A stretch of DNA of 64,000 bases. It comes from a virus. A program made the position numbers and the translations under genes. The DNA lies in the IMG/VR virus record IMGVR_UViG_3300032046_000010, positions 29,063 through 93,062 of that record; one strand, written 5' to 3'. Positions 1-64,000 of this stretch are shown here, piece after piece; the first letter of the stretch is position 1; each line of letters begins with the position of its first letter. Below the pieces are notes generated by a model. That model was not told where the DNA came from. It was given only the letters and a program-made list of their open reading frames with translations, and made no database searches.

Positions 1-198
1 GCCGGTCTTTGGGCCTTTCTGCTGTGAAGGCTCCGGCTTGGACTCCGGTACAGGCACCAACCACTCAACAGCATCCTGCGTGGAAGCATCCACTTCCTGC
101 GTGGGCTTCGGCTCCGGGTCAGGCCGCGCTTCCGGCTCCGGCTCCGCCTTGGGAGCCTGACCGCTGTAGCGCTGCCGTACCTCATCAAGCGTCGGCAT
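1..198 (-). CDS. Hypothetical protein, 5' part only (runs off the window edge); starts MPTLDEVRQRYSGQAPKAEPEPE
   Basis: ATG at 196-198 overlaps the kinase stop (TGATG); frame is open to the window end; N-terminus resembles the 8087..8725 protein. Confidence 0.7.
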   Translation of the reverse strand, partial: MPTLDEVRQRYSGQAPKAEPEPEARPDPEPKPTQEVDASTQDAVEWLVPVPESKPEPSQQKGPKTG

Positions 199-818
199 CA
201 GCCCACCGCCAGCAGTTCCTTGGCTCGTTGAAGGGTCGCAGACCGATCCAGGCCTGTCGTGTCCAGTCTGTAGACCTCCAAGCCCTCGACCCACGATACA
301 GCCTCACAACACTTGGAGATCAGCTCAGCCTCCCTCGACATCCACCCCTTCAAGCTCAACCCCATCTCTTCAGCACGCCCCAAGATGCGCGCTGGGAAGA
401 TCCTGTCGCCCGTCCGCTCCATCCTCTTGTTGAGGTCACAGACCAGTTCCAGAACAACTCCATGCGCATCCCGCAACATCCGACCCCAGACGGCTGCGAC
501 CTCCCCGCCTTGCCCCTCCGGCAAACAAGTGAACACATGATCCAGATCCATCGCATTGTAGGCAAGCGCTGAAGGCATCCCACGGTCACAGATCACGTCC
601 GGCCGGAGCGCCCGAAACACGTCCATCTGGAACATGTCCTCGACCCACGTGTTGACCGGGAACACGGAGTGGATGCTGACCGGAAGGATGGAGCCGGGGG
701 TGTGGTCGTCGCCGTCGCGTCTGAAGCTGCGGTACAACGGGCGGTTGATGTCCTTGGACAGCGCTTTCCCCAGCGTGGTCTTGCCGGTCCCGATGCCGCC
801 TTCCAACACGATGATCAT
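198..818 (-). CDS. Deoxynucleoside monophosphate (thymidylate-type) kinase
   Basis: IIVLEGGIGTGKTT P-loop and VICDR motif of the dTMP/dNK kinase family; ATGA overlap with the upstream gene fixes the start at 818. Confidence 0.85.
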   Translation of the reverse strand: MIIVLEGGIGTGKTTLGKALSKDINRPLYRSFRRDGDDHTPGSILPVSIHSVFPVNTWVEDMFQMDVFRALRPDVICDRGMPSALAYNAMDLDHVFTCLPEGQGGEVAAVWGRMLRDAHGVVLELVCDLNKRMERTGDRIFPARILGRAEEMGLSLKGWMSREAELISKCCEAVSWVEGLEVYRLDTTGLDRSATLQRAKELLAVG

Positions 819-2083
819 GGCTGGCCTCCGAAACAACGCGATGCCGCCCGGTCCAGTCTGGCCAAGGCTTGCTCCATCAACTCCGGCGGTGAGTTGAGTG
901 GTGGACAGATGCGGAGCGGCCGGTGAGGCAGATGCGCCATCAACAGCAGTCCTTCCTCCATCGCCCGATCACGGAAGGCAAAGGCATCGCTGTCTCCCCA
1001 CTTCGGCGTCAGCGACCAGACCAACCCGGTCCCTTCCGCCTTGTCCACCCAACGGCGACAAGCGAAGCCGTTGCGCAGAATGGTCTCACAGTTGCGCACG
1101 TTCTCCAACACTCCGCGTTCCAAGCCGTCGATCAGCCAGTTGATGAGGTAGCCCGCCAACAGGTTCCCGCCGAACGTGCTGAAGTGGGTCCCGGGCTCAA
1201 AGCCCTTGGATGCTTCCTCCGTCGCCAAGCAAGCTCCGGCCGGGATGCCCATCGCCAACCCCTTGGCCAACGTGAGGATGTCCGGCTTGAACCGCTCGCC
1301 GCTCACGTCGGTGACAGCCGGGTTCATCCAAGCACACGGATAGCCGGTGCGCCCCATCCCCGACTGAACTTCATCGAAGATCACCAGGAACCCGTGCTTG
1401 GCCCGAAGCTCCGACAACCTGGACCAAAACACGGGGCCGTAGAAGCGCATCTGGTTGTGCGTCAGAACCGGAGACATGATGAGCGCCGCAATATCGGGCC
1501 AGTTGATGAGGAATCTCGCATCCGAAGGAACCTCAGACGGTGTGGTGTGTAGATGGTATGTTTCCAAGTCCTGTTCGGCCATGTAGAATCCAGACGCAAA
1601 CGGACCAAATCCCTGCTTGTAGTACGGCGTGGCGTTGGTCTGTGTGGCAGCGAGACTGAACCCTGTGCGACCGTGAAGTTGATCTGGCAATGACAAAATC
1701 ACCTTGCGCCCTGGCTCCCCCTTGATATGGTGATAGCGCCTCGCCAGCTTGATGGCGGCTTCATTGGCCTCCGTCCCGCTGTTCGCAAAGAACACACGGT
1801 CCATGCCGCAGAACGCCGTCAGCCGGTCGGCCGTCGCCGTCCGTTCCGGCACGTTGTACCCGTTGGACACATGGACAGCCTGGGTGCTGTTGACCATGAA
1901 ACACTCGATGGCACGCCTGAGATCCGTGTGCCCCAGCGAGGCCACTCCGCCATCACACCACAGGTCGAAGTATTGCCGGCCGTCCCGGTCGATCAGGAAC
2001 CCATCAGCCGCGCCTTCGATGGTGGGCTCCAACGGCGGGAGCGAAGTGCGGATCAACGACCTGGGGTCAGCCTTCCCGCCCAT
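815..2083 (-). CDS. Class-III PLP-dependent aminotransferase (acetylornithine/ornithine aminotransferase-like)
   Basis: Motifs FFANSGTEANEAAIKLAR, HGRT, FDEVQSGMGRTG, PDILTLAKG (PLP lysine), STFGGN and RICPPL; likely start MGGKADP just after the ThyX stop. Confidence 0.92.
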   Translation of the reverse strand: MGGKADPRSLIRTSLPPLEPTIEGAADGFLIDRDGRQYFDLWCDGGVASLGHTDLRRAIECFMVNSTQAVHVSNGYNVPERTATADRLTAFCGMDRVFFANSGTEANEAAIKLARRYHHIKGEPGRKVILSLPDQLHGRTGFSLAATQTNATPYYKQGFGPFASGFYMAEQDLETYHLHTTPSEVPSDARFLINWPDIAALIMSPVLTHNQMRFYGPVFWSRLSELRAKHGFLVIFDEVQSGMGRTGYPCAWMNPAVTDVSGERFKPDILTLAKGLAMGIPAGACLATEEASKGFEPGTHFSTFGGNLLAGYLINWLIDGLERGVLENVRNCETILRNGFACRRWVDKAEGTGLVWSLTPKWGDSDAFAFRDRAMEEGLLLMAHLPHRPLRICPPLNSPPELMEQALARLDRAASRCFGGQP

Positions 2084-2087
2084 GACA

Positions 2088-3053
2088 TCATTCTCCCTTC
2101 GGCTTGGACCAACGGAACGGGTCGTGCCCCCACAGTTCCGCGTAGCCTGCGATGCGATCAACCGTGTCCTGATCCCCAGTCACTTCCCCGATCAGGTCGC
2201 CGTCCGGCTGGCGTCCGTGGTTCTCACAGTCGGCCACGAGGTACAGCGGGCAGGGCGCATGAGCATCCGACCCGTCGATGCGTCGCTGGTTCTCCAGGCG
2301 GTAGACGCAAGCGTTGAAGGTGTCGGTCAGCTTGTCCACGCACGGTGGTGCGATGACCCGCCGGAACAGTGGGTCCACCTTGCGCTCCAGCTCAGCAACG
2401 ATACCACGGATGATGGGTCCCCACAGACCGTATTGCAGGATCCAGCAGGACCGCTCCCCGATGATGTGGAGCAGAGCCGCCAGGTTGAGCGACCATGAGA
2501 TGCGGTGCGTGGCCCCCAACGGGATCACGTCCCTGGCATCCTCCATCGGCACGCCCGCCTCGACCAGTGCGTTGTAGGACCGCTCCGCCGATGCCATCGC
2601 CTGTTCGAACAGCGCAGCCGCCTTCGGTCGTTGGAACACAGCATCGGCCGTCCTGTACTGCCCCTTCCTGGCGAACTCACCCATGCTCTGGATACGCATC
2701 GACTGCGACCAGAACCCGCTCTTGGCTAGGTCGGGCACGATGTCAAGTCCCATCCGCTCCGGCGAGGCGCAGACGCCGATGCGGTGACGCACCATCTGCT
2801 CACGGAAGGACACCGACACGTCCTCCAGCATGAACACGAACCCCACGTGCTCAGCGATGGGGATGCGCTGCTCCAGGATCTGGAGGAACAGAGCATCGAC
2901 CTCCCGCTTGAAGTCGGGGTCTTGGTTGCGCTTCAGTGCCAGCGCATCAGGCAGCATCAGCTGTTCCTCGCCCTTGCTGGCCTGCCAGACCGTGTAGATG
3001 GTCTCGACCGGGTTGCGGGTGCACGACAACAACGTCGCCTTGGGGTCGCTCAT
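2088..3053 (-). CDS. thyX: Flavin-dependent thymidylate synthase ThyX-like protein (divergent)
   Basis: AEHVGFVF, QMVRHR...SQSMR, VPMEDARDVIP and WSLNLAAL follow the ThyX motif order; about 20-aa insertion after RHR. Confidence 0.88.
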   Translation of the reverse strand: MSDPKATLLSCTRNPVETIYTVWQASKGEEQLMLPDALALKRNQDPDFKREVDALFLQILEQRIPIAEHVGFVFMLEDVSVSFREQMVRHRIGVCASPERMGLDIVPDLAKSGFWSQSMRIQSMGEFARKGQYRTADAVFQRPKAAALFEQAMASAERSYNALVEAGVPMEDARDVIPLGATHRISWSLNLAALLHIIGERSCWILQYGLWGPIIRGIVAELERKVDPLFRRVIAPPCVDKLTDTFNACVYRLENQRRIDGSDAHAPCPLYLVADCENHGRQPDGDLIGEVTGDQDTVDRIAGYAELWGHDPFRWSKPKGE

Positions 3054-4021
3054 CCTTCCACCTTCCTGTACTTGTCCTTGATGGCCTGCTCTGCCCTTCT
3101 GGCGACGATGCGCAGGACATCAACCCAGTCCCTCGCCCGCTCGATGTTCGAGCCGTCCGCCAGCCCTTGGTTGTTGGGCTGGTCGAACATGATGGTGTGG
3201 ACACCGTGTCTGGACAGTTCCCAGACCTCACGAGGCATGTCGTCCACGGCCGCGATCACCGTCGCCGGAGCTATGCGTCTGGTGATGGCGTCCCACTTGT
3301 CGTGATCGAACAGCAGCAAGTCCCGCTGGAACCCGTGCTCATCCAACCAGTCCGTCGTGTCGAGGTACAAGCGGGGGTACTCACGCACCGGCCGCGCCGT
3401 CAACACCACGACCTTGACACCCAGTTCACGTATCAATGCGATGGCATCCGCCGCTCCAGGGATAGGCTTGAGCTTCCGCAACGCTCCGGTCTGGTACAAC
3501 TCACGCCTGTGATCCAAGTAGGCTTGCGCCTTCGCAGAATCGCCCTCCGGCACCGGGCCGATCATGCCTTGTGTCGCCGGGTCGCCCAGGAAGTCGGCCA
3601 ACACACCATCCAAGTCGGTGACGAACACCAGCGTGCCCTCGCGCAGCTTGACCTGCTCTGCCTCCCACCGTTGGGCAACCGTCCGCGTCTTGGCGTGGAA
3701 GCCCTCACACCATTCACAACCCTGGATGCCGCAGGTCAGCAACACAGCGATGATGTACTTGAACGTGTCCACTGCTTCCTCAATCACCCGCTCCCGGTCA
3801 GCCGGTCGGGCAGAGGCCAACAAATGGTAGCGTGATCGGTCGGTGGCCTTCTGAAGCTCCGCCAGTTCCTCGTGCGCTCCCAACAGCAAATCCTTGATCA
3901 GCAATGCCCGCTGGTCCGGGTCCAGCTGTGCCGCATCGTGCCACAGACGCTGTTGTTCTGCTTGCGCTGCCCATAGCTTCAGGATGGGGCAATCGTCGCC
4001 TACCTTCAAGTCACAGGCCAT
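3050..4021 (-). CDS. MazG/all-alpha dNTP pyrophosphatase fused to a HAD 5'(3')-deoxynucleotidase-like domain
   Basis: N-terminal EELAEL...EEAVD metal-binding motif; C-terminal HAD motifs DLDGVLAD, LTARP, K and AVDD. Confidence 0.85.
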   Translation of the reverse strand: MACDLKVGDDCPILKLWAAQAEQQRLWHDAAQLDPDQRALLIKDLLLGAHEELAELQKATDRSRYHLLASARPADRERVIEEAVDTFKYIIAVLLTCGIQGCEWCEGFHAKTRTVAQRWEAEQVKLREGTLVFVTDLDGVLADFLGDPATQGMIGPVPEGDSAKAQAYLDHRRELYQTGALRKLKPIPGAADAIALIRELGVKVVVLTARPVREYPRLYLDTTDWLDEHGFQRDLLLFDHDKWDAITRRIAPATVIAAVDDMPREVWELSRHGVHTIMFDQPNNQGLADGSNIERARDWVDVLRIVARRAEQAIKDKYRKVEG

Positions 4022-4988
4022 TCGCCGCCCTCCACCGCTCCGCCCGCTCCAACGCCTTGTCCATCGTCATCCGGGGGTCCCATTGAGCGAACCGGCCCAA
4101 CACCAACACGTTGGACGGATGCTGGAACACCGGAACCTCCCCGAACACATGAGCGGTGCGGATGTATCGCGGCTTGCCGACAATGCTGGCGTCGGAGCCG
4201 AACACAGAGTTCACGTCCAACATCAGCGCCCGCTCCGACACACCTTCAGCGTTGTAGGCTCCGTCTGGCAGCGGTGACAAGCGATACAGGGAGTTGCCCG
4301 GCGTGTACGGCGTGTACACGAAGTCCCAGTCCACGAAGTCCCGACAGGATGGCGCTTCAACCCTCGCCATGTAGGCGTCTGAAGCATGGAGCGGAACCGG
4401 CGAACGGATGCCCAGCATCGACAACGTCAGTGGTAGCGGCAGCGTCCAGACCAGATGGCTGTACTCCAAGTGTTCCTGGTCGTCGCCGCTCAGGGCCGAC
4501 CGGCGAACGTCCAGTGTGTTCGCTCCTGGGTACCAAGCCACAACTCCCTTGCGCAACACCTTGACTCGGTCCTCCACAGCCCGCCCCAACGCTCCCACGG
4601 ACACCATGTACCGCTGCGGGCCTGCTTGCCCGCCCTCGTTCATCGCTGTGTCGTGGAACCCATAGGTGGTCCGGCGAGTCTTGGTGTAGTGGTGAAGCAC
4701 AAACTGGCGCAACGGTTCCTTCCCGAAGTGGTCGGCCGCAGCCTTGAATGAGTACACACGCCCCTTCAGATACAGGCCAGAACGCACAGCCCGCTGCTCA
4801 CATCGGATACCCCAGACCTTGAAAGTGCTGTCGAACAGTTCTGACTGATGGATGTAGAACAGCCCGCCTCCGCCGGGGTTGCCCCCGGTTCCAAGCGGGT
4901 CGATGACAGTGACCTCGTGGTGTTTGGCCAGCACCAGAGCCGCTGCGACTCCGGCCGGGCCTCCGCCCACGATGATGATCGGCTTCAT
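4011..4988 (-). CDS. FAD/NAD(P)-binding oxidoreductase
   Basis: N-terminal IIIVGGGPAG Rossmann motif; LVWTLPL; C-terminal LGRFAQW FAD-binding motif typical of UGM/HemY-like flavoproteins. Confidence 0.82.
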   Translation of the reverse strand: MKPIIIVGGGPAGVAAALVLAKHHEVTVIDPLGTGGNPGGGGLFYIHQSELFDSTFKVWGIRCEQRAVRSGLYLKGRVYSFKAAADHFGKEPLRQFVLHHYTKTRRTTYGFHDTAMNEGGQAGPQRYMVSVGALGRAVEDRVKVLRKGVVAWYPGANTLDVRRSALSGDDQEHLEYSHLVWTLPLPLTLSMLGIRSPVPLHASDAYMARVEAPSCRDFVDWDFVYTPYTPGNSLYRLSPLPDGAYNAEGVSERALMLDVNSVFGSDASIVGKPRYIRTAHVFGEVPVFQHPSNVLVLGRFAQWDPRMTMDKALERAERWRAANGL

Positions 4989-6097
4989 GGCGGGGCCTCC
5001 AACGGTGGCGGCTGGTTGCGTGGCGGGGGCATCTCCAGGATGCCTTCACGCATCATCCGCCCGATCAGCTTGGCAGCCGCTCGGGCAAGGTCGGGAGTCC
5101 GCACGCCTCGCCAAGCAACCGGCATCGCCGGGTCCGTCAACTGCTTCAGCTTGGCTCCCGGTAGCGCCAAAGCCTTGTCCCAAGTGGTGCTGAACGCGAT
5201 GTCCAACCGCTTGGCCAGAGGCTTCAGCTTGATCACGCAGACCTTGGCATAATGGCCGCTCGTGGCGATGTACACAGTGATGTAGTTTGACTTGTCAGTC
5301 ACACGGTTGACGAACACGTCGCCCGGGAGCGCCCCGCTGCGCTTGGCCTTCCAATCGTACCCCAACCTGAACAGAGACAACTGGAGCCGCTTCAGGAAAG
5401 CATCGACCAGCGGTTCAAGGTCGCTGAACCGCCCTGGATCGGTCGGCCGCTTCCGCTTCTCACGCTTCACCAACTTGGCCACCAGCGTGCCCTTGGCCTT
5501 CCCGGTCGCCTTCGGAACCACGATGGCAGGTGGCGTGATCTTGTTGATGTACTTCCGCTCGATGTCGGCCAGTTCCACGTTGAGCGCATGAGGGTCCGTC
5601 CGCTCATCCATGAACCGCTCCGCCGTCAAGGAGTGTTCCATCAGGTACAGCTTCAGCGAGTAGCAGCGCGCACGCCAAGTACAAGCCGACTCGACATGCC
5701 CAGACGCCTTGTTGTAGCCTCCGTCGCAGGTCGAACAGTGGTCATGGTAGCCCAGGCACTCAGGTACGGTCACCGTCATCCGCGCCTCCTGCTGCGGGAA
5801 GCCTACGTCATCAATCCACGGGATGGGAATCGAATCTTCAATGCCGTCATTGCCCCTTACCCTGAACTCATCCCAGCACACCTGGCCGACCATCACCAAC
5901 GTTGAAGCCCACCCGGCATCCCCGTCGCTCACGAACGCCACTTGGCCCCAACAGTAGCGTTCTGTGTTGATCGTCCGCTTCCCATCCTTCCATGAGGCCC
6001 ATCCGCCGGGCATCGGCTTCGGGCCTAGACTGTGACGCCGGATGATGCGGGACACGAACCTGAAGTCCAGAGGCTTGATGGACTCGTGGATTGCCAT
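4985..6097 (-). CDS. Hypothetical protein with a Cys cluster
   Basis: Start MAIHESIK just after the sigma stop; CLGYHDHCSTCDGG...ACTWRARC; ATGA coupling to the downstream gene. Confidence 0.65.
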   Translation of the reverse strand: MAIHESIKPLDFRFVSRIIRRHSLGPKPMPGGWASWKDGKRTINTERYCWGQVAFVSDGDAGWASTLVMVGQVCWDEFRVRGNDGIEDSIPIPWIDDVGFPQQEARMTVTVPECLGYHDHCSTCDGGYNKASGHVESACTWRARCYSLKLYLMEHSLTAERFMDERTDPHALNVELADIERKYINKITPPAIVVPKATGKAKGTLVAKLVKREKRKRPTDPGRFSDLEPLVDAFLKRLQLSLFRLGYDWKAKRSGALPGDVFVNRVTDKSNYITVYIATSGHYAKVCVIKLKPLAKRLDIAFSTTWDKALALPGAKLKQLTDPAMPVAWRGVRTPDLARAAAKLIGRMMREGILEMPPPRNQPPPLEAPP

Positions 6098-6098
6098 C

Positions 6099-6767
6099 TC
6101 AAGCCTCCCGCAAAACCTGACGAGCACGTGCCAGAGCGGACTTGACCCTGGCGGCCGGGATGCCCAGATGTTCCGCCAACATGTTCTCGGTGATGATCGG
6201 CTTCCCGGGTCGAACGTTGCGAGCCATGATCTCCAGTTCAGGTGGAGGACACAACCGTGCAGACAACACCAGCCGGTCCACCTCATCCAACCGCTGGATG
6301 ATGCGCTCGGTGACCCAGGCCTGCTGCTCATGTTCCTGGGTAGCTTCCAAACAGGCTGGGTCCGTCACGTCAGCATCGTTTTCCGCTGTGGAGCCGAACC
6401 CGGCCAAGCGCTGGTGCTTGGGAGACACACCATCGCCTTCATCGATGCGTGGTGCTCGTTTCAGCGCCAGTTCGTAGTTGACGATGGCCAACAGCGCGTT
6501 GCGCACAACCAGGTCAACCCAAGTGCGGAGTGCCCGGCCGCGCTCCGGCTTGTGCGTGGCCACGGCATAGATGGCGGCGATGCGAGCCTCTTGAAGCAGT
6601 TCAAAATGGTTCAAACCTGGGATGCGCTTGAACGGACGCGCCTTGGCATGGATCACGTCCTCCAGTTGAGGCAACAGCTTCGCCAGCGTCGGCTTCAACT
6701 CGTCAGGGCATGTCCAGCCTGTAGGAACGATATGCGGTGCCACCCATCCCTCCTGTCCCCATCCCAA
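6099..6767 (-). CDS. RNA polymerase sigma-70 family factor
   Basis: Region-2-like ELLQEARIAAIYAVATHKPERGRALRTWV and region-4 HTH LAEHLGIPAARVKSALARAR; true start may be the GTG near 6743 after AGGAGG. Confidence 0.85.
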   Translation of the reverse strand: MGWGQEGWVAPHIVPTGWTCPDELKPTLAKLLPQLEDVIHAKARPFKRIPGLNHFELLQEARIAAIYAVATHKPERGRALRTWVDLVVRNALLAIVNYELALKRAPRIDEGDGVSPKHQRLAGFGSTAENDADVTDPACLEATQEHEQQAWVTERIIQRLDEVDRLVLSARLCPPPELEIMARNVRPGKPIITENMLAEHLGIPAARVKSALARARQVLREA

Positions 6768-6824
6768 CGCCCGCCTGCTCCCTCTGAAGCAACCGGGCGC
6801 TGAGTCGGAACGGGAAGCCGGTGG

Positions 6825-8048
6825 CTACCAGTCCTTGACGCCCAGCTTGAGCATCCCCATGGTGATCCACTTGGTCACCAGGGCGCGCAGGCGCGGTTCG
6901 ATGGCCTCGACCACCTTGACGCGGATGGCTTCCTTGTTGCCCTGGACCTCCACCAGCGGCTTCTTGCCGCCGACCGGCTCCAGCTTGACGCTGGCTCCGG
7001 CCTTGATGGGCCGGACGGTGAGCAGGTGCGGCTTGCCGCCCATGTTCATCGTCGTGGTGTAGACGTTGCCCTTCACCACGCCGCCCTTCTCCGGCTTCGG
7101 CTCCGTGCTGCGGGGCCGTCCCGGGCCGCGCTTGGCGGGCTGCGCCGCCGGGGCGGGGGTTGCCGCCTTGGCCGCCGGGGTCGGCTTCGCGGCCGGGGTC
7201 GGCTTGGCCGCCGCCGGGGCGGGGGTCGGCTTCGCCGGGGTCGGCTTCGCCGGGGTCGGCTTCGCCGGGGTCGGCTTCGCCGCCACCTTGCTCTTGGTGT
7301 CCTGCTTGCCCTTCGTTCCCATGTTGTCCTCCTGGCCGTCATCGGCCGTGGTTGCGCCGTCGGCATCGCTGCCTTCGGCATCCTCCCCGTTCCCGTCGCC
7401 GTCGCCGGCATCATCGTCGGCATCGGCATCGGCATCGTCGTCGGCATCGTCGGGGTCGGGGTCCGGGTCCGGCTCCACGACCTTGGCCGGAGGCTTGCCG
7501 GTGCCCTTGGCCTTGGCCTTGGGCTGCTCCGGCTCCGGCTCGCCCGCGCCCGCGTCCGGCTCCGCCGTCGTGGCCTCCGGTTCCGCATCCGGCTCCGTGG
7601 CCTCCGGCTCCGTGGCCTCCGGCTCCGCCGTCGTGGTCGTCGCCTTGGCACCCTTCTTCACGATGATCTTCTTGCCCATGACGCCTTCCTCCTGTTGACG
7701 GGGTCCACCCGCCAGCTTCGTGGTCACCGGGATGTCCAACGCCTCCCGTGTGAACCGTTTGCCCACTTCGTGGAACCGGAAGATGAACAACCCGTCCATC
7801 CCCAGACCCACGCGCTTGATGATCTCCATCAGCTGGTCGTCGGTCGGCTCCGACTCCCGGCTGTCCAACACCACCACCGACTCCCGCTGCGTCTTGCTGT
7901 AGTAGCCCGCCGCGCAGAAGCTCCCTTCCAGCAACCCAGTGGTCTTGCCGTTCTGGAACACGCCAGTCACCAGCGACACCAACCACACGTCCGGTGCGAC
8001 GGGCTCAACCACCAGTTCCTTGCCGACATTGGGTTCGTATCCGATCAT
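6825..8048 (-). CDS. Low-complexity nucleoid-associated-like protein (acidic tract, AKPTP repeats, AT-hook)
   Basis: D/E-rich tract, (AKPTP)n and KRGPGRPRS AT-hook; strong GC3 codon pattern. Confidence 0.7.
   Translation of the reverse strand: MIGYEPNVGKELVVEPVAPDVWLVSLVTGVFQNGKTTGLLEGSFCAAGYYSKTQRESVVVLDSRESEPTDDQLMEIIKRVGLGMDGLFIFRFHEVGKRFTREALDIPVTTKLAGGPRQQEEGVMGKKIIVKKGAKATTTTAEPEATEPEATEPDAEPEATTAEPDAGAGEPEPEQPKAKAKGTGKPPAKVVEPDPDPDPDDADDDADADADDDAGDGDGNGEDAEGSDADGATTADDGQEDNMGTKGKQDTKSKVAAKPTPAKPTPAKPTPAKPTPAPAAAKPTPAAKPTPAAKAATPAPAAQPAKRGPGRPRSTEPKPEKGGVVKGNVYTTTMNMGGKPHLLTVRPIKAGASVKLEPVGGKKPLVEVQGNKEAIRVKVVEAIEPRLRALVTKWITMGMLKLGVKDW
7174..7282. repeat. 15-bp coding tandem repeat GCCGGGGTCGGCTTC (AKPTP units)
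   Basis: Directly visible tandem copies. Confidence 0.85.
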
Positions 8049-8086
8049 CCCGCACCGCCTAATCTAGTGACCCACCTTGGCTTCCA

Positions 8087-8725
8087 CTAGTACACCTTGT
8101 TGATCGCCATCCGCTGGAGCCAGTCGATCAGCTGTGGAGCGCCGTCGCCGCGCTTCGGGTCCGACATGAACTGGACCGTCTTGGATGCCCACGGCTTCAA
8201 CTGGCAGATCATGAACTTGCGGTTCCAGACCCGGCACACCAGCGTAGCTCCGCCCTGCCGACCGTTGGGCGACCCAAGCTTGATCTCGCCCTTGCTGTAG
8301 ATGCCGCCCTTGCTGTCGGTGAACGACTCCATCGGGCCGTCCCACGGGCACGGACCACGGTGACCGGCGAGGGCATCCACGCCGCTCTTGACCGCCATCA
8401 GCACGTTGGACTGCTTGGCGATGCGGTCCCGCTTCTCAGGGGTCAAGGTCGCCGGATCAACACGCCGCTGAGCCTCGCTGGGCGGAGTGGCCTTGCCGTC
8501 CGTCGTCGTCGGGACATCGACCGGCTTGGCCTGCTGCTTGGCAGGCACCACCGGCTGCGGCTTCGGCTGTTCCACCCTGGACTCCGGCTTGGAGGTCGGG
8601 GTCTGGGACTCTGCGATGGCATCCTCACGGGCCTCCCGGGCACGCAGCTCAGCCTCAGCATCCGGCTCCGGCTGGAGTGCGACTCCAACTGTGAACCGCT
8701 TTCTCAAGTCATCCAACGTCGGCAT
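8087..8725 (-). CDS. Hypothetical protein (MPTLDDLRKRF N-terminus, P/E-rich linker)
   Basis: AGGAGG SD before the ATG; preceded by conserved motif A. Confidence 0.75.
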   Translation of the reverse strand: MPTLDDLRKRFTVGVALQPEPDAEAELRAREAREDAIAESQTPTSKPESRVEQPKPQPVVPAKQQAKPVDVPTTTDGKATPPSEAQRRVDPATLTPEKRDRIAKQSNVLMAVKSGVDALAGHRGPCPWDGPMESFTDSKGGIYSKGEIKLGSPNGRQGGATLVCRVWNRKFMICQLKPWASKTVQFMSDPKRGDGAPQLIDWLQRMAINKVY

Positions 8726-8746
8726 CGTATCCTCCTGCCCCTACCC

Positions 8747-8766
8747 AGTAAGCGAAAACCAGGCCG
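8747..8766 (-). promoter_or_regulatory. Conserved upstream motif A, copy 1 (minus strand CGGCCTGGTTTTCGCTTACT)
   Basis: 19/20 identical to the copies at 11001 and 12300; intergenic, about 20 nt upstream of a start. Confidence 0.75.
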
Positions 8767-8780
8767 TTCATCGCCCGCCC

Positions 8781-10979
8781 CTACTGCGCCACCCGACGCA
8801 CCCGGCCGTTCATCAGCTTCGCCGCCACGGCCTTGAACAGCGCCTTGGGGAGCGCCGCCAGATCCCAAACAACCTCCGCATTGCGATAGAAGCTCGTCAC
8901 CGCATCGCTCTGGATTCCGATTCCCACGACCTCGATGCCGCGCTTTTCAGTCGCCCGCACCACGTCCTTCAGGTGCCGCCCCTCGATGCTACGCTCACGC
9001 TCATTGCGCCGGGTGTAGTTGCCGCTCACGTTGGCGCGCTTGGGGTCGTAGGTTCCGCCGGTCACGGTCGAAGTCCCGGCCGCAGGTTGACCATCCGACA
9101 GGACGATCAGCACCTTCCGCTCCTGGGGCTGCTGCGCCAGCAGGTCAGCGACCATCTGGAGCGCATCGCCGTCAGCGTTGTTCGCCCGGCCGTTGATCTT
9201 CACCAGGCGGGAGCGCACACGCCGGAACTGCTCGCTGAAGCTCTTGTACTGGTACAGGTGGATCGACTCATTGCGGCCGTTCCACCAGCTTCCAGCGTCC
9301 AGCGTGTCGTCATCAGTCGTCACCATCCCGCTGGTGAACCCGTAGATTGCGAAGGGCACGTTGAGGGCCGTCAGCGTCTCACCCAGGGCAACCGCCGCCA
9401 GCTGGGCCGTCGCCGCCTTGACTCCGCCCATCGAGCCGGACTCATCAACCAGCACCGCAACCGCCGGGACCTCATCCAGCGTCGTGATCTTGCGGGAGAA
9501 CACGCGCCGCTCGCCGGTCACCGCCCGGTACAGAGCCGCGCTGTCCAGCTTCCCTTCCTCCTGGTCGGGGTCGTTCTGGACGTCAGCCTTGCCCTTGAGG
9601 ACCATCATCAACTTGGAGCGGAGGCCGCCAACGACTCCCGCGACCATCTGCTTCAGCTGGGCGTAGTGCGCATCGCTGCTCAACTCTTGGACGATGATCT
9701 TGTCAGCCGCCTTGGCGCTTGGCCGGGCCACGTAGCGGCCATCGCTCTGCGCCGCGCTGGAGGCGTCCTTGCTCAGCTGGTCGCGCACCGCGTCCATCAT
9801 GTCCTTCGCAGCGTCATCGAACAGGTCATCAACCGGCTTGGAGTCGGTCGGGTCATCATTGATCTTGGTGTTGTCGCTGGCGCCCACGTTGCCGCCCGCC
9901 TCGCCGGTCTCAGCCTCGCCACCCTCCTGGTCACCCTGATCCTCGCCAGTCCCTTCCTGCTCGCCCTTCCCGGCCGACCCTTCCTGGTTGCCTTCCTCGC
10001 CGTCCTCACCCTCAACAGCGCCGTCGTCGCCTTCCTCGCCCTCGTCACCGCCGTCCTCATCCTCGCCCTCGCCCGCACCACCCTCACCGTCGTCGCCCTC
10101 GTCGCCCTCGTCGCCCTCGTCATCCGACTCGCCCTTGGACTCGCCCTTGGTGTCCTGCTCGCCGTCCTCAGCACCGTCGTCGCCCGCACCGTCGTCGCCC
10201 TCGTCAGCCTCGCCCTCATCACCCTCATCGGCCTTGCCCTGCTCGCCCTTGCTCTGGGGCTTGGACTCGGGCTTGGACTCGGGCTTGGACTCGGGCTTGG
10301 ACTCGCCCTGCTCGCCGTCCTGCGACTCCGGCTGGGTCGGCTGGGTCATCGCGTCCCGCAGCGTCTGCTCAACCAGGTGCATCATCGACTCAACCTTGTC
10401 GTACCCAGCGCCGCGAAGCTCCGCCATCCTGGGGAGCAGCTTGGCAACCGCGCCTTCCAGCCGGGGGTCCAAGGTCACGGCCGACTCACCGAACGACCGG
10501 AGATACAGTTCAGAACCGAACCCGTGAAGCCCACTGGTGTAACCCGGGGTCGCCGCGTTGCGCTTGATCAGCTTGACGCCGTAGCGCCGGAGCGCCGACA
10601 GGTTCCGCTCAACGCCCTCAAACGGGTTGCCCATCTCATCGTGGATGTCGGCCACGATGTTCAGGATGCTGTGGCGGGTCTTGGAGACCTTCATCGCCTC
10701 GGTGATCAGCTCACTCGGCAGCTTCACGGTGGCGCCAGCCGCCCGCGCCGCAACCGCCGCTTGCTCTTCACGAGCGTGGCAAGTCTCATGGTCCAGCATC
10801 CCCTCGACCACCGCCACAACGTCCTCACCCATCTCATCGACGTTCTCAGGCAGCTGGATCAGCTTCTGGTCGAACAGGAACCGACAGGCGGTCCCGGCCT
10901 GGACTACCTTCAACCCGGTGTCGGCGCTGAAGGTCCTGGCCACCTTCCCCATCGTTCCTTCCTGCGTCCGGTTCTTCAT
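8781..10979 (-). CDS. cobT: CobT-like VWA protein (MoxR AAA partner)
   Basis: MIDAS VLVDESGSM, NADG and LSDGQP; long acidic linker; N-terminal DHETCH; lies downstream of the CobS-like ATPase. Confidence 0.85.
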   Translation of the reverse strand: MKNRTQEGTMGKVARTFSADTGLKVVQAGTACRFLFDQKLIQLPENVDEMGEDVVAVVEGMLDHETCHAREEQAAVAARAAGATVKLPSELITEAMKVSKTRHSILNIVADIHDEMGNPFEGVERNLSALRRYGVKLIKRNAATPGYTSGLHGFGSELYLRSFGESAVTLDPRLEGAVAKLLPRMAELRGAGYDKVESMMHLVEQTLRDAMTQPTQPESQDGEQGESKPESKPESKPESKPQSKGEQGKADEGDEGEADEGDDGAGDDGAEDGEQDTKGESKGESDDEGDEGDEGDDGEGGAGEGEDEDGGDEGEEGDDGAVEGEDGEEGNQEGSAGKGEQEGTGEDQGDQEGGEAETGEAGGNVGASDNTKINDDPTDSKPVDDLFDDAAKDMMDAVRDQLSKDASSAAQSDGRYVARPSAKAADKIIVQELSSDAHYAQLKQMVAGVVGGLRSKLMMVLKGKADVQNDPDQEEGKLDSAALYRAVTGERRVFSRKITTLDEVPAVAVLVDESGSMGGVKAATAQLAAVALGETLTALNVPFAIYGFTSGMVTTDDDTLDAGSWWNGRNESIHLYQYKSFSEQFRRVRSRLVKINGRANNADGDALQMVADLLAQQPQERKVLIVLSDGQPAAGTSTVTGGTYDPKRANVSGNYTRRNERERSIEGRHLKDVVRATEKRGIEVVGIGIQSDAVTSFYRNAEVVWDLAALPKALFKAVAAKLMNGRVRRVAQ
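10258..10305. repeat. 12-bp coding tandem repeat GGCTTGGACTCG x4 (ESKP)
   Basis: Directly visible. Confidence 0.85.
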
Positions 10980-11000
10980 CTTCGCCTCCACGCTCCTACC

Positions 11001-11020
11001 AGTAAGCGAAAACCGGGCCG
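11001..11020 (-). promoter_or_regulatory. Conserved upstream motif A, copy 2 (minus strand CGGCCCGGTTTTCGCTTACT)
   Basis: Intergenic between cobS and cobT; identical to 12300-12319. Confidence 0.75.
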
Positions 11021-11046
11021 TTTGTGAACGGCCCTGGTTCCCAGTC

Positions 11047-12261
11047 CTAGTAGAACACGCGGTCAACGATGGCCTTCACGTAGGCGCGGTCATCCTTGCC
11101 CAGCCGGTTCAGGATGGCGACCGCAGCCGCCTTCCGCGCGTTGCCCCACTTCACGGTCAGCTTGGCCCAGGTGAGCAGCCGCCGGGTGCTCATCGTACAG
11201 AAGCACTCTTCACGGATCAGGCCGTCGCGGACCTTGCGAGCGATGTCCACCATCTTGCCAGCCACGTCCTTGGTGACGCCGGTCTTGGTCACGAGCACGC
11301 TGATCTCCTGGGGTCCCTGGAGATAGGAGACTTCCATCACCACGCCGAACCGATCCAGAGTGGCCTCGTTCAGCACGTTGGTCCCGGTGTACATCCCGCT
11401 ATCGTCGCCGCGCCCCAGGGTGTTCGCCGTAGCGATGATGCGGAAGTTGGAGTGGACCTTCACGACCTCGCCGTTGTTCTCTGCCAGGACCAGCGGGTGA
11501 CCGGGCTCAAGCACCGACTGAAGCCGCATCATGATCCGCGCGGGAGCCGCGTCCAGCTCATCGATGATCAGCCAGAAGCCCTTGCGCGCGCACTCCGTCA
11601 GGATGCCATCCTTCCAAAGCACGACCGTCGCACCAGATTCCGACTCCGCCAGCACCTTCTCACCCACGAAGTCCGCCACCCTGAACTCGCCGTTCATGTT
11701 GACGCGCTTGGTGGGCTGGTTCATCAGGGACGCCAGCTCAAACGCCAGGCTGGTCTTGCCACAGCCCGCCGGGCCGACCATCAGCACGTTGGTGTCCATC
11801 TCAACGCCAACCGCCATCTGCTCCAGGGTCTCATCATCGAAGTCGAACATTTCATCGTGCTTCGGAACGTACAGTGCGTCATCCTCGCACACGTCGTCAC
11901 GGACCTTCAAGACCGCCTTGCCGATGGAGAGGCAACCGGGCGGGAGCGCCGGAGCGGCCGGGGTCGGCTTCGCGGCCGGGGCAACCGGGGCGGGAGCGGC
12001 CGGGGCGGGGGTCGGCGTGGACGACGGAACGGTCCAGCCGGTGCCGCGCGCACCCTTGGTGTGGCCCTTGCTCAGCTGACGCCGTCCGTAGGTGCTGATC
12101 GTCTTGGAACCGGGGTACTGGCGGCGGTATTCCATCGTGCTCATCCCGTGGGCCGACTTGAGGTGGACGGCCAGCGTGTGGTAGTACTGCCCACAACGTT
12201 CGCACTTCACCATCGCGTTTCCGTCGCGGTCGGCCGGGTTGAAGTTTGCCATGTTCCTCAT
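11047..12261 (-). CDS. cobS: CobS/CbbQ-like MoxR AAA+ ATPase with an N-terminal C2H2 zinc finger
   Basis: Walker A GPAGCGKTS, Walker B LIIDELD, ATAN, LNEATLDRF and MSTRRL; N-terminal CERC...HLKSAHGMSTMEYRRQYP. Confidence 0.9.
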   Translation of the reverse strand: MRNMANFNPADRDGNAMVKCERCGQYYHTLAVHLKSAHGMSTMEYRRQYPGSKTISTYGRRQLSKGHTKGARGTGWTVPSSTPTPAPAAPAPVAPAAKPTPAAPALPPGCLSIGKAVLKVRDDVCEDDALYVPKHDEMFDFDDETLEQMAVGVEMDTNVLMVGPAGCGKTSLAFELASLMNQPTKRVNMNGEFRVADFVGEKVLAESESGATVVLWKDGILTECARKGFWLIIDELDAAPARIMMRLQSVLEPGHPLVLAENNGEVVKVHSNFRIIATANTLGRGDDSGMYTGTNVLNEATLDRFGVVMEVSYLQGPQEISVLVTKTGVTKDVAGKMVDIARKVRDGLIREECFCTMSTRRLLTWAKLTVKWGNARKAAAVAILNRLGKDDRAYVKAIVDRVFY

Positions 12262-12299
12262 CCTCCATCGGCGCGTCCCTCGCGCCTCTCACCCGACCA

Positions 12300-12319
12300 A
12301 GTAAGCGAAAACCGGGCCG
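12300..12319 (-). promoter_or_regulatory. Conserved upstream motif A, copy 3
   Basis: Upstream of cobS; identical to 11001-11020. Confidence 0.75.
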
Positions 12320-12479
12320 ACCAGCAACCCAAAATGTTCAGGCTGGGTAACTACTTGGAAACGCCCGATTCCAGCATTTTCTATGGGCATCGAGCCGATC
12401 CTAGCTGTTGAACTGATCTTCCCTTCCTTCCTTCTAGGGCCACCGCTTGGTGGCGGTTGTGGGTCGGAGCCAGCCCAGC

Positions 12480-12900
12480 AAAAAGTGTGTACGCGACTTT
12501 TGGATCCGGTTTGGCAGTTCACTATGAACCAACTAGAAACTATGTAAGAATCGCCAACAGCTTTTGGCCATTTTCCAAAAGTGTCATCACTCGACACGAC
12601 TTTGAGATCCGATTTGGCACTCACCATGAACCAACTAGAAACCTTGGATCTTTTGTTGTGTGTTTGAGTCGGCCGCTCGACATGTGAAAGCCAAACCGGA
12701 TCGCGCGATCCTGGGGCCAAGGAAGCCCTGCCTTTTCCAATAGTTTGGATGTGTTGTGTGTGGTACATTCTAACCGCTTGATTCGTTTACTGTTTTGGGT
12801 GTGTACCAGCTAAAGTGTGGACCATACCCCATTTTCACTATGAACCAATTAGAAACTATGGAAGAAACCCAGAATCGTTTGTTGAGTTTTTGGCCTGATG
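12480..12900. repeat. AT-rich non-coding region with iteron-like direct repeats (TCACYATGAACCAAYTAGAAAC x3); putative replication origin
   Basis: Copies at about 12518, 12621 and 12834; inverted GATCCGGTTTGGC/GCCAAACCGGATC at 12503/12690; directly downstream of the primase. Confidence 0.6.
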
Positions 12901-13043
12901 CGCTCGGCATCCAATGCTCCGCGACCATCGCCGGATGGTACAGTTTCCATTTTCGTCCCACTTTTAGTGGGCCAATCGAGTTTTCCACCATGTTGGTAAG
13001 GCTGGAAAACGGTGTCGGCAGAAAGTGGGTGATCCACTTCCCA

Positions 13044-14060
13044 CTATGTGAAACGTGGCAAATCCGAAACGCGCCGCTTCAACAACATTACCCTCGCTTG
13101 GCTCGCCGGCACCGCCTTGGAAACCAGTTCCGCGATGTACGTAGTGGGCGATTCAGCCGGATCGGACTGGTTGGCGTTAGGGTACAGCGCGATCTTGACG
13201 TTGTCTAGTTTCTCCGATTCCGCCACTACGTAGCTGGCCGCGTCTGGATCCAGTAGCATCACCTTCGGCCCGTCTAACATGAGAAGCATCGCCAATTGGG
13301 AGCCACGTATGGACTTGCCCATCAGGCCTAACGTCCCGAAACCAGCACGGAATCCAGCCAACGTATCTAATGGCCCTTCGACGATTAGCCACGGTGGTCC
13401 GAAGGGTAGTGCAACCTCCCATCCGAACAGTAGGTGCCCCACTCCGTCGCCTCCCAGGTAGCGCGGCATCATCCCCGGGAGGGTCGCCCGGGTCGTGAAG
13501 GAACGTCCCAAGGGGCAGGAAACCGGGAACACTACACGGGAAGCGTAGCGCCCGCTGAGGCAATAACCCAGGCCGTATGCCTTGATCTCTGCGTCCTGTA
13601 CGCCCCTCTGCCTCAGGTAGCGCGGCACCACTAGGCGTCCGTCCTGCTCGCAAGGCGTGTACTCTGCCGGGAGCGGTGTGTCCACGACCTCCTGCTTGCG
13701 CTCCCGCCGGAGCGCCTCCAAACGCTCCGTCAGCTCACCCTTGATGTGCGGGATGTAGGGCATCGACTCCGATGCGATGATGCGCCGTGCCTCGCCGGGT
13801 CCGACTCCAAGCACACCTTGGACCAACTGGACGGGACCTCCGGCGATGGAGCAGCACTTGCAGTCCCAAGCGCCGGTCTTGGTGTTCACGTACAAGTGTG
13901 CTGGTTTGCCGCAACTGAAGCAGTCCATGACCACGTGGTCGCGGCCGGACGGCCGGAGCCGACCCACCGACCTGCTGAGCAGTTCCTTGATGTCGAAGCG
14001 CAGCGGGTCGCGCCTCGACCCGTCCCGCCGCTCGATGTGTGCGCCGGGATCAAAGCTCAT
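13044..14060 (-). CDS. dnaG: DNA primase (zinc-binding domain + TOPRIM)
   Basis: CFSC...H...WDCKCC zinc-binding domain, RVVFP, LIVEGPLD and LLDPD TOPRIM motifs; coupled to the helicase. Confidence 0.9.
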   Translation of the reverse strand: MSFDPGAHIERRDGSRRDPLRFDIKELLSRSVGRLRPSGRDHVVMDCFSCGKPAHLYVNTKTGAWDCKCCSIAGGPVQLVQGVLGVGPGEARRIIASESMPYIPHIKGELTERLEALRRERKQEVVDTPLPAEYTPCEQDGRLVVPRYLRQRGVQDAEIKAYGLGYCLSGRYASRVVFPVSCPLGRSFTTRATLPGMMPRYLGGDGVGHLLFGWEVALPFGPPWLIVEGPLDTLAGFRAGFGTLGLMGKSIRGSQLAMLLMLDGPKVMLLDPDAASYVVAESEKLDNVKIALYPNANQSDPAESPTTYIAELVSKAVPASQARVMLLKRRVSDLPRFT

Positions 14061-15348
14061 CGTGGGTTTCCTCCGGTGCCGTGTCCATCCTCATCCGCTC
14101 CAACTCTGCGACCAAGGGCACCAACACGTTGCGCTTCCCTGAGCGCCTCTTGCCCAAGTACATCAGGAGCCGTTCCTCACCCTTGTCACCCTGGAGTGCG
14201 TTGATCGAGATGTACCAGTCCGCGATCCTCACCTTCTCATAGTTGTCGGCCACCGCCTCCTTGGTAGCGATCTTGTTGACCCAGGACTTGTGAACCTGTG
14301 TTGTGGCCACGACAACGCAATGCTCTTCTTCAGCCAAGCCCTTCAGGTCATAGTAGACCTCGGTGGACTCAAACCTCTTGTCGTTGTACTTGCGAGCGGA
14401 GCGGAGGTGGTCAGGCGAGTCCACCAACACGAGGGTCGGCCGGCAACCAGCATTTGACCTCTCACGGATCACGGCGCGGATGTCGGACACGGTGCCGATG
14501 TTGACACCCAGCCGCTCCATCCGCAACAGCTTGTTCATCCGGTCCCAGTTCGCCTCCATCCAACGTGATAGCAGCCGGTGCTCTGCCTTCATCAGATGTC
14601 GCTCACGGATGTTTTCTTCCAACACGCCGGTGAACCGCGACATGTAGCGCCCGGCCCTCGACTCGTTGTCCATCTCCGTCCCGACATCAAGCGTGAAGAT
14701 GCTGCGGCTCACGGCCTTGGCACCGATGTTCATCGCTGTGATGGACTTGCCGACGTTGCTGATGCCTGCGATGAGGACCAGTTCGCCCACCTTGAACCCG
14801 CGCCATCGCTTGTCGAGGTAGCTGAAGCCGGTCGGCACGAAGTCCCGCGTGTCCTCTGCTAGCTTGGGTGAGATGAGCTTCTTGACTACATCCAGGATGC
14901 CGGTGTCTCCGTCGCGGGTCGCCCTGGCCTGGACTCGCGCCTGACCATCTGCCATCGCCGTCTGAAGTGCGTCCGCATCCTCCGCCTCGATGGCCTTGAC
15001 CAGCTGTTGAGCCACAGCCGTTCCCTGCTGTAGCTTGAGCCTCCGGTTCATCTCTACCAGGGAGGCTCCTGGCGAAGCATCCTCCAGCTTCATCGCCTTG
15101 ATCTGGCGGATGACACGGATGACCGCCAGCAGTTCGCCATCGTCCTTGAACTGGGCCTGCGCCCGCTCCATCAAGAACCGGAACCCGGGAGCCTCCGCGT
15201 GTTCCAGACAACACTGGCGTGCGATGTCCCAGACCCAGTTGAGCTGCGGTGAGCTGTACTGGTACCCGTTCAACTGGTTGACCGCCCTGGTCAGGAAACC
15301 GATGTCTTGTACGCAGCGCCGGAGGACACCAAGCTCAAGGTCGCTCAT
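14050..15348 (-). CDS. dnaB: Replicative DnaB-like helicase
   Basis: PTGFSYLD, GELVLIAGISNVGKS, TEM, VLVD, LKGLAEE..VVATTQ, ADW and KRRSG. Confidence 0.92.
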   Translation of the reverse strand: MSDLELGVLRRCVQDIGFLTRAVNQLNGYQYSSPQLNWVWDIARQCCLEHAEAPGFRFLMERAQAQFKDDGELLAVIRVIRQIKAMKLEDASPGASLVEMNRRLKLQQGTAVAQQLVKAIEAEDADALQTAMADGQARVQARATRDGDTGILDVVKKLISPKLAEDTRDFVPTGFSYLDKRWRGFKVGELVLIAGISNVGKSITAMNIGAKAVSRSIFTLDVGTEMDNESRAGRYMSRFTGVLEENIRERHLMKAEHRLLSRWMEANWDRMNKLLRMERLGVNIGTVSDIRAVIRERSNAGCRPTLVLVDSPDHLRSARKYNDKRFESTEVYYDLKGLAEEEHCVVVATTQVHKSWVNKIATKEAVADNYEKVRIADWYISINALQGDKGEERLLMYLGKRRSGKRNVLVPLVAELERMRMDTAPEETHDEL

Positions 15349-16010
15349 GAGGGGTCCTCCAGGTCCACCGCGCCCGGTCCCGCCTTCTCACGGGTCACGT
15401 ACAACCCCGTGTCGGGGTCGAACACCAGCCCAGGTTCCCAAATCCAACTTGATGAGGTGGTGTGCACCATCTTCCTCGCCGCCCCTGGTCCCAGATACGC
15501 TCTGTCAAGTGGGATGGGGATCTCACATCCCTGGATCGTGGGGTCGCCGGTAGCGTCCCGGTCGCCCCAGCTTCCCGACAGGAGTGCGCTCAACACGTAG
15601 TTGCCAAAGGCCTGAGCAGGCCTTGGGAACGAAGTCTTGTACATCTGCCCGTTGCGACACAACCACACGGCGCAATCCAACATCTCCCGGGGCATGTGTC
15701 CGTGTTCATAGGCGTCCCACGCCAGCTTGAACTGGTCCCGGTACGCTCCCTTGCGGAGATGCCACCAGTCCAAGTCGGTCGGCTTCCCGCGCCGCTTCTG
15801 TTCCTCGTTGAAGGCAGCGCTGTACAACTTGGCCGCGTGTTTCGCCACAGCCTCCCTGAACGCCTTCACCAATGCTGGGTCGCCGGAGGCTCCGGCCGCT
15901 TGTCTGTCCGTCAGCGGCACTCTGGACAGCATCAACGGGATGGTGTTGGGCAGCACCTTCATGCCTGAGGGCAACAGCCAGCCAGCATCCAGCTTCGTGA
16001 CTTCGCTCAT
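15345..16010 (-). CDS. Hypothetical protein in the replication operon
   Basis: ATGA overlaps at both ends; start MSEVTKL. Confidence 0.65.
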   Translation of the reverse strand: MSEVTKLDAGWLLPSGMKVLPNTIPLMLSRVPLTDRQAAGASGDPALVKAFREAVAKHAAKLYSAAFNEEQKRRGKPTDLDWWHLRKGAYRDQFKLAWDAYEHGHMPREMLDCAVWLCRNGQMYKTSFPRPAQAFGNYVLSALLSGSWGDRDATGDPTIQGCEIPIPLDRAYLGPGAARKMVHTTSSSWIWEPGLVFDPDTGLYVTREKAGPGAVDLEDPS

Positions 16011-16372
16011 GGTGTCGCCTCCCGCGCTCGCGCGTTGATTGCGAGCGAAGCGAAGCACTTCACGAGCGAAGCGAGTGAAGGGATAGCAGAGGGGTTGAGG
16101 GAGGGGTTCAAGGGGAGGGAGCAGGGGAGTGCCGACACACTCACGAAGTTTGGGCAATCCCAGCACTTGTCTTGGCTCACCATCTCATCGCCTTTGTGTT
16201 GCCAGAGCGTCAGGCCGTCGCACCCGGTCGGCTGACTTGGTGAGGCTGGGTGGACCCCAGGGGAAGGCTGCCCCATCGCGTCAGTTTGGCCCGCTCCGGC
16301 GTTGAACCGGGCCGATGCGCAACGATAGCCTAGCGGGCAGCTTGTATCCGCCAGTCGTTCCAGCGCTTTCAT
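16007..16372 (-). CDS. Hypothetical protein
   Basis: ATGA overlaps with both neighbours (start MKALER). Confidence 0.5.
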   Translation of the reverse strand: MKALERLADTSCPLGYRCASARFNAGAGQTDAMGQPSPGVHPASPSQPTGCDGLTLWQHKGDEMVSQDKCWDCPNFVSVSALPCSLPLNPSLNPSAIPSLASLVKCFASLAINARAREATP

Positions 16373-17790
16373 ACCCCACAGGCCTTGATGCTGAAACACT
16401 TCTCAGCCTTGTAAGCCTTGATCCGTTCCAGCGAGTGTTCTGCCAGGTATGGGTTGGTGAGGTCCACGAAGTCGATGATGGTTGCTCCTGTCTTGCCCTC
16501 GCTTGGCGTCATATTGCGAAGCCGCTGGATGGTACTCTTGCGAGCCGCCCCGCCCTCCGCGTTGATCACCACTTCCAACTCAGGGATGTCAACGCCCTCG
16601 CCCAACAGTGTGCTCACGATCACGTCCAGCCGTCCGGCTCGGAGCCGTGCCACTGTTTCAGTCCGTTCCTCAGATGTGGACTTGTTGATGAGCAGCTCTG
16701 CCCTGAGCCCTTCCGACCTCAGCATCTCCAACAGGTTCTCGCCGTGCTGGATCCTGCCGATGTCCACGAGGGTCCGCAGCCCTTCCGCGCTGGCCTCGAC
16801 CGCGCACTGGACGATGCGATGATTGCGGGGTCTGTTGTGCGTGATCAACCTGTCGTAGATTCCACTGCTCCAGTCGCTGTCATCGCTGGGGGACTTGATG
16901 GTGTACAGCCGGACCTCTGTGGGGACCAGCCATCCCTTCCGCACGAGGTAGGCCATGTCCACTTCGTACACGACCGGCCCACAGATTGCTTTGAGCCAGA
17001 GCGCCGCTCGCTCGTTGGGCTTCCGCCGTGAGATGTACGCCGTTGCGCTCAGACCCACACGCGCTGCGGCCGGGCACTCCATGAGTGGACGCCGCCATTC
17101 CTCAGCTTCCAAGTGATGGCACTCATCAACGATCAGCAACCCGGCCCGGTTCAGGACTTCCCTGACATCCTTGGAGCCGGAGCCACTCATCAGCGACTGG
17201 AACGTGGCGACTGTGATGTCGCCCGCCGTCCGCTCACCATCTCCTATCTCCCCCACGGCCAGCCCGCTGAAGACGGAACGGAACACCGTCGCAGCCTGCT
17301 CCAGCAACATGATGGATGGGACCACGAACAGCGTACGCAGGTTCAGCTTGTGGATCAGCAACGATGCCGTGAGCGTCTTGCCAGACCTGATCGGCATCTT
17401 GAGGATGCCCAGCTGCTTGACATCGGCCCGGCCGACCTCGATGGACTCCACTGCCTGGTCCTGGTACGGCCGGAGCCGCTTGCCGGGGTCGTACAGATGC
17501 TCTGGGAGTGGTTCGCCCGGCCCGCGCCGATCCTGGACTCTGAAGACAACCCCCATGTTGCTCAAGGCTGTCTTCACATCTGGCAACAACCCGATGGGGA
17601 ATGTGTAACCACCGCTGCGTCGCTTCACACGAATGAAATGGACCTTGCCATCCCATCTTTTCATTCTGTAAGCCTTGGAAAACCAAGCACCTTCGACCGG
17701 GTATGAAAGCAGTTCATCGAGTTGGCGTGCCACTTCAAGCGGAGCCTCGGAAACGGTGACTTTTGAGCCTTCAAGCTCGATGACGATCAT
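16369..17790 (-). CDS. Superfamily 2 DEAD/DEAH-box helicase (UvsW/ResIII-like)
   Basis: LRPYQ, PIRSGKT, IVDECHH, GLSATA, EGVDIP and QRLR motifs. Confidence 0.92.
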   Translation of the reverse strand: MIVIELEGSKVTVSEAPLEVARQLDELLSYPVEGAWFSKAYRMKRWDGKVHFIRVKRRSGGYTFPIGLLPDVKTALSNMGVVFRVQDRRGPGEPLPEHLYDPGKRLRPYQDQAVESIEVGRADVKQLGILKMPIRSGKTLTASLLIHKLNLRTLFVVPSIMLLEQAATVFRSVFSGLAVGEIGDGERTAGDITVATFQSLMSGSGSKDVREVLNRAGLLIVDECHHLEAEEWRRPLMECPAAARVGLSATAYISRRKPNERAALWLKAICGPVVYEVDMAYLVRKGWLVPTEVRLYTIKSPSDDSDWSSGIYDRLITHNRPRNHRIVQCAVEASAEGLRTLVDIGRIQHGENLLEMLRSEGLRAELLINKSTSEERTETVARLRAGRLDVIVSTLLGEGVDIPELEVVINAEGGAARKSTIQRLRNMTPSEGKTGATIIDFVDLTNPYLAEHSLERIKAYKAEKCFSIKACGV

Positions 17791-17825
17791 GCCCTATCCT
17801 ACGTGTACAGCTACAGCGTCAACGA

Positions 17826-18029
17826 TCAGTGCTGGCTCGGTCCATCCTCCGGCGGAGGCTCATCCGATGGTCGTTCGCTCGGATGCTCAGATGCCCCGTT
17901 GCTCCGCCGGTTGCGCAGCTTCCGCCGCGCCTCCCGCAGTTCCTGCATGGTGGTGTCGAGCCGCTGACCGCTCTCCAGCGTGTCCTGTTCCAGTTTCTCC
18001 AACTGTGGCGTCATGTCAGCCTCCGCCAT
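17826..18029 (-). CDS. Small coiled-coil hypothetical protein
   Basis: Overlaps the stop of the upstream gene; heptad pattern. Confidence 0.5.
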   Translation of the reverse strand: MAEADMTPQLEKLEQDTLESGQRLDTTMQELREARRKLRNRRSNGASEHPSERPSDEPPPEDGPSQH

Positions 18030-18276
18030 CCCCCAGCCCCTCTGTGAACTTCTTGTAGGGGCAATCCTCGCATGACTCGTTCAGGTCAGTGATGGCACCC
18101 GTGACCTCCGTCGCCAACTGGGCGTTCCGGGTAGCGTCTGCTACCAGCTGCTCTGTGTAGCGCCGGTACAGGTCCCACATCTGCCGGTCCCGCTTCCAAA
18201 GTGCCAGGAGTGCCAGGAGGCACACCAGCCCCAGAACACCTCGCTCAAGGAAAGCTGCGATGATCTGCTCGGTCAT
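18016..18276 (-). CDS. Holin-like protein (BhlA/UviB type)
   Basis: Single N-terminal TM (GVLGLVCLLALLAL) followed by a charged helix; 86 aa. Confidence 0.55.
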   Translation of the reverse strand: MTEQIIAAFLERGVLGLVCLLALLALWKRDRQMWDLYRRYTEQLVADATRNAQLATEVTGAITDLNESCEDCPYKKFTEGLGDGGG

Positions 18277-18279
18277 GGC

Positions 18280-18747
18280 TCACATGCACTCCAACAGCGC
18301 TACTCCCCCGAACACCAGCCCGATTCCACCAACCAACCCGATGATGATCCCGATGGTCAGCGCGTAGCGGTCCCACCAGGACTCCTCACTGATGGTGGCC
18401 ACTTGTCGCATCGCGCCTTCGTAGATGGTCTGTTGCTCTTCCAGCAAAGATGCTCGGATGCCGGCCAGCCCTTGGGCTTCCTGTAGGTCCAGATCCAGCT
18501 TGAGGTAGCCCACGAACGTTGCCTCAGGCACCAGTAGCCCGTTCCACGGGGCCGACTCGCCCTGTAACAACGGAACGACCGGCGGCACATCCGGCTCCGC
18601 GTCCGGCTCCGTTGCTCCCGCGTCCGGCTCCGCCTCAGCTTCAATGGTGGCAGTTCCACCGTCAGTGCTGTCCGCAAACGCCAGCTGGGGCAGGAGTAGC
18701 GGCGGGATCAAGATGGGCAGCAGGAACACGTATTGCGCTGGTATCAT
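18280..18747 (-). CDS. Exported/membrane protein, possible spanin component
   Basis: Signal peptide ending LAFA-D, coiled coil and C-terminal TM. Confidence 0.5.
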   Translation of the reverse strand: MIPAQYVFLLPILIPPLLLPQLAFADSTDGGTATIEAEAEPDAGATEPDAEPDVPPVVPLLQGESAPWNGLLVPEATFVGYLKLDLDLQEAQGLAGIRASLLEEQQTIYEGAMRQVATISEESWWDRYALTIGIIIGLVGGIGLVFGGVALLECM

Positions 18748-19052
18748 CGTCGCTTCATCCTGTTGGCGAAGTCCGCCAAAGCCATCAGCCTGTACTTGTC
18801 GTTCTTGATTGCGCTGATGGTGGTCAGTTCCTTCTTGGCCTGCTCGACTTGCGCTGTGAGCAGACGCTCCTGAGCTTCCGCTCGCCGCTTGGCCAAGTTG
18901 GCGTCATCGATGGCCTTGAGCAGCTTGGCGTCCGTGGGAGTGGACTTCCACTTGACCAGGACGATGATCAGCGCCGCGATGGCGATGATCGCAATGACCA
19001 GGAACACCCAACCCGCCGTTCCCATCGCTCCCTCCCTCACCACCACGGCCAA
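18744..19052 (-). CDS. i-spanin-like membrane protein
   Basis: N-terminal TM followed by a coiled coil. Confidence 0.5.
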   Translation of the reverse strand: MAVVVREGAMGTAGWVFLVIAIIAIAALIIVLVKWKSTPTDAKLLKAIDDANLAKRRAEAQERLLTAQVEQAKKELTTISAIKNDKYRLMALADFANRMKRR

Positions 19053-19510
19053 CGGTCGTTCCCGGCCTCTGGGCCTAGACCGCCGATGGCCTCCCCCGCT
19101 TGACGCCTTGCGTCCAGTTCAAACGGGTTGGCGGAGTAGCTGTGGAGGCTCCGGCATGCGAGCCAGATCACCACGCTCATCTGGGCGTAGAACACCCAGT
19201 GGATCAGGCCCAGGATCAGCTGCTGCTTCAGGTGTACCCGCTCATGTAGCCGGGTCCGCTGGTCCTTGTAGCTGTTCTCACTCGTGTAGACCACGAACCA
19301 GCCCAGGGAGAATGCGGACCAGTTGGACTTGCTCATCCGCGAACCCGGCTCCACCGTCAGGTCCCAAGCTCCCTCGCGCCATCCCCGCCATGTCAGTTGA
19401 CGGAAGGCAAGCAGCGGTCCCAGGTAGAACAGGAACCCCAGCACCATCGTGGGAAGGGACCAGATGCCCACGAGGATGCGGACCGCCCAGTTGCGAGGCC
19501 AGTGAGACAT
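19037..19510 (-). CDS. Membrane-associated HExxH zincin-like protein
   Basis: HERVHLKQQ...NPFELDA motif flanked by hydrophobic helices. Confidence 0.6.
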   Translation of the reverse strand: MSHWPRNWAVRILVGIWSLPTMVLGFLFYLGPLLAFRQLTWRGWREGAWDLTVEPGSRMSKSNWSAFSLGWFVVYTSENSYKDQRTRLHERVHLKQQLILGLIHWVFYAQMSVVIWLACRSLHSYSANPFELDARRQAGEAIGGLGPEAGNDRWPWW

Positions 19511-19520
19511 CGCCGCCCCG

Positions 19521-20123
19521 CTAGCCAGTCCCGGTGCGCTTGGCGCGGCCGGTCGGAGTGACCGTGTTCATCAGCTCGTTGAAGCCGGATGACCCCAGTG
19601 CCGCTCCGATGCCGCCTAGGAGTGCGCTCCACCAGACGACACCGCCGTTCATCGCTGCGAACACGGAACCCGCTAGGCCCAGCACCAGTGCAATGAGGGG
19701 TCTGAGCCATTTGCGGACTCCCAGCAGCGTCTTGATGAAGCCCAGCTTGGTGATCTGGATCAGCAAGTAGATGAGCGCCGTCAGGCCTGCGATCCATCCT
19801 TGCGTCTTCCAGATGTCGAAGGTGTCGCCTGCGCCCTTGACGATGTCGCCCACGGTCGGCTCCGGTTCCGTTCCGCCGTCGCCTTCTGCGTCACCCACCT
19901 GCGTGGCTCCTGCGTCGCCGGTGCTGGTGTTGGTGGTGCCTTCGGGCGGAGGTACATCCACCGCAACTGCGGCATCTGCGGTGGATTCCGCAACGGGTGC
20001 CGCCGGAGCCGCATCCGTGACAGCCGTGGCCTCCGTGTGGAGCGCCGCAACCGCTCCCGCGCCCTGTGCGGACGCGGAAGCCGCGAACACGAACATCAGG
20101 AACGTGACCAGGATTGCTTTCAT
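19521..20123 (-). CDS. Membrane protein with signal peptide and holin-like C-terminal TM helices
   Basis: ASA signal peptide, A/T/P linker and three TM segments. Confidence 0.6.
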   Translation of the reverse strand: MKAILVTFLMFVFAASASAQGAGAVAALHTEATAVTDAAPAAPVAESTADAAVAVDVPPPEGTTNTSTGDAGATQVGDAEGDGGTEPEPTVGDIVKGAGDTFDIWKTQGWIAGLTALIYLLIQITKLGFIKTLLGVRKWLRPLIALVLGLAGSVFAAMNGGVVWWSALLGGIGAALGSSGFNELMNTVTPTGRAKRTGTG

Positions 20124-20578
20124 GACAGACCTTCCTTCCCCTTGCCCCCAGCTTCATCGCTGTCGGGCGGTGTCGGCGGTAGCAACGGACCACCCGCCGC
20201 TCCCCGCATGCGTCCGGCGAGGGCAAGCGCCTCAGCGCGCTTCGCCTCCGCCTTGGCCTTGATGTCAACCAGTTCCGGCGGCAGTGTGCGAGGCTCGCTG
20301 GGGTCCAGCTTCCCGGTCGGCTCGCCGCCGGTCGCCGCCGGGGCGTCAAACTCCAGCAGCATCGCCTCGATGGACTCCTGCGCGCCGATGGCCTTGAGGT
20401 GTTGCGATTCTGCTTCCTCCAAGTCATGTCGCAGCTTGGTCACGATGGATTCCATCCGCTGTCGCAACCCGTTGGTCTTGTGCCACTTGTCAATCAAGTA
20501 GCCCGTGGTGCCCTTGCGAGCCTCCTGCGGGGTCTGAAGGATGGCGGCCAACTTCTGTTTCGCATCGTTCAAGTTCAT
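20120..20578 (-). CDS. Hypothetical coiled-coil protein
   Basis: AGGAGG SD; ATGA coupling. Confidence 0.65.
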   Translation of the reverse strand: MNLNDAKQKLAAILQTPQEARKGTTGYLIDKWHKTNGLRQRMESIVTKLRHDLEEAESQHLKAIGAQESIEAMLLEFDAPAATGGEPTGKLDPSEPRTLPPELVDIKAKAEAKRAEALALAGRMRGAAGGPLLPPTPPDSDEAGGKGKEGLS

Positions 20579-21079
20579 CTAAGCACCTCCTGCGCCGAAG
20601 TCTAGCGGTTTGAGTTTGCGACGTTCGCTCTGCTTGCGTCGTTCAGCAGGGTCCGACCAGCGACGGAAAGCTGCGCATCGTAGTTTCTCAATGTGTCGAG
20701 CAGTCGGAGAAACTCCTGTTTTGGCAGCGCTGATTCTGTGTCGAATCTCAGATGTCATTGTGACACCGTCGCCGCCGTCCGTGCTATTGGTCAGACGCGC
20801 TCCCCACCCACGTAAAGTTTTGATCCAGAACCGTTCAGCGCTGTCCAGCATTGACAGCGGAACCTCGGTCAACCTGACTATGGATGGACGCAAACCGTTG
20901 GTCACCAATGCTCTGATCCAACGAACACGGTGGAACTGGTATCTCTGGCATCCGGCATCTCGCATATGGGATGCCAAACGTGAACTGAGCGCAACACTTG
21001 TTTGTCCCACGTATCGGATCTGTCCGTCGCGGGGGTCGGTGAGTGCGTAGATGTATCCGACCTGTACCATTTTCATCAC
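20579..21079 (-). CDS. GIY-YIG homing endonuclease (free-standing)
   Basis: GYIYALTDPRDGQIRYVGQT, R..H, ERFWI and N..GG, with a NUMOD3-like tail; lower GC than its neighbours. Confidence 0.88.
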   Translation of the reverse strand: MMKMVQVGYIYALTDPRDGQIRYVGQTSVALSSRLASHMRDAGCQRYQFHRVRWIRALVTNGLRPSIVRLTEVPLSMLDSAERFWIKTLRGWGARLTNSTDGGDGVTMTSEIRHRISAAKTGVSPTARHIEKLRCAAFRRWSDPAERRKQSERRKLKPLDFGAGGA

Positions 21080-21083
21080 AAGA

Positions 21084-24000
21084 TCACAGGTTGTTGTTCA
21101 CCGCGTTAGCTCCGATCATGTTCGCTGCCGCAAGGTCCCGCACGTTGCCTCCGGGGCAAACACAGCGGTTCAGCTGCCCGATGTTGTTCGAACTTCCAAC
21201 TGCGAACGTCACACCCCAAGCACCAGCCGTCAACGTGGACGTTACGTTGGAGCTGACCACGTTGCCGTTGCTGCTGACGTAGATGATGTCCAGCTGGATC
21301 GTCCCTGACAGCGGGTTCACGATGCCGGCCTGTCCGATACCGTTCATGACGTTGCCAGTGATCGAACAAGCTCCGCTGGTTCCGGCCGGAGACCAGATGG
21401 CATGACCCAGGATGTTGCGGAAGTAGTTGCCGGTGATGGCAGTGTAGGTTGCGCTGGCGTAGATGCCAATGCCACCGTTGACGTTGTTCCCGATGCGCCC
21501 CAGGTAGTTGCCGACCACCACGTGTCCCCAGCCACTGAGTCCGATTCCTACCGCACTGGTCGCAGCATCGCTGTTCCAGATTTCAACATGGTTGCCGATG
21601 ACAACGCAATCGTATGTAGACTGGAGTCTGATGCCCCAGGTCCCGCCTCCCGCTCCCATCATCTTGCCTTCAACGTGATTGCCGGTGATGATGTGGCCGG
21701 TCCCCAACGCTCTGATCCCTGCCGCACCGACTCCGCCACCTTGGGCTCCGTGACCCCAAACTAGGTTGTTTGAGATCACGTCGTATCCGCCCTCCACCAA
21801 GATGCCTTCGCGGTAGAACATCTCAACGCAGATGTTCCCATCAATCACGCATCGCTGCGGGGAACCTCCGCCCACCCAGATGCCGCCGTCGCCGTAGTAA
21901 CTGATGTTGTTGGTGACGGCGCATTCCCATCCGTTCACTGTGATGTCGAATGCTGTGGTGTAGCCACCACCATTGTAGTAGCAGATGTTGCCATCGTAGA
22001 CCGACTGCCATGCCGCGCTGTAGATGGCTCCGGCTGAGTTGGTTTGCCCGGTGTCCATGACCAAGTTGTCGTTGACCTGGAACATCGCAGCGCTGGGAGA
22101 CCAACAGAGGAAACCGAAGTCATGCATGACGGAGATGGTGTTGGACAGGAACTTGAGCGCCTGGTTGTTCAGGAAGTTGAACGGGACCACCAGCGCGTCC
22201 CGCGCAAGCGTGAAGTAGTTGTCCTCCACGGTCACGCGCGTGAACCCACCACGCAGATTGATGATGTCGCAATTGGTGGAGTACCCGCCGTTGAACAAGT
22301 TGTTCTGGATGTAGATGTCTTCGACAACATCGAAGTCGAACACGTATTCATTGGGGCTTCCGCTAGCGCCGGAGCGCCAGATGTAGTTGCCTTCCCAACG
22401 GCTGTTCGAAACAGGCATCCCCAACCCGCCGGTGGTGAACACATAGTCCAGGAATCCGGCCTGAACCTCGTTGCCCTGGAACTTGAACCGCTTGATGCCG
22501 GAACCCACATCAACCAGGGCGCAGAACGTGCCGCCCGCGCCTCCGCCGTACGCAAAGAGTGTATCACGCATCGTCACGTCGCTGCACTGGATGTAGAACA
22601 GCGGAGCGCCGGTGAACGACCACGACACCATCGAGTTGGATTGCTTCAGATTGGACCGAATGGTCACAGGTGTGTTGATGCTGATCGTCTGCGTCTCCAC
22701 CAACGGCCCACTGATAACGATCTCCACAGGCGCGTAGCGATGCGGGACCACGCCCCACACGTTGGTGGCCAAGTTGACCCAATCCACCGCCGCCTTCAAG
22801 CTCTGGAAGTTGTAGATGCGCGGGTTGCCGGGTCCGGCGAAGCCGACCGGCCCCACGGTCACCGACACGTTCCGGTCACTCTGACTGGTGAAGAACCGGA
22901 GATCAGACAGTCCGCTCAGGTTGGCTCCATCGCTGTACACGGAACAGATCTGAACGTATCCGTCCGTGAAAGCCGTTGTGTAGGTCAGGGTGGATACAAG
23001 TGCCCCGGTGTCGTCCACATACACGTAGTAGGTTCCAGGCACAGGGAAAGCGAAGCTGATTGGGGAAAGCAGTGCTTCACGAATACACCTGAGACCGCTT
23101 CCGTTGTCTTTGGCAATCAGCACGCTTCCGGCTGTGAAGCCCAGTGATGTACCAATCCCAATAGAAGGCTCGATGCCGTAGTTGACACCACATGCGAAGT
23201 GGTTGGACTCGATGTCTTGTGCCTCGTTGAGCGACTCCACGATGGACGGATGCGTGAAGTGGCTCATCTGTCCCCACGTAGGCAGCATCACATCGAATCC
23301 AGACAGGTTGACCCCGCCCGCTCCGAACGTGTATGGATCCCTGAAGTTGAGATCCGCTCCGCCGTATGTGATGGAGTCGATGATGGCGGTGGCACCAGCA
23401 AGGTACAGGGTGCCGTCCAAGTACACGGAGTGCGTGAAGCCGGTCCCGGCTCCCCAAAAGAACGACATGGGAGCGCCGGCAGGCCACGGGCCAGCGCCGG
23501 TGACCTCAAAGAACATGTAGCCAGCGCCCTCATAGATGCTGTAGTCATCAAACTGGAACTCTGAGGACGAAGACATGACCAAGTTGCCGATGAGGTCCAC
23601 GTCGCCGCCGATGTAGGTGTCGCCATCCTCATCGACTCCGAACACCCTGGCAGCCAGCGCGTCCAAGACTGTGATCTGATCCTCGTTGACATCGAGCACA
23701 TCGGCCGTGACCTGGACCTTGGTGTCACCATGGATGTCGATGCGCGTGATCTCGGACCACGCACTTGCGGTCCACGCGATGACGTGCTGGTCCACCGTGC
23801 TGATCTGGCCTGGCAGAACCGGAGTGCCCGGCCCGCCTCCGGTGATGGCGGCGAGGAACAGCACGCCCGGGGTGGTCCGCAAGTCACCGCTGGTCTGGCG
23901 CTGGAAAGTCACGCCCAGCTCCTGGACCTTGTAGTCGGCCGGGGTCGTGCTGACGCTTCCGGCCATCTGCCCCAGGAGCCCACCGGTGTCGATGAAGTTG

Positions 24001-24578
24001 TTGAAGCCATTCCACTGAACGGCGCAGGTCTCAAAGGCTGCAGCTGGGATGTCGATCAGCGGGTTGGTCAACCAGATCTTGACGTTGCGTCCCACGTGGC
24101 TGACACCAGGCTCGGTGACACTATTCACGATGACACGAACAAACGCGCCCATGTCGGTCACCAGGTTGGGAGTCCCCAGGTTGCCGATGCTCTCCTTGTA
24201 CTGGGTGTAGTGCTTCCAACCCGTCCGGGGGTTGACCTCAACGCCGTCCTCCACGATGACGTGACGCAACCCCAGATGGTACACCACGCCCAGGCTGTTC
24301 TCGAACAGGATGTTGCTCAACAGCGGGTCGGCCGCGCCGAACTCGATGGTGTATCCATCTCCGCTCGCTCCGGCAAACGCAGCCGTGATCCTCACACCGT
24401 CCACGAATGCCGTGGGGATGACCGGCGTGAGCACATCGAAGCTGCCATCGTCGTTGAACACCCGGCTGTGGATGTCGATCTCCCTGTCGCGCAGGTAGTC
24501 CAGAAAGCCGGTGCGCAGCTGATCGTAGGGCAGCAGCTTCTTGGAGTACAGGTTCGTGAAAACAGCGCCGGTTCCCAT
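21084..24578 (-). CDS. Tail spike/fibre with right-handed parallel beta-helix (depolymerase-like)
   Basis: 1164 aa, follows the baseplate genes; FQSLKAAVD, then many I/V-x-G/N-N repeats. Confidence 0.85.
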   Translation of the reverse strand: MGTGAVFTNLYSKKLLPYDQLRTGFLDYLRDREIDIHSRVFNDDGSFDVLTPVIPTAFVDGVRITAAFAGASGDGYTIEFGAADPLLSNILFENSLGVVYHLGLRHVIVEDGVEVNPRTGWKHYTQYKESIGNLGTPNLVTDMGAFVRVIVNSVTEPGVSHVGRNVKIWLTNPLIDIPAAAFETCAVQWNGFNNFIDTGGLLGQMAGSVSTTPADYKVQELGVTFQRQTSGDLRTTPGVLFLAAITGGGPGTPVLPGQISTVDQHVIAWTASAWSEITRIDIHGDTKVQVTADVLDVNEDQITVLDALAARVFGVDEDGDTYIGGDVDLIGNLVMSSSSEFQFDDYSIYEGAGYMFFEVTGAGPWPAGAPMSFFWGAGTGFTHSVYLDGTLYLAGATAIIDSITYGGADLNFRDPYTFGAGGVNLSGFDVMLPTWGQMSHFTHPSIVESLNEAQDIESNHFACGVNYGIEPSIGIGTSLGFTAGSVLIAKDNGSGLRCIREALLSPISFAFPVPGTYYVYVDDTGALVSTLTYTTAFTDGYVQICSVYSDGANLSGLSDLRFFTSQSDRNVSVTVGPVGFAGPGNPRIYNFQSLKAAVDWVNLATNVWGVVPHRYAPVEIVISGPLVETQTISINTPVTIRSNLKQSNSMVSWSFTGAPLFYIQCSDVTMRDTLFAYGGGAGGTFCALVDVGSGIKRFKFQGNEVQAGFLDYVFTTGGLGMPVSNSRWEGNYIWRSGASGSPNEYVFDFDVVEDIYIQNNLFNGGYSTNCDIINLRGGFTRVTVEDNYFTLARDALVVPFNFLNNQALKFLSNTISVMHDFGFLCWSPSAAMFQVNDNLVMDTGQTNSAGAIYSAAWQSVYDGNICYYNGGGYTTAFDITVNGWECAVTNNISYYGDGGIWVGGGSPQRCVIDGNICVEMFYREGILVEGGYDVISNNLVWGHGAQGGGVGAAGIRALGTGHIITGNHVEGKMMGAGGGTWGIRLQSTYDCVVIGNHVEIWNSDAATSAVGIGLSGWGHVVVGNYLGRIGNNVNGGIGIYASATYTAITGNYFRNILGHAIWSPAGTSGACSITGNVMNGIGQAGIVNPLSGTIQLDIIYVSSNGNVVSSNVTSTLTAGAWGVTFAVGSSNNIGQLNRCVCPGGNVRDLAAANMIGANAVNNNL

Positions 24579-24590
24579 CTCAGACCTCCA

Positions 24591-25763
24591 TCACAGGACC
24601 CAGTTGTAGCTCTCTGTGGTCCCGCTCGGCTCGATGATCGCCCAACGGAGCGGTTCACGGAACAGCTCCACGTTATCCACTTCCACGTCGTTGACCAGGG
24701 CCACATGAGCCATCTTGCCGTAGGCTGGCACAGGCCCAACGCCTCCCGCCGCGATGACCTGCGTGCTGTCGATGAACACCAAGGCCCCCAACCCTGCGAG
24801 CGCCCTGATGCGCAGCTTGTACCAGGCGTCCACAGCGATGGGGAATGAGGCGGATACCAACATGACGTTCAACCCGCCGACCACCCGCCAAAGCTCCACG
24901 TTGTTGAGAACGCCGGGGTACACGTTCACGTAGAAGTAGTCATTGATTGACTGCGTGAAGAACCAGAACTGGTGCCCAACGCCTGGTCCCGCCGGTCCAG
25001 TGATCTTGAACTTGTGCATCGTGATGATGTTGGTGAACGCCGTGGCTCCCTGGATGGGGATGGACGGGACCTCGATTGACCCGGCCGGGATTCTGAACGT
25101 CAGAGCCGTCGTGATCGTCGCCGGAGCGCCGGACAGCGTGGTCCACTTGCCTCGCCCCTCGTTGAACTGGTCCATGAAGTCCACCAGCGAGACTTCAAAC
25201 CGCTCCGACAGCGGGCGCATGATCTCCAGGACTCGCAGCAGCAGTTCTTCATCCAGGTTGCCATCGTCCATCACACGAATCTGTGAGGTGTACTCATCAA
25301 ACCGGGTGATGGCATCCCCGATGATCCAGAAGTCGAAGCCGATCTGCTCTTCGCCCAGGATGGTCTCACCGACGATGACACGAAAGTCGAACCAGTTGCG
25401 GATGTAGGGTGTCTTGCCCGTCAACAGCCGGATGGCGACCTCCGCCCCCAGCTCAGTGTACAACCGCTTCCAGAGCGCCGCTGCCGCTAGGATGAGCTTG
25501 CGTTTGGTGGAGGGTGACAACCTGTCGAGGATGGCGCTGTAGCGGCTGGTGAAGCCGACGATGGCGGCCAGGTAGTCCAGCAGGTCATCCGGGCACAGTT
25601 CCGGGTTGATGAGATTGGGGAGTGCCTGGATGCGCGCTTCAACCCAATCGCGCCAGTACTGTGGCCGCTCCAAGTATCGCTTCAGGAACAGACCGCCCGC
25701 ATCCCGGTCCTGATCACGGATGGGCCGGATGAGCCCTTTGTACAGGTCGAAGGTCGTCATCAT
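24591..25763 (-). CDS. Baseplate wedge protein (P2 gpI-like) with C-terminal beta-sandwich
   Basis: NPELCPDDLLDYLAAIVG...KRKLILAAAALWK typical of gpI; follows baseplate J. Confidence 0.8.
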   Translation of the reverse strand: MMTTFDLYKGLIRPIRDQDRDAGGLFLKRYLERPQYWRDWVEARIQALPNLINPELCPDDLLDYLAAIVGFTSRYSAILDRLSPSTKRKLILAAAALWKRLYTELGAEVAIRLLTGKTPYIRNWFDFRVIVGETILGEEQIGFDFWIIGDAITRFDEYTSQIRVMDDGNLDEELLLRVLEIMRPLSERFEVSLVDFMDQFNEGRGKWTTLSGAPATITTALTFRIPAGSIEVPSIPIQGATAFTNIITMHKFKITGPAGPGVGHQFWFFTQSINDYFYVNVYPGVLNNVELWRVVGGLNVMLVSASFPIAVDAWYKLRIRALAGLGALVFIDSTQVIAAGGVGPVPAYGKMAHVALVNDVEVDNVELFREPLRWAIIEPSGTTESYNWVL

Positions 25764-25769
25764 CCGCTC

Positions 25770-27950
25770 CTACGGCACCAGCGTGATCGTGACGGTCCCG
25801 ATGATGGGCAACTCCTGAGCCGTCAGGATGGTGTCTGTCGCAGGAGTCACCACGATCACGTTGCGCGGCCGGGGGTCCGATTCCATGATGGCCGTCACGA
25901 TCTTGGAAACCGGGATCAGCTCACCGAACTCCCACTCCCATTCCGTGCTTTCTGTCCCGTCGCTGTTCTTCAGCTTCGCTTCTGGATTGAGCAGGGCTGT
26001 CACAGCCGCAACTGCTGACGTGAGGTTCCCGCCATAGACTGTGGCCACGACGTTGATGACCCTGGGTGTGTAGTTGACGGCCACGACCTGCTGGTTCATC
26101 ACGATGATGCCCCTGATCTTGCGGGCTGTGTCACCGTTGAAGTAGGTTTCCAGGTCGTCCAGCTCATCCGAAGTCGCCAACAGCCCGCCGTTCTTGACCA
26201 GCACCACCTCGACCGTCTTGGGGCCAAACCCTCCCTCAATTGCCAAGGCTCTGCTGAACAGGTCGGAGCCATCCGTGGTCTTGTACGACTCCACCAGATC
26301 TACCACATCCGGCACTGATGTCGCCTTCCCGAAGTTGCGTAGTGAAGCTGGACCCAGGATCTTGGCCCGCTCCAATCCTTGCGGCGTGCTACCTTCCTTC
26401 GGCGCGTAGCCCTCTGCGACACGTGGGTTGCTGACGTCTGCGATGTAGGCCACGCCGCTCCGGTTCACGACGATGGTGTTGGAACCGACGTTGCCATCCT
26501 GGTCCTCCATCGTGCGGTAGGTCGCCCTGATGTTGTCGATGCCTGCCGCCGGGACCTTCCCGTTCACACCGTCACCGAACGCGATAGTGGCTCGCCCGTC
26601 GCTGTCGAACGTGACCCTGTAGTGCTTGTCGCTGCCGTTGGAGGTGAGGAACGTCGCAACACGGGTCCAGACTTCCTCAATCGCCCCTTCGGTCACGTAG
26701 ACCATGATGCCGCTGTCCAGGACCGGGAACCGCGCCAGCGTGCACTCCTGGTCCGGCAACCCGGTGGATGAGGCCAGCGGAGCATCCTCCCGGCTCCGAC
26801 CTTGGACTACATCCGTGAAGGCATATTGTTTGCCGTACTGGATGAGGATCTTGGTCAACGTAGGAGCCACGGGCGCGAACACACTGATGATGCGGAACCT
26901 GATCCAGTACGCAGTGATGCCGTTGATCTCGGTCTTGGTCCACCACTTCGTTGCGCTCTTGGGGACCGTGTAGTCCACGTCCCTCAAACCTGGAGCGGCC
27001 GTGAAGCTGACGCTCGCGTCAACAGAGTCGTCCATCTCATCCCAATCGCGTCCCACGGTGTAGTCACGCAAGTCCAGCGACGGGACGGTCTGTCCAAGGA
27101 ATCCGACCGTGTCCACGCGGTTCACGCCGCCGACGTAGGCGCTGGCGATGTCCTGGTACGCTCCAGTCTGGTTACACCTGACGCGGATGGTGGTCCCGGT
27201 ACGGCTGGCCGTTCCCATCAGTCCGTTCAGTTCCAGCCGGAGGCCCGTGCCGATGTTGGTCACGTTGTCAGGCTTGCCATCGTCCCAATCGCCGTCATAG
27301 AACTCCCAGACACCGACAATGCCGGTGGCGGAGCCGATGATGGTGTTGCGCACCTTGTTCCACCCGATGGAAGTGTGCCCGAAGTACAAGATGTCACCAG
27401 GTGTGGCTCCGGCTCCCCAAGTCGGAGACCACGGCCCGGCTCCGTTGGCGTTGGCTGTTTCGTCCGTGTAGGCGAGCAGCACACCATCGTAGGCGAAACA
27501 AGCGACCAACTGATCCGTCCGCAAGGTTGAGAACAGTTCTGACACCTCATACTCGATGGGTGGCTCCGTCGCCGTCGCCCGCGTGGCGAACACAGCGCCC
27601 TTCGGGATGAGGTTGACAGTCGATGTGAAGGCCTGCGATAGCCTGTGGACCAACACAGCATCGGCCGGACTGGTCTGCGCCAGCTGATAGTCGATCAGCG
27701 CCAAGAGCGCCACCACGCTGTCACGGAGCCGTGCCGTGGGCAGGAACATCTCGTTGGCCGTGATGTCGAGCAGCACGTTGTTGAGGTGGGTGCTGGCGCA
27801 AATCACGGACGCCAGTTGCATGAACGGTTCCTCTGGCGACTCGTCCAGCGACAGCCCCTGGTCCCTGAAGTACTGGATCACGTCTTCAAGAAGCTCTCCA
27901 TAGTAGAACCCTGACCATTCAAAGGTCGGAACGCTCACTGTGGCCGTCAT
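25770..27950 (-). CDS. Baseplate J-like protein
   Basis: NEMFLPTARLRDSV, FGDGVNGKVP, GNVGSNTI and EGLERAK motifs. Confidence 0.88.
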   Translation of the reverse strand: MTATVSVPTFEWSGFYYGELLEDVIQYFRDQGLSLDESPEEPFMQLASVICASTHLNNVLLDITANEMFLPTARLRDSVVALLALIDYQLAQTSPADAVLVHRLSQAFTSTVNLIPKGAVFATRATATEPPIEYEVSELFSTLRTDQLVACFAYDGVLLAYTDETANANGAGPWSPTWGAGATPGDILYFGHTSIGWNKVRNTIIGSATGIVGVWEFYDGDWDDGKPDNVTNIGTGLRLELNGLMGTASRTGTTIRVRCNQTGAYQDIASAYVGGVNRVDTVGFLGQTVPSLDLRDYTVGRDWDEMDDSVDASVSFTAAPGLRDVDYTVPKSATKWWTKTEINGITAYWIRFRIISVFAPVAPTLTKILIQYGKQYAFTDVVQGRSREDAPLASSTGLPDQECTLARFPVLDSGIMVYVTEGAIEEVWTRVATFLTSNGSDKHYRVTFDSDGRATIAFGDGVNGKVPAAGIDNIRATYRTMEDQDGNVGSNTIVVNRSGVAYIADVSNPRVAEGYAPKEGSTPQGLERAKILGPASLRNFGKATSVPDVVDLVESYKTTDGSDLFSRALAIEGGFGPKTVEVVLVKNGGLLATSDELDDLETYFNGDTARKIRGIIVMNQQVVAVNYTPRVINVVATVYGGNLTSAVAAVTALLNPEAKLKNSDGTESTEWEWEFGELIPVSKIVTAIMESDPRPRNVIVVTPATDTILTAQELPIIGTVTITLVP

Positions 27951-27951
27951 C

Positions 27952-28350
27952 TCAGCCCTCCAGAACCCGGGCGGTGCCGAACCGCCCCACCCCAAGCCGC
28001 AGGTCCTTGGGTGTCCGTGTCTTGAGGTCGATGTACTGGATCTCGATCATCGCCTCACCGCTGTCGTTGCGTCCCAGGTTGGTGACGATGCGCTTCAGCT
28101 TCGCCCGCCCCTCCCGTTGGAACCTGGCAAAGCGCCGCTCGATGTACTCATGGATACGCCCGCGCACGGCTCCGTCGTTGATGTCGAACACGTTGTCTTC
28201 ACTGATGCCGACGTTCGTGAACGGGTTGTCGCACTCGCAATCGCTCAAGGACAGCGCGATGATCTTGGCCAGCTGCTCGCTCTCATCCTCAATCATCCGT
28301 GCCTTCCCGCCGGGACCAGGCAACACGGGAATCTGTAGACCTCGCAGCAT
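27952..28350 (-). CDS. Baseplate wedge gp25/gpW-like protein
   Basis: Size and position between spike and J; IEIQYIDL. Confidence 0.7.
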   Translation of the reverse strand: MLRGLQIPVLPGPGGKARMIEDESEQLAKIIALSLSDCECDNPFTNVGISEDNVFDINDGAVRGRIHEYIERRFARFQREGRAKLKRIVTNLGRNDSGEAMIEIQYIDLKTRTPKDLRLGVGRFGTARVLEG

Positions 28351-28506
28351 CGCCTCACTCCTTGAAAGAGGATACCGCGCCCGGGTCGCCGGACGGAACC
28401 CACACCAACTTCCTGCGTGCTTCCTGGGCCCCTTCCCTTGCTACATAGGGCGACCCAGGTGTTGACCTGAGAGGCTGCAGCGCAATGGAATAGCCTGGCA
28501 TCAAGG

Positions 28507-29229
28507 TCACTCCACCAGGTGTTTCGTGGAAAGGACTGAAGTTGGCGGTGGCGTAAGTGGCGGCGGTGATGGCGGGCTTGGCGGACCAGGAGCCGCTGTC
28601 GGGTGAACATGCCCGCTGAAAATGGGGATCAGAGTGCTGGTGATCCAGTTGACCAGGGTCTCACCCTTGACCAGGTGCTCCGTCGCTCCGGCTCCGACCT
28701 TGATGCCTGCCGCCTCCATCTCGATGCCGCTGGCCTTCCACTCGATGTAGTGCCCATCCTTGGAGAGCACCTTCACACCATTGGTGCTGAGCAACAAGCT
28801 GTTGCCGCTCTTGTCCTGTAGCAGCGCCTGTTCCTGCCCCTCCGTGTCATCAAACAGCAGGATGTTGCCGGCCGGGGTACGGATGCCGCGCCGCTTCGGG
28901 TAGTTGGTCTTGAAGTCATCCGGCAGCTGCTGTGCTTCGTTGTACAGCGCGGCCCGGTAGCGTGCGTTGGGTGCTACCAGTGACGACTCGCCAGGCATCT
29001 CATCAGACTTCATGCTGTCGGTCACTTCCAGCTCAACCTGGTCGCCCTCGTCAGGTGGAAAGAACCAGCCAGCCAACTTGCTCGACACGTAGGGGAAGCA
29101 CGGTTCAATCCAGTAGGGCAACTCACGGTCGGTGCGGACCAGCCCGGGGCATCGAGCCTTGATGCGCCCTCGCTGCTCCGGGTCCTCCACGTTGGTCACA
29201 ACCCCAATCTGGATCGTCACGTTCCTCAT
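28507..29229 (-). CDS. Baseplate central spike (gpV/gp5 OB-fold)
   Basis: GVVTNVEDPEQRGRIKAR, FFPPDEGDQV and HVHP metal-binding tip. Confidence 0.9.
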   Translation of the reverse strand: MRNVTIQIGVVTNVEDPEQRGRIKARCPGLVRTDRELPYWIEPCFPYVSSKLAGWFFPPDEGDQVELEVTDSMKSDEMPGESSLVAPNARYRAALYNEAQQLPDDFKTNYPKRRGIRTPAGNILLFDDTEGQEQALLQDKSGNSLLLSTNGVKVLSKDGHYIEWKASGIEMEAAGIKVGAGATEHLVKGETLVNWITSTLIPIFSGHVHPTAAPGPPSPPSPPPLTPPPTSVLSTKHLVE

Positions 29230-30689
29230 GACTCCAGCACCTTGTTCGCCTTGAACTCCGTCTTGAAGCCCTGGTCTGGAACAAACTTGTGACGGACCAT
29301 CGTCAGTTCCCAGTTGCCGTCAAGCCGCGCTCCCAGCCCCACCAGACGATGAACTTGACGTGCCTTCAGGGTCTCAATCCCGATCAACTCGCCGGTCCCG
29401 GTCACGAAGCTGTTGCGCCGCGCTCTCATCCACCTGCGCGCAAAGTCCAGCGCGTCTGCTGCGCTCGTGAACGGCCTGTCCGATACCACATCGATGGCGT
29501 GCCCAGCCGCAGCGATTCGCAGCGAGGTGGCTGATGTGATCTCTTCTTCAACGTGTTGTGTCTCGGTCCCGGCTCGCATCCGGCCGTCCGGCCGTCGTGT
29601 TGCCGTGTGGCGGGAGGCCCGGCCCGCGCCGCTCTGGTAACGGGGGTTTGAGCCTGCTTCGGTCGCGCCTTCCTCCGTGATGTACTGCCAGTCGCCGGTC
29701 ACCCGGTCCCAGTACATCACCTTGACCTCTGCCACGCCGTCGTCCAGGCTGTATTCCGGGTCAAAGCTCAGTAGCGTTGATTGACTCCCGGCCCGGTATC
29801 GGAAAGTGTAGATGGGGTCCTGGTTCTCAGGGAACGACCGCCAGTGTAGCACCCACACCTTCCGGCCGCTGTAGTCATAGTCCACCCAGAAGTCACGGCT
29901 GTTGACGTTGGCCAGTCCCTGGACCAGTGCATAGTCGCTCATGTCGCGCTTCTGAACCACATCGTCAACCCGGTCGGTGTCGTCCACTTCAGCCAGGAAC
30001 CCGTATTTGTCCGCGATGTTCCTGATGACCTCGCTGTGAGTCATCTGCGGGAACACCGCGCCCTCTTCATCGTCCTGCGCGCCCCTCCGCTCCGTCCGGC
30101 CGTTGCCCACCACCTTGATCTCGCTCCGCTCCCCCATCATCAGCTTGGAGGCATCGAAGCCGGTGATCTCCAACCCAGACATCCCCTCCTGCGGGAACCT
30201 GGGCGCATGACGCCACAGCTTAGCACGTCCCAGATGAACAGACCGACTGTATGGGCCGTAGCCTCCCAGGATGTCTACCTCGTTGCCGGGCAGGAACACC
30301 TTGTGGGATGTGAAGTCGGGCATCATCTGGTTCTCAGGGTCTGAAGCCTCGCCCAGCACATCGAACTGGTGAGACGGATTCAGGATGTGAATCTTGAGCT
30401 TGTCGCACATCCCGACAGCCGTCTCATACTCAACCAGTTGGATGAACCTGGTGATGTCCTGCCAGATCCACTCGCCCTCGACCTCGACCGCATAGAACGG
30501 TCCCAGGTCATCCCCGAACATCCGGCCTCCCGGCCCGCTGAACGACATCGCCGCAGCTGGATCAGGGGTCACGAACGGGTTGTTGGGCGACAACGCAATC
30601 GTGCGCGGGGTACGGAACCCGGGAACCCGCCCGCGTGGCGGTCCATAGAATGGGTTGACGCTGGACAGGGTCGGCGGCATCAGCTCCAT
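29226..30689 (-). CDS. Baseplate hub / late control D-like protein
   Basis: VVQKRDMSDYALV, GNWELTMVRHKF...GFKTEF; position. Confidence 0.82.
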   Translation of the reverse strand: MELMPPTLSSVNPFYGPPRGRVPGFRTPRTIALSPNNPFVTPDPAAAMSFSGPGGRMFGDDLGPFYAVEVEGEWIWQDITRFIQLVEYETAVGMCDKLKIHILNPSHQFDVLGEASDPENQMMPDFTSHKVFLPGNEVDILGGYGPYSRSVHLGRAKLWRHAPRFPQEGMSGLEITGFDASKLMMGERSEIKVVGNGRTERRGAQDDEEGAVFPQMTHSEVIRNIADKYGFLAEVDDTDRVDDVVQKRDMSDYALVQGLANVNSRDFWVDYDYSGRKVWVLHWRSFPENQDPIYTFRYRAGSQSTLLSFDPEYSLDDGVAEVKVMYWDRVTGDWQYITEEGATEAGSNPRYQSGAGRASRHTATRRPDGRMRAGTETQHVEEEITSATSLRIAAAGHAIDVVSDRPFTSAADALDFARRWMRARRNSFVTGTGELIGIETLKARQVHRLVGLGARLDGNWELTMVRHKFVPDQGFKTEFKANKVLES

Positions 30690-31441
30690 CTCCTGATGCT
30701 GTGGCTGATGTAGTCTCGGTTCAGCCGGTTGAAGGCTTGCTGCCGGAGTGTGACGAACGCCTCTGTGCGGACCAGCGGGATGGAGTACGGTTCCACCCTG
30801 TCATAGCGGAGGTCACGAGGGTCGGGGCAGATGACCAGTTCGCCTTCGGTCAGGATGGCCTGGTAGGGATGCCGCCTCCGCAACAGGTCGCCCAAGTGCG
30901 GGTTCAGGTAGATGGAGCTGGACACGTGTTCGTAGGTTTCGCCGCTCGCCGCTCTGTAGTAGCGCGTCCCAACCGGAGGCGCATTGGGGTCCGACAACTC
31001 GATGTCAAATGACGTGTAGCGGCGCATGGTGATGGACAGGACCGCTCCGCGCAGCGAGCCATCATTGCGCAAACTGTCGTACTTGATGCCGCCGATGCCC
31101 TCGACCACCACGCGCTCGTTGACGACCGTTCCCCAGACAAACCGGAAGATGTGCGGCCGTCCCAGGTCTGCGTCCGGCTTGATCAGGTCCTTGAGTTGCT
31201 TCAGCCGGTCATCGATGTTGTCCTGGCTGTGCTTGGCGAACAGCCGGACCTCGATGCGCACCTGCCGACTCTGTCCGTGGGTCCACTGCGTGATCGGGTC
31301 CTCACGGCTCAGCGCGAACACTTCACTGAACGATGTGGAGACTTCCTCACCCACGCTGATGGCGGGGTACTCACCCTCAAACTCATCGCCACCGTCCAGG
31401 TCGATGAGCTTCCAATGCTGCTGGTTTCCCGGCTTGCTCAT
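30680..31441 (-). CDS. Tail tube initiator with LysM-like domain
   Basis: FRFVWG, then GETYEHVSSSIY LysM-like segment; follows the TMP. Confidence 0.75.
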   Translation of the reverse strand: MSKPGNQQHWKLIDLDGGDEFEGEYPAISVGEEVSTSFSEVFALSREDPITQWTHGQSRQVRIEVRLFAKHSQDNIDDRLKQLKDLIKPDADLGRPHIFRFVWGTVVNERVVVEGIGGIKYDSLRNDGSLRGAVLSITMRRYTSFDIELSDPNAPPVGTRYYRAASGETYEHVSSSIYLNPHLGDLLRRRHPYQAILTEGELVICPDPRDLRYDRVEPYSIPLVRTEAFVTLRQQAFNRLNRDYISHSIRRWS

Positions 31442-31450
31442 CTCGCGCTC

Positions 31451-34400
31451 CTACGCCGGTGCCGGCAGGTCGGTTGCCCGAACCACCGCCGCTCTGCGTT
31501 GCCACGGTGTCGTCTCAAACCCGGCCCGCTCCCGCGTCTCACGGGTATGCCTGGAGCTAGCAGAGGACACGCAGCGTCCGTCAATGTTGGTCTGCGCCGT
31601 GATGTCGAAGTTGGCGTCAACCGTTGGTGCTCCGCCCGGGGTATCCTCCGGCCTTGGCGGAGTAGTCTGCGCCGCCCGCTCTGCCCCGATGGCTCCTGCT
31701 GCTGCTGGGAGCCGCGATGGGATCACCATCATCGTCGCCGGTCCTGCCGCCTCGACATATGACTTGGGAGCGGCTGCCTTGTCTAGCGCAGCTTGCCCCT
31801 CTTTGATCCTTCTGACTTGATCAATGATTCCTTGGGCTTGTGAAATGCCTCCCAGAATCCCGCTAACCTTGTCCCAGACCCATTGCAGTCCCTGTACGAT
31901 TCCGGTGATGACCGCTCCGACTGCTTTGAACGCAAGCGTCAGTGCCCCGCCGACCGTGTCCACCAACGGCTTGATGATGTTGTTGTAGACCCAGCCCAGC
32001 ACATCGAAGATGCCCATCACCACGACCTTGATGGCCTCAAACGCAGGCTTGAGATTCTCCCACAACCACTTGCCGATGGCAGAGATGACGCTGAAGATGG
32101 GCTGGAGAATGGACCAGATTGCTTGGAGCACCCCGTACACGAATCCCATCAGGACTCGACCGATCTCCCAGACGGCCGCAAGGATGGGTCGCAACACTGT
32201 CATGATGGTGTTGAAGGCGAATGAGAGGACATCGGCCAACCAACTGAACTCGTTGATCAGCCATGCCACCTTCTCACCAACCCAACCAACGATGGTTCCC
32301 ACGAACGCAAACACTTCACCAAGGAAGCTGAAGGCGTCCGACAGGATGCCCATCAGGGATGCCAACCCTTCCCTGATTCCGTTTACGAACCTCATCGTGA
32401 AGCCCCAAACAGCGTTCAGGATGGCGAACACACCGCTGAAGATGCTGGCGAGTCCGTTGGCCAGCCCGTAGATAGCCGCCCGAATCGAAGCGCTGAGGAT
32501 GTTCCACTGCTCGGCTAGACCGACCGTTAGCATGTTGAGAACGCTGCCAAGGTTCTGGACCACGGTCATGATGAAGCCGAACGTCTGCTGGATGGCCGGG
32601 ATGAGCGCTTGCGTGAACAGGAAGGTCACGCCGTCTGCGATGTCGAGCAGGATGCCACTCACCAGACTTGCGAAGCTACGCCACCAAGCCAGGATAGACT
32701 CGCCGCTGGTGGTGAAGACAGACACGATGTTGCTCCACACCGCCGACAGCATGTCCGCAAAGCTGATCACGGCAGGCATCAGGACCTCGCCCAGCTGCCG
32801 ACCGAACTCAATGACCGGCTTCAGGATGGCTTCAAAGACAGCCAACGCCCTCCGGCCAAACTCCACGGTCATGTCCTTCATCCGCAGCAGGGTGTCGGTG
32901 ACTGAGTCCCCATCTTCCCTGGCGGCGAGGAAGAACACACCAAGCGCCGCTCCTACGATTGCGAGGACAGGCAGGAGTGCGGTCATAGCCATCAGCAAGC
33001 CTCCCGCTCCGCTGATGATATTGACCAGACCGCCTGCGATCATCCCCACCCACTTCAAACCCATCATCAAAGGCATCAACGCCGCTGCGGCCATCGTGAT
33101 GACTGTGACCCACTTCATGATCTGCGCCGTATCGGTTTCCCCAAACACGCCGCCGATCTTATCAGCCATCTCGCTGAATGCCGACTTCACGGACGCCCAA
33201 GCGGAGCGGAGCGTGTTGAACCCGTACAACACGCCCAAAGCCATCTGAACGGTCGTGCGTCCAAACTCTTGCTCAAGCGCTGTGACGTCGATGATGCCGG
33301 ATGAGGTATCCTTGAGCCTGTTCAGCGTGTACAGGAACTTGTTCAGCGCCCCTACAGCATTCAGGACGGCCCCAGCCATCGGCTTGAGGAAGCTGACGAA
33401 CATCGTGATGCCCAATCCCTGGAAGCTGGACCTGAGCAGTTTGATGGCACCTTCCAAGTTGTCCAAGCGCCTCGCCGCCATTGCTGAAGCCGCACCGACC
33501 TTTCGGCCGTACTGGTCTGTCATGTCTCCCGCGTCTTGTAGCTCCGTCGTCAGCGCCCTCAGCGCGTCCGTTCCCTGCGCTTCCAATGCTCTGAAAGCGC
33601 GTGTGCCCGTATCCCTGAACAGCGTGAACAACAGCTGGTCACGCTTGATTGGATCTTCGATGTTGGTTAGCGCCGCTGATACGTTGTCCACGATGTCAGC
33701 AATGGGTCTGAGGCTCCCGTCCGCGTTGCGGAACGATAGGCCAAGCTGTGTCGCAGCCTTGGCGGCACGGGGCGTCATGGTCAACAGCCCCTTCAGCATC
33801 GCCTCCATCGCCGTTCCCGATTGACTCGACTGAAGGCCAGCGTTTGACATCATGCCCATCGCTGCGGTAGCTTCCTCAAACGACACACCGGATGAGGCTG
33901 CCATCATTGCGACGTATTTGAATCCCTCGCCCAGCCCTGAGATGGAAGTGTTCGTGCGAGCCGAAGCCAAGGCCAGCACGTCAGCGACTCGCTGAGAATC
34001 TGACATCTCCAAGCTCATGCCGCGCAACACGGTAGTGATGATGCTGGCGGCTTGCTCAAGCCCCATCCCTTCGGCCGCTGCCGCTCCCAACACGCCGCCG
34101 ATGGCGTCGATGGATGCCTGCGTGTCGAAACCAGCGCGTGCAAGAATCTCCAAACCTTGCGCAGCTTCCGTCGCTGTGAAGACAGTTGAGATCCCCAGTT
34201 CCATCGCCGTGTCGGCTAGCCGCTTCATGTCGGATTCCGATGCTTGCGACACCGCCGATACAGCGCCCATCTGTGCTTCAAACTTGTACGCCGAACGGGC
34301 CAAGTATCCTAGCCCGATTCCGACCGGCAGAAGCGCCATCCCCAGGCTGGAGAAACCAGAAGACATCGTTGCGATGGAAGCCTTGGCCCGCATCGCGCTG

Positions 34401-34504
34401 GCCTGAAGTCCCTTGAACCCCAGATTCGCCTTGTTCATCCCCGACAGCGCTTGTGTGCTGTCGAAGGTTAGGACTCCGCCCAGTCCGATGGTCTCATACG
34501 CCAT
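31451..34504 (-). CDS. Tail tape measure protein (TP901-type core)
   Basis: FEAQM..V.AV, TVFTATEAAQGL, DVLA...TNT and aromatic amphipathic repeats. Confidence 0.95.
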   Translation of the reverse strand: MAYETIGLGGVLTFDSTQALSGMNKANLGFKGLQASAMRAKASIATMSSGFSSLGMALLPVGIGLGYLARSAYKFEAQMGAVSAVSQASESDMKRLADTAMELGISTVFTATEAAQGLEILARAGFDTQASIDAIGGVLGAAAAEGMGLEQAASIITTVLRGMSLEMSDSQRVADVLALASARTNTSISGLGEGFKYVAMMAASSGVSFEEATAAMGMMSNAGLQSSQSGTAMEAMLKGLLTMTPRAAKAATQLGLSFRNADGSLRPIADIVDNVSAALTNIEDPIKRDQLLFTLFRDTGTRAFRALEAQGTDALRALTTELQDAGDMTDQYGRKVGAASAMAARRLDNLEGAIKLLRSSFQGLGITMFVSFLKPMAGAVLNAVGALNKFLYTLNRLKDTSSGIIDVTALEQEFGRTTVQMALGVLYGFNTLRSAWASVKSAFSEMADKIGGVFGETDTAQIMKWVTVITMAAAALMPLMMGLKWVGMIAGGLVNIISGAGGLLMAMTALLPVLAIVGAALGVFFLAAREDGDSVTDTLLRMKDMTVEFGRRALAVFEAILKPVIEFGRQLGEVLMPAVISFADMLSAVWSNIVSVFTTSGESILAWWRSFASLVSGILLDIADGVTFLFTQALIPAIQQTFGFIMTVVQNLGSVLNMLTVGLAEQWNILSASIRAAIYGLANGLASIFSGVFAILNAVWGFTMRFVNGIREGLASLMGILSDAFSFLGEVFAFVGTIVGWVGEKVAWLINEFSWLADVLSFAFNTIMTVLRPILAAVWEIGRVLMGFVYGVLQAIWSILQPIFSVISAIGKWLWENLKPAFEAIKVVVMGIFDVLGWVYNNIIKPLVDTVGGALTLAFKAVGAVITGIVQGLQWVWDKVSGILGGISQAQGIIDQVRRIKEGQAALDKAAAPKSYVEAAGPATMMVIPSRLPAAAGAIGAERAAQTTPPRPEDTPGGAPTVDANFDITAQTNIDGRCVSSASSRHTRETRERAGFETTPWQRRAAVVRATDLPAPA

Positions 34505-34679
34505 GACCGCCTCGCCGCTTCGCCAAGCTGTCTTGCCGTGATCGTTCTGCGCTCTTGACCTCCCGCTTCCGCTGATCGATCAGCCTCTGGAGCAGCCCAT
34601 GACGCCAGGCAGGCGTCATTGACTCGATGTCCCCCAGCGTGACGCTCGTGTTGTACGTCAGCTGGAAGACTTCATCCAT
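34494..34679 (-). CDS. Tail assembly chaperone, downstream (frameshift) ORF
   Basis: In the -1 frame of the upstream chaperone; lies before the TMP. Confidence 0.75.
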   Translation of the reverse strand: MDEVFQLTYNTSVTLGDIESMTPAWRHGLLQRLIDQRKREVKSAERSRQDSLAKRRGGHGV

Positions 34680-35506
34680 CAGCTCTTCCTCAGTGGAGAC
34701 TGGGAGGGCATGGAGAAAAAACCCTCACTGGCCCACTCCAGCAAGCCGAACATCTCGCTGGAGCACCGCTCGCAGCGCGACTCGATGAGCATCCGGGGTC
34801 CGGGGCTGTTGTCCTCGATGGACTTGGAGATCAGCTCCACGTCCCACTTGGACATCTCGTCCACATCCGCATCGAACAGTACCGGAGGCCCGTCCAGTCC
34901 CTCCGCCGTGACCAGAGCCGCCTTCAGCATCATGATCTGCCGCAAGCCCTCGTCATCGAAGCGGGAGACATCAAGCTGGCCCCAGACGGGAGGCTGGAGT
35001 GTCAACGACCGCCGGACCTGTCCTCCAATCTTCACGCCGTCCCGTAACTCCAGCGGCCAGGTCAACTGCTTCGTGTCGGTTGCGACCTCGACCTCCAGCG
35101 TGTCCAGGTCCCCAACGACCTGTTGTGCGTTCCGGCAGGCCGGACACCGCATCAACAGCGGGAACTGCGGACCCAGCGCCGCATACCTGATGTACAGGTA
35201 GGCGTACAGGATGTCTGCGAGGTACGCTTGCGAGAACACCAGCTTGCGCGTTCCCTTGTCCTCCATCGAAGCTACGTTGTGCGGCCCGAACTGCTTGACC
35301 AGCAGCGACATGGCAGCTTCCACGTAGGCTCCGACGCCGGAACCAGGACGGCGCATCTTGGCAAGCTCCCGCTCCTGCTTCATCTGGTACGGGATGAGGT
35401 CCAGAGCCTTGTCCAGAGTGCCCGCCGAAACCACCCCCACGGGTAGCTGGGAGCCCAACTGAGCCAACGTCTGGATCTTGTAGCGGGTCGGCTTCGTGTT
35501 CTTCAT
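34679..35506 (-). CDS. Tail assembly chaperone (duplicated CxxC domain)
   Basis: Between tube and TMP; CPAC and CERC; slippery site at the 3' end. Confidence 0.78.
   Translation of the reverse strand: MKNTKPTRYKIQTLAQLGSQLPVGVVSAGTLDKALDLIPYQMKQERELAKMRRPGSGVGAYVEAAMSLLVKQFGPHNVASMEDKGTRKLVFSQAYLADILYAYLYIRYAALGPQFPLLMRCPACRNAQQVVGDLDTLEVEVATDTKQLTWPLELRDGVKIGGQVRRSLTLQPPVWGQLDVSRFDDEGLRQIMMLKAALVTAEGLDGPPVLFDADVDEMSKWDVELISKSIEDNSPGPRMLIESRCERCSSEMFGLLEWASEGFFSMPSQSPLRKS
34716..34724 (-). other. Programmed -1 ribosomal frameshift site G GGT TTT TT
   Basis: The -1 frame reads FLHALPVSTEEEL directly into MDEVFQ of the next ORF. Confidence 0.8.
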
Positions 35507-35564
35507 GGTCAGCCTCCAAATGCCCGGTCAACGCCGGGCTTGTGAGACGGGACCGTCACCCGGT

Positions 35565-36005
35565 CTAGCTCGCCGGGATGACCTGGTCGGCCTTGAACGT
35601 CAGCTCCAGTTCCTGCATCTCCCCCTCGTTGGCCATCTCCGCACCCGGAATCTTGCGCTTGGAGATGTACAGGCCCATGAGGGTGTAGCTGCGGGGAACG
35701 CCGAAGCCCACGCGCTCGTACACGAGGGTGCCGACCTTCTTGTACAGCGGGTGCACGGGGTCCTGGCCCTGGACGTACCAGGCTTCCACCGCCGCCACTT
35801 CCACGTCGTGGTGCATCGGGAGGGTCGCCGTGAACTCCAGTGCCTTGCGCTGGCCACCGCTCGCCGTGGTCTTGTCCGGCAGGTCCACGGTCTCCAGTTC
35901 CTCATCGATGTCCCCGATGGTGGTCAGGGTCAACGGCGGGAGTCCCGCCACGATGAGCTTCCCCTTGTTCTTGGGGATGTGATTCGGTCGGATTGCGCCC
36001 TTCAT
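35565..36005 (-). CDS. Tail tube protein
   Basis: 146 aa, downstream of the sheath; T4 gp19-like pattern. Confidence 0.78.
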   Translation of the reverse strand: MKGAIRPNHIPKNKGKLIVAGLPPLTLTTIGDIDEELETVDLPDKTTASGGQRKALEFTATLPMHHDVEVAAVEAWYVQGQDPVHPLYKKVGTLVYERVGFGVPRSYTLMGLYISKRKIPGAEMANEGEMQELELTFKADQVIPAS

Positions 36006-36050
36006 CTTGTCACTTCCTTTCCCATCTCATCCGACTCGCTTGAGCATCCC

Positions 36051-36758
36051 CTACGGGATGCCGCCCGGGGCCAGCAGGCCGGACACGGCCAACGCGATGC
36101 GGTTGATCGCATCGCTCGCCGTCAGCGGAACCGCCGCCGCCCAGACCACGCCCAGACCGCCGGTCAGCGTGACCGGGAGGCCCGTGAGGTTCACCTGGTC
36201 GCCACCGGCCGGATTCTGGTGCGAAGCCGCGTGCGCCGTGGGGGTCCGCGCATTCGACAGGCGCGCATCATCGCCCGCGCAAGCATCCGTCGCGCCCGCT
36301 CCCAGAGTGCGCAGCGACGGGGTTGCCGCGATGGCGCCGCTGGTCACCCAGGAGTCCAGCTTGTCGGTCGCTCCCGTCTTGGGGATGACGTTCACCGCCG
36401 GGGTTGCCGTCGCCACCTGGTCCGCTCCGCCGTGCTTGTGCGTCGAAGCGTGGGTGCCCGGGAGGCCCGTGCTGGTGACGTTCTTCCAGGTGCTGGAGTC
36501 GCCATCGTACAGCATGAGGCTCGGCACGGAACCCGGCCCGGCCGATTCCTTCACGACGTACAGATCGCCATCCTCCATCCCCGTGGTGGGCAAGTCGCCC
36601 GGGACGGAGACCACACCCCTGATCTTGATCCAGGCCGCCAGCACGTCGAGCAGGCTGGCCAGATCCTTGCCTTCCGCACTGCCTCCCTGGGTCAGCCCTC
36701 CGCCGCCCTCGAACTGCTTGGCGTCCAGCGGAAACCCTGTCGCATTCCCTCGTGCCAT
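36051..36758 (-). CDS. Virion fibre/decoration protein (paralogue of 42412..43941)
   Basis: HASTHKHGGAD and HAASHQ fibre motifs; termini shared with the 42412 protein. Confidence 0.7.
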   Translation of the reverse strand: MARGNATGFPLDAKQFEGGGGLTQGGSAEGKDLASLLDVLAAWIKIRGVVSVPGDLPTTGMEDGDLYVVKESAGPGSVPSLMLYDGDSSTWKNVTSTGLPGTHASTHKHGGADQVATATPAVNVIPKTGATDKLDSWVTSGAIAATPSLRTLGAGATDACAGDDARLSNARTPTAHAASHQNPAGGDQVNLTGLPVTLTGGLGVVWAAAVPLTASDAINRIALAVSGLLAPGGIP

Positions 36759-36792
36759 GTTCCTTTCCTCCTGCCAGCGCTCCCGCGCCGCC

Positions 36793-37008
36793 TCATTCCT
36801 TCGTGACCCGTTGCGTCACGGTCGTTGCCGAACTGGGAACGGTCCCGGCGTTGTGGTCGGCCAACAGCTGGTTGAACTGGGCCGTCAGGTCGTTGACCTG
36901 GTCGATGAGCGCCCCCAGGACCTCGTACAGCGGGTCAGGCTGGCCATGGCTCTGATCAAGTCCGGCTCCGCCGTCGCCCAAGTACCTCTTCAGCTGTTTC
37001 GCCGCCAT
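36793..37008 (-). CDS. Small virion protein (coiled coil)
   Basis: GAGG SD, GC3-rich, LTAQFNQLLA heptads. Confidence 0.65.
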   Translation of the reverse strand: MAAKQLKRYLGDGGAGLDQSHGQPDPLYEVLGALIDQVNDLTAQFNQLLADHNAGTVPSSATTVTQRVTKE

Positions 37009-37095
37009 CTCAACCTCTCACTTCGGGGCGTGGCAGGTCGTGCGTCTGCCACTCAACTGCCACGTCATCCACCACGCCCCATCCTCCCGTACAGG

Positions 37096-39378
37096 CTAGC
37101 CGCTGAACACGGCTTCGAACACGCCCGCCTTGCCGATGCGGAGCACCAGCCGCTCGGTGACGTTGGCCAGCCGCAGCTTCATCTCCGCGATCTTGTCGCC
37201 CGCCGCCCTGCTGATCGGGGTGTTCACGCCGCCGTCCATCTTGATGATGCACGACTCCTTGAAGGGGAAGTCGTTGTCCAGCGCCCGCTTCTGGTACTCA
37301 CCCCAGAAGTAGGCGTACAGGGCCGTCAGCACCGGCTGATCGCTGATGCGGTCGTTGATGTCGAAGATGGTCCAGTCGAAGTTTTCCCGCAGCGTATTGA
37401 TGTAGTGGGACATCTGCTCCCGCTGGTGCTTCCACTTCCACGACCCGTCCAGGGACAGGGTCCGGTCGCCCCAGACCACATAGTCGGCGCGCACCTTCTT
37501 GATGACGCCGATGCCGGCCGGGTTGAGCCGCTCCTCATCCAGCCGGTCGGCCGTCGTGAGCTTCTTGATCCGGGGCAGGGTCACGGTGGTCCCGGCCTCC
37601 GCCTTGTGATAGCCCTGGTACGCACCGGCCACCTTGGCTTCCCGGCCCATCACCATCCCGACCGTGGGGATGAGCTTCAGGATGTCGGGAGCATCCGGGT
37701 CCACCACGTACCCGTAGCTGGGGAAGGTGACCACGCTGAAGTCGTTGCGCCCCAGCGTGTTGTTGACGTGGTCCATCGCGTTCTGCTCGGTGACGACCGT
37801 GTACGGGATCTCCTGGCGCCATTCGTAGCTCTGCGCCTCCGCATAGGCCATCCCCTGCTTTTGGACCGCCGTGCTGGTCTTGCCGGGAGCCGCCAGCTTG
37901 ACCAGCCCCTTGTTCTGCCCGCGCAGGTCGTTGAAGTACGACGTGTTGGGGTCCAGTGCCGGGAAGTAGTGGGTGTCGGTGATCCCCGCGATGCCGTCGT
38001 ACCCGCCCATCAGTTCCTGCGGGGCCAGGATCTGCGAGATGTCGCCCGCGATGGCCGCGCCGGTCATGTCCCCGATCACCGTGATGGTATTGACCGTGTT
38101 GTCAATGATCGGGAACACCTTGGTCAGCACCGACAGCTTGGGGAACACCTTGCCGTTCTTCAGAGCGCCGGGCTGAAGCGGGGCGTAGTTGATCGTCACC
38201 ACGTCGCCCGGTGCCAGGACCGTCGTGCCGTTGGTGATGGTGAACGGCGGTAGGAACGGCGTGTTGGGCGTGAAGGCTGCGCCGATGGCACCGGCCGGTC
38301 CCAGCGATCCGAACCTGGCGCTGACGGCGGTGAACGCCGGGAGCACGCCCACCGTACAGGTGATCGTGTCTTCCCACTTCATCGTGGAAGTCAGCGCCCC
38401 CAGCGCCACGACCGGGTTGGGGTTGAGCGGCCCGGTCGCCGCCCACCAGAACGGGTTGATGGTCAGCAGGGTCGCCGTGATCGCGTTGACGAAGTGGCAG
38501 AAGCCGGGACGGATGTCGGAGGACACGCCGCCGGTCCAGATGTTGGTGATCTCGACCTCCCAGTTGTCGGTGTCGTCGGTGATGACGTTCTTGTAGTAGC
38601 GCGGGTCCACCGGGCTCATGGACAGCTTGTCGTAGACCTTCACGGCCGCGCCGTCCACGTAGATCTTGATCCAGAAGCGGTCCAGCGGCTCCGCTTCATC
38701 GTTGCCCAGCTCGATGCTGATGGCCTTGCCGTCGTTCTCCCGGTACAGGTTCCAGCCCAGGTCGGCCGGGGGAGGCGTGCCCAGGTCGGTCAGCATGTTC
38801 TGGTCTGACTCGATGGTGACCACGCCCGCCGACGTGTTGCCCAGGATCTTGTAGACCTTGGTCGCCACGGCGTCCAGCTTGATGTAGCCGCCCTTCCATT
38901 CGTCCGTCAGCATCGTCGTGCCGGTCGTGAGCGTCGTGGCGGTGTAGTCACCGATGACCACACCGACGTTCTTGCCCAGAATCTTCCCCCAGCCACCGTG
39001 CTTGCCGCCGCTGTACGCCTTCAGGGTGGCGACCGGAACCCGGGCGAGTCCCGCCGTCATCCGGCGAGCGTACAGCGTCAGCATCGCCTTGACTTCCGAC
39101 CCGTCCGTGATGCGGATGAGGTGAAGCTCGCCCGCTCCCTCACCGTGGTCCCAGAAGTCCTGGCAACAGTCCGGCACGGCAGACTCGGGAATCCGCCCGC
39201 CGCACTTGCGGGTGAAGTCCCGCTTGCCGAAGGTGGAGATGAGCTTGTTGGTCGGCCCGCGCTCCAGGACACCGGTGAAGCCGGTGACACCCAGGGCAGC
39301 CTCCTGGATGGAACGCTCCGCGTCCATCTCTTCCACTCGAACACCGGCTCCACGGATCGGACCATACACCCTTGTCAT
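37096..39378 (-). CDS. Tail sheath protein
   Basis: GVRVEE, GFTGVLERGP, LNPAGI and VWGDRTL motifs. Confidence 0.95.
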   Translation of the reverse strand: MTRVYGPIRGAGVRVEEMDAERSIQEAALGVTGFTGVLERGPTNKLISTFGKRDFTRKCGGRIPESAVPDCCQDFWDHGEGAGELHLIRITDGSEVKAMLTLYARRMTAGLARVPVATLKAYSGGKHGGWGKILGKNVGVVIGDYTATTLTTGTTMLTDEWKGGYIKLDAVATKVYKILGNTSAGVVTIESDQNMLTDLGTPPPADLGWNLYRENDGKAISIELGNDEAEPLDRFWIKIYVDGAAVKVYDKLSMSPVDPRYYKNVITDDTDNWEVEITNIWTGGVSSDIRPGFCHFVNAITATLLTINPFWWAATGPLNPNPVVALGALTSTMKWEDTITCTVGVLPAFTAVSARFGSLGPAGAIGAAFTPNTPFLPPFTITNGTTVLAPGDVVTINYAPLQPGALKNGKVFPKLSVLTKVFPIIDNTVNTITVIGDMTGAAIAGDISQILAPQELMGGYDGIAGITDTHYFPALDPNTSYFNDLRGQNKGLVKLAAPGKTSTAVQKQGMAYAEAQSYEWRQEIPYTVVTEQNAMDHVNNTLGRNDFSVVTFPSYGYVVDPDAPDILKLIPTVGMVMGREAKVAGAYQGYHKAEAGTTVTLPRIKKLTTADRLDEERLNPAGIGVIKKVRADYVVWGDRTLSLDGSWKWKHQREQMSHYINTLRENFDWTIFDINDRISDQPVLTALYAYFWGEYQKRALDNDFPFKESCIIKMDGGVNTPISRAAGDKIAEMKLRLANVTERLVLRIGKAGVFEAVFSG

Positions 39379-39396
39379 GTCCCTTTCCTCCTGCCG

Positions 39397-40662
39397 CTAC
39401 GGGGTGACTGGGATGTCTGTCTCCAGATCACCAACCAAGCGAATCCTTCGCACCGGCGACATGCCTGACGCCTCTGTTTCGGCCGGTCGCAGGTAGCTGA
39501 GCACGCCCTTGATCTCTGCCGTGACCTTCGATGTACGAACGCCGCTGAGGCTGGGGTCCGACGTGTCCTCAAACTCTGACAGGATCTGAACCCGGTACTG
39601 CTCATCCAGCCCTTGGGAGACCAGCATCGGATTGTTCTCAAAGTAGCTCAACACGTCCTCATTCATCCGCAGCGCGTCCACCCCTGTGGGCGACAACCCG
39701 ATTATAGCGAATCTGAGGTCTGTGTAGTACGGAGGGTGAAACAGGACAGTCCGTCCTGTCGCCCGGTCGAACACCCCATCGGTGAACGCCAAGCCTCGTG
39801 AGCCGACCTCGTGGAAGTCCTCAAGCACGATGGTCGGGACCGCCGCCAGGTTCTTGTAGTCTTGCCCCTGGATGACCACGACCTTCGGCTTGTACAGGAA
39901 CCGGACCCACGCCCGGTTCCCGGCCGCGATGGAGCCTGAGAGCGTGATCACCTTGGTCCCGGGGTTGTAGCTGACCTTGAGGTCGTTGAGGTGGTCTGGA
40001 TCCAGCGTGTTGTTGAAGACGCTGTCCACGTCCGTGATGTCGAAGCCGCTGTCCAACGGGAAGCTGTTCAGGTTGATGGTCGATGCAGTGGCCGGCATAT
40101 CGATGGGGAAGTCCGCCAAGGACCGGATCGCCGCCTTCATCGAGCGGACCAGCGACCTGTAGATGATGTCCTCCCAGAAGTAGATCACTCCGTTCCAGGC
40201 AAGCTTGACCCAGTGTAGCTGCGGGGTGTAGCGCCGGTCGGTCGTGCTCAAGTTCACCACCACCCGCAACGTCCTGGATGGGAACGTGGCGATGTGGGCG
40301 TTGATGTCGGCCTCCGTGTTCCAGTCGGTCGCCCCTGCCGTCACCCACGCGGTCCCGCTCCAAAACTTGTGGTTGGTACCGTCGTGAAGCCGAACACGAT
40401 GGGACGTGACCGCCGCCTCCGCAACGTACTTGTGAAGCACCCCCACGAGCAACATGTACCAGGACTTCCAAGCGCCGGGAGCCGTGGCCTTCGACATCAC
40501 GTACAAGCCGGTGTCGAGGGGGTATCGGCCGGAGTCGTCAGGGACCAGACTCACGACGTTGAGGACGCTGTCCAGTTGAATCTTGGTAGGGTCCGACAGT
40601 GTGATCCAGCCCCTGTCTTCCTCTGCGAACGTAAACACCTTGGGTAGCAGTTGCGTTCGCAT
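39397..40662 (-). CDS. Tail terminator/neck protein with N-terminal extra domain
   Basis: Position immediately upstream of the sheath. Confidence 0.6.
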   Translation of the reverse strand: MRTQLLPKVFTFAEEDRGWITLSDPTKIQLDSVLNVVSLVPDDSGRYPLDTGLYVMSKATAPGAWKSWYMLLVGVLHKYVAEAAVTSHRVRLHDGTNHKFWSGTAWVTAGATDWNTEADINAHIATFPSRTLRVVVNLSTTDRRYTPQLHWVKLAWNGVIYFWEDIIYRSLVRSMKAAIRSLADFPIDMPATASTINLNSFPLDSGFDITDVDSVFNNTLDPDHLNDLKVSYNPGTKVITLSGSIAAGNRAWVRFLYKPKVVVIQGQDYKNLAAVPTIVLEDFHEVGSRGLAFTDGVFDRATGRTVLFHPPYYTDLRFAIIGLSPTGVDALRMNEDVLSYFENNPMLVSQGLDEQYRVQILSEFEDTSDPSLSGVRTSKVTAEIKGVLSYLRPAETEASGMSPVRRIRLVGDLETDIPVTP

Positions 40663-41273
40663 TACATACCACCCATCGCGTTGGCGATGCCTCTGTTCCA
40701 GTTGTTACGCAACACAGCGAGTAACGCCGCATCACGGAACCTGTCGTGAATGAACGGCCGCGACGGGATGCGGATGACGGAGCCTGGAACCATATCGATG
40801 AACTGGGTGGCTCCGTTCCTCGACATCCTCCGGTACAACTCAATGGCCCGTGGGCTCACGAGTCCGGCCGGGTCAAACTTGCCCAGGAGTGCCAAACCAA
40901 TGAACTTGAACATCTCCGACATCGCCCGGCTGACCGTGATCGTTGCGCCGTCGTGGACCGTCTTCACCGTGTTGTAGGCTCCGCTGGTACGCAGCACTCC
41001 CACAAAGTAGGTCGATGGAGCGAGCCTTCGGTGCGTGATGGACTGGAACAGCTGGCCTCTGTCAACCAAGGGCTTCGATGAGCCCTTGATCATCTCCGTC
41101 AGGCCTGCGTTCTTGGCATAGGCTCCCCGGGAGATGCCGGCCCGAATCTCACGCGCCATGATCAGCGCGTTGATCTTGGTCAGCCGGTCGGATGCCGCCT
41201 TGAGCTTCGCCTGGGATGCTGGCGACAGCTTGCGCAAGTAGCGCGACCAGCCTCCCGTGAGGATCAGTTGCAT
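40662..41273 (-). CDS. Tail completion / virion morphogenesis protein
   Basis: KGSSKPLVDRGQLFQSI and IPSRPFI motifs. Confidence 0.78.
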   Translation of the reverse strand: MQLILTGGWSRYLRKLSPASQAKLKAASDRLTKINALIMAREIRAGISRGAYAKNAGLTEMIKGSSKPLVDRGQLFQSITHRRLAPSTYFVGVLRTSGAYNTVKTVHDGATITVSRAMSEMFKFIGLALLGKFDPAGLVSPRAIELYRRMSRNGATQFIDMVPGSVIRIPSRPFIHDRFRDAALLAVLRNNWNRGIANAMGGM

Positions 41274-41680
41274 CAGCCGTTCTCCACGACTGGCGCACGA
41301 TCACGGAAGTCGCACTGCCATAGTGAGTGACCGCCCTGGTCGGGGTAGTGCCCTCTTGGCTTGACGCCGACGATGTACAGCTTCATCGAGGTCAGCGTGC
41401 CGATCCTGGTGATCCGGTCCCGCCTCGTGGGAGTGTAGCCCGCCGCGTCGCAGTCCACCTTCCTGAACAGCAGGTAGCCACTCTCAACGTCCTGGAGTCC
41501 GGCCTGAGTGGGCGTGTCGCCGTCGTGCGTCGTCCACTTCACCTGCGCTTGGAGGTTGTAGGACACGGCCCGGTTGGCTTGCCGCACCGGCTCACTCGCA
41601 TCATCATCGTACACGGTCGCAGCAGTGTTCAACCGCTCGACCGTGACCGGGATGGGGTGGATGAGGCGCGGCATCACCAT
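41273..41680 (-). CDS. Head closure protein
   Basis: Position after the connector; beta-rich, about 135 aa. Confidence 0.68.
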   Translation of the reverse strand: MVMPRLIHPIPVTVERLNTAATVYDDDASEPVRQANRAVSYNLQAQVKWTTHDGDTPTQAGLQDVESGYLLFRKVDCDAAGYTPTRRDRITRIGTLTSMKLYIVGVKPRGHYPDQGGHSLWQCDFRDRAPVVENG

Positions 41681-41681
41681 G

Positions 41682-42392
41682 CTACACAGCCCACTCGTAA
41701 CTCTCAGGAACCGCCATTGCCAACGGCGCACGGTACATCGTGATGATCTGGGCGACCTCCGGGTCACCGACGATGCCCAGCATTCCTCCGGCCGCTCCGC
41801 TGGCGATGGCGTATTCGATGGAGTGCCCGTCCGTGGTCTCCTTGGCGACCGGCCCGCCGGGAACCGGAGGCGCAGGGAAGCCGGAGTACATCGGCATCAG
41901 AGACTTGGAGATGAGCTTCATCACGGCCCGTTTGATCATCAGTGGCGTGGACCCATCCGGCTCCAAGTAGCCGAACGTGCCGATGAGCTTCTGGTTCCGC
42001 TGTCCCTTGGAAAACAGCGGATAATCCTCCCAGTACGTGCCCGCAAAGATGTCGCGTTTCTCATGCTTCATCTTCAGCCTGGGATTGGGCCTGTCGTCCG
42101 GCAGCGCCCGGCCGTTGTACACTTCGTAGTACATAGGGTCCAGCACCGTCGTGAAGTCTCCGTTGATGTACAGGCCGGTGATGGTCAAGATGGGGATCGG
42201 GAGGAACAGGATGTCTGAGCTGTTCCCATCAACCAGAAGCGTCAACGACCTCGACTCAAACCATTGACGGCAAGCCTTGTCGATGAACTGGCTCCAGGTG
42301 TTGATGGCTGCCTGAAGCTGAACATCGCTGGGGCCTGCAGGCGGGACTGGGATGCCCTCCGCCCGCGCCTCTGCCACCGTGATGTAGCCCAT
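41682..42392 (-). CDS. Head-tail connector/adaptor
   Basis: YITVAEAR, SQFIDKAC and GY..TPLMIKRAV. Confidence 0.82.
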   Translation of the reverse strand: MGYITVAEARAEGIPVPPAGPSDVQLQAAINTWSQFIDKACRQWFESRSLTLLVDGNSSDILFLPIPILTITGLYINGDFTTVLDPMYYEVYNGRALPDDRPNPRLKMKHEKRDIFAGTYWEDYPLFSKGQRNQKLIGTFGYLEPDGSTPLMIKRAVMKLISKSLMPMYSGFPAPPVPGGPVAKETTDGHSIEYAIASGAAGGMLGIVGDPEVAQIITMYRAPLAMAVPESYEWAV

Positions 42393-42411
42393 CGATCAAC
42401 TCTCCTGTCAA

Positions 42412-43941
42412 CTACGGGATGGGAGCGCCCGTATGCGCCACGATTGCCGCTGCCATCCTGTCGAGCGCCGCCTTCACATCAATCGGATCGGGATCCACCC
42501 AGTTCGCCCCGACCAAAGGCGTGTACTTGAGGTGTTCAGCCTTCTGGTACACGCTGATCGTACCACCGCCACTCAGCGTTCCACTGACCCAGGAGTTGTA
42601 GAGGTCCAGTTTGCCCCCGACATCCACCACGTAGCTCCCGATGAGCGCTGAGTAGTACGCGATGATCTGGGCATTCGCCGGAATGGTGAAGCCTGACGAA
42701 CCGCCACGGACAGCACGGAGTTGAAGCGCGGTCCCGTTCATCGTGACGATGTTCAGGAGACTCCATGTGAAGTCCGGCGTCCGTGTCGCAGTGCAAAGCA
42801 CCGACGTTCCCTTCAGCGTTCCAAAACCGTAGGGCATGTTGGCCGCTTCGTTGGTCTCGATGATGTTGAACGCCGCGCCTGTCTTGAAGCCGCCGATGTC
42901 GTTGATCGAAAACTGCGTGATGTTGCTGATCGTGAGACCACCACCGAACTTTGTCCAGTCACCGTTGAACGACGGGTAGGTCATGTTGCGGAACAACGCA
43001 CTTGCCGTCGTCGCCCAATAGCAGTTGTCGAAGAAGAAGTTGAACCCGAAGTAGTTGCCGTTGGCAGCCCCCACCATCTCCGTTGGCTTGGTGAACTGGA
43101 TGTTCTCCATGTGAAGATCATAGAAGTTGGCGTTGTTGGCGTTACACCGGAGTGCCAGACCTGCCGCCGGATTGATCTGCGTTTGGAGGCGCGAACCCTC
43201 CCCGATCATGATCAGGCTGACCAGGTGCGAGTCCTCCAACACAAGGTTCTCGGGATACACACCTGGTGCGATGCGAATCGTGTAGGGGTTCGATTGCGAA
43301 CTGTCACCCCTGGCGATGACAGCGTTGATTGCCGCCTGGATGGTCTTGAACGGACGGTTCTGGGAGCCGGTCTGGGTGTACGTTTCCGTCCGTCCCATGT
43401 CCACGTAGAACGTCTTGGAACTGGAGGGGTCGATCAGAAGTCGGACATCATCGCCCGCGCAGGCATCCGTGGCTCCGGTCCCCAATCGTCGCCTTGATGG
43501 CGTTCCCGCCACTGCGTCTGCCGTGACCCAATCATCAATCACCGGAGCCGCCGGAGCGGAAGGGGTCTGTGGGATCGCATCGTTCGCCGGAACTGTGGCC
43601 CCCACTTTGTCAACCCCTGTGATGTGCGTACTTGCGTGGTTGGCCGGGAGGCCCGTGCTGAGCAAGTTCATCCACACTGACGTGTCGCCGTTGAAGATGT
43701 ACGCACCCGGCGGTGTTCCCGGGCCAGTCGTTTCACGGACAGCCATGATCCAGCCGTCCTCAGCATCGCTGGGCAAGTCAGCCGGGGTGTTCACAACACC
43801 ACGGATCATCACCCAGCGTTCCAGGTTGTTGAGCAACTCCTCCAGACTGAAATCGTCATCCGGCGAGCCTCCCCGCGTTAGACGGGAACCGCCCGCGAAT
43901 GCGTTGAACGGCAGCGGAAACCCTGTTGGATTGGTGCTCAT
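42412..43941 (-). CDS. Virion fibre protein with an inserted beta-helix (pectin-lyase-like) domain
   Basis: FYVD...GSQNRPFKTIQAAINA...IRIAPGVYPE; termini shared with the 36051 protein. Confidence 0.72.
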   Translation of the reverse strand: MSTNPTGFPLPFNAFAGGSRLTRGGSPDDDFSLEELLNNLERWVMIRGVVNTPADLPSDAEDGWIMAVRETTGPGTPPGAYIFNGDTSVWMNLLSTGLPANHASTHITGVDKVGATVPANDAIPQTPSAPAAPVIDDWVTADAVAGTPSRRRLGTGATDACAGDDVRLLIDPSSSKTFYVDMGRTETYTQTGSQNRPFKTIQAAINAVIARGDSSQSNPYTIRIAPGVYPENLVLEDSHLVSLIMIGEGSRLQTQINPAAGLALRCNANNANFYDLHMENIQFTKPTEMVGAANGNYFGFNFFFDNCYWATTASALFRNMTYPSFNGDWTKFGGGLTISNITQFSINDIGGFKTGAAFNIIETNEAANMPYGFGTLKGTSVLCTATRTPDFTWSLLNIVTMNGTALQLRAVRGGSSGFTIPANAQIIAYYSALIGSYVVDVGGKLDLYNSWVSGTLSGGGTISVYQKAEHLKYTPLVGANWVDPDPIDVKAALDRMAAAIVAHTGAPIP

Positions 43942-43982
43942 CGTTCTCTCCTGCGGGGCCGTAGCCCCTGAACCCAGCTATT

Positions 43983-44354
43983 CTACCGCCGCACCAGGCT
44001 CCGCGTTTGCCTGTCAAAACGCCGCCAACCCAACTTGTCGAGATTCACACGGACCATAGGGACGCTGTTGCCACGGTAGATCAAGAGCGACAACAAGACA
44101 TCGTCGGCTTGACAGTCCAACCGCTCCCCAACGATGTGTTCCCCATCCTTCACCAGCTCAGCCCGATAGACCAAGCGATGGAAGTGGCGCGGCAGAGACA
44201 GCGTGTGAACCACACCATGGTCGATGAACCCGATTCCGGTGATGGCTGACTGAAAGGCAGGATCGGCTTCAGCGTCGTGCCACTGGCCTGCTTGGACGCT
44301 GTCCTCCAGGTCGAAGTGAAGGGTGCGTCCGTCGTTGACGTTGACCCTCAACAC
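43983..44354 (-). CDS. Hypothetical protein
   Basis: Co-oriented ORF filling the gap. Confidence 0.6.
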   Translation of the reverse strand: MLRVNVNDGRTLHFDLEDSVQAGQWHDAEADPAFQSAITGIGFIDHGVVHTLSLPRHFHRLVYRAELVKDGEHIVGERLDCQADDVLLSLLIYRGNSVPMVRVNLDKLGWRRFDRQTRSLVRR

Positions 44355-44361
44355 CGGAGGC

Positions 44362-44658
44362 TCAGCGCCTGGACCGCTTGTCCGTGCCGTCCCGGTGTTC
44401 CGGCTCCGGGGTCGGTTCCGGCTTGGGCTCCACCTTCGGCTCCGCCTTGGGCTTGGGCTCCACCGCCCGGGGCACCGCCTGCTTCACCGGCTCCGGCACC
44501 AGGATGATGTCGCTGGCCTTGGTCTTCAGCTGGACCAGTTCCGCCTGCTCCGGCGACAGGTCGTACAGACAGTGGGGAATCAGGGTGAAGCTCAGGCGCT
44601 TTCCCTTCGACTCGCCCTCCACGTCCAGGTTGGTCGGCCCCATGTAGCGGATGCGCAT
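44362..44658 (-). CDS. Hypothetical protein with a PE/PK-rich tail
   Basis: SD and GC3 pattern. Confidence 0.65.
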   Translation of the reverse strand: MRIRYMGPTNLDVEGESKGKRLSFTLIPHCLYDLSPEQAELVQLKTKASDIILVPEPVKQAVPRAVEPKPKAEPKVEPKPEPTPEPEHRDGTDKRSRR

Positions 44659-44661
44659 GGC

Positions 44662-45018
44662 TCACCGTCCCTTCTTGGCAACGGGCTTCTTGCCGCCCGC
44701 CGCAGGCTTGTTCACAGGGGTGACCACAGGCATCTCCTTGGTCACCGGGGGTTCCTTGGCCGCAGGCGCTGTGGGCTGCGGCTCCTGGTGTACGGGGATG
44801 GGGATGGGAGCCGGATGCGCATCCTGAGTGGCCTGCGCAACGCTCGGTTGGACTCCCGGCTCCGGCGTAGCTTCGGACTGGAACCAGGGGTTGTCCTTGA
44901 CGCGCTTCCACACCTCCGCATCGAACACGCCGACCGGCGTGTCCAACGGGAACATCTGGCCGTTCACCACGTAGGTGCGGCCCATGATCAACTTCGCGGT
45001 CCCGAACATGCGCTTCAT
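44662..45018 (-). CDS. Hypothetical protein with a P/K-rich tail
   Basis: AGGAGG SD. Confidence 0.65.
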   Translation of the reverse strand: MKRMFGTAKLIMGRTYVVNGQMFPLDTPVGVFDAEVWKRVKDNPWFQSEATPEPGVQPSVAQATQDAHPAPIPIPVHQEPQPTAPAAKEPPVTKEMPVVTPVNKPAAGGKKPVAKKGR

Positions 45019-45027
45019 CTTGTCCTC

Positions 45028-45273
45028 CTATCCTTCGATCATCCCGCCGCCGCCAGCTGACACGTACAGCCCGCGAAACTCCGAAGCCCGCACCATGGCT
45101 GCGATCTGCGACGGCTCCGGCGGGTCACTCCAATCGTTGGGCACGTTCAGCACGAGGATGCGGTCCACTCCCCAGTCGTTGTCCTCGTCTGAGGCCGACT
45201 GGAACAGTGTGACCATGTAGGCGTACACGACCAGTGCGCGACGGGTTGTGATGATCGTGATCAATTGCGGCAT
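45028..45273 (-). CDS. Hypothetical protein, paralogue of 45285..45533
   Basis: TTRR...NDWGVDRIL...MVR shared with the neighbour. Confidence 0.72.
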   Translation of the reverse strand: MPQLITIITTRRALVVYAYMVTLFQSASDEDNDWGVDRILVLNVPNDWSDPPEPSQIAAMVRASEFRGLYVSAGGGGMIEG

Positions 45274-45284
45274 GGCGAACCTCC

Positions 45285-45533
45285 CTACATCGTCCGCTGA
45301 TGCATACCGGCAACCACGTGGATGCCGATCAGCTCATCGAGGCGCACCATGGTGACGACCTCGGAGACAGCAGGCGGAATGGCCGGTGTCTCCGTGTTCA
45401 GCAACAGGATGCGGTCCACGCCCCAGTCGTTGTTCGGGTTGGATGCGGCCTGTTTGATCGTCTTCATCACGCCGGTTGTGTTGAGCGTCCGGCGAGTCGT
45501 GACGACCGTCAGTGGAGATGGCATCATGGCCAT
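45285..45533 (-). CDS. Hypothetical protein, paralogue of 45028..45273
   Basis: TTRR...NDWGVDRIL...MVR shared with the neighbour; AGGAGG SD. Confidence 0.72.
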   Translation of the reverse strand: MAMMPSPLTVVTTRRTLNTTGVMKTIKQAASNPNNDWGVDRILLLNTETPAIPPAVSEVVTMVRLDELIGIHVVAGMHQRTM

Positions 45534-45570
45534 AGCTGCGGCCTCCTGTTCGATTGTCTTGTTTGGGGGA

Positions 45571-45628
45571 GCGGAGCGAACGACCGGCTTGGTTGAGGGG
45601 GTAGTCTCCAGCCGGTCATTCGCTCCGC
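45571..45628 (-). terminator. Long stem-loop after the major capsid gene (terminator or mRNA stabiliser)
   Basis: GCGGAGCGAACGACCGGCT / AGCCGGTCATTCGCTCCGC inverted repeat; no U-tract. Confidence 0.55.
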
Positions 45629-45657
45629 CATGAGGTAAGCATCAGGGGTCGCCGGAG

Positions 45658-46887
45658 CTAGACGCCGGTGCCGACGTTGACGCCCTTCACCAGCGCGTCC
45701 GTTTCCTCGAACTTCACGTCCACCTTCATGGTGATGACGTACTGGTTGACGCGCTTGTAGATGTCGCGGTCCCGCTCCATGCGGATGTCGCGGCCGATGG
45801 CGACGATGAAGTTGTTGGGATGCGTGAGCATCAGCTGCGGCTGCGCGGAGTAGGTCACCTTGACGTTCGCTCCGGCCGCCAGCGCACCGCCCGCCTTGGC
45901 GTTGATGGTGCCGTTGGCGTAGTCCACCTCATAGTCCGTGTTGAGGATGTACTTGGTCGTGGGCGTGCCGGCCAGCGTCTGGAGCGTCACGACCTCGGAG
46001 CCGGACACGATGGGCTTGTAGCGGAGCGCCACCGGGACCGCCGGGGGTGCCGCGCCCAGGGTCTTGTGCTCCACGATCTTGGGCTGGAACGGGAACAGCG
46101 GGGCCACGACCATCGGCACGCCGAACGGCGTCAGGATGCTCTCCGTCTGGAGGGCCGTGTCGCCCGCGCCGGTCGCCCGGGTGCTGACCTTCTCGCGGTA
46201 CAGCTGCTCCAGGTCGGGCGAGATGTAGAACCGCAGATCCGCCCGGTTCCGCCGGAACTTGGTCGGCATCTGGTTCAGCATCCGGCTGAACACGGTGGAG
46301 CCCACGTTCGCCCCGGCAGCATCGTAGATGTGGCCGGTGTCGGAGCCGCGCAGCCAGCCGTCGAACAGCGCCATGTAGGCGTCCTTCACGTACTGGACCG
46401 CGCTCCCGCCCTCGATGTAGTCGCCCTCCAGGATGGCCGCGCCCAGCAGGTCGCCGTTGATGTACAGGTCCTCCAGATCGTTGGCCACCTGCTTCGCCAT
46501 CATCTGGATGATGTGGGTCTCCAGCGCCGGACCTTCCAGGTTGATCTCCAGCACGCTGTCGCTGATCTCGAAAGGCACGATGATCTCGCGCGGCTGGAGC
46601 ACGATCTTGCTGGTGGTGATCCCGCGCCGGTTCGCCGGGTCACGCGCCTCCGACGCCGGCATCGCCACGCGCTTGGCGAGGCCCAGCTTGTGGATCTCCA
46701 GCTGCTCCGCGCGGAACCGGACCACCCGCGCGTTGTTCTTGAGCATCGACTGATCCACGATGTAGTCGATGAACTTGTCGGTCTGGTCCGGGTTCAGCTT
46801 CCCGGCCGACGCCAGCGCGTCCGTGGCGATCAACGCCTTCTTCACGCGCTCCGACTCGATCAGCTCCTGGTTCGTCGTTCCGCTCAT
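45658..46887 (-). CDS. Major capsid protein (HK97 fold) with an insertion domain
   Basis: GKLNPDQTDKFI, NDLEDLYINGD, DGWL and LTHPNNFIVAIGRDIRME; extreme GC3. Confidence 0.93.
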   Translation of the reverse strand: MSGTTNQELIESERVKKALIATDALASAGKLNPDQTDKFIDYIVDQSMLKNNARVVRFRAEQLEIHKLGLAKRVAMPASEARDPANRRGITTSKIVLQPREIIVPFEISDSVLEINLEGPALETHIIQMMAKQVANDLEDLYINGDLLGAAILEGDYIEGGSAVQYVKDAYMALFDGWLRGSDTGHIYDAAGANVGSTVFSRMLNQMPTKFRRNRADLRFYISPDLEQLYREKVSTRATGAGDTALQTESILTPFGVPMVVAPLFPFQPKIVEHKTLGAAPPAVPVALRYKPIVSGSEVVTLQTLAGTPTTKYILNTDYEVDYANGTINAKAGGALAAGANVKVTYSAQPQLMLTHPNNFIVAIGRDIRMERDRDIYKRVNQYVITMKVDVKFEETDALVKGVNVGTGV

Positions 46888-46970
46888 GTTCCTGACTCCC
46901 TTCCTTCATCTCCCAGGGTTGGCTTCCCGCCACCCATCACTCCACGGCGTGCTCTGGTCGCCAACCCTGG

Positions 46971-47984
46971 CTACCCGAACAGAACGTCGTGGAACATCCC
47001 GTCCCTGCCCCCGTCCGTGCTCTTCTGGACGGCGGTGCCGTCCGTGGGAGCCGCGTTGCCGGGCAACCGCGCCTTCTCCAGCGTGTCGAGCCGCTTGGTC
47101 AGCTCCACCAGCTGGCCTTCCAGTTCCTTGTTCTTGGACAGGGCCGACTCCCAGGACGCCTTCATCTGGCCCTGTTCCTCCGGGGTCATCCCCTTCACCG
47201 GCTCCTGCCCGGCCTGGGGGCTGGGGAGCGCCGGTTCACCGCCCACCACGCTCTTGTTCTCCTGGGAACCGGCCGCGCCGCAGGCCTTGGCCAGTTCGTC
47301 CGCCATCGCCGGATCCAGCTCCTTGATGAGCTTGAGCAAGGCCATCAGCCCTTCCTTGAACGCGCCCTTCCGCGCATCCGTGAACTGCTTGCCCTTGAGT
47401 ACAGTCTCGGCGCTGTCGAGCACTTCCAACCCGCCGTCGTCGTGGAACTCGACCGTGATGGACTTCTTGGCCGGGACCGTCGCGCCCGCCTTGGCGGCCA
47501 GATCGTCCGCGCTCTTGCGCAAGCCCTCGACCAGCTTGGCGCCATCGTCCTTGCCGACCTCCGCGTTGGGGATGATGGTGTTGAGGCCCTTGGCCAGCGC
47601 GTTGATCACGGTCAGGGGCTTGCGGACGCCCCATGAGAGCTGCTGGAGCGCCTCCAGCTTCTCTTCCAGCATGTCCGGCTCCATCGTCATCGCCCCACTG
47701 GAGACATCGCCCGCCAGCTTGGCGATGGCGGCCAGCTTCTCGGCCAGGATGGCCTCATGCGTCGGGGCTTGCTTGGTGACGGGCTGCGTCGTCGGCGGGT
47801 CACCCCCTGGCGGGATCACTCCGGCCTGCGGCGTCTGCTTCACTTCATCCTTCTTGTCGCTCATGGCTTCCTTTCCTCCACCGTCCCTCTTGATGACCAG
47901 GAACTGTTCCTCATTGGCCGGACGATCCACCAGTGAGACTTCTTGGACGTCAATCTCCAAAAGCCTCTGTCTTGCTTCGTTCAT
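46971..47984 (-). CDS. Capsid scaffolding protein bearing the EVSLVDRPAN protease strand
   Basis: Upstream of the MCP; C-terminal coiled coil; N-terminal EVSLVDRPAN. Confidence 0.75.
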   Translation of the reverse strand: MNEARQRLLEIDVQEVSLVDRPANEEQFLVIKRDGGGKEAMSDKKDEVKQTPQAGVIPPGGDPPTTQPVTKQAPTHEAILAEKLAAIAKLAGDVSSGAMTMEPDMLEEKLEALQQLSWGVRKPLTVINALAKGLNTIIPNAEVGKDDGAKLVEGLRKSADDLAAKAGATVPAKKSITVEFHDDGGLEVLDSAETVLKGKQFTDARKGAFKEGLMALLKLIKELDPAMADELAKACGAAGSQENKSVVGGEPALPSPQAGQEPVKGMTPEEQGQMKASWESALSKNKELEGQLVELTKRLDTLEKARLPGNAAPTDGTAVQKSTDGGRDGMFHDVLFG

Positions 47985-48082
47985 GTTGACTTCCTGGGTC
48001 GGCATCGTCCAGCGCTCCAAGCTCGCTGGTAGAGTATAACCCGGTTGTGACTTGGAACGGAAGATGTTGGAGTGTTCGGGTG

Positions 48083-48985
48083 CTAGACGCTAGCAGGCTT
48101 GGAGGCTCTGGCCACTCCGCCGATGCTGAACCCGGTGATCAAGCCCGCCTTGACCTCCGCCCAGATGGTATCGTCGTTGACCTTCACGGTCATCACCCAG
48201 GAACCCTCCGGCACGGTCTTGCCGACGATCATCATGGGCGCTGGAGCGATGTAGCTCTCAACCACGTCCATGTCCTTCCCGAAGTCGCGGTGCATGTAGC
48301 CCAGCTCGGATGTCTTGCGGTAGTTGGACATGAAACGGTGCGCCGTCCGCTCGATCACTTCCTTGGAGATGACGTCGCCCTGAGCATCGACTGTCTCTGG
48401 CTTCAGGACGATGGCCGTGACCTCCCGCCGCTCATCCACCATCTTGATGATGGGGCAATAGTAGCCCTTGGACAACACTTCGTCGGTCGCCGCATCATCG
48501 GCCTTGGTCACCGCTTCCTCAAATGAGATGGGCTTGAGGTCGTGATCCTTGAGCCACGTGCGAGCCTCCGCCGACGTGAACTTGTCCTTGTCGAAACGAT
48601 ACGCCTGTGTTTCCATCGGGCCATCCGCTGTGAGCTTGCCCATGATGATACGGATACCAGGCGCAATCTCCTTGGACCGGAACGTACTGGCGATGAAGTC
48701 GGCCGGGTCACGCATCCGCGCCGCGTGTTCGTTGGGGTACGGCTTTTGGACATCCTGCTCCTGGAACGCCTCGATGGCCTCCTGGACCTGCTTGCCGATG
48801 TGCTGGAGGATGAACACGGCCGCTTTGCGCGGCTGTTCCTTCATCGCCTCTTCACCCAGCAGTGACTTGATGCCACTCCCTTGAAGGATGGCCGGGGTCA
48901 GCTTCCCCTCCCCGATAGCCGCCGTGTCGATGGTTCCCTTCATCTTGTCTTCCATCTCGACCTCCCGCGCGTCAGGACGCCTCAT
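48083..48985 (-). CDS. Prohead serine protease (XkdF / S78_2-like)
   Basis: VLKPETVDAQGD, MHR, VVESYIAP, GSW and GLITGFSIGG; extra PYPNEHAAR domain. Confidence 0.88.
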   Translation of the reverse strand: MRRPDAREVEMEDKMKGTIDTAAIGEGKLTPAILQGSGIKSLLGEEAMKEQPRKAAVFILQHIGKQVQEAIEAFQEQDVQKPYPNEHAARMRDPADFIASTFRSKEIAPGIRIIMGKLTADGPMETQAYRFDKDKFTSAEARTWLKDHDLKPISFEEAVTKADDAATDEVLSKGYYCPIIKMVDERREVTAIVLKPETVDAQGDVISKEVIERTAHRFMSNYRKTSELGYMHRDFGKDMDVVESYIAPAPMMIVGKTVPEGSWVMTVKVNDDTIWAEVKAGLITGFSIGGVARASKPASV

Positions 48986-50139
48986 GACTCTCCGCCGGTC
49001 ACACCCGGTTCACCAGCAAACTCGCTGTCAGGAGCAAGGTCCACTGTACAGCGACACTTGAAGTGAAACGGTGGGAATCCCAAGCCAGCCTTGATGAACT
49101 TCCCGCCGGAACCCGAACCCCACTTGCCGCTCACTCCCGCCCTCGACATCATCTGGCCCAATTTGAGCCAAGGATGTAGCTCGTTGCGAATCTGATCGGG
49201 AGTTGCCCCAACCATCCCCTGGAAATGGTCGTATGCGTCACCGACCGGCATCGATGAACCCGCCGATTCCGCCGCCATGTAGGAACATTCGGCACATGTT
49301 CTCTCATCCAGAGGGTTCACGATGATGTAGCTGGACGCCCCAACTCCACGCATCGCGCTGAGCTGGCCTCCTACACGCCCCATCGTGGCAGCATTCGCGG
49401 CCACACCTCCAAAGTAGTCACGTGTCGAACCACTCCAGCCAACTGGGATGTTGGCGTAGGCTCCTGTGTGCGGGTTCATCGGGTCGTAGCCGTACTCACG
49501 TGCCAGCACATCTTCCAACTCATCGGCGGCACGCCCGGGGTCGGCTCCGGTGTTGATGATGGACTGGTCTGCGATGCGCCGAACGCTCTCAGACAGGTTG
49601 GCATCGTAGTTGTCGCCCACCCAGAAAGCAAGATCATCACTCAGTGCCTCTGCCGCTTGCTGGTCAGCCAATGTGAAGCTGGCACGCAACTTCGGGTCCG
49701 GCGTTGCCTTCAGGACGCTGAGCGGCACGAAGTCGTATCGCAAGGTGCCCTTGTACTTGCCCTGGAACTTCTTGTTCATGGCGGAGATGCCCAGCTTCAT
49801 CGCATCCTCGACCGCCGCCTGGATGTGGGGCTTCATCTCGGCTTCCAGACTGTTGAACTCTCGTCGTGCCGCCTTCAGCGCCGCCTCGACCGCTGACGCC
49901 TTCACGGGATTGGATGAGCGACGGATCACAGCGGCTGCGGCCTTGGCTGCCAGTTTGGAACGCTTGTTCCAAGCATCCAGAAGCTGCTGCTTCAGCTGGT
50001 TCTCCAGCGTGATCATCTCCCGCCATTCGGGGAGTGTGGCCTTGAGGATGATGTTCTCGATGGCGTTGAGCCCGTCCAGGAGCTGAGCATCGCTCAGCTT
50101 GGCAAGGCTCGCAACAGGCTCACAGGACCTACACATCAC
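48982..50139 (-). CDS. Head morphogenesis protein (Mu gpF/SPP1 gp7-like)
   Basis: DERTCAEC and PPFHFKCRC motifs; follows the portal. Confidence 0.88.
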   Translation of the reverse strand: MMCRSCEPVASLAKLSDAQLLDGLNAIENIILKATLPEWREMITLENQLKQQLLDAWNKRSKLAAKAAAAVIRRSSNPVKASAVEAALKAARREFNSLEAEMKPHIQAAVEDAMKLGISAMNKKFQGKYKGTLRYDFVPLSVLKATPDPKLRASFTLADQQAAEALSDDLAFWVGDNYDANLSESVRRIADQSIINTGADPGRAADELEDVLAREYGYDPMNPHTGAYANIPVGWSGSTRDYFGGVAANAATMGRVGGQLSAMRGVGASSYIIVNPLDERTCAECSYMAAESAGSSMPVGDAYDHFQGMVGATPDQIRNELHPWLKLGQMMSRAGVSGKWGSGSGGKFIKAGLGFPPFHFKCRCTVDLAPDSEFAGEPGVTGGES

Positions 50140-51902
50140 TTCCTCCCGGCCGACCGCTTCGTCACCTCAGCATCGAACGACTCCCGCAGTTCCAGCAACT
50201 GGGAAAGCAGAGCATCGGGGTCCTCCATGCTCTTCAGCGCTGTGACCTGCGAGCCTACCGTCACCGGGGCAAGGTTCTTGGCCGCCTCCGCCAGCTGGAG
50301 CGTCAGCGGGATGTCGGGGTCGATCTTCCAGTTCGCTGCGAACTGCCGACCCATGATGTCCTCGATGATCTCCCTGGCGATGCGCGGTGTCATCCCACCT
50401 GTCTTCTCAGCCGCCACCAAGACCTTGATCAAGTCCTCATCATCGGTGACGTTGGGGCCCATCGACATGAAGCTGTGGTTCACGACTCCCAGCTTGGGGA
50501 ACAGCTGGTTGTTGACCCAGAAGTCAAACTCCATCCGCTCCGGTGCGAACACCTGCTCATCGGCAAGCTTGCGGCTGGTCTCCGCCGTCGCCCGGTTGTA
50601 GGTTTCAGCCCGGCCCACGAAGATGGGCGGGAGCCGGAACGACTCGCGCACCTTGGATCGGTTGTTCTCCCCGAAGATCTGGAACAGCTGATCCTGGGTC
50701 TGGACGGAGGCCAACGGCTTGATGTCGATGCGCGGTGCTCCGCCCTCGCCCGCCTCCCCGGCATAGGGACTCTCTGCTTCCAGGATCAAAAACTTGCTGT
50801 AGTTGCGGGAACCCTGGATCTGGCTCTCCACGTATTCCTTGATCCTGTTGATGGAGGGGTCCGTCAGCATCCCGTTGGACACTGAAATGATCATCGAGGG
50901 TACGTTGTTGCACTTGAGGGTCGTGAAGTTGACGTTGTCCGCCTCCCGGTCACCGAACAGCGTGATGAGGTTGCCGATGTAGCGCGGGATGCCGTAGGGA
51001 CTCCGGGGGCAGTAAATCTTGAAGTGAACCATCGGCGTGGCCAGCATGAACTTGTTGGTTGCCACTTGTTCCTTCGTCAGCACGTCGCCGGTCTTGGCAT
51101 CGATGTCCCGGGGGTCATCCAGTTCCTTGAACCACACCGGCATGCCGATGATCTGCTGAACTGCGCTGTCACGCCCCAACCTGGCGAACTGGACATAGCG
51201 CCGGAACCGCTTGCTGTCCAGCACTGTCTCCACGGCAGCAATCCCATTTTCCTTGACCACGATGCGTTCCTGGTTGTACACCGTCCATTCCGCATCCTGG
51301 ATGGCGAGGCGCATCTGGTAGCTGGGAACATGGGTCAGCTTGTCGATGTTCCCGCCCCGGTTCCGCACCACCTCAAAGTAGGCGTTGCCAGTACACTCCA
51401 AATCGCGCCGGAGCCGTCGCCGGAACCCGGTGAACGAGATGTCGCCACAGAAGTGCCTGAACAGGTTCGTCAGTCTGGTGTGTTCGGAACGCGCCGCCGC
51501 CCGTTCCGGCTCCGTCACACCTTCCACCACCAACCCTATCCGTGGCACGAATCTGTGACCGAACCCGTCGATGTTCAACTCCATGGAGGCGATGCACTGC
51601 TCCAAGATGGTGCTGTTCTCCGGCAGCATTGCCAGGATGAGAGGGTCGAACGGAGGCACGATCACCCGGCCGGTTGCGATGAGCGTGGACAGTTCCGGGT
51701 CCTCAATCTGGACGTTGGAACGGCCGGTGTCGGTGTTCGTGGGACCTTCCTTGAGTTGGATGGCGATGGCCTTGATGACGGTCATCCTGGGTCGCTCAGC
51801 AGCAGGAGCCATCGCCTTGTCGAGCGGCACGACCTCTGCCTTGACTGTGTGATTGCCGTTGTCCATCGTCATTCCTCCATCGGTGGCGGGATGTTGGAAC
51901 AC
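50136..51902 (-). CDS. Portal protein (PBSX-like)
   Basis: DLECTGNAYFEVVRN, YGIPRY, FRLPPIFVG and NRATA. Confidence 0.92.
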   Translation of the reverse strand: MFQHPATDGGMTMDNGNHTVKAEVVPLDKAMAPAAERPRMTVIKAIAIQLKEGPTNTDTGRSNVQIEDPELSTLIATGRVIVPPFDPLILAMLPENSTILEQCIASMELNIDGFGHRFVPRIGLVVEGVTEPERAAARSEHTRLTNLFRHFCGDISFTGFRRRLRRDLECTGNAYFEVVRNRGGNIDKLTHVPSYQMRLAIQDAEWTVYNQERIVVKENGIAAVETVLDSKRFRRYVQFARLGRDSAVQQIIGMPVWFKELDDPRDIDAKTGDVLTKEQVATNKFMLATPMVHFKIYCPRSPYGIPRYIGNLITLFGDREADNVNFTTLKCNNVPSMIISVSNGMLTDPSINRIKEYVESQIQGSRNYSKFLILEAESPYAGEAGEGGAPRIDIKPLASVQTQDQLFQIFGENNRSKVRESFRLPPIFVGRAETYNRATAETSRKLADEQVFAPERMEFDFWVNNQLFPKLGVVNHSFMSMGPNVTDDEDLIKVLVAAEKTGGMTPRIAREIIEDIMGRQFAANWKIDPDIPLTLQLAEAAKNLAPVTVGSQVTALKSMEDPDALLSQLLELRESFDAEVTKRSAGRK

Positions 51903-52687
51903 CCTGCCCAGTGATCCTTGACCTTGGTTCCGTCCTCCAGAACGCCATCACAGGCCTGACGGTATCGTGAGCGCACGTTGCGGAAGTAGTTGATGAACCC
52001 TGCGTCGTGTTCGCAGTCGCCCTGGTTGTAGGCAGCAACGCCGGATAGTGGGTGATCGTCGTCGATCAAGTGGCAGAGTGCAATGTGCTCATCGACCTCC
52101 TGAACGCCGATGGCGATGTTACAGTTTTGCTGCTCACACTGGTCGCGCCGCTCCCGGTAGACGGCGCTGAGCGTCCCGCACTGTCCAGCGTCCCGGCCAG
52201 ACTCGCAGTTGGCAGGTAGTATCTGGAACAGGCCAATCTCCCGGGCACAGCAAGTATCAAATGTGATCCGGCCGTCGCGTTCCGAAACGATGTGCGCGTT
52301 GCGATACTGTGTCCGTGTCCCGCTGCTGTTCTGCCATCGCAACTTCACTTCGCAGAACGGGTCGCCGTCCCGTTCCGTCCGTTCAGTCACTCGGTCGGCA
52401 TTCATGGTATGGATACAAGTGTTGCCGATGTTCCCGCCGCCGGTGTCCCCCAAACTGAACTCCTTTTCAGCGACCGCCAACATCATCAGACAGTCGGAGG
52501 CTCCGAAGTGTTCACAGGACCAAGCTAGATCATCTGCAAATGTCTTCAGATACGCTTGGCCAGAGTCCCGTATGGTCTCGCAGTAGGCCACACGGGAGGC
52601 CCCAACGTGTTCGCAAGCGTTGTCCTGCCAATGGCTGTGAAACAGAAGTCCCGCCGCGTACAACAACGCCGCAAGTGTCGGCTCCAT
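51869..52687 (-). CDS. Cys-rich lytic transglycosylase (SLT/lysozyme-like), probably exported
   Basis: LAVAEKEFS, GLFQI and AAYNQG motifs; hydrophobic N-terminus; 16 Cys. Confidence 0.72.
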   Translation of the reverse strand: MEPTLAALLYAAGLLFHSHWQDNACEHVGASRVAYCETIRDSGQAYLKTFADDLAWSCEHFGASDCLMMLAVAEKEFSLGDTGGGNIGNTCIHTMNADRVTERTERDGDPFCEVKLRWQNSSGTRTQYRNAHIVSERDGRITFDTCCAREIGLFQILPANCESGRDAGQCGTLSAVYRERRDQCEQQNCNIAIGVQEVDEHIALCHLIDDDHPLSGVAAYNQGDCEHDAGFINYFRNVRSRYRQACDGVLEDGTKVKDHWAGCSNIPPPMEE

Positions 52688-52708
52688 CTTCCCTTCCTCC
52701 CTCCGCCC

Positions 52709-54193
52709 TCACAACACGCCCGGCTCTTCAGCCCGCCGCTTCCGCTCAAACCGCTTCCCCCTCAGGAAGCTCACAGCGATGTCCAGGGCATCAAACAGGT
52801 CCTTCCGGCCGTGCGGGAAGGACACCAAACAGTCTATCAGCCTATGGTGCGACGGCATGAAGTGAATCCGTCGCTGCTCGAACAACGGTGTCAGCTTCCA
52901 AGCCCTCGTCACCTTGTCCTTGGTCGTCACGACCGGCCTGATGACCCAGTCTGGGTGCTTCTCTTTCAGGTCGGTCGGCTGCGCCAACTGGTAAGCATTC
53001 GCCTCGATGGCTACTCCCTTCAGCCACTTCTGGTAACGCTTGTAGGCGTCCTCAATTGCTTCCTGCTGTTTGCTGAAGGTCAGCTTGCGCTCAAGGAAGT
53101 CCAAGACCCAAAGCTCATCGCGCGGGTCCTTGCCCAGGACCACATGCGCGTAGTTGTCGTGTTGTTCCTGCTGTCCGATTGCGAGGTCAACGCCGATGCC
53201 CACCGTGAGGCTGTCCATCATCGGGTAGGCGTCCGCTCGCACGATGTCACACTGGTCGTAGCTGAAGATCTCACCACGCATCGCTTCTGTGTCGCACTTG
53301 TACTGGGAGTTGAAGATGATGACGCCACCGTCCTCACGAAGCTCGTGGAGGTGCTTCGTTGAGAACCGCTCCGGCCAGATGGACTGGTCCCTTGCATCGA
53401 GCGCCGGGATCACCAGTGTTGCGTCCTTGTACTCGTGCGACTGGAAGTGGGCGTACAAGTCCTCATAGTGGTACCTGGTTCCCAGCACGTGGATCTCACC
53501 CTTGTGGTCCACCAACGGGTCCGGCGGATCAATACACGGCTTGAACACCTTGTAGTACCACGTCTTGATGCTTTGGCGCTGGTGCTCGGTCCTGCTGTTT
53601 TCCTCGTCCAGCAGGTCGTCACAGATGCCCACATCATAGTGCTTGGAGGCAACGGCCGTTCCGACTCCGACCGTCATGATGGTCGGTTCCTTGCTCCACT
53701 TGGTTCGCGGCCGGACCTCGATGGACCGCTCATCCCACTGCCGTTCGCCTACGAAGTTGCCGAAGATGTCGATCAGTTCCTCGTTGTTCTGGAAGTGCCC
53801 CTTGATCTCGCTCAGCATGTCGGCCGCATTCTCTGCGACCTTGGAACCTAGGATGATGCGGATGTTGGCGTTTTTCAGAATCATGTGGATACTCTTGGCG
53901 ATGGTACCCACAGTGGTCTTGCCCGCCGACCGGAACGCCAGGATCATCGACATCGGATTGCGCATCTGATGTTGGATGATCGGGAAGTGGATCTTGGGAT
54001 GGATGATGTACCCCAAGACAAGCTCTGCGAGGATGTCAAGCCTGTTCCGTTCCACCACAGCCCGGCGCACCCATTCCTTGTACGCTTCCCGGCTGTGGTG
54101 GAACAGATTGATCAGGCCGTCGCGGGTCTTGGCTGTCGTGACCGCCGTTGCGGCTGAGATCCTGTCTTCGACAACGGCAGATGAGGCGGACAT
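52709..54193 (-). CDS. terL: Terminase large subunit
   Basis: AFRSAGKTT, ICDDL, GTRYH..D, GVDLA and IEANAYQ motifs. Confidence 0.95.
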   Translation of the reverse strand: MSASSAVVEDRISAATAVTTAKTRDGLINLFHHSREAYKEWVRRAVVERNRLDILAELVLGYIIHPKIHFPIIQHQMRNPMSMILAFRSAGKTTVGTIAKSIHMILKNANIRIILGSKVAENAADMLSEIKGHFQNNEELIDIFGNFVGERQWDERSIEVRPRTKWSKEPTIMTVGVGTAVASKHYDVGICDDLLDEENSRTEHQRQSIKTWYYKVFKPCIDPPDPLVDHKGEIHVLGTRYHYEDLYAHFQSHEYKDATLVIPALDARDQSIWPERFSTKHLHELREDGGVIIFNSQYKCDTEAMRGEIFSYDQCDIVRADAYPMMDSLTVGIGVDLAIGQQEQHDNYAHVVLGKDPRDELWVLDFLERKLTFSKQQEAIEDAYKRYQKWLKGVAIEANAYQLAQPTDLKEKHPDWVIRPVVTTKDKVTRAWKLTPLFEQRRIHFMPSHHRLIDCLVSFPHGRKDLFDALDIAVSFLRGKRFERKRRAEEPGVL

Positions 54194-54199
54194 CTGGTC

Positions 54200-54586
54200 C
54201 TAGTCGCTGCGCAGGTCCAGCCAGAACCCGGCAACCTCGATGTTGACCTTGCGTCCCGCCGCGTTGGCAGACACAGCCAGCATGAACCGCCGACCGTAGC
54301 TGTTGAACACAACGGACACGCCAGTTCCACCGACCACAGTCCACGTCACGGGGGTAGAATCGGGCACGAACTTGCCCAGCAGCTTCGACCACCAGTACAG
54401 AGCGAGGGTGGCGTTGCCGCCCGCCTCGACTCCGATGTTGGCCACCACCGTGTCGTACTCTGCCGCGTTGACGCCGTCGTCGGGGTCCGTGAAGGGTCCG
54501 GCTCCGTCCACCTTGGTGTAGTCTTCACGGTATGGCCGGAAGTCCGGCGAGGTTCCGATGTTGGAGTGCTTTCCCTCTGCGGGCAT
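54200..54586 (-). CDS. Hypothetical protein (possible virion protein)
   Basis: AGGAGG SD; beta-rich. Confidence 0.65.
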   Translation of the reverse strand: MPAEGKHSNIGTSPDFRPYREDYTKVDGAGPFTDPDDGVNAAEYDTVVANIGVEAGGNATLALYWWSKLLGKFVPDSTPVTWTVVGGTGVSVVFNSYGRRFMLAVSANAAGRKVNIEVAGFWLDLRSD

Positions 54587-54603
54587 CTGTTCCTCCTGTC
54601 TGC

Positions 54604-54633
54604 GGTCCCTGGCCTGGGCGGAGGCCAGGGACC
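54604..54633. terminator. Perfect 12-bp stem-loop
   Basis: GGTCCCTGGCCT / AGGCCAGGGACC, intergenic. Confidence 0.5.
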
Positions 54634-54653
54634 TTCAGTTCAGCCGTCCGCTG

Positions 54654-54950
54654 CTACTCGTAGCACTCGAAACGGACCAGCTCACCGGCCACGTTCATGT
54701 CCGCGTCCGTCCCCAGCCGGAACCCGTCGCTCAGCGGCGTGATGCCGCCGGAGCTGATGGCCGCGCCGGTGCCGGCGGCCACGCGCTTGAAGCCCGCGCC
54801 GTCCGCCATGTTCTCGTGCCACTCCAGCTGGTCGCCGGAGGTCATGTTGAACAGCTTCACCCGGCTGGGACGGTAGCCCACCTTGGTGATGTCCAGCTGC
54901 GCGCCGGTTCCCGTGAACGCTCCGTGAAAGACCTTCCAACCACTGCCCAT
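54654..54950 (-). CDS. Hypothetical protein, probably highly expressed (possible decoration protein)
   Basis: Very strong GC3 bias; followed by a hairpin. Confidence 0.7.
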   Translation of the reverse strand: MGSGWKVFHGAFTGTGAQLDITKVGYRPSRVKLFNMTSGDQLEWHENMADGAGFKRVAAGTGAAISSGGITPLSDGFRLGTDADMNVAGELVRFECYE

Positions 54951-55133
54951 CGTCCTGACTCCCTTCCTGCCCCTTCAGGGCATCCTGGTGATGCGAGCGC
55001 CGCGCTTGACGGTCACGTCCGGTCGCATTCAGCTTCCGCCCTCGCCTCCAACCTCGCGTTCCCTGTGGTCTCTCAACCACTGGACGCAGCGCCTGGGACG
55101 GTCCCAGTACCCGCCCCGTTGACGTCTGAGATT

Positions 55134-55835
55134 CTAGTCTGTTTCAGCGTTCAAGGGAAGATCAGGCAAATCCGGTGGAGGCTGCGTTGGTTTCTTTCGC
55201 ACTATCACTCGCCTGGTTGCGGCCGCGTGTCCGCCGGACGCCTTGCTCATCCCGCCCTTCGACCGTGAGAGGGCAGCAGCCTTCTGCGCCGGAGTCGGGG
55301 CCAGTTGGATTGGCTCGTGGGTACGCATTGGAGGCTTTGCTTCCAACATCGGGATCTCGCCGTAGCGCGACATCACAGACTGGACAGCCTCCAACTGGAC
55401 CGCAATCTTGGCTCTCAGTTCGCTGTCGTTCAACTCGCTGACAGCGACTCCAGCGATGACCAGATGGCGCTCCGCCGCCTTGTGGATGAGACCTAGCTCC
55501 TGCCCGGTCTTGAGGATGCGGTCGATGATCTCGGACTTGGCCCGCGCCGCTCCCACTACCGCCTGAGGTTGGTTCCCATTTGTCCACTTGTGGATCAGCC
55601 GGTCCAGGTCCTTGATGACGCCTTCCTGCCGCAAGCAGTAGTCTGTGAACATCTGCTCTGGCGGTTTGTCAATCCTGGACAGCCGGTCCTCTGCGTACAG
55701 CTTGGCCATCAGGTCGTTGAAGTCGGCCTCCGTCAACTCCATGTCTTCCATCAGGCGCTGAGGGGTGACTCCGGCCGCCAGCTGAGCACGGATGGCCGCT
55801 ACCAGGAACCGGGTGCCGGTACGGGGTGGGCTCAC
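55134..55835 (-). CDS. Putative terminase small subunit
   Basis: GTGA overlap start; HTH-like N-terminus, helical body and SELNDSEL motif; upstream of TerL. Confidence 0.55.
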   Translation of the reverse strand: MSPPRTGTRFLVAAIRAQLAAGVTPQRLMEDMELTEADFNDLMAKLYAEDRLSRIDKPPEQMFTDYCLRQEGVIKDLDRLIHKWTNGNQPQAVVGAARAKSEIIDRILKTGQELGLIHKAAERHLVIAGVAVSELNDSELRAKIAVQLEAVQSVMSRYGEIPMLEAKPPMRTHEPIQLAPTPAQKAAALSRSKGGMSKASGGHAAATRRVIVRKKPTQPPPDLPDLPLNAETD

Positions 55836-56485
55836 AGGCTGCCAGCCGCCTTCACTGCCACGGTGTCGTAGCGCCAGCGCTTGGCGATGCGATAGAAGGC
55901 ATTGCCCTGCGGGTTGATACCAGGAGGCTGACGCCACATCAAGCCCTTGGCTCCGCCAAACGCAGTGCGACAGGCAAAGCCCACCTGGTCCGGGGTCAGG
56001 TTGCGCTGCCGGACGCCCAGGTGCTTGGCGTAGTAGAAGCAGGGGCTGTAGAAGTGAACCAGCCCCATCAGTTCCTCGTTGGGCGTCACCATCAACACCG
56101 GGCAAAGGATGTTGCGGACCAGCTGGACAAGTCCTGCCGGGAAGCTCTGGAGCGTCATCTTGACGATGGCCTCCCGCCGTAGCTCCCGCTCATCCACGTG
56201 CTTCGGGTCCTTGTCCTTGCTCCCGCCGTTGAGGAACTTCGGGTTGATGGGCTGGCTGTAGGCTCGGATGAACTGTGTGAAGCTCTTGTACAGCGGGAAC
56301 AGCATCGCGTAGCGGTTGATCATGGTCCACAGGACGGCCGCGCCTTCCCCGTCCAAGTGGCAGTCGCCGCCTGCCTCCCCGTACAGCATCCGTGCCGTCC
56401 ACTCGATGTCCGCCTTGTCGAGCTGGGTGAGGGACGTTCCCTTCAGGCAGATGACGCCCGGCTTCGGATCAGCGCTTCCCGCCAT
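55832..56485 (-). CDS. Cell wall hydrolase, SleB/Hydrolase_2-like (putative endolysin)
   Basis: TARMLYGEAGG, AAVLWTMINR, HFY and GNAFY. Confidence 0.72.
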   Translation of the reverse strand: MAGSADPKPGVICLKGTSLTQLDKADIEWTARMLYGEAGGDCHLDGEGAAVLWTMINRYAMLFPLYKSFTQFIRAYSQPINPKFLNGGSKDKDPKHVDERELRREAIVKMTLQSFPAGLVQLVRNILCPVLMVTPNEELMGLVHFYSPCFYYAKHLGVRQRNLTPDQVGFACRTAFGGAKGLMWRQPPGINPQGNAFYRIAKRWRYDTVAVKAAGSL

Positions 56486-57137
56486 GCTTCACGCTCCTGT
56501 CCTGTTCCCGCTGCTCCCGCTTGTCATCACGGCGCAGCTGCTTCTTGAGTCCCGCGATCTCCGATTCCATCGTCTGGAACCGATCCACGTTCTTGTCCTG
56601 CTGTTCCTTGGCCTGCTGACGGCTGGGCAGCGCGTCCAGTTCCCGCTTCCACTTGGCGATCTGCTCGCCCGCCGTGTTGAGACAGGTGTTGATCTTGGTG
56701 TCGAGCCGCTTGATCTCGTCCACCTGCTTCTTGAGCCGCCCCTCCCACTCCCGCTCCTTGTCCTTGGTGTAGGAGTCGAGCACGCCCTTCAGCTTCGCCG
56801 CCTCCGCCGGGAGGGTCTTGCGGATGGCCTCCAAGGCTTCCTCAACCTTGTCGAAGCCTTCCTCCACATCTTCCACCTTGGCGAAGTCCGGCCGCTGCTC
56901 CGGCTGGGCTTCCGCTTCGGGGTTGATGAGAGGCTTTGTGGCCACTTCATCACGGACATGGCGCATCATCTCCAGCTGTTCTTCGGCCATGTCGCCTACG
57001 AACGGTGGATGGTGCTCCACGTGTTCCGCCGTCTGCTGGAACGCCTCCGCCATCTCCGGCGTCAAGGCCAACTGACCTTCTGCGACCTCCGGCTGCTGGG
57101 TCCCGTCGTTCATCTCACCCTCCATCATCTTGGCCAC
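56469..57137 (-). CDS. Coiled-coil hypothetical protein
   Basis: Long heptad pattern; GC3. Confidence 0.7.
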   Translation of the reverse strand: MAKMMEGEMNDGTQQPEVAEGQLALTPEMAEAFQQTAEHVEHHPPFVGDMAEEQLEMMRHVRDEVATKPLINPEAEAQPEQRPDFAKVEDVEEGFDKVEEALEAIRKTLPAEAAKLKGVLDSYTKDKEREWEGRLKKQVDEIKRLDTKINTCLNTAGEQIAKWKRELDALPSRQQAKEQQDKNVDRFQTMESEIAGLKKQLRRDDKREQREQDRSVKHGGKR

Positions 57138-57601
57138 GGTGTTGTTGGCTGTTCCTCGCCATTGACCCCGTGGTAGCAGAACCTTTCGCGCTCCGAACCA
57201 TAGCAGTCATCGCTGCGGCAGCACACCAACAGCTTGACCTCGACCTCGTCACATAGCTCCCAGGTGTAATGAGGCCGAACAGCTGGGAACAGTTTGGCCT
57301 GATAGCCAAGACGGCACGGGATCGGCCCGATGCTAGGTGACGGAATGTCCTGCCCTGGGCCCAAAACACGGTATCCCTGCGCCACAATCCACCCTTCGTG
57401 GGCGGGAGTACACCCCAGCAGGGGAATGACCACTAGCATCCACTTCCACATCAAGCGTTTCACGTACCTGACGCGCCTCAGCAAGTCGGATTCTGGATGG
57501 GACGGACGATTGGGGGCAGGGTGGAGAGTGTCGTGGAGTTGAGACAGGCCGGAACCAGCCATTCTGGAGTCGGTCTGCCGCGTTTTGGCTCGCTCTCTCA
57601 T
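57125..57601 (-). CDS. Putative Cys-rich lipoprotein (start 57601 or 57451)
   Basis: MWKWMLVVIPLLGC lipobox. Confidence 0.5.
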   Translation of the reverse strand: MRERAKTRQTDSRMAGSGLSQLHDTLHPAPNRPSHPESDLLRRVRYVKRLMWKWMLVVIPLLGCTPAHEGWIVAQGYRVLGPGQDIPSPSIGPIPCRLGYQAKLFPAVRPHYTWELCDEVEVKLLVCCRSDDCYGSERERFCYHGVNGEEQPTTPWPR

Positions 57602-57632
57602 CGCCCGTCCCTCCCAGAACCCGACCTCATCG

Positions 57633-57643
57633 CCGGAGTCTAG
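57633..57643 (-). promoter_or_regulatory. Motif B CTAGACTCCGG (TAGACT -10-like)
   Basis: Exact copies at 60076 and 62099, near-copy at 20595; all lie just upstream of SD+ATG. Confidence 0.55.
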
Positions 57644-57817
57644 CCGTTGCTACCAACACTGGGCCGGACGGATGCGCAGTGTGGACAACGCTCCGGCCGA
57701 ACTGGCTTGCCGCATTGCTTCTGGACCGAAACCTTGCCCCCACACCTCATACACTGGTACAAGTCATGGCCGTCGCCGCCTCCGACCCAAACCAAACGCC
57801 CCTTCTTGGCCATCCTC

Positions 57818-58027
57818 TCACGCCTCCTGGCTGGGATACAGCCGAAACGCTACGCGCCTCATGCCTTTCGCTGACTCGTTCATCCAGATGGACAGTCGGA
57901 ACCGGCCCGGCAGCAGGTCGGCCAGCACCGCGATGGCGTCGAACCACACAGCGATGAACCGAATCGCCACTGAAACCAGTCGCTTGAACGGATTCACTAC
58001 AACGTTCCAGCGCGTCTCAGGCTTCAC
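57818..58027 (-). CDS. Small hypothetical protein
   Basis: Overlap-coupled to the upstream gene. Confidence 0.45.
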   Translation of the reverse strand: MKPETRWNVVVNPFKRLVSVAIRFIAVWFDAIAVLADLLPGRFRLSIWMNESAKGMRRVAFRLYPSQEA

Positions 58028-58317
58028 GACGGCTTCCCACCCAGATAGCGCTGTTGGACGATGCCAACGAGGGTCTTGATGTCATGAACGTCGTCCACCG
58101 GGAACACCCCCTGGAACGAATCGTGGAAGTACAACATCGCTCCGACCCTGGGTTCATCGTTCCCGCGTCCGATGAACGGCAAGACAGCGCGGATGGGACC
58201 GTGTTCGCGCACCGCCGCGTCCAGGGAAGCGTACAGTGGCGAGGGTTCGATGTCCGGGGTCTGTTCCATCGCCCGGGATTCTAGCCGATGATCCTGGTTC
58301 TGGGGTAGCCCCATCAC
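58024..58317 (-). CDS. Small hypothetical protein
   Basis: Overlap-coupled chain. Confidence 0.5.
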   Translation of the reverse strand: MMGLPQNQDHRLESRAMEQTPDIEPSPLYASLDAAVREHGPIRAVLPFIGRGNDEPRVGAMLYFHDSFQGVFPVDDVHDIKTLVGIVQQRYLGGKPS

Positions 58318-58523
58318 TTCTTGCTCGCTGGTTTGCCAGTTGGTGGAGCCGGGGGCAGCGCTTTCCGCTTCAACCCATGCTTCAGCTTGTCGTACCAGTA
58401 CACCGCCTCACGCGGAGGCATCGGCCCGTACTGCTTCTCAACACCCGTATCCAACCAGGTCACAACAACAAACCATTCCAGCCCTTCCCGCGCGATGACC
58501 CGGATGTACTTGCGACGCTTCAC
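58314..58523 (-). CDS. Small hypothetical protein
   Basis: GTGA-coupled chain. Confidence 0.55.
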   Translation of the reverse strand: MKRRKYIRVIAREGLEWFVVVTWLDTGVEKQYGPMPPREAVYWYDKLKHGLKRKALPPAPPTGKPASKK

Positions 58524-58795
58524 GGTTCCAGCCCTTGGCAGGAATGAAGATGGATGCGCAGCCGGTCTGCGATGCCCAAGGTCCCGTTCCCATCATAGGT
58601 GTACCGGAGCGCCGTGGACGCCACGGTCAAAACCGTACAGTGACACAGCTTACAGCGAAACAGGATGACATCATGGTACGGGTCCGGCTCGATGTTGAAC
58701 AAGCCCAGCAGGTAGTTGGGAAGGTCATTGCGGAGCGGCCCAAGGCATTCGGGTAGCTCACGCCCTTCCGCGTCGTGGAGCCTGTATCCAATCAT
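58520..58795 (-). CDS. Small hypothetical protein with CxxC and HxxxC (possible zinc ribbon)
   Basis: FRCKLC...HLHSC. Confidence 0.55.
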   Translation of the reverse strand: MIGYRLHDAEGRELPECLGPLRNDLPNYLLGLFNIEPDPYHDVILFRCKLCHCTVLTVASTALRYTYDGNGTLGIADRLRIHLHSCQGLEP

Positions 58796-58922
58796 TCGTC
58801 ACTCTGCTGGTCTGTCCGCTGGCCCGCTTCCGGCTCGCACCCTCCATCGTCCCAGACGATGGCAAGGAACACCAATGTCGCAACCAGGACCACGAAGCAG
58901 ACGGCTGAGCGGTAGGCGACGG

Positions 58923-59102
58923 TCACAGCTTCGGCTCCGCCACGTCAACCACCACATACCGCACACGCTTGTCGCCCCAGAGTTTGGACACCCACTTCTG
59001 CGCTGCTCGCCGGGTGAAGTGCAACTTGTCGGTCAGGACCCACGGCCCGCTCGACACCATCTCGGGCAGGTACACGAACACCAACCAGATGCGACGCTTC
59101 AC
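58923..59102 (-). CDS. Small hypothetical protein (59 aa, MKRRIWLVFVY...), absent from the ORF track
   Basis: GTG start overlapping the upstream TGA; fills the gap. Confidence 0.5.
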   Translation of the reverse strand: MKRRIWLVFVYLPEMVSSGPWVLTDKLHFTRRAAQKWVSKLWGDKRVRYVVVDVAEPKL

Positions 59103-59365
59103 TGCTTCCCTCCAAACATCGCGTACAGCTTCCGCGCCTCCGACTCCGCCGCCTGCTTCGCCTCGACCTCCGTATCACATCGCACGGGGTCGCAGAGCCG
59201 GTGGTTGGTCAGTCGGGGTCCGTCGAACACGCACCCGTACCAGTACGGCATGATGCGCCAGATGCGGAGGTGGAAGATGGTCCGGCCGTCCGGTGCCGTC
59301 AACAGCGCCTTCCGGGTGCCGTTCCCGTTCTTGGGCTGCCAGTCGTCGCAGATCCAGCCCATCAC
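59099..59365 (-). CDS. Small hypothetical protein
   Basis: Coupled; DTEVEAKQAAE motif common in small phage proteins. Confidence 0.6.
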   Translation of the reverse strand: MMGWICDDWQPKNGNGTRKALLTAPDGRTIFHLRIWRIMPYWYGCVFDGPRLTNHRLCDPVRCDTEVEAKQAAESEARKLYAMFGGKQ

Positions 59366-60060
59366 TTCACATCCAGAAGCTTGGCGAACACATGCTGATC
59401 CATCCCTCCTATGGAGATTCCCCAGTTGTTCGCCTCGCGCACCGCTTTCTGGTGCACGTCATAGGCGTTCTGGAACTGGATGATGAGCTGCTTGATGGCC
59501 ATGGAGTAGGCCACCTTGAGCACCATGTCGTTCGTGGTGGCCATCAACTCGTTGAATTTGGCCCACTGACTCTGGACGTAGGCGAGGTGGGCTTGCTGAA
59601 CCACCACACCCCGCATAGCAGTCAGGTAGCGCATCGCCCTCACAGGGTCGATGTGATTGGACAGCGCGATGCGCAGCATTTTCATCACTGCTTCGTCCCA
59701 CGGCACGCTGTAGGAACATCCGCGCGTTTTGCCAGCCTCCATCTTCAGTGTGCTCAGTTCCGCCAGCCGGTCCTCCACGACAGTGTGAAGGCGATCAACT
59801 GCTTCCTCCCGGGTCCGGCCGGACGGTCCCACCAAACGCTCACGGTTGGGCAACACGATGTATGCCTCCCACTTGGAGTTGTCGGGAGCCGGTTCCACCG
59901 CGCAGTTCATCAACGGCATGTTCTTGGTCTTCATGTTCCGCCTCGCCCGCTGTAGCTCGCTGATCACCCAGAAGTCGCAATCTGACGTAGGGTGTTTCAG
60001 CAGACACCCGCCCTTGTTGATGGGTGAGCGAGCGCAATCACGGCATCGCTTGGACTTCAT
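59362..60060 (-). CDS. Hypothetical protein with an N-terminal Cys cluster and HicB-like segment
   Basis: AGGAGG SD; CRDC..C..C; GRTREEA. Confidence 0.6.
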   Translation of the reverse strand: MKSKRCRDCARSPINKGGCLLKHPTSDCDFWVISELQRARRNMKTKNMPLMNCAVEPAPDNSKWEAYIVLPNRERLVGPSGRTREEAVDRLHTVVEDRLAELSTLKMEAGKTRGCSYSVPWDEAVMKMLRIALSNHIDPVRAMRYLTAMRGVVVQQAHLAYVQSQWAKFNELMATTNDMVLKVAYSMAIKQLIIQFQNAYDVHQKAVREANNWGISIGGMDQHVFAKLLDVK

Positions 60061-60075
60061 CTTCGACCTCCTGCA

Positions 60076-60086
60076 CCGGAGTCTAG
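60076..60086 (-). promoter_or_regulatory. Motif B CTAGACTCCGG
   Basis: About 16 nt upstream of the ATG at 60060. Confidence 0.55.
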
Positions 60087-60331
60087 TGTTCCGGCTCGCC
60101 GTCTGGCCGTTCCTCACCCGATGTGCCGATGGTGACCGGTGCCGGTAGCTTGTGTCCCTGGATGATTGCTAGGCCGATAGCTCCCGCAATCTTGGCCGCA
60201 TTCTCGCCGGTCCACTCGTACACCACACCATCTTCCCGTTCGACCCGAACCTTGACAGTGCGCGGTGGAGCCGTACCCAGGATCAAGTCCGCCAGCAGGA
60301 TGTTCAGGAGCCGGTGAGGATCAAGGGGCAT
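60083..60331 (-). CDS. Small hypothetical protein (MPLDPH...)
   Basis: Overlaps the upstream stop. Confidence 0.5.
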   Translation of the reverse strand: MPLDPHRLLNILLADLILGTAPPRTVKVRVEREDGVVYEWTGENAAKIAGAIGLAIIQGHKLPAPVTIGTSGEERPDGEPEH

Positions 60332-60731
60332 CGTCCGCTCCAGGCGGGATGCAAGCCATGTCCACGATCTCCAACGCAAAACAGGACTGGCTATCAGGCA
60401 TCGGCTCGTGGCAGTAGACATACCAGGTTTCCTGCGCCCTGGTGCTACAGTTGTCGCCGTCCGCTGCGTACACGGCATCCCGCTCGATCACCACGGTGTA
60501 AGACTGTGCTGGGCGTGTCCATGATGGGTCCGTCGCCACAGCGCCGTCGCCGTTGTGCTGGACGGCAACGATTCGCCTCCCGCTCTCAGCAGGGTCGCTT
60601 CCCGCCACCTCAACCATCATCGCATGAGACTCCATCAGAACATAGAGTCCAGCCAGCGCCCGCTCGTGCTGGAGGCTTCCGGGCAAGCCTCCCGTCGCCA
60701 ACATCGCAACCAACGATAACAACCATTCCAT
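60321..60731 (-). CDS. Putative exported protein
   Basis: Hydrophobic N-terminus; 4 Cys. Confidence 0.55.
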   Translation of the reverse strand: MEWLLSLVAMLATGGLPGSLQHERALAGLYVLMESHAMMVEVAGSDPAESGRRIVAVQHNGDGAVATDPSWTRPAQSYTVVIERDAVYAADGDNCSTRAQETWYVYCHEPMPDSQSCFALEIVDMACIPPGADDAP

Positions 60732-60740
60732 CGCTTCACC

Positions 60741-61115
60741 TCACCACAACAGTTCAGGGTACGATTGAGTGAACGACTCGCCAACACACCAGCAGAACGC
60801 CGGAGCCGCTCCCTTTGCTGGGATGTAGATCGGGGTGTGTCCTCCCCAGTTGGGGCGTGTTTCGCAGAGCACGCTGCCGGAAGTCTCGCACCGTAGTTTC
60901 CACTGCTCCGCCTCCATCCGTCCGTGGGCCATACAGGAGTCCACGCACTGTGCCTGCGTCGCAGAGGTGCTGGGCGCGCAACTCCCCGCCATCTCCCTAG
61001 ACGCGCTCCAATGCCCCAGGGAGTGCCCGATGGTGGCGCCAACGACCAAGATGAACAGGAGCGCCAGCAACCCAGCGATCACGTTCTTGGTACGGTCTGT
61101 CATTGCCCACCTCAA
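60741..61115 (-). CDS. Membrane-anchored Cys-rich protein
   Basis: TM IAGLLALLFILVVGA; multiple Cys. Confidence 0.6.
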   Translation of the reverse strand: MRWAMTDRTKNVIAGLLALLFILVVGATIGHSLGHWSASREMAGSCAPSTSATQAQCVDSCMAHGRMEAEQWKLRCETSGSVLCETRPNWGGHTPIYIPAKGAAPAFCWCVGESFTQSYPELLW

Positions 61116-61636
61116 CCGTGCGGCGCGTCCGGCGCAACAACCCGCCAGAGCAGATCCATCGCCGCCTTCTGCTGTGCGAAGTTGTTCTGTGCCGCACCAA
61201 GGCGAAGCTTGTTGCCGGGCCAGCGCCTCGCCTCCCGAAGCTCCCGGCCCACCGCCTTCATCGCCTCCGTCATCTCGGACAGCAGCGCCTCCTGCTGGGC
61301 GACGGTCAGATGCTCGACCGTGGGGCGAAGCTCCGTGGCGCGGTTCGCCCGCGACAAGTCCCAGACCACGAGATCAGACGGCTGGATCAGGTCGCTCAGC
61401 CGGTTCATGCGCACCAGGTTGCCGATGGCGTCCTTGGGAAACAGCGCCGTGCTGATGGTGGCCAAGAAACGCCATGCCAGGTGTCGGGTGGTGATCAGGG
61501 TCTGGAGCAGTTCCGCCGGCAGGATCTCGGGAGCCTCGACCAGCGCGATGGGAGCGATGTACGGAGCCGTCCGGGTCGCCTCCTGCTCGTCATCCTCGGT
61601 GTTCGGTGCCGTGAACAGGTGAAGTGTCTGGGTCAT
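61112..61636 (-). CDS. Hypothetical protein
   Basis: ATGA-coupled. Confidence 0.65.
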   Translation of the reverse strand: MTQTLHLFTAPNTEDDEQEATRTAPYIAPIALVEAPEILPAELLQTLITTRHLAWRFLATISTALFPKDAIGNLVRMNRLSDLIQPSDLVVWDLSRANRATELRPTVEHLTVAQQEALLSEMTEAMKAVGRELREARRWPGNKLRLGAAQNNFAQQKAAMDLLWRVVAPDAPHG

Positions 61637-62079
61637 ACCCCACGCTCCCTCGCAAAGTTGGTGAACGCCATTACCATCGAAGCCTTCAGGACCTCGTGGA
61701 ACGCAGGCAGGATGATCGCGGATTCCTGCGCGTGGGAGTAGGCCAAGGCCAGGAACAGCGCGACCACCGCCGTTTCATCCGATTGTCTGATGGTCTCTGC
61801 GATACGTGCGGCTGCCCCCTTCGGAGTCTCCCTCACGATGAGCAGCAGGATGCGTCGCGCGATGTCGGCCAGGCTCGACCTGAGCTGATAGTCCGACATG
61901 ATGTAGTCAGTCAGCACCAGCTTGTATGTCTGGATCTCCCGCTTGGCGCGGATGCCAGTGGCGCCCACGGCGAGCCACTTGGCCCAAGGCGCAGAAGGGA
62001 TCACGCCAGCATCCCCGGCAAGCGCCAAGAGGTGCGAGATCACCACGATGGGGTCGTTCTTTGACTTGTATCGGCTCAT
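61633..62079 (-). CDS. Hypothetical protein
   Basis: AGGAGG SD; follows motif B. Confidence 0.65.
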   Translation of the reverse strand: MSRYKSKNDPIVVISHLLALAGDAGVIPSAPWAKWLAVGATGIRAKREIQTYKLVLTDYIMSDYQLRSSLADIARRILLLIVRETPKGAAARIAETIRQSDETAVVALFLALAYSHAQESAIILPAFHEVLKASMVMAFTNFARERGV

Positions 62080-62098
62080 CGTCGCCTCCTGCCTCTGG

Positions 62099-62109
62099 CC
62101 GGAGTCTAG
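62099..62109 (-). promoter_or_regulatory. Motif B CTAGACTCCGG
   Basis: About 20 nt upstream of the ATG at 62079, just downstream of a terminator. Confidence 0.55.
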
Positions 62110-62135
62110 GGCATAGCGCCAAGGAACACTGTAGG

Positions 62136-62175
62136 AAACAAAACGGCCCTGGCTCCGTGTGGGGTGCCAGGGCCG
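62136..62175 (-). terminator. Rho-independent terminator
   Basis: Minus strand CGGCCCTGGC-loop-GCCAGGGCCG followed by TTTTGTTT. Confidence 0.75.
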
Positions 62176-62397
62176 ATTCCCTTTGCCTGGGAGCTAGCTG
62201 ACCGTGCGCCATCTGCACGCGCCAACCCCTGGGCCGTGGATACGGCGCATCTGGGCGGCCCAGGCCCAGAGCGGAGTGACTCAACATGGCGCTCCCTCCG
62301 GCCCACACGCCGAAGCATCAGGACGGCCGCCAGTAGCAGCATTACCAGGAGGGCAATCTGTAGCAGGACGGCCATCGCGCCGGGAGACTAGAGCAGG

Positions 62398-63492
62398 CTA
62401 CCAGGGCTCACCCAGGAAGCAGAACGACCGGAACGCCAGCGGGCCGTAGGTCACAAGCGGCCGGGCTGGAGGATGCGGAGCAGTTGAGCCGCACTCGGCC
62501 AGATAGCCAGGGACCACGGCCATCGCAAAGGTCGTGATGGCAGAGCAAGCAGCGGTTGTCGTGTGGACGGCCACGTGTCCATCGATGCGGAACTCGGACC
62601 AGCCCGCTCCGGTCGCCGGGTCGCACACCTGTTCCTCTTGGACCTCGATGGGATTGGACGGTGCCCACGATGCGGTGCGGTCCAGCGAGACAAAACGGGA
62701 GGTGGTTGGGCTGTACTCCACGATGAAGTCGCCCAACCCGGAGTGCCAGACGTGACGGAGACAGGATGACGAGGGCAGGGGAGACACGCCCGGTAACACC
62801 AGAGTGTACGTCGCAAGGACGCGCCGCCAGGAGCCGCCATCCACGTAGAACAGGGCAACACGGTCGGTGACCGTCACCCAGTTCACGTTGCGTTGCGGGT
62901 CGGTGGTTCCTACCCACAGGAAGTCGGCCGGGGTGAACGGTGCGATGGACGTTCCAGACGTGTCCCAGTCGGAGCAGATTGTTGTGGGGGCAGGCGTGTC
63001 GGGCAATGCGTCTGCTTCAGGCGGCACATCTGCTTCCGGTAGCTCGTCAAGAGCATCGGGAACATCGGGAACATCAGGTAGGTCGGCCTCCGCTTCAACC
63101 TCTACATCTGGCTCCGTGTCGAGGATGTCCGTGAGGTCTGGGGGCGCGTCCGGCTCGATGTCGGCATCGGGTCCGGCATCGTCGGGGTCTGCGTCTGGAG
63201 GGGATGTTTCATCCAGCGGGACATCCGCGTCTGCAAGGATGTCCGTGGTCTCGACATCTGGGAGGATGTCGGGTTGGGCTTCATCCGGCGGGGCATCGGC
63301 CGTGTAGTCAGGCTCCGTCGCATCCGGTTCCGGTTCCGGTTCCGCATCCGCCTCCGACTCGATGGTGTCGGCGTCTGCGGGGGTATCGTCGGAGGCATCA
63401 GAGGCATCCGGCGACAGGTCGATGAACGTGTTGGAACAGCCGCCAGTGAGGGCGAATGTGAGGACTGCGATGATGGCTGCGGTGCGATTCAT
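62398..63492 (-). CDS. Lipoprotein with an acidic D/E/P-rich linker and C-terminal beta domain
   Basis: MNRTAAIIAVLTFALTGGC lipobox; PDA/DAD repeats. Confidence 0.78.
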   Translation of the reverse strand: MNRTAAIIAVLTFALTGGCSNTFIDLSPDASDASDDTPADADTIESEADAEPEPEPDATEPDYTADAPPDEAQPDILPDVETTDILADADVPLDETSPPDADPDDAGPDADIEPDAPPDLTDILDTEPDVEVEAEADLPDVPDVPDALDELPEADVPPEADALPDTPAPTTICSDWDTSGTSIAPFTPADFLWVGTTDPQRNVNWVTVTDRVALFYVDGGSWRRVLATYTLVLPGVSPLPSSSCLRHVWHSGLGDFIVEYSPTTSRFVSLDRTASWAPSNPIEVQEEQVCDPATGAGWSEFRIDGHVAVHTTTAACSAITTFAMAVVPGYLAECGSTAPHPPARPLVTYGPLAFRSFCFLGEPW

Positions 63493-63710
63493 GGATGTTT
63501 CCTTCCTTGGCGTTCTATGCGGTCAATCTCAACCGCGAGATAGGCCCACGTGCCGTCTGCTGGGGGCGGGGCAAAGTCGCGTTCTTGTTCAAGGTAGAGG
63601 GTTGCTGCCGCAAGGGGAACCCAGGTGGATTCGCGCTGAGACCAGTACAGAGTCGGAGATGCCTTGTATCGTACAACGAGCAACTGGTCTATCTTGAGGC
63701 GTGTCGGCAT
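63489..63710 (-). CDS. Small hypothetical protein
   Basis: GGAGG SD; ATGA coupling. Confidence 0.6.
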   Translation of the reverse strand: MPTRLKIDQLLVVRYKASPTLYWSQRESTWVPLAAATLYLEQERDFAPPPADGTWAYLAVEIDRIERQGRKHP

Positions 63711-64000
63711 CTCGACCTCCTGTCGGGAAGCCTAGATGGTGGACGGGGTTGGGGGAATATTGGTGCGTTGGCTATTGGTGGTTTTGGAGGGGGAGTGTGC
63801 GCGGGGGTTGCTGGCCAGACGAAGGTTTTGCGCCACCACACCCCACCGGGAGATGTGCCACTGGGGGCCAACTGGACGCATTGAATGCGCAACATCTGCC
63901 GGCCCTCCCCCTGAGGCCCACCGCCCCTTTGCTCGACCTCGACAACGGCTTGGTACATCGTCAGGCTCCGCCCCTCCCCTGGGGCCTCCCCACCCCCGCC

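Follow-up and report, generated by a model that had tools for sequence, protein, structure and literature searches.

An uncultured sediment phage of 93 kb encodes a set of nucleotide enzymes that adjoins its own DNA polymerase gene and looks built for a non-standard thymidine-type DNA building block. In our preferred reading, to which we assign a probability of roughly 0.45, this operon feeds the phage DnaE through a pre-replicative route that yields an amine-bearing 5-substituted dUMP. The five enzyme genes lie in a 64,000-nucleotide stretch of the genome (the window), where the initial annotation had placed them at 198–4988; all are present on the minus strand and tightly coupled. With their neighbors, they are arranged as follows:

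6099..6743, minus strand: sigma-70/ECF-like factor (Sigma70_r2 5.9e-5, r4 2.3e-3, TIGR02937 2.8e-8, GC3 frame)
4985..6097, minus strand: unk370, a 370-aa Cys4 protein without known family (alignment A4)
4011..4988, minus strand: FAD protein (alignment A2, structure model, Foldseek/VIA)
3050..4021, minus strand: MazG-like + HAD/NT5C fusion (Pfam NT5C 38.3 bits)
2088..3053, minus strand: predicted ThyX-like flavin-dependent C1 transferase (Pfam Thy1 74.9 bits, cut-off 24.8)
815..2083, minus strand: class-III (ArgD-like) PLP aminotransferase (Pfam Aminotran_3 1.3e-57)
198..818, minus strand: P-loop kinase, thymidylate-kinase/deoxynucleoside-kinase-like (phrog_761 thymidylate kinase 1.4e-10)
1..198, minus strand: start of a 217-aa protein (MPTLDEVRQRY...), coupled to the kinase

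The starts of all five enzyme genes were refined, and the junctions were read directly off the sequence. ATGA overlaps join unk370 to the flavoprotein, MazG-HAD to ThyX, and the aminotransferase to the kinase, while the flavoprotein and MazG-HAD overlap by 11 nt, ThyX and the aminotransferase are separated by a 4-nt gap, and the kinase runs into the next ORF via TGATG. The five-gene coupled operon is thus confirmed as a real observation, and its enzyme families, translational coupling, and place beside the phage polymerase are as originally described. Its limits are not: the coupled unit is longer and extends from the sigma factor to dnaE. The sigma-70/ECF-like gene opens the unit, its stop lying 1 nt ahead of the next ATG; a single 448-aa ORF called at 4985–6331 was rejected, as the GC3 frame plot indicates two genes. 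At the other end, the 217-aa protein, whose relative in L010 carries a C-terminal ExoX-like motif, leaves the window. The polymerase beyond the window, which the initial annotation had singled out for inspection, is dnaE, downstream in the same coupled unit. unk370 contains four invariant cysteines (C114, C124, C139, C145), a basic linker, and, at its C-terminus, a conserved domain (alignment A4), with no match in Pfam, PHROG, or NCBIfam and no relative in Atlas or PDB. It always lies directly upstream of the flavoprotein, a pairing also present in L059, and forms one fused ORF with the sigma factor in relatives L005 and L006.

The ThyX variant is as divergent as had been proposed and belongs to a phage-specific subfamily in which the catalytic residues are intact and the substrate-side motifs changed. 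Its score against TIGR02170 (57 bits) falls under the equivalog cut-off of 87.9, and its identity to canonical ThyX (T. maritima, M. tuberculosis, PBCV-1) and PolB is 16–20%. The fold is common to all of them, the model (pLDDT 84) matching all ThyX structures with Z 13–14 over about 200 aligned residues. PolB is a ThyX-like UMP/dUMP methylase of polyoxin biosynthesis. Residue mapping identifies counterparts of T. maritima E58, Q75, R78-H79-R80, R147, N163, and R174, so that the RHR motif and both arginines are retained as canonical features; S88 and R90 are also kept, judged by motif position (alignment A1). In contrast to canonical ThyX and PolB, the phage variant carries an insertion of ~20 aa within the ThyX signature, has lost the DSHAQ segment, contains four invariant cysteines (C203, C238, C249, C268; alignment A1), and is extended at the C-terminus by ~100 aa. 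Moreover, counterparts of H53, R165, and N169 are absent, and the segment after the R174 counterpart is rebuilt. The variant has >349 homologues, and its clade is seen only in viral contigs.

The aminotransferase likewise belongs to a phage-specific subfamily with an intact catalytic core and an altered substrate-side motif. It scores under every NCBIfam cut-off (best argD, 230 bits vs 372). FHGRT, DEVQxGxGR, the LAKG lysine, and the C-terminal arginine are intact, and APVLGNN stands family-wide in place of the EPxQGEGG loop typical of ArgD, GabT, and OAT (alignment A5). Most other viral class-III aminotransferases that we fetched keep EP(I/V)(Q/L)GE(A/G)G. A class-III aminotransferase also adjoins LuxE/LuxC-type acid-to-aldehyde enzymes elsewhere among DnaE phages, an arrangement that shows an aldehyde-to-amine logic inside a phage replication module.

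For the flavoprotein, Pfam detects the Rossmann motif only, and the family alignment (A2) adds the motifs GGGxSG, GGLKYxH, HYxKTR, MND, YTPY, and GRFAxWxxRxTxD. The structure model (pLDDT 80) matches UDP-galactopyranose mutase (UGM) with Z 22 and an rmsd of 3.4–3.5 over 312–320 residues (Foldseek, VIA), and protoporphyrinogen oxidase (PPO) with Z 19.5. The modeled fold is of the UGM/protoporphyrinogen-oxidase/amine-oxidase type, not the alcohol-oxidase type, and is unlike that of NAD(P)H-flavin reductases or TrxR. The family is virus-only, its Atlas clusters being 95–100% viral, and this phage-specific group, too, combines intact catalytic residues with changed substrate-side motifs. The kinase is predicted to be of the small-molecule TMPK/dNK type: its family profile matches SPbeta YorR (3e-11) and thymidylate kinases (4e-9), and it carries EGxNGxGKT, DRSxPSAxAY, and a basic lid (alignment A3). 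The fusion protein joins a predicted MazG-type all-alpha NTP pyrophosphohydrolase (EExxE...DxxK) to a predicted HAD domain of the 5′(3′)-deoxyribonucleotidase type (DxD, TARP, K, ED), both motif sets being invariant across the family (alignment A6). Its profile matches cytosolic/mitochondrial deoxyribonucleotidases and small MazG-like pyrophosphohydrolases; matches to PRA-PH and dUTPase_2 are weak.

Checking for co-occurrence in IMG/VR, as had been suggested, revealed the five genes together in ~21 distinct contigs of uncultured phages, of which several are complete (104–116 kb), with protein identities of 21–56%. Adjacency survives three gene orders (ThyX-AT-kinase, AT-ThyX-kinase, and AT-kinase-(second AT)-ThyX; AT, aminotransferase) as well as insertions of accessory genes within the cluster. 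The variable genes comprise a 260-aa FGGSGWH protein with weak methyltransferase matches, a Methyltransf_11 gene, and the second aminotransferase. This co-occurrence exceeds chance, but much of it falls within one syntenic phage lineage, so that common ancestry accounts for part of it. One complete relative of 104 kb has the flavoprotein beside dnaE, together with its Cys4 neighbor; the other four module genes are undetected throughout that genome, and only a ThyX-like gene of a different, RTR type lies ~20 kb from the flavoprotein. Consequently, the five genes do not form one obligatory pathway. In PolA-type phages, the 4-Cys ThyX clade sits beside PolA without aminotransferase, flavoprotein, or kinase. 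The earlier interpretation is thus partly supported. It stands for the gene set, its coupling, and its co-occurrence in many related phages, whereas its particular chemistry, with a C1 unit added by ThyX, a 5-formyl group made by the flavoprotein, and 5-aminomethyl-dUMP made by the aminotransferase, is conjectural. The five genes can also be divided, ThyX and the flavoprotein being separable. A better description is that of a core cassette of flavoprotein, ThyX variant, and phosphatase, common with Pbunavirus, which lineage-specific add-ons complement: the aminotransferase, the kinase, and a methyltransferase-like gene present in some relatives.

The Pbunavirus replication module is the closest cultured analogue. 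The PB1-like phage LBL3 encodes a flavoprotein (gp63), a ThyX-like protein (gp57), a HAD phosphatase (gp55), and DnaE (gp53), with phosphatase and DnaE-type polymerase ordered as in our phage. Its FAD protein is homologous (hhalign probability 95%, E 1.8e-8) and shares the C-terminal GRFAxW, and its ThyX-like protein is 27% identical (E 2e-17), with two of the four cysteines aligned (R-x-C and P-x-C positions). As in our phage, ThyA and TET/JBP were not found. In contrast to the operon, the Pbunavirus stretch examined contains neither class-III aminotransferase nor TMPK-like kinase, RTR takes the place of RHR in its ThyX, and its phosphatase is of the HAD_PNKP type, sharing only motif I with the operon's HAD. 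DNA of F8 and 14-1, the Pbunavirus members for which thymidine modification is reported (the gene comparison here is with LBL3), contains hypermodified thymidine that was not tied to genes (Yee et al, 2025 preprint, PMC12191111); the modification is specific to TG context and affects about one quarter of T (PMC12191111).

A full-text literature search returned no pathway in which ThyX is combined with a class-III aminotransferase, in line with the initial annotation, and no published account of the module. Its logic is shared with SPO1/SP8, PhiW-14, and SH-Ab 15599, which combine a thymidylate synthase homologue, competitor removal or dUMP supply, and polymerase use: the SPO1/SP8-type 5-hydroxymethyluracil pathway converts dUMP and methylene-THF to the new dNMP by a ThyA-family hydroxymethylase (PMC5977210, PMC13458397), PhiW-14 has a dTTPase (PMC5977210), and SH-Ab 15599 a dTTPase/dUTPase (PMC13458397). 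Unlike our operon, these phages use the ThyA family and lack an aminotransferase and a UGM-like flavoprotein, and the pyrophosphatase fused to a dNMP phosphatase is a feature of the operon. In M6, ViI, PaMx11, and SP10, PLP enzymes and a flavin-dependent enzyme similarly shape an amine-bearing C5 side chain, with 5-aminomethyl-dU as an intermediate in PaMx11 (PMC8989533). However, that hypermodification is post-replicative (Lee et al, 2021, PMC8989533), acts on DNA, requires 5-HMUDK and aGPT-Pplase, and employs decarboxylases as PLP enzymes, whereas the operon has a class-III aminotransferase and a kinase of putative small-molecule type. The ThyX variant is the sole thymidylate synthase homologue of our phage; ThyA is found neither in its genome nor in 8 complete relatives, and the genome gave no match to the 5-HMUDK helical domain or TET/JBP, which upholds the earlier view of a route that is not ThyA-type. 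aGPT-Pplase3 was also unmatched, its positive control being likewise silent. MnmEG/MnmC, which convert cmnm5U via nm5U to mnm5U at tRNA U34, resemble the operon in flavin/folate C1 transfer to uracil C5 and amine trapping, after which an FAD amine oxidoreductase and a methyltransferase that uses SAM act (PMC8989533); some operon relatives have a methyltransferase-like gene within the cluster. The resemblance is one of logic only, as MnmEG/MnmC use GidA/TrmE instead of ThyX, act on RNA, and involve no aminotransferase.

For the pre-replicative route, all reaction steps, the substrates, and the resulting base are our inference. The MazG-type domain would convert dUTP, and probably dTTP, to the monophosphate. 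Using FAD and methylene-tetrahydrofolate, the ThyX variant would attach a one-carbon unit to C5 of dUMP. Either in place of the reduced methyl product or alongside it, an oxidized or trapped substituent would remain, which the flavoprotein and aminotransferase may convert via an aldehyde/amine pair to an amine-bearing side chain. The kinase could then phosphorylate the resulting dNMP, a substrate that the host enzyme would refuse, while the HAD domain clears the competing canonical dNMP. This reading is favored by the coupling from sigma factor through the five enzymes to dnaE, by adjacency maintained across ~21 divergent, reordered contigs, and by two enzymes with retained catalytic residues and remodeled segments, namely the sub-equivalog ThyX and the aminotransferase with its replaced loop. 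Further support comes from ThyX as sole synthase, from the kinase and the pyrophosphatase/phosphatase fusion as usual companions of base replacement, from the variable "tailoring" genes of relatives, from the Pbunavirus homologues with the thymidine derivatives of F8/14-1, and from the LuxE/LuxC-adjacent aminotransferases. It is weakened by the flavoprotein fold, which is not one known to oxidize alcohols, by the separability of flavoprotein and ThyX, by shared descent, and by the normal assembly of the source DNA from Illumina metagenomes of sediment. Nucleotidases, MazG, and dNMP kinases also occur in T5 and numerous ordinary phages with canonical DNA, which weakens it as well.

A serious rival, possible if doubtful, is ordinary nucleotide supply, in which ThyX makes plain dTMP for a dTMP kinase, its Cys4 site being structural or redox-related, MazG acts as a dUTPase-like sanitizer and dUMP source, and HAD balances dNMP pools. 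The conserved dUMP- and FAD-contact residues of ThyX fit this equally well, and with no ThyA in the genome dTMP supply is an obvious need. No trimeric dUTPase was found in the genome, so that a dUTPase of MazG type would take its place. The solitary ThyX clade beside other polymerases and the separable flavoprotein agree with it, as does a UDG-family protein in the genome, which argues against dU-DNA and is neutral for 5-substituted uracil. Flavoprotein and aminotransferase, the latter matching ArgD models best, would be auxiliary, either unrelated or supporting flavin reduction or amino-acid/polyamine metabolism. Yet supply does not explain why an aminotransferase is translationally coupled to ThyX on one side and to a dNMP kinase on the other and is kept there through three orders, nor does it explain the missing ArgD/GabT/OAT loop or the rebuilt, sub-equivalog ThyX; a fused dNMP phosphatase would waste the product, and the flavoprotein does not resemble a flavin reductase.

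Less credible, and on balance improbable, is a pathway of the PhiW-14/Pbunavirus kind that has both pre- and post-replicative steps. The cassette would then provide no more than 5-hydroxymethyl-dUTP or a comparable activated precursor, besides eliminating dTTP; a free amine or sugar-derived donor would come from the aminotransferase, perhaps aided by the flavoprotein, and further, undetected enzymes would join it to DNA after replication. Known thymidine hypermodifications are indeed finished on DNA from 5-hmdU with free amines or amino acids (PMC8989533, PMC13458397), and the TG context fits such a step (PMC12191111); the closest fold of the flavoprotein binds UDP-sugars, and the Cys4 protein, which in some relatives is part of a sigma-factor fusion, may bind DNA. 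Against this stand the unmatched 5-HMUDK, TET/JBP, and, with its silent control, aGPT-Pplase3, the apparent small-molecule type of the kinase, and our Pfam scan of the ~40 larger of ~110 ORFs, in which those of the replication half gave no DNA transferase or glycosylase match beyond UDG and MT-A70. Inherited synteny alone, with aminotransferase and flavoprotein unconnected with nucleotides, is very improbable. CobS/CobT, sigma, DnaE, and RecA are syntenic too, and the close relatives all come from one uncultured lineage, but the genes stayed contiguous despite internal rearrangements and insertions, they overlap translationally, and identities down to 21–35% imply long divergence with the cluster retained.

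Refined start codons, placed by Shine-Dalgarno sequences and a GC3 frame plot, and the junction sequences confirm the tight coupling of five enzyme genes at 198-4988 described in the initial annotation. The unit extends further than reported there, and what was listed as one ORF of 448 aa ahead of the flavoprotein gene is resolved into two genes. Genes in the leftmost part of the window are all on the minus strand. In unit order, the genes are as follows:

6099-6743, minus strand: sigma-70/ECF-like factor, first
4985-6097, minus strand: 370-aa protein of no known family with four invariant cysteines (Cys4 protein), second
4011-4988, minus strand: FAD protein (flavoprotein), third
3050-4021, minus strand: MazG-like domain fused to a HAD/NT5C domain, fourth
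2088-3053, minus strand: ThyX-like protein, fifth
815-2083, minus strand: class-III aminotransferase, sixth
198-818, minus strand: P-loop kinase, seventh
from 198 and extending beyond the window edge, minus strand: 217-aa protein, eighth

Neighboring genes meet at three ATGA junctions, one 11-nt overlap, one 4-nt gap, and one TGATG, and a 1-nt spacer separates the sigma factor and 370-aa genes. A DnaE-type polymerase follows the 217-aa gene, with RecA, a Mre11/Rad50-like fusion, and a 5'-3' exonuclease farther along. Promoter and terminator scans gave hits at chance level, and the Cys4 protein has no relative in Atlas or the PDB. Directly upstream of the unit (8781-12261), genes for a CobT-like VWA protein and a CobS-like AAA ATPase are found, which are syntenic in most relatives. 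Further, two unrelated proteins share the N-terminus MPTLD(D/E)xRxR(F/Y), namely MPTLDDLRKRF (8087-8725) and MPTLDEVRQRY (1-198). The IMG/VR record, whose right-hand 64 kb form the window, comprises 93,062 bp (62% G+C; CheckV completeness 91%). The phage is uncultured; Logan contigs containing it occur in two sediment metagenomes only, and no RNA dataset is listed as containing its sequence.

The ThyX-like protein exceeds the Pfam Thy1 cut-off (74.9 versus 24.8 bits) and misses that of the ThyX equivalog TIGR02170 (57.0 versus 87.9 bits). Its predicted structure (pLDDT 84) matches all ThyX entries (VIA) with Z ~14 and an rmsd of 2.8-3.6 over 195-211 of 321 residues; the other match is the ThyX-like UMP/dUMP methylase PolB, and nothing outside the ThyX family was retrieved. 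In HMMER alignments to PDB chains, E68, Q86, R89, H90, R91, R174, N190, and R201 correspond to E58, Q75, R78, H79, R80, R147, N163, and R174 of the Thermotoga maritima enzyme, its dUMP/FAD contact residues. The counterparts of these eight residues are invariant or nearly so in a 30-member alignment of the clade. The canonical spacing of RHRxxSxxxxSxR is not kept, as the invariant RHR (89-91) and SxR (118-120) are split by 20-35 inserted residues throughout the family. Moreover, the positions equivalent to H53, R165, and N169 carry other residues, an invariant S/G-C-W-I-L-Q after the R174 counterpart replaces the DSHAQ segment of canonical ThyX, and a C-terminal extension adds ~100 residues. 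Four cysteines (C203, C238, C249, and C268) are invariant in the clade, and their pattern suggests a putative metal site beside the active-site helix. The clade comprises more than 349 proteins, with 45-69% identity among the best matches. A scan of 185,579 species genomes with two peptide patterns only, which is weak evidence, gave no relative of the clade. A search for fused forms retrieved nothing but an intein-containing copy; inteins with PF14890/PF07591 domains are seen in the clade members P0076 and P0121 (lengths 458 and 649 aa).

The aminotransferase passes Pfam Aminotran_3 (195.8 bits) and contains the PLP lysine as well as the aspartate of DEVQ. K274, D237, Q240, R139, and R385 show little or no variation in the family alignment, and FHGRT, DEVQxGxGR, the LAKG lysine, and a C-terminal arginine are kept. 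The enzyme is ArgD-like, yet stays under every NCBIfam cut-off (top match 230.7 bits versus 372). In all 21 family members, APVLGNN stands in place of the EPxQGEGG loop, which a genuine ArgD and most other viral class-III enzymes fetched keep as E(P/A)(I/V)(Q/L)GE(G/A)G. A strong match on contig L102 is a true argB-argD pair with EAIQGEGG and was therefore placed outside this subfamily, and the matches in the phage collection are ArgD/AstC of bacterial type, found in records that are contaminated or lack annotation.

The kinase carries a P-loop of the form EGxNGxGKT and the motif DRSxPSAxAY, and its 21-member profile matches SPbeta YorR (3e-11) and thymidylate kinases (4e-9 and above). Since these motifs and matches are of the small-molecule type, we assign it from sequence as a (d)NMP/(d)N kinase and not a 5-hmdU DNA kinase; the dTMP kinase equivalog TIGR00041 is missed (20.1 bits, cut-off 83.25). 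In the fusion protein, E51, E52, E55, D85, and K88 of the candidate MazG-type metal-binding helices (family motif EExxE ... (E/D)xxD) are invariant. With E values from 6e-5 to 5e-4, its profile matches small MazG-like proteins in the PDB, and the Pfam matches to PRA-PH and dUTPase_2 are under cut-off. The HAD domain is assigned to Pfam NT5C (38.3 versus 24.8 bits) with motifs I-IV conserved (D136xD138, T208, K242, and E260-D261), and its profile finds cytosolic deoxyribonucleotidase in the PDB (3e-6).

The flavoprotein family is virus-only, and beyond the Rossmann motif it has no sequence family in Pfam or NCBIfam; its profile aligns to PDB entries over the first 36-93 residues only. The model (pLDDT 80) is closest to UDP-galactopyranose mutase (UGM; Z 22.0, rmsd 3.4-3.5, 317-318 of 325 residues, 14-15% identity), followed by protoporphyrinogen oxidase (PPO; Z 19.5), then renalase and amine oxidases. 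By sequence, the protein lies outside the UGM family, and its model differs in type from NAD(P)H-flavin reductases of the thioredoxin-reductase kind.

When IMG/VR was scanned with profiles from the alignments of ThyX, the flavoprotein, and the aminotransferase, each recovered the same contig set. The co-occurrence of the five families is not confined to this phage: ~21 distinct contigs carry cobS-cobT-sigma-(Cys4 protein)-flavoprotein-MazG/HAD-ThyX-aminotransferase-kinase-DnaE-RecA. All of these relatives are uncultured, and several are complete genomes of 104-116 kb with terminal repeats. Identity to the proteins of the window is 35-56% for ThyX, 27-39% for the aminotransferase, 27-38% for the fusion, 24-40% for the kinase, and 21-31% for the flavoprotein. 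The last three genes occur in three orders (ThyX-aminotransferase-kinase, aminotransferase-ThyX-kinase, and aminotransferase-kinase-ThyX), and this adjacency, kept through rearrangement, argues for functional linkage over mere synteny. In at least five lineages, the cluster has an accessory gene for a 260-aa protein (250-270 aa) with invariant FGGSGWH and HADFN motifs and weak TRM5/TYW2 and Methyltransf_25 matches:

L005:6430-7200, L009:11133-11885, L011:9192-10004, L015:9180-9983, and L105:5619-6422 (IMG/VR contigs): FGGSGWH/HADFN protein, inside or beside the module

A profile search found no solved relative of this protein, and it is missing from the genome of the window. Other inserted genes encode Methyltransf_11 (L025) and MT-A70 (L010) proteins, and a 105-kb relative (L029) has a second class-III aminotransferase paralogue between kinase and ThyX (8695-9921). 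In two contigs (L005 and L006), the Cys4 protein forms a fusion with the sigma factor; a partner role tied to DNA or transcription is more likely for it than that of a sixth enzyme in the pathway.

The left arm of the genome, upstream of the window, encodes a PIG-L/LmbE-type de-N-acetylase (genome positions 4674-5444), a weak spermidine-synthase-like protein (6933-7841), an MT-A70 adenine methyltransferase (13465-14109), and a UDG-superfamily protein (14545-15174). The UDG-superfamily gene is kept in seven of eight complete relatives. We considered a polyamine theme combining the ArgD-like aminotransferase, the weak SpeE-like gene, and the PIG-L deacetylase; the SpeE-like gene is missing from all eight and was therefore dropped as a part of the module.

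The coupled presence of a phage-encoded synthase homologue, a dNMP kinase, and a canonical-nucleotide-removing enzyme matches, at the level of genes, pre-replicative base replacement of the T4/SPO1/S-2L kind. In contrast, post-replicative thymidine hypermodification combines a 5-HMUDK, an aGPT-Pplase, and a dUMP hydroxymethylase, whereas the kinase described here is TMPK/dNK-like and neither ThyA nor TET/JBP accompanies it. HMUDK_hel (5-hmdU DNA kinase), Thymidylat_synt (ThyA family), and Tet_JBP have no match in the 93-kb genome. A Pfam-A scan of about half of its ORFs yielded no aGPT-Pplase; aGPT-Pplase3 was without a match in the genome, as was the control of that search, and PF18745, taken up as aGPT-Pplase2, is SNAD2. 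To our knowledge, all characterized thymidine replacement or hypermodification starts from a ThyA-type hydroxymethylase or from thymine oxidation in DNA. In agreement with the initial annotation, full-text literature searches revealed no described pathway with ThyX-based modification or a class-III aminotransferase.

We favor, with a probability of about 0.45, a reading of the operon as a pre-replicative tailoring route to an amine-bearing C5 side chain. In such a route, the MazG domain would supply dUMP and remove dTTP/dUTP, the ThyX variant would add a C1 unit onto C5, and the flavoprotein and the aminotransferase would convert the C5 substituent via an aldehyde/amine pair into the amine-bearing side chain. 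The dedicated kinase would then phosphorylate the tailored product, while the HAD domain would remove the competing dNMP. Class-III enzymes interconvert aldehydes and primary amines, and the putative scheme from hydroxymethyl via formyl to aminomethyl, along the lines of the initial annotation, is chemically coherent; alcohol oxidation is not known for the predicted fold of the flavoprotein. By analogy to MnmEG/MnmC, a variant in which an amine traps the methylene intermediate, with oxidative trimming and methylation as later steps, would fit just as well.

As the main rival, a module of the ordinary kind that supplies dTMP and sanitizes the pool, accompanied by two auxiliary genes, is plausible, although we would not expect it to prevail. 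The five genes, adjacent in the ~21 contigs, are separable. In other phages, the four-cysteine ThyX clade stands beside PolA and primase; its neighbor there is a SPASM-domain gene or one for an HD-type 5'-deoxynucleotidase, and aminotransferase, flavoprotein, and kinase are all missing. Conversely, a complete 104-kb relative (G001, IMGVR_UViG_3300028610_002211) has the Cys4 protein and flavoprotein genes directly upstream of dnaE, whereas MazG/HAD, the four-cysteine ThyX, the kinase, and the class-III aminotransferase are missing from the entire genome. This genome encodes only a different ThyX-like protein (33000-35000) with SRTRIG for RHRIG, and the RTR change recurs in Pbunavirus gp57. A pathway that mixes pre-replicative with post-replicative steps, as in PhiW-14, set beside the missing 5-hmdU DNA kinase match and the small-molecule type of the kinase, seems unlikely. 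Separately, in one PolA-type phage (L023:34-567), the gene directly upstream of the four-cysteine ThyX, truncated where the contig ends, is for a protein with a SPASM iron-sulfur domain.

Among 50,697 phage records, neither a megablast with 7 kb nor a tblastn with the flavoprotein and the kinase gave a match, and the closest cultured DnaE has an identity of at most 35%. For ThyX, the phage collection gives its top matches in PB1-like Pseudomonas phages. In the Pbunavirus LBL3, gp57 resembles the ThyX-like protein (27% identity, E 2e-17), and the two align at the R-x-C and P-x-C positions; gp63, with a C-terminal GRFATW motif, is remotely homologous to the flavoprotein (hhalign probability 95%, E 1.8e-8). 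Together with the HAD phosphatase gp55 and the DnaE-type polymerase gp53, these genes follow the same cassette order as in the phage of the window, and the LBL3 genome contains neither ThyA nor TET/JBP. In the Pbunavirus phages F8 and 14-1, about one quarter of the thymidines, in TG context, are replaced by sugar-like derivatives whose genes are unassigned (Yee et al, 2025, preprint, PMC12191111). Additionally, a Thy1-family protein of phage SP-15 was guessed, without a test, to be a hydroxymethyluridylate synthase (Kropinski et al, PMC5977210). As leads and not as proof, these analogies raise the prior that the ThyX/flavoprotein/phosphatase cassette serves thymidine modification. The most far-reaching combination remains doubtful in our view: the virus-only four-cysteine ThyX clade would be the entry enzyme to C5-substituted deoxyuridylates and not a thymidylate synthase, a thymidine substitute bearing an amine would be completed on the nucleotide by the UGM-like flavoprotein and the rewired aminotransferase, and the Pbunavirus cassette would be the source of the hypermodification in these phages.

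If the tailoring route is correct, a ThyX-based pathway finished by a transaminase would constitute a new enzymatic solution and new enzymology, and would add one more modified base to the restriction- and CRISPR-evading phage DNAs. It would also offer a possible source of the recently reported thymidine derivatives of PB1-like Pseudomonas phages, which are in therapeutic use, and enzymes of practical use for modified dNTP synthesis. If the ThyX variant is instead an ordinary thymidylate synthase, the analysis still defines a large ThyX clade that is restricted to viruses and probably has a metal site, as well as a phage subfamily of aminotransferases.

A different arrangement around a class-III aminotransferase is present in two other IMG/VR DnaE phages (L132:6900-13000 and L153:6100-12900). 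Here, the aminotransferase gene stands in a row with genes for a LuxE-like acyl-protein synthetase, a LuxC-like acyl-CoA reductase, and a radical SAM/4Fe-4S protein, an enzyme logic leading from acid via aldehyde to amine. The row adjoins a 5'-3' exonuclease gene, with dnaE 6-9 kb away, and could represent another nucleobase-tailoring route, e.g., to an aminomethyl-deazapurine.

Follow-up and report, generated by a model that had tools for sequence, protein, structure and literature searches.

We describe a viral ThyX-like protein, here called ThyXL, which belongs to a large, uncharacterised, virus-only branch of the ThyX-fold flavoenzymes. As judged from alignments, its catalytic loop is rebuilt, while the flavin anchor (RHR) and the dUMP-binding core are retained. 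The substrate is likely still dUMP, and the neighbouring genes suggest that the enzyme may begin a hitherto undescribed pathway towards a modified thymine nucleotide. The gene lies in a stretch of 64,000 nucleotides of viral DNA (the window), and the features discussed below are collected in Table 1. In the literature on ThyX and on phage hypermodification, no description of this clade was found.

Table 1. Features of ThyXL and of its neighbouring genes in the window (= marks the equivalent residue in canonical ThyX)
Feature	Residues	Coordinates	Strand	Remark
ThyX-like ORF, ThyXL		2088..3053	-	321 aa; stop at 2088-2090 included
QRIPIAEH	62-69	2847..2870	-	R63 for folate-stacking His53; P65 for FAD-binding Thr/Ser55
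RHR, flavin-anchoring motif	R89-H90-R91	2781..2789	-	= R78-H79-R80; kept
Clade-specific insert of 18 residues, active-site loop	94-111	2721..2774	-	from alignment
SGFWSQSMRI	112-121	2691..2720	-	S118 = S88; R120 = R90; W115 for N85; I121 for Tyr91 lid
PMEDAR	169-174	2532..2549	-	E171 = E144; R174 = R147, dUMP phosphate ligand
NLAALLHIIGERSCWILQ	190-207	2433..2486	-	N190 = N163; R201 = R174; Q207 = Q180
C-terminal extension	226-321	2091..2378	-	no counterpart in solved ThyX
Invariant Cys in extension	C238	2340-2342	-	
Invariant Cys in extension	C249	2307-2309	-	
Invariant Cys in extension	C268	2250-2252	-	
Flavoprotein, UDP-galactopyranose-mutase (UGM) / protoporphyrinogen-oxidase / amine-oxidase fold		4011..4988	-	neighbour
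MazG-like + dNT fusion		3050..4021	-	neighbour
Class-III (omega) aminotransferase		815..2083	-	neighbour; ArgD-like, far below every equivalog cut-off
Divergent P-loop, thymidylate-kinase-like (Tmk-like) kinase		198..836	-	neighbour

Fold and distribution of the clade

The start ATG of ThyXL overlaps the stop of the upstream gene (ATGA), and its own stop is followed after a gap of 4 nt by the ATG of the next gene. The first-pass annotation, a manual reading of the sequence, had called the product a ThyX homologue with a remodelled active site. The homology holds: the Pfam Thy1 profile (PF02511) matches with 74.9 bits and E 9.3e-21, against a gathering cut-off of 24.8. An AlphaFold monomer model (pLDDT 87) matches the structures of T. 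maritima, M. tuberculosis and other ThyX with Foldseek probability 1.0 (47 ThyX entries) and VIA Z of 13-14 (entries 13.1-14.2), with about 195-209 residues aligned. ThyXL has the ThyX fold. In the ESM Atlas, only generic ThyX clusters were returned.

Is ThyXL then an ordinary member of the family? Its score against the NCBIfam thyX equivalog TIGR02170 is 57.0 bits, below the cut-off of 87.9. It does not cluster with canonical ThyX either: in a quick tree, with long branches flagged, the clade was split from 14 canonical and 4 RTR-type phage ThyX with SH-aLRT 99 and a branch length of about 2. The clade signature is RHRIG-(insert, its Asp invariant and its Pro nearly so)-S-x-WWSQSMR-I. At least 239 clusters (50% identity) have it. 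The clade profile matches 239 representatives at E <= 1e-30, and at E <= 1e-3 the number rises to just 2739 out of 1.84 billion. A scan of 185,579 prokaryote genomes for two signature peptides of the clade yielded no member. The same scan gave no cell with ThyXL as its sole thymidylate synthase, which would prove dTMP synthesis.

Active-site residues kept and lost

Residues were mapped by HMMER alignments to PDB chains (chain number = native + 12) and, a second time, by MAFFT against canonical phage ThyX. Conservation was counted over 119 ThyXL relatives. What is kept? Besides the fold and the RHR motif, ThyXL shares with canonical ThyX (T. maritima TM0449, M. tuberculosis) the equivalents of Q75, S88, R90, E144, R147, N163, R174 and Q180. 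R89, H90, S118, R174 and R201 never vary; Arg stands at positions 91 and 120 in 117 relatives each; Q86, the counterpart of Q75, is Gln in 115. E68-H69 corresponds to E58-H59 of T. maritima ThyX. Since all the ligands of dUMP, phosphate and uracil alike, are retained, dUMP is still the likely substrate.

What is lost? The canonical signature RHR-x7-S-x-R-Y is not found in ThyXL; its Ser and Arg are present, while the spacing and the Tyr differ. The about 20 extra residues noticed at first sight proved to be an insert of about 18, by which the spacing from RHR to the Ser becomes 26 residues instead of 7. Across the relatives this spacing is 25-41 and the insert 18-34 residues long, with D104 invariant and P107 a Pro in 117 of 119. 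In the monomer model the insert is disordered, with pLDDT below 50 at 94-97 and 100-114. The replacement of the stacking His and the loss of the Tyr after SxR, both read by eye before, are seen again in the alignments: position 63 is variable (R in 57, K in 22, H in 19 and N in 8 of 119, also G and Q), and the position of Tyr91 is Ile in 113 relatives and Tyr in 2. With W115 invariant, the trio His53-Asn85-Tyr91 has become a variable residue, Trp and Ile.

Further changes concern the FAD site. P65, in place of Thr55, is invariant. NLAAL for NxRxL, also reported before, aligns as N190-L-A192 with N163-x-R165, and position 192 is a small residue (S, G, Q or A across relatives) where canonical ThyX has Arg165, an FAD phosphate ligand. 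Thus both second-subunit ligands of the FAD phosphate/ribityl moiety (T55 and R165 in T. maritima) are lost. H196 replaces N169, and AQWEI becomes ILQxGxW. The reading of RxxxHAQ as RSCWILQ was reproduced as well (R201-S-C203-W-I205-L-Q207, with I205 at the position of H178), but it deserves little weight, because H178 is poorly conserved in canonical phage ThyX too in the MAFFT alignment. The residues invariant in the 119 relatives and new to the clade are D104, W115, D172, H183, H196 and C203.

How severe would these losses be? Tyr91 is a lid over C5/N5 and a proposed general acid, and T. maritima ThyX mutated at this residue oxidises its flavin about 1000 times more slowly (PMC11940539). 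In the reduced enzyme Tyr91 forms a hydrogen bond to His53, and Asn85 too holds this His (PMC11940539; PMC6514825). The FAD phosphates are bound by Ser71 and Arg190 of M. tuberculosis ThyX, equivalent to T. maritima T55 and R165 (PMC6514825). Note that some phage ThyX, otherwise canonical or of the RTR type, have V, H or A at Tyr91, and that two ThyXL relatives keep the Tyr, so the lid Tyr is not absolutely required. The substitutions are conserved over 119 relatives and are not due to chance. The remodelled active site is thus confirmed, and since the changes define a whole conserved clade, it is a stronger reading than when it was first stated for this single protein.

C-terminal extension, cysteines and inteins

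A C-terminal extension of about 95 residues further distinguishes ThyXL from canonical ThyX; it also holds R258, D263 and W308. Four Cys are invariant in the clade: C203 and three that lie in the extension. Neither the four Cys nor the extension was mentioned in the first-pass annotation. On the boldest reading given below, which we consider unlikely, the four Cys might form an Fe-S or Zn centre not known before in this enzyme family. The Cys site is no marker of new function, since some clearly canonical phage ThyX (L062, L064, L070) already carry the RxC motif and three C-terminal Cys in the MAFFT alignment. Several relatives contain an intein exactly at Q117|S118, and a second intein site is G202|C203; we count both as a sign of functional constraint.

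Genome context

The context was taken from 54 fetched IMG/VR loci of the family. ThyXL always lies within a replication/nucleotide module, adjoining DnaE or PolA. About half of the relatives have a conserved operon: ThyXL occurs together with the aminotransferase in 29 of the 54 loci, and most of these retain the MazG-dNT fusion, the kinase and the flavoprotein as well, the last of which is near ThyXL in 24 of the 54. Across the aminotransferase-bearing loci ThyXL identity is 37-56% and the aminotransferase switches sides. The fusion consists of a MazG-like all-alpha NTP pyrophosphatase domain (residues about 38-123) and a HAD domain of the cdN/mdN-type 5'(3')-deoxyribonucleotidases (about 128-307; cdN/mdN match E 3e-7). 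The cdN/mdN enzymes prefer dUMP and dTMP. For the kinase, tblastn gave no match at E <= 1e-3 among 50,697 phage records. Apparent aminotransferase homologues in cultured phages were set aside, as they resemble bacterial argD/astC sequences in poorly curated records.

About 25 loci have ThyXL without aminotransferase and flavoprotein. In a second lineage, the PolA-type phages, ThyXL stands by an HD 5'-deoxynucleotidase and a PF05014 dNMP-glycosidase-like protein, often with a radical-SAM/SPASM enzyme nearby, and some of these phages have a second ThyXL paralog. About half of the family, of this type, does without aminotransferase and flavoprotein, so the chemistry of ThyXL would be independent of both. 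The DUF6378 protein beside ThyXL in PolA-type phages is not the N-domain of the fusion (hmmsearch E > 0.3, hhalign probability 0.2%). Nor does a polyamine link serve as a general explanation: this genome has a spermidine-synthase-like gene (L077:6933-7841), and just 2 of 19 ThyXL phage genomes have one. Known pathways of thymidine hypermodification draw their tailoring enzymes from the radical-SAM, PLP and flavin classes (PMC8989533).

Is ThyXL a dTMP synthase?

We put it, tentatively, at nearly an even chance that ThyXL carries out flavin-mediated C1 transfer to dUMP with a product other than plain dTMP. A different substrate, C1 donor or product had been proposed from the start, and this proposal is only partly supported; a different product gains indirect support from the loss of the Tyr lid and of the His53-Asn85-Tyr91 trio, the separate branch, the score below the equivalog cut-off, the neighbours, and an operon-type phage (G017) which has an extra canonical ThyX (RHRLASYAQESTRY, His kept) beside a dCMP deaminase. 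As in canonical ThyX, the reduced flavin would probably still relay a one-carbon unit as N5-methylene to C5 of dUMP. With the Tyr lid and general acid gone, the exocyclic-methylene stage might not simply be reduced to methyl; it could be captured by water or an amine, giving 5-hydroxymethyl-dUMP or a 5-aminomethyl-type dUMP. Counting against this, to our knowledge no ThyX-fold hydroxymethylase or aminomethylase has been described. In the operon phages, the flavoprotein and the aminotransferase may tailor the side chain from alcohol to aldehyde to amine, the Tmk-like kinase would phosphorylate the modified nucleotide, and the MazG-dNT fusion would drain the competing dTTP/dTMP or dUTP/dUMP pool.

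The ordinary explanation, a real possibility though somewhat under even, is that ThyXL is a flavin-dependent dTMP synthase with the rebuilt active-site loop of a viral lineage, Trp/Ile taking the place of His/Tyr. The insert would then close the site, the metal site would anchor the C-terminal tail, and the neighbours would serve general nucleotide/amino-acid supply or flavin reduction. No other thymidylate-synthase homologue accompanies ThyXL in this 91%-complete genome or in 53 of the 54 related phage records, and ThyA was found neither here nor in the 24 records tested; this is the pattern expected of a plain phage dTMP synthase. The retained dUMP and RHR flavin ligands, the constant place by DnaE or PolA, and the roughly 25 loci lacking both putative tailoring enzymes agree with it, as do the Tyr91 replacements and the RxC and C-terminal Cys of canonical phage ThyX. 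Against it stand the roughly 1000-fold cost of Tyr91 mutation, the two missing FAD-phosphate ligands, and the long separate branch with its sub-equivalog score. Supplying dTMP gives no role to the aminotransferase that is conserved among these nucleotide genes, and a nucleotidase of the dUMP/dTMP type next door would work against a dTMP synthase. The ordinary explanation is also at odds with the canonical ThyX and dCMP deaminase kept by G017, and with the clade's occurrence in no cell in the prokaryote scan.

Might another nucleotide be the substrate, as the first-pass annotation had also proposed? ThyXL would then turn dCMP into 5-methyl- or 5-hydroxymethyl-dCMP, or act on UMP like PolB, with the monophosphate coming from the MazG-like domain, much as gp42 of T4 is served by gp56. 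A MazG-like dNTPase, a C5-transferase and a dNMP kinase indeed resemble the T4 set gp56/gp42/gp1. PolB, a bacterial ThyX paralog of polyoxin biosynthesis (UMP/dUMP C5-methylase; PDB 4P5A/4P5B), has extra loops and sets the precedent for recruiting such a paralog to a secondary C5-modification pathway (PMC5954106). Its structure 4P5B matches the ThyXL model as well as ThyX does (Z 13.6, against 13.1-14.2), but with scores tied across all ThyX and no PolB-specific features found in ThyXL. PolB still methylates; no sign was found that its loops correspond to the ThyXL insert, and over the model range that aligned (1-237) it has no Cys4 site or C-terminal extension matching those of ThyXL. The substrate claim fares poorly on residues: the equivalents of R78, S88, R90, R147 and R174 are invariant or nearly so and Q75 is kept, and the uracil-O4-reading Arg (R174, here R201) would suit uracil and not the N4 amino group of cytosine. 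We regard this reading as improbable. That ThyXL is catalytically dead, a structural or regulatory protein such as a nucleotide-binding subunit of a replication complex, is hardly credible. In its favour, ThyXL is without the lid Tyr, the stacking His and two FAD ligands, and a second paralog in some PolA-type phages has lost R90 too (SxSHQL) and has an altered RHR. Against it, about 40 residues, all substrate ligands included, are invariant among proteins just 45-50% identical, inteins target the S118 and C203 sites, and the family is widespread.

Comparison with known systems

If the product is indeed not dTMP, what would ThyXL resemble? Its proposed role is like that of the ThyA-family dUMP/dCMP hydroxymethylases (SPO1, T4 gp42, ViI, M6; 5-hmdU/5-hmdC DNA), as a C5 one-carbon transferase at the pool level, flanked likewise by a dNTPase/nucleotidase and a dNMP kinase. 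Fold and mechanism are unrelated, ThyA using a Cys nucleophile and no flavin. The known hypermodifications are completed on DNA by 5-HMUDK and aGPT-Pplase. Radical-SAM, PLP and flavin tailoring enzymes are found near the ThyA-family enzymes also (PMC8989533). In MnmE-MnmG, which makes cmnm5U/nm5U on tRNA, a flavin-carried methylene at uracil C5 is captured by an amine and not reduced (PMC8989533). The fold differs and the substrate is RNA, so the likeness to ThyXL would be mechanistic only.

A viral parallel bears on the flavoprotein. The RTR-type four-Cys ThyX-like proteins of Pbunavirus (e.g. Pseudomonas phage Banzai gp062) have a similar length and about 26% identity over the full length; they share Cys at RxC, at P-x-C and at two further C-terminal positions, and the Tyr is lost (TSRA). 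They differ in lacking the insert, in having RTR for RHR, and in grouping on the side of canonical ThyX in the tree. About 1.2 kb upstream of their gene there is a distant homologue of the UGM-fold flavoprotein (hhalign probability 89%), while the aminotransferase and the MazG-dNT fusion were not detected in the 12.9-kb region. We know of no report of modified DNA in Pbunavirus phages. With the pair present and no modified DNA reported, the flavoprotein could be a redox partner and not a tailoring enzyme. A digest of JG024 is uninformative on thymine modification, as the enzyme was SacII, whose site has no T.

A bolder form of the non-dTMP reading, which we consider unlikely, would make ThyXL the first ThyX-fold dUMP hydroxymethyl- or aminomethyl-transferase, heading a wholly pre-replicative pathway. 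ThyXL would convert dUMP to 5-hydroxymethyl-dUMP, the flavoprotein would oxidise it to 5-formyl-dUMP, the aminotransferase would yield 5-aminomethyl-dUMP, and the Tmk-like kinase would make the diphosphate, while the fusion strips dTTP and dTMP. In a widespread group of uncultured phages of about 100 kb, the DNA would then contain positively charged 5-aminomethyl-uracil, or a derivative of it, in place of thymine.

Implications

ThyX, an antibiotic target, works by an unusual mechanism, and its lid Tyr, folate-stacking His and FAD ligands count as conserved essentials. A natural clade that replaces these essentials and keeps every substrate ligand is a ready experiment on what the flavin-methylene relay needs. 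If ThyXL is a plain dTMP synthase, it would still represent a new structural subclass, with its insert, four-Cys site and C-terminal domain, and would be due an annotation name of its own. As far as we know, every thymidine hypermodification of phages begins with a hydroxymethylase of the ThyA type. Should the product of ThyXL be a hydroxymethyl or amine-captured one, the enzyme would provide a second, flavin-based entry point, with a new tailoring set (the omega-aminotransferase and the UGM-fold flavoprotein) acting on free nucleotides and not on DNA. This would widen the chemistry of phage anti-restriction DNA, and would offer enzymes for C5-functionalised nucleotides.

The ThyXL clade

ThyXL, the ThyX-like protein of the window, belongs to a conserved, virus-only clade of the ThyX fold, in which the dUMP site and the flavin anchor are intact and the catalytic loop is rebuilt. 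It matches Pfam Thy1 (E 9.3e-21) and PHROG 85 'thymidylate synthase', and scores 57 bits on the NCBIfam thyX equivalog model, below the cut-off of 87.9 bits. An AlphaFold model with 43 relatives as input has a mean pLDDT of 87, disorder being confined to residues 94-97 and 100-114. It matches all the solved ThyX (T. maritima, M. tuberculosis, C. glutamicum, H. pylori, PBCV-1 and PolB) with Foldseek probability 1.0, and about 190-209 residues align at VIA Z of about 12-14. Neither the insert nor the stretch of the last ~95 residues has an equivalent in these structures.

How widely is ThyXL distributed? A word-indexed search gave more than 120 proteins (E < 1e-83, identity 43-69%), nearly all metagenomic, the contigs being as long as 116 kb. 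When 1.84 billion representatives were searched exhaustively with a profile, there were 239, 845 and 2739 matches at E <= 1e-30, 1e-10 and 1e-3, respectively. No member was found in cultured phages (50,697 phage records), where the best matches are ThyX of Pbunavirus and Bacillus phages at 26-28% identity, and two signature peptides were absent from the 185,579 prokaryote species scanned. A quick tree of 61 sequences was built, with long branches flagged and a topology that is indicative, not final. The insert-bearing proteins form one group (SH-aLRT 93), whose sisters are a form lacking the insert and a group of paralogs (SH-aLRT 97). A long branch (SH-aLRT 99, length about 2) divides the whole set from canonical ThyX and from RTR-type phage ThyX, so that in this tree ThyXL does not cluster with the canonical enzymes.

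The rebuilt active site

Residues were mapped by HMMER alignments to T. maritima ThyX PDB chains (chain numbering is native + 12) and by a MAFFT alignment with canonical phage ThyX, and the coordinates in ThyXL were verified by translation.

Active-site residues of T. maritima ThyX and their equivalents in ThyXL
T. maritima	ThyXL
H53	R63
T55	P65
E58-H59	E68-H69
Q75	Q86
R78-H79-R80	R89-H90-R91
N85	W115
S88	S118
R90	R120
Y91	I121
E144	E171
R147	R174
N163	N190
R165	A192
N169	H196
R174	R201
H178	I205
Q180	Q207

The remodelling proposed in the first-pass annotation is real, and it is more general than was noted, being clade-wide. From RHR to the Ser equivalent to S88 there are 26 residues, compared with 7 in canonical enzymes; within the insert D104 is invariant and P107 is Pro in 117 of 119 relatives. 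Among the same 119 relatives the retained ThyX residues are invariant or almost so. The Tyr after S-x-R is lost (Ile in 113, Tyr in only 2), the position of the folate-stacking His is without constraint (R, K, H, N, G, Q), and the Arg of NxRxL is S, G, Q or A, with P65, W115, M119, D172, H183 and H196 invariant. RxxxHAQ is also altered as claimed, to R-x-C-W-I-L-Q, but the loss of H178 is weak evidence because this position varies in canonical phage ThyX too.

In ThyX, Tyr91 covers uracil C5 and flavin N5 as a lid and has been proposed to act as general acid, and its mutation slows flavin oxidation ~1000-fold; in the reduced enzyme Tyr91 is hydrogen-bonded to the folate-stacking His53, which Asn85 holds too (PMC11940539). 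The FAD phosphate and ribityl groups are bound by M. tuberculosis Ser71 and Arg190 (T. maritima T55 and R165), and dUMP by conserved arginines and a Ser (PMC6514825). From these roles and the conservation among the relatives, the alignments indicate that the clade keeps the RHR flavin anchor together with the nucleotide site, and that the His-Asn-Tyr trio and two FAD ligands are replaced.

Genomic context

The ATG of ThyXL shares bases with the preceding gene's stop (GGATGA), and 4 nt separate its stop from the next ATG; it therefore lies in a tight co-directional operon. In one phage lineage ThyXL is part of a conserved nucleotide operon with an omega-aminotransferase. Replication genes adjoin the operon downstream (DnaE, RecA, an SbcCD-like protein and a FEN-type 5'-3' exonuclease). 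The C-terminal part of the fusion protein matches cytosolic and mitochondrial 5'(3')-deoxyribonucleotidases (E 3e-7, family profile). ThyXL is the sole Thy1 match in the source record, a 93-kb IMG/VR virus estimated to be 91% complete, and ThyA, dCMP deaminase and dUTPase were not found in that record.

Coordinates of ThyXL, its neighbours and related genes (L077, genome of this phage; L076, Pseudomonas phage Banzai; L079, phage G017)
Feature	Coordinates	Strand	Remarks
ThyXL	2088-3053	minus	321 aa
Tmk-like P-loop kinase	198-836		
Class-III aminotransferase	815-2083		ArgD-like, 230 bits, far under any equivalog cut-off
Two-domain fusion	3050-4021		N-terminal part: MazG-like NTP pyrophosphatases (family profile)
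Flavoprotein	4011-4988		AlphaFold pLDDT 80; best folds UDP-galactopyranose mutase (UGM), protoporphyrinogen oxidase, renalase, amine oxidases
Sigma-70-like factor and acidic/AKPT-repeat protein	6099-6767 and 6825-8048		directly upstream of operon
UDG-superfamily glycosylase	L077:14545-15174		outside window
MT-A70 adenine methyltransferase	L077:13465-14109		outside window
PIG-L/LmbE-family deacetylase	L077:4674-5444		outside window
Spermidine-synthase-like protein	L077:6933-7841		outside window; weak
Second ThyXL paralogs	L026:7742-8650, L033:319-1227, L041:1800-2681, L042:1759-2643, L053:6404-7285		about 295-300 aa
Canonical ThyX	L079:5742-6401		~1 kb downstream of deaminase
dCMP deaminase	L079:4216-4707		
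RTR-type ThyX	L076:5998-6915		
Putative flavoenzyme	L076:3723-4781		

In relatives, the block with the sigma-70-like factor and the replication genes (window and L078 loci) also holds CobT/CobS-like genes. Of 19 ThyXL phage genomes tested, 11, from both lineages, have the glycosylase family and only 2 have the spermidine-synthase-like protein.

The aminotransferase is kept in 29 of 54 IMG/VR loci encoding ThyXL (counts that include near-identical contigs, independent phages being nearer 20), upstream in some and downstream in others. Most of these 29 keep the kinase, fusion and flavoprotein too, and their ThyXL proteins are 37-56% identical. The other ~25 loci are from smaller PolA-type phages, with ThyXL directly upstream of PolA and primase. 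Before it lie a PF05014 nucleoside-deoxyribosyltransferase/DNPH1-like protein, an HD YfbR-like 5'-deoxynucleotidase and a DUF6378 protein, and 10 loci have a radical-SAM/SPASM enzyme. Five also encode a second, more divergent paralog, often separated from the main copy by a radical-SAM/SPASM gene. It is without the insert, has RxHR for RHR and S-x-S-H-Q-L for S-Q-S-M-R-I, has lost R90, and has the same four Cys. ThyA was absent from all 24 larger ThyXL records tested. Only the operon-bearing G017 among the 54 has a further, canonical Thy1 gene, a ThyX of 219 aa (KHGH...RHRLASYAQESTRY) with the stacking His kept.

Four cysteines and inteins

Four Cys are invariant in the clade, C203 (in R-x-C-W-I-L-Q, which stands where R-A-D-S-H-A-Q was), C238 (in P-P-C), C249 and C268 (in P-C-P-L). 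The confidently modelled loops of the C-terminal extension hold all four, which are probably a metal site for either Zn or Fe-S. The same pattern, its R-x-C following the R174 equivalent, is found in the RTR-type Pbunavirus proteins and the no-insert sister group, and R-x-C with three C-terminal Cys in three plainly canonical phage ThyX (L062, L064, L070). Since these share it, the putative site is older than the ThyXL clade. This suggests a wider subset of viral ThyX with an undescribed candidate metal site; no literature on four-Cys viral ThyX was found.

Inteins occur at two exact sites, Q117|S118 (+1 Ser) and G202|C203 (+1 Cys), in P0076, P0121, P0122, P0182, P0203, P0220 and P0221, with both occupied in P0182 (871 aa). 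The usual homing targets of inteins are motifs critical to function, so S118 and C203 are likely important, and their occupation argues that the proteins are active. With the conservation, it makes a dead enzyme very improbable.

What does ThyXL make?

ThyXL would still move a flavin-borne one-carbon unit onto C5 of dUMP. The first-pass proposal of a different substrate, C1 donor or product is partly supported. A changed nucleotide substrate is improbable, as the uracil-reading arginines are invariant. We tentatively favour a product other than plain dTMP, at a little under an even chance, because the Tyr lid, which also aids the methylene relay, is lost, new polar residues are invariant, and the neighbours are hard to square with dTMP supply. 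These include the aminotransferase and the second flavoprotein, and in PolA-type phages dNMP-degrading enzymes and the radical-SAM enzyme. A dUMP/dTMP-type nucleotidase next door would counter a dTMP synthase, and the operon supplies its own kinase. There is precedent in aminoglycoside biosynthesis for a flavin oxidase and then a class-III aminotransferase converting -CH2OH to -CH2NH2. MnmEG is thought to let an amine capture a flavin-delivered methylene at uracil C5 (PMC8989533).

Almost as likely, ThyXL is a plain dTMP synthase whose active site has been rebuilt. It is the sole thymidylate-synthase homologue in nearly every genome, the tailoring genes are missing from half of the family, and other phage ThyX variants do without Tyr91. 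What is more, Pbunavirus pairs its distant ThyX-like gene with a flavoenzyme distantly homologous to the UGM-fold flavoprotein of the window (hhalign probability 89%, E 2e-6, 129 columns), both having a C-terminal LGRFAxW motif. The pairing may thus be older than the aminotransferase operon. We know of no DNA modification in Pbunavirus phages, so the flavoprotein could be a redox partner.

No description of the clade was found in the literature searched. ThyXL therefore represents, in that literature, an enzyme type so far uncharacterised.
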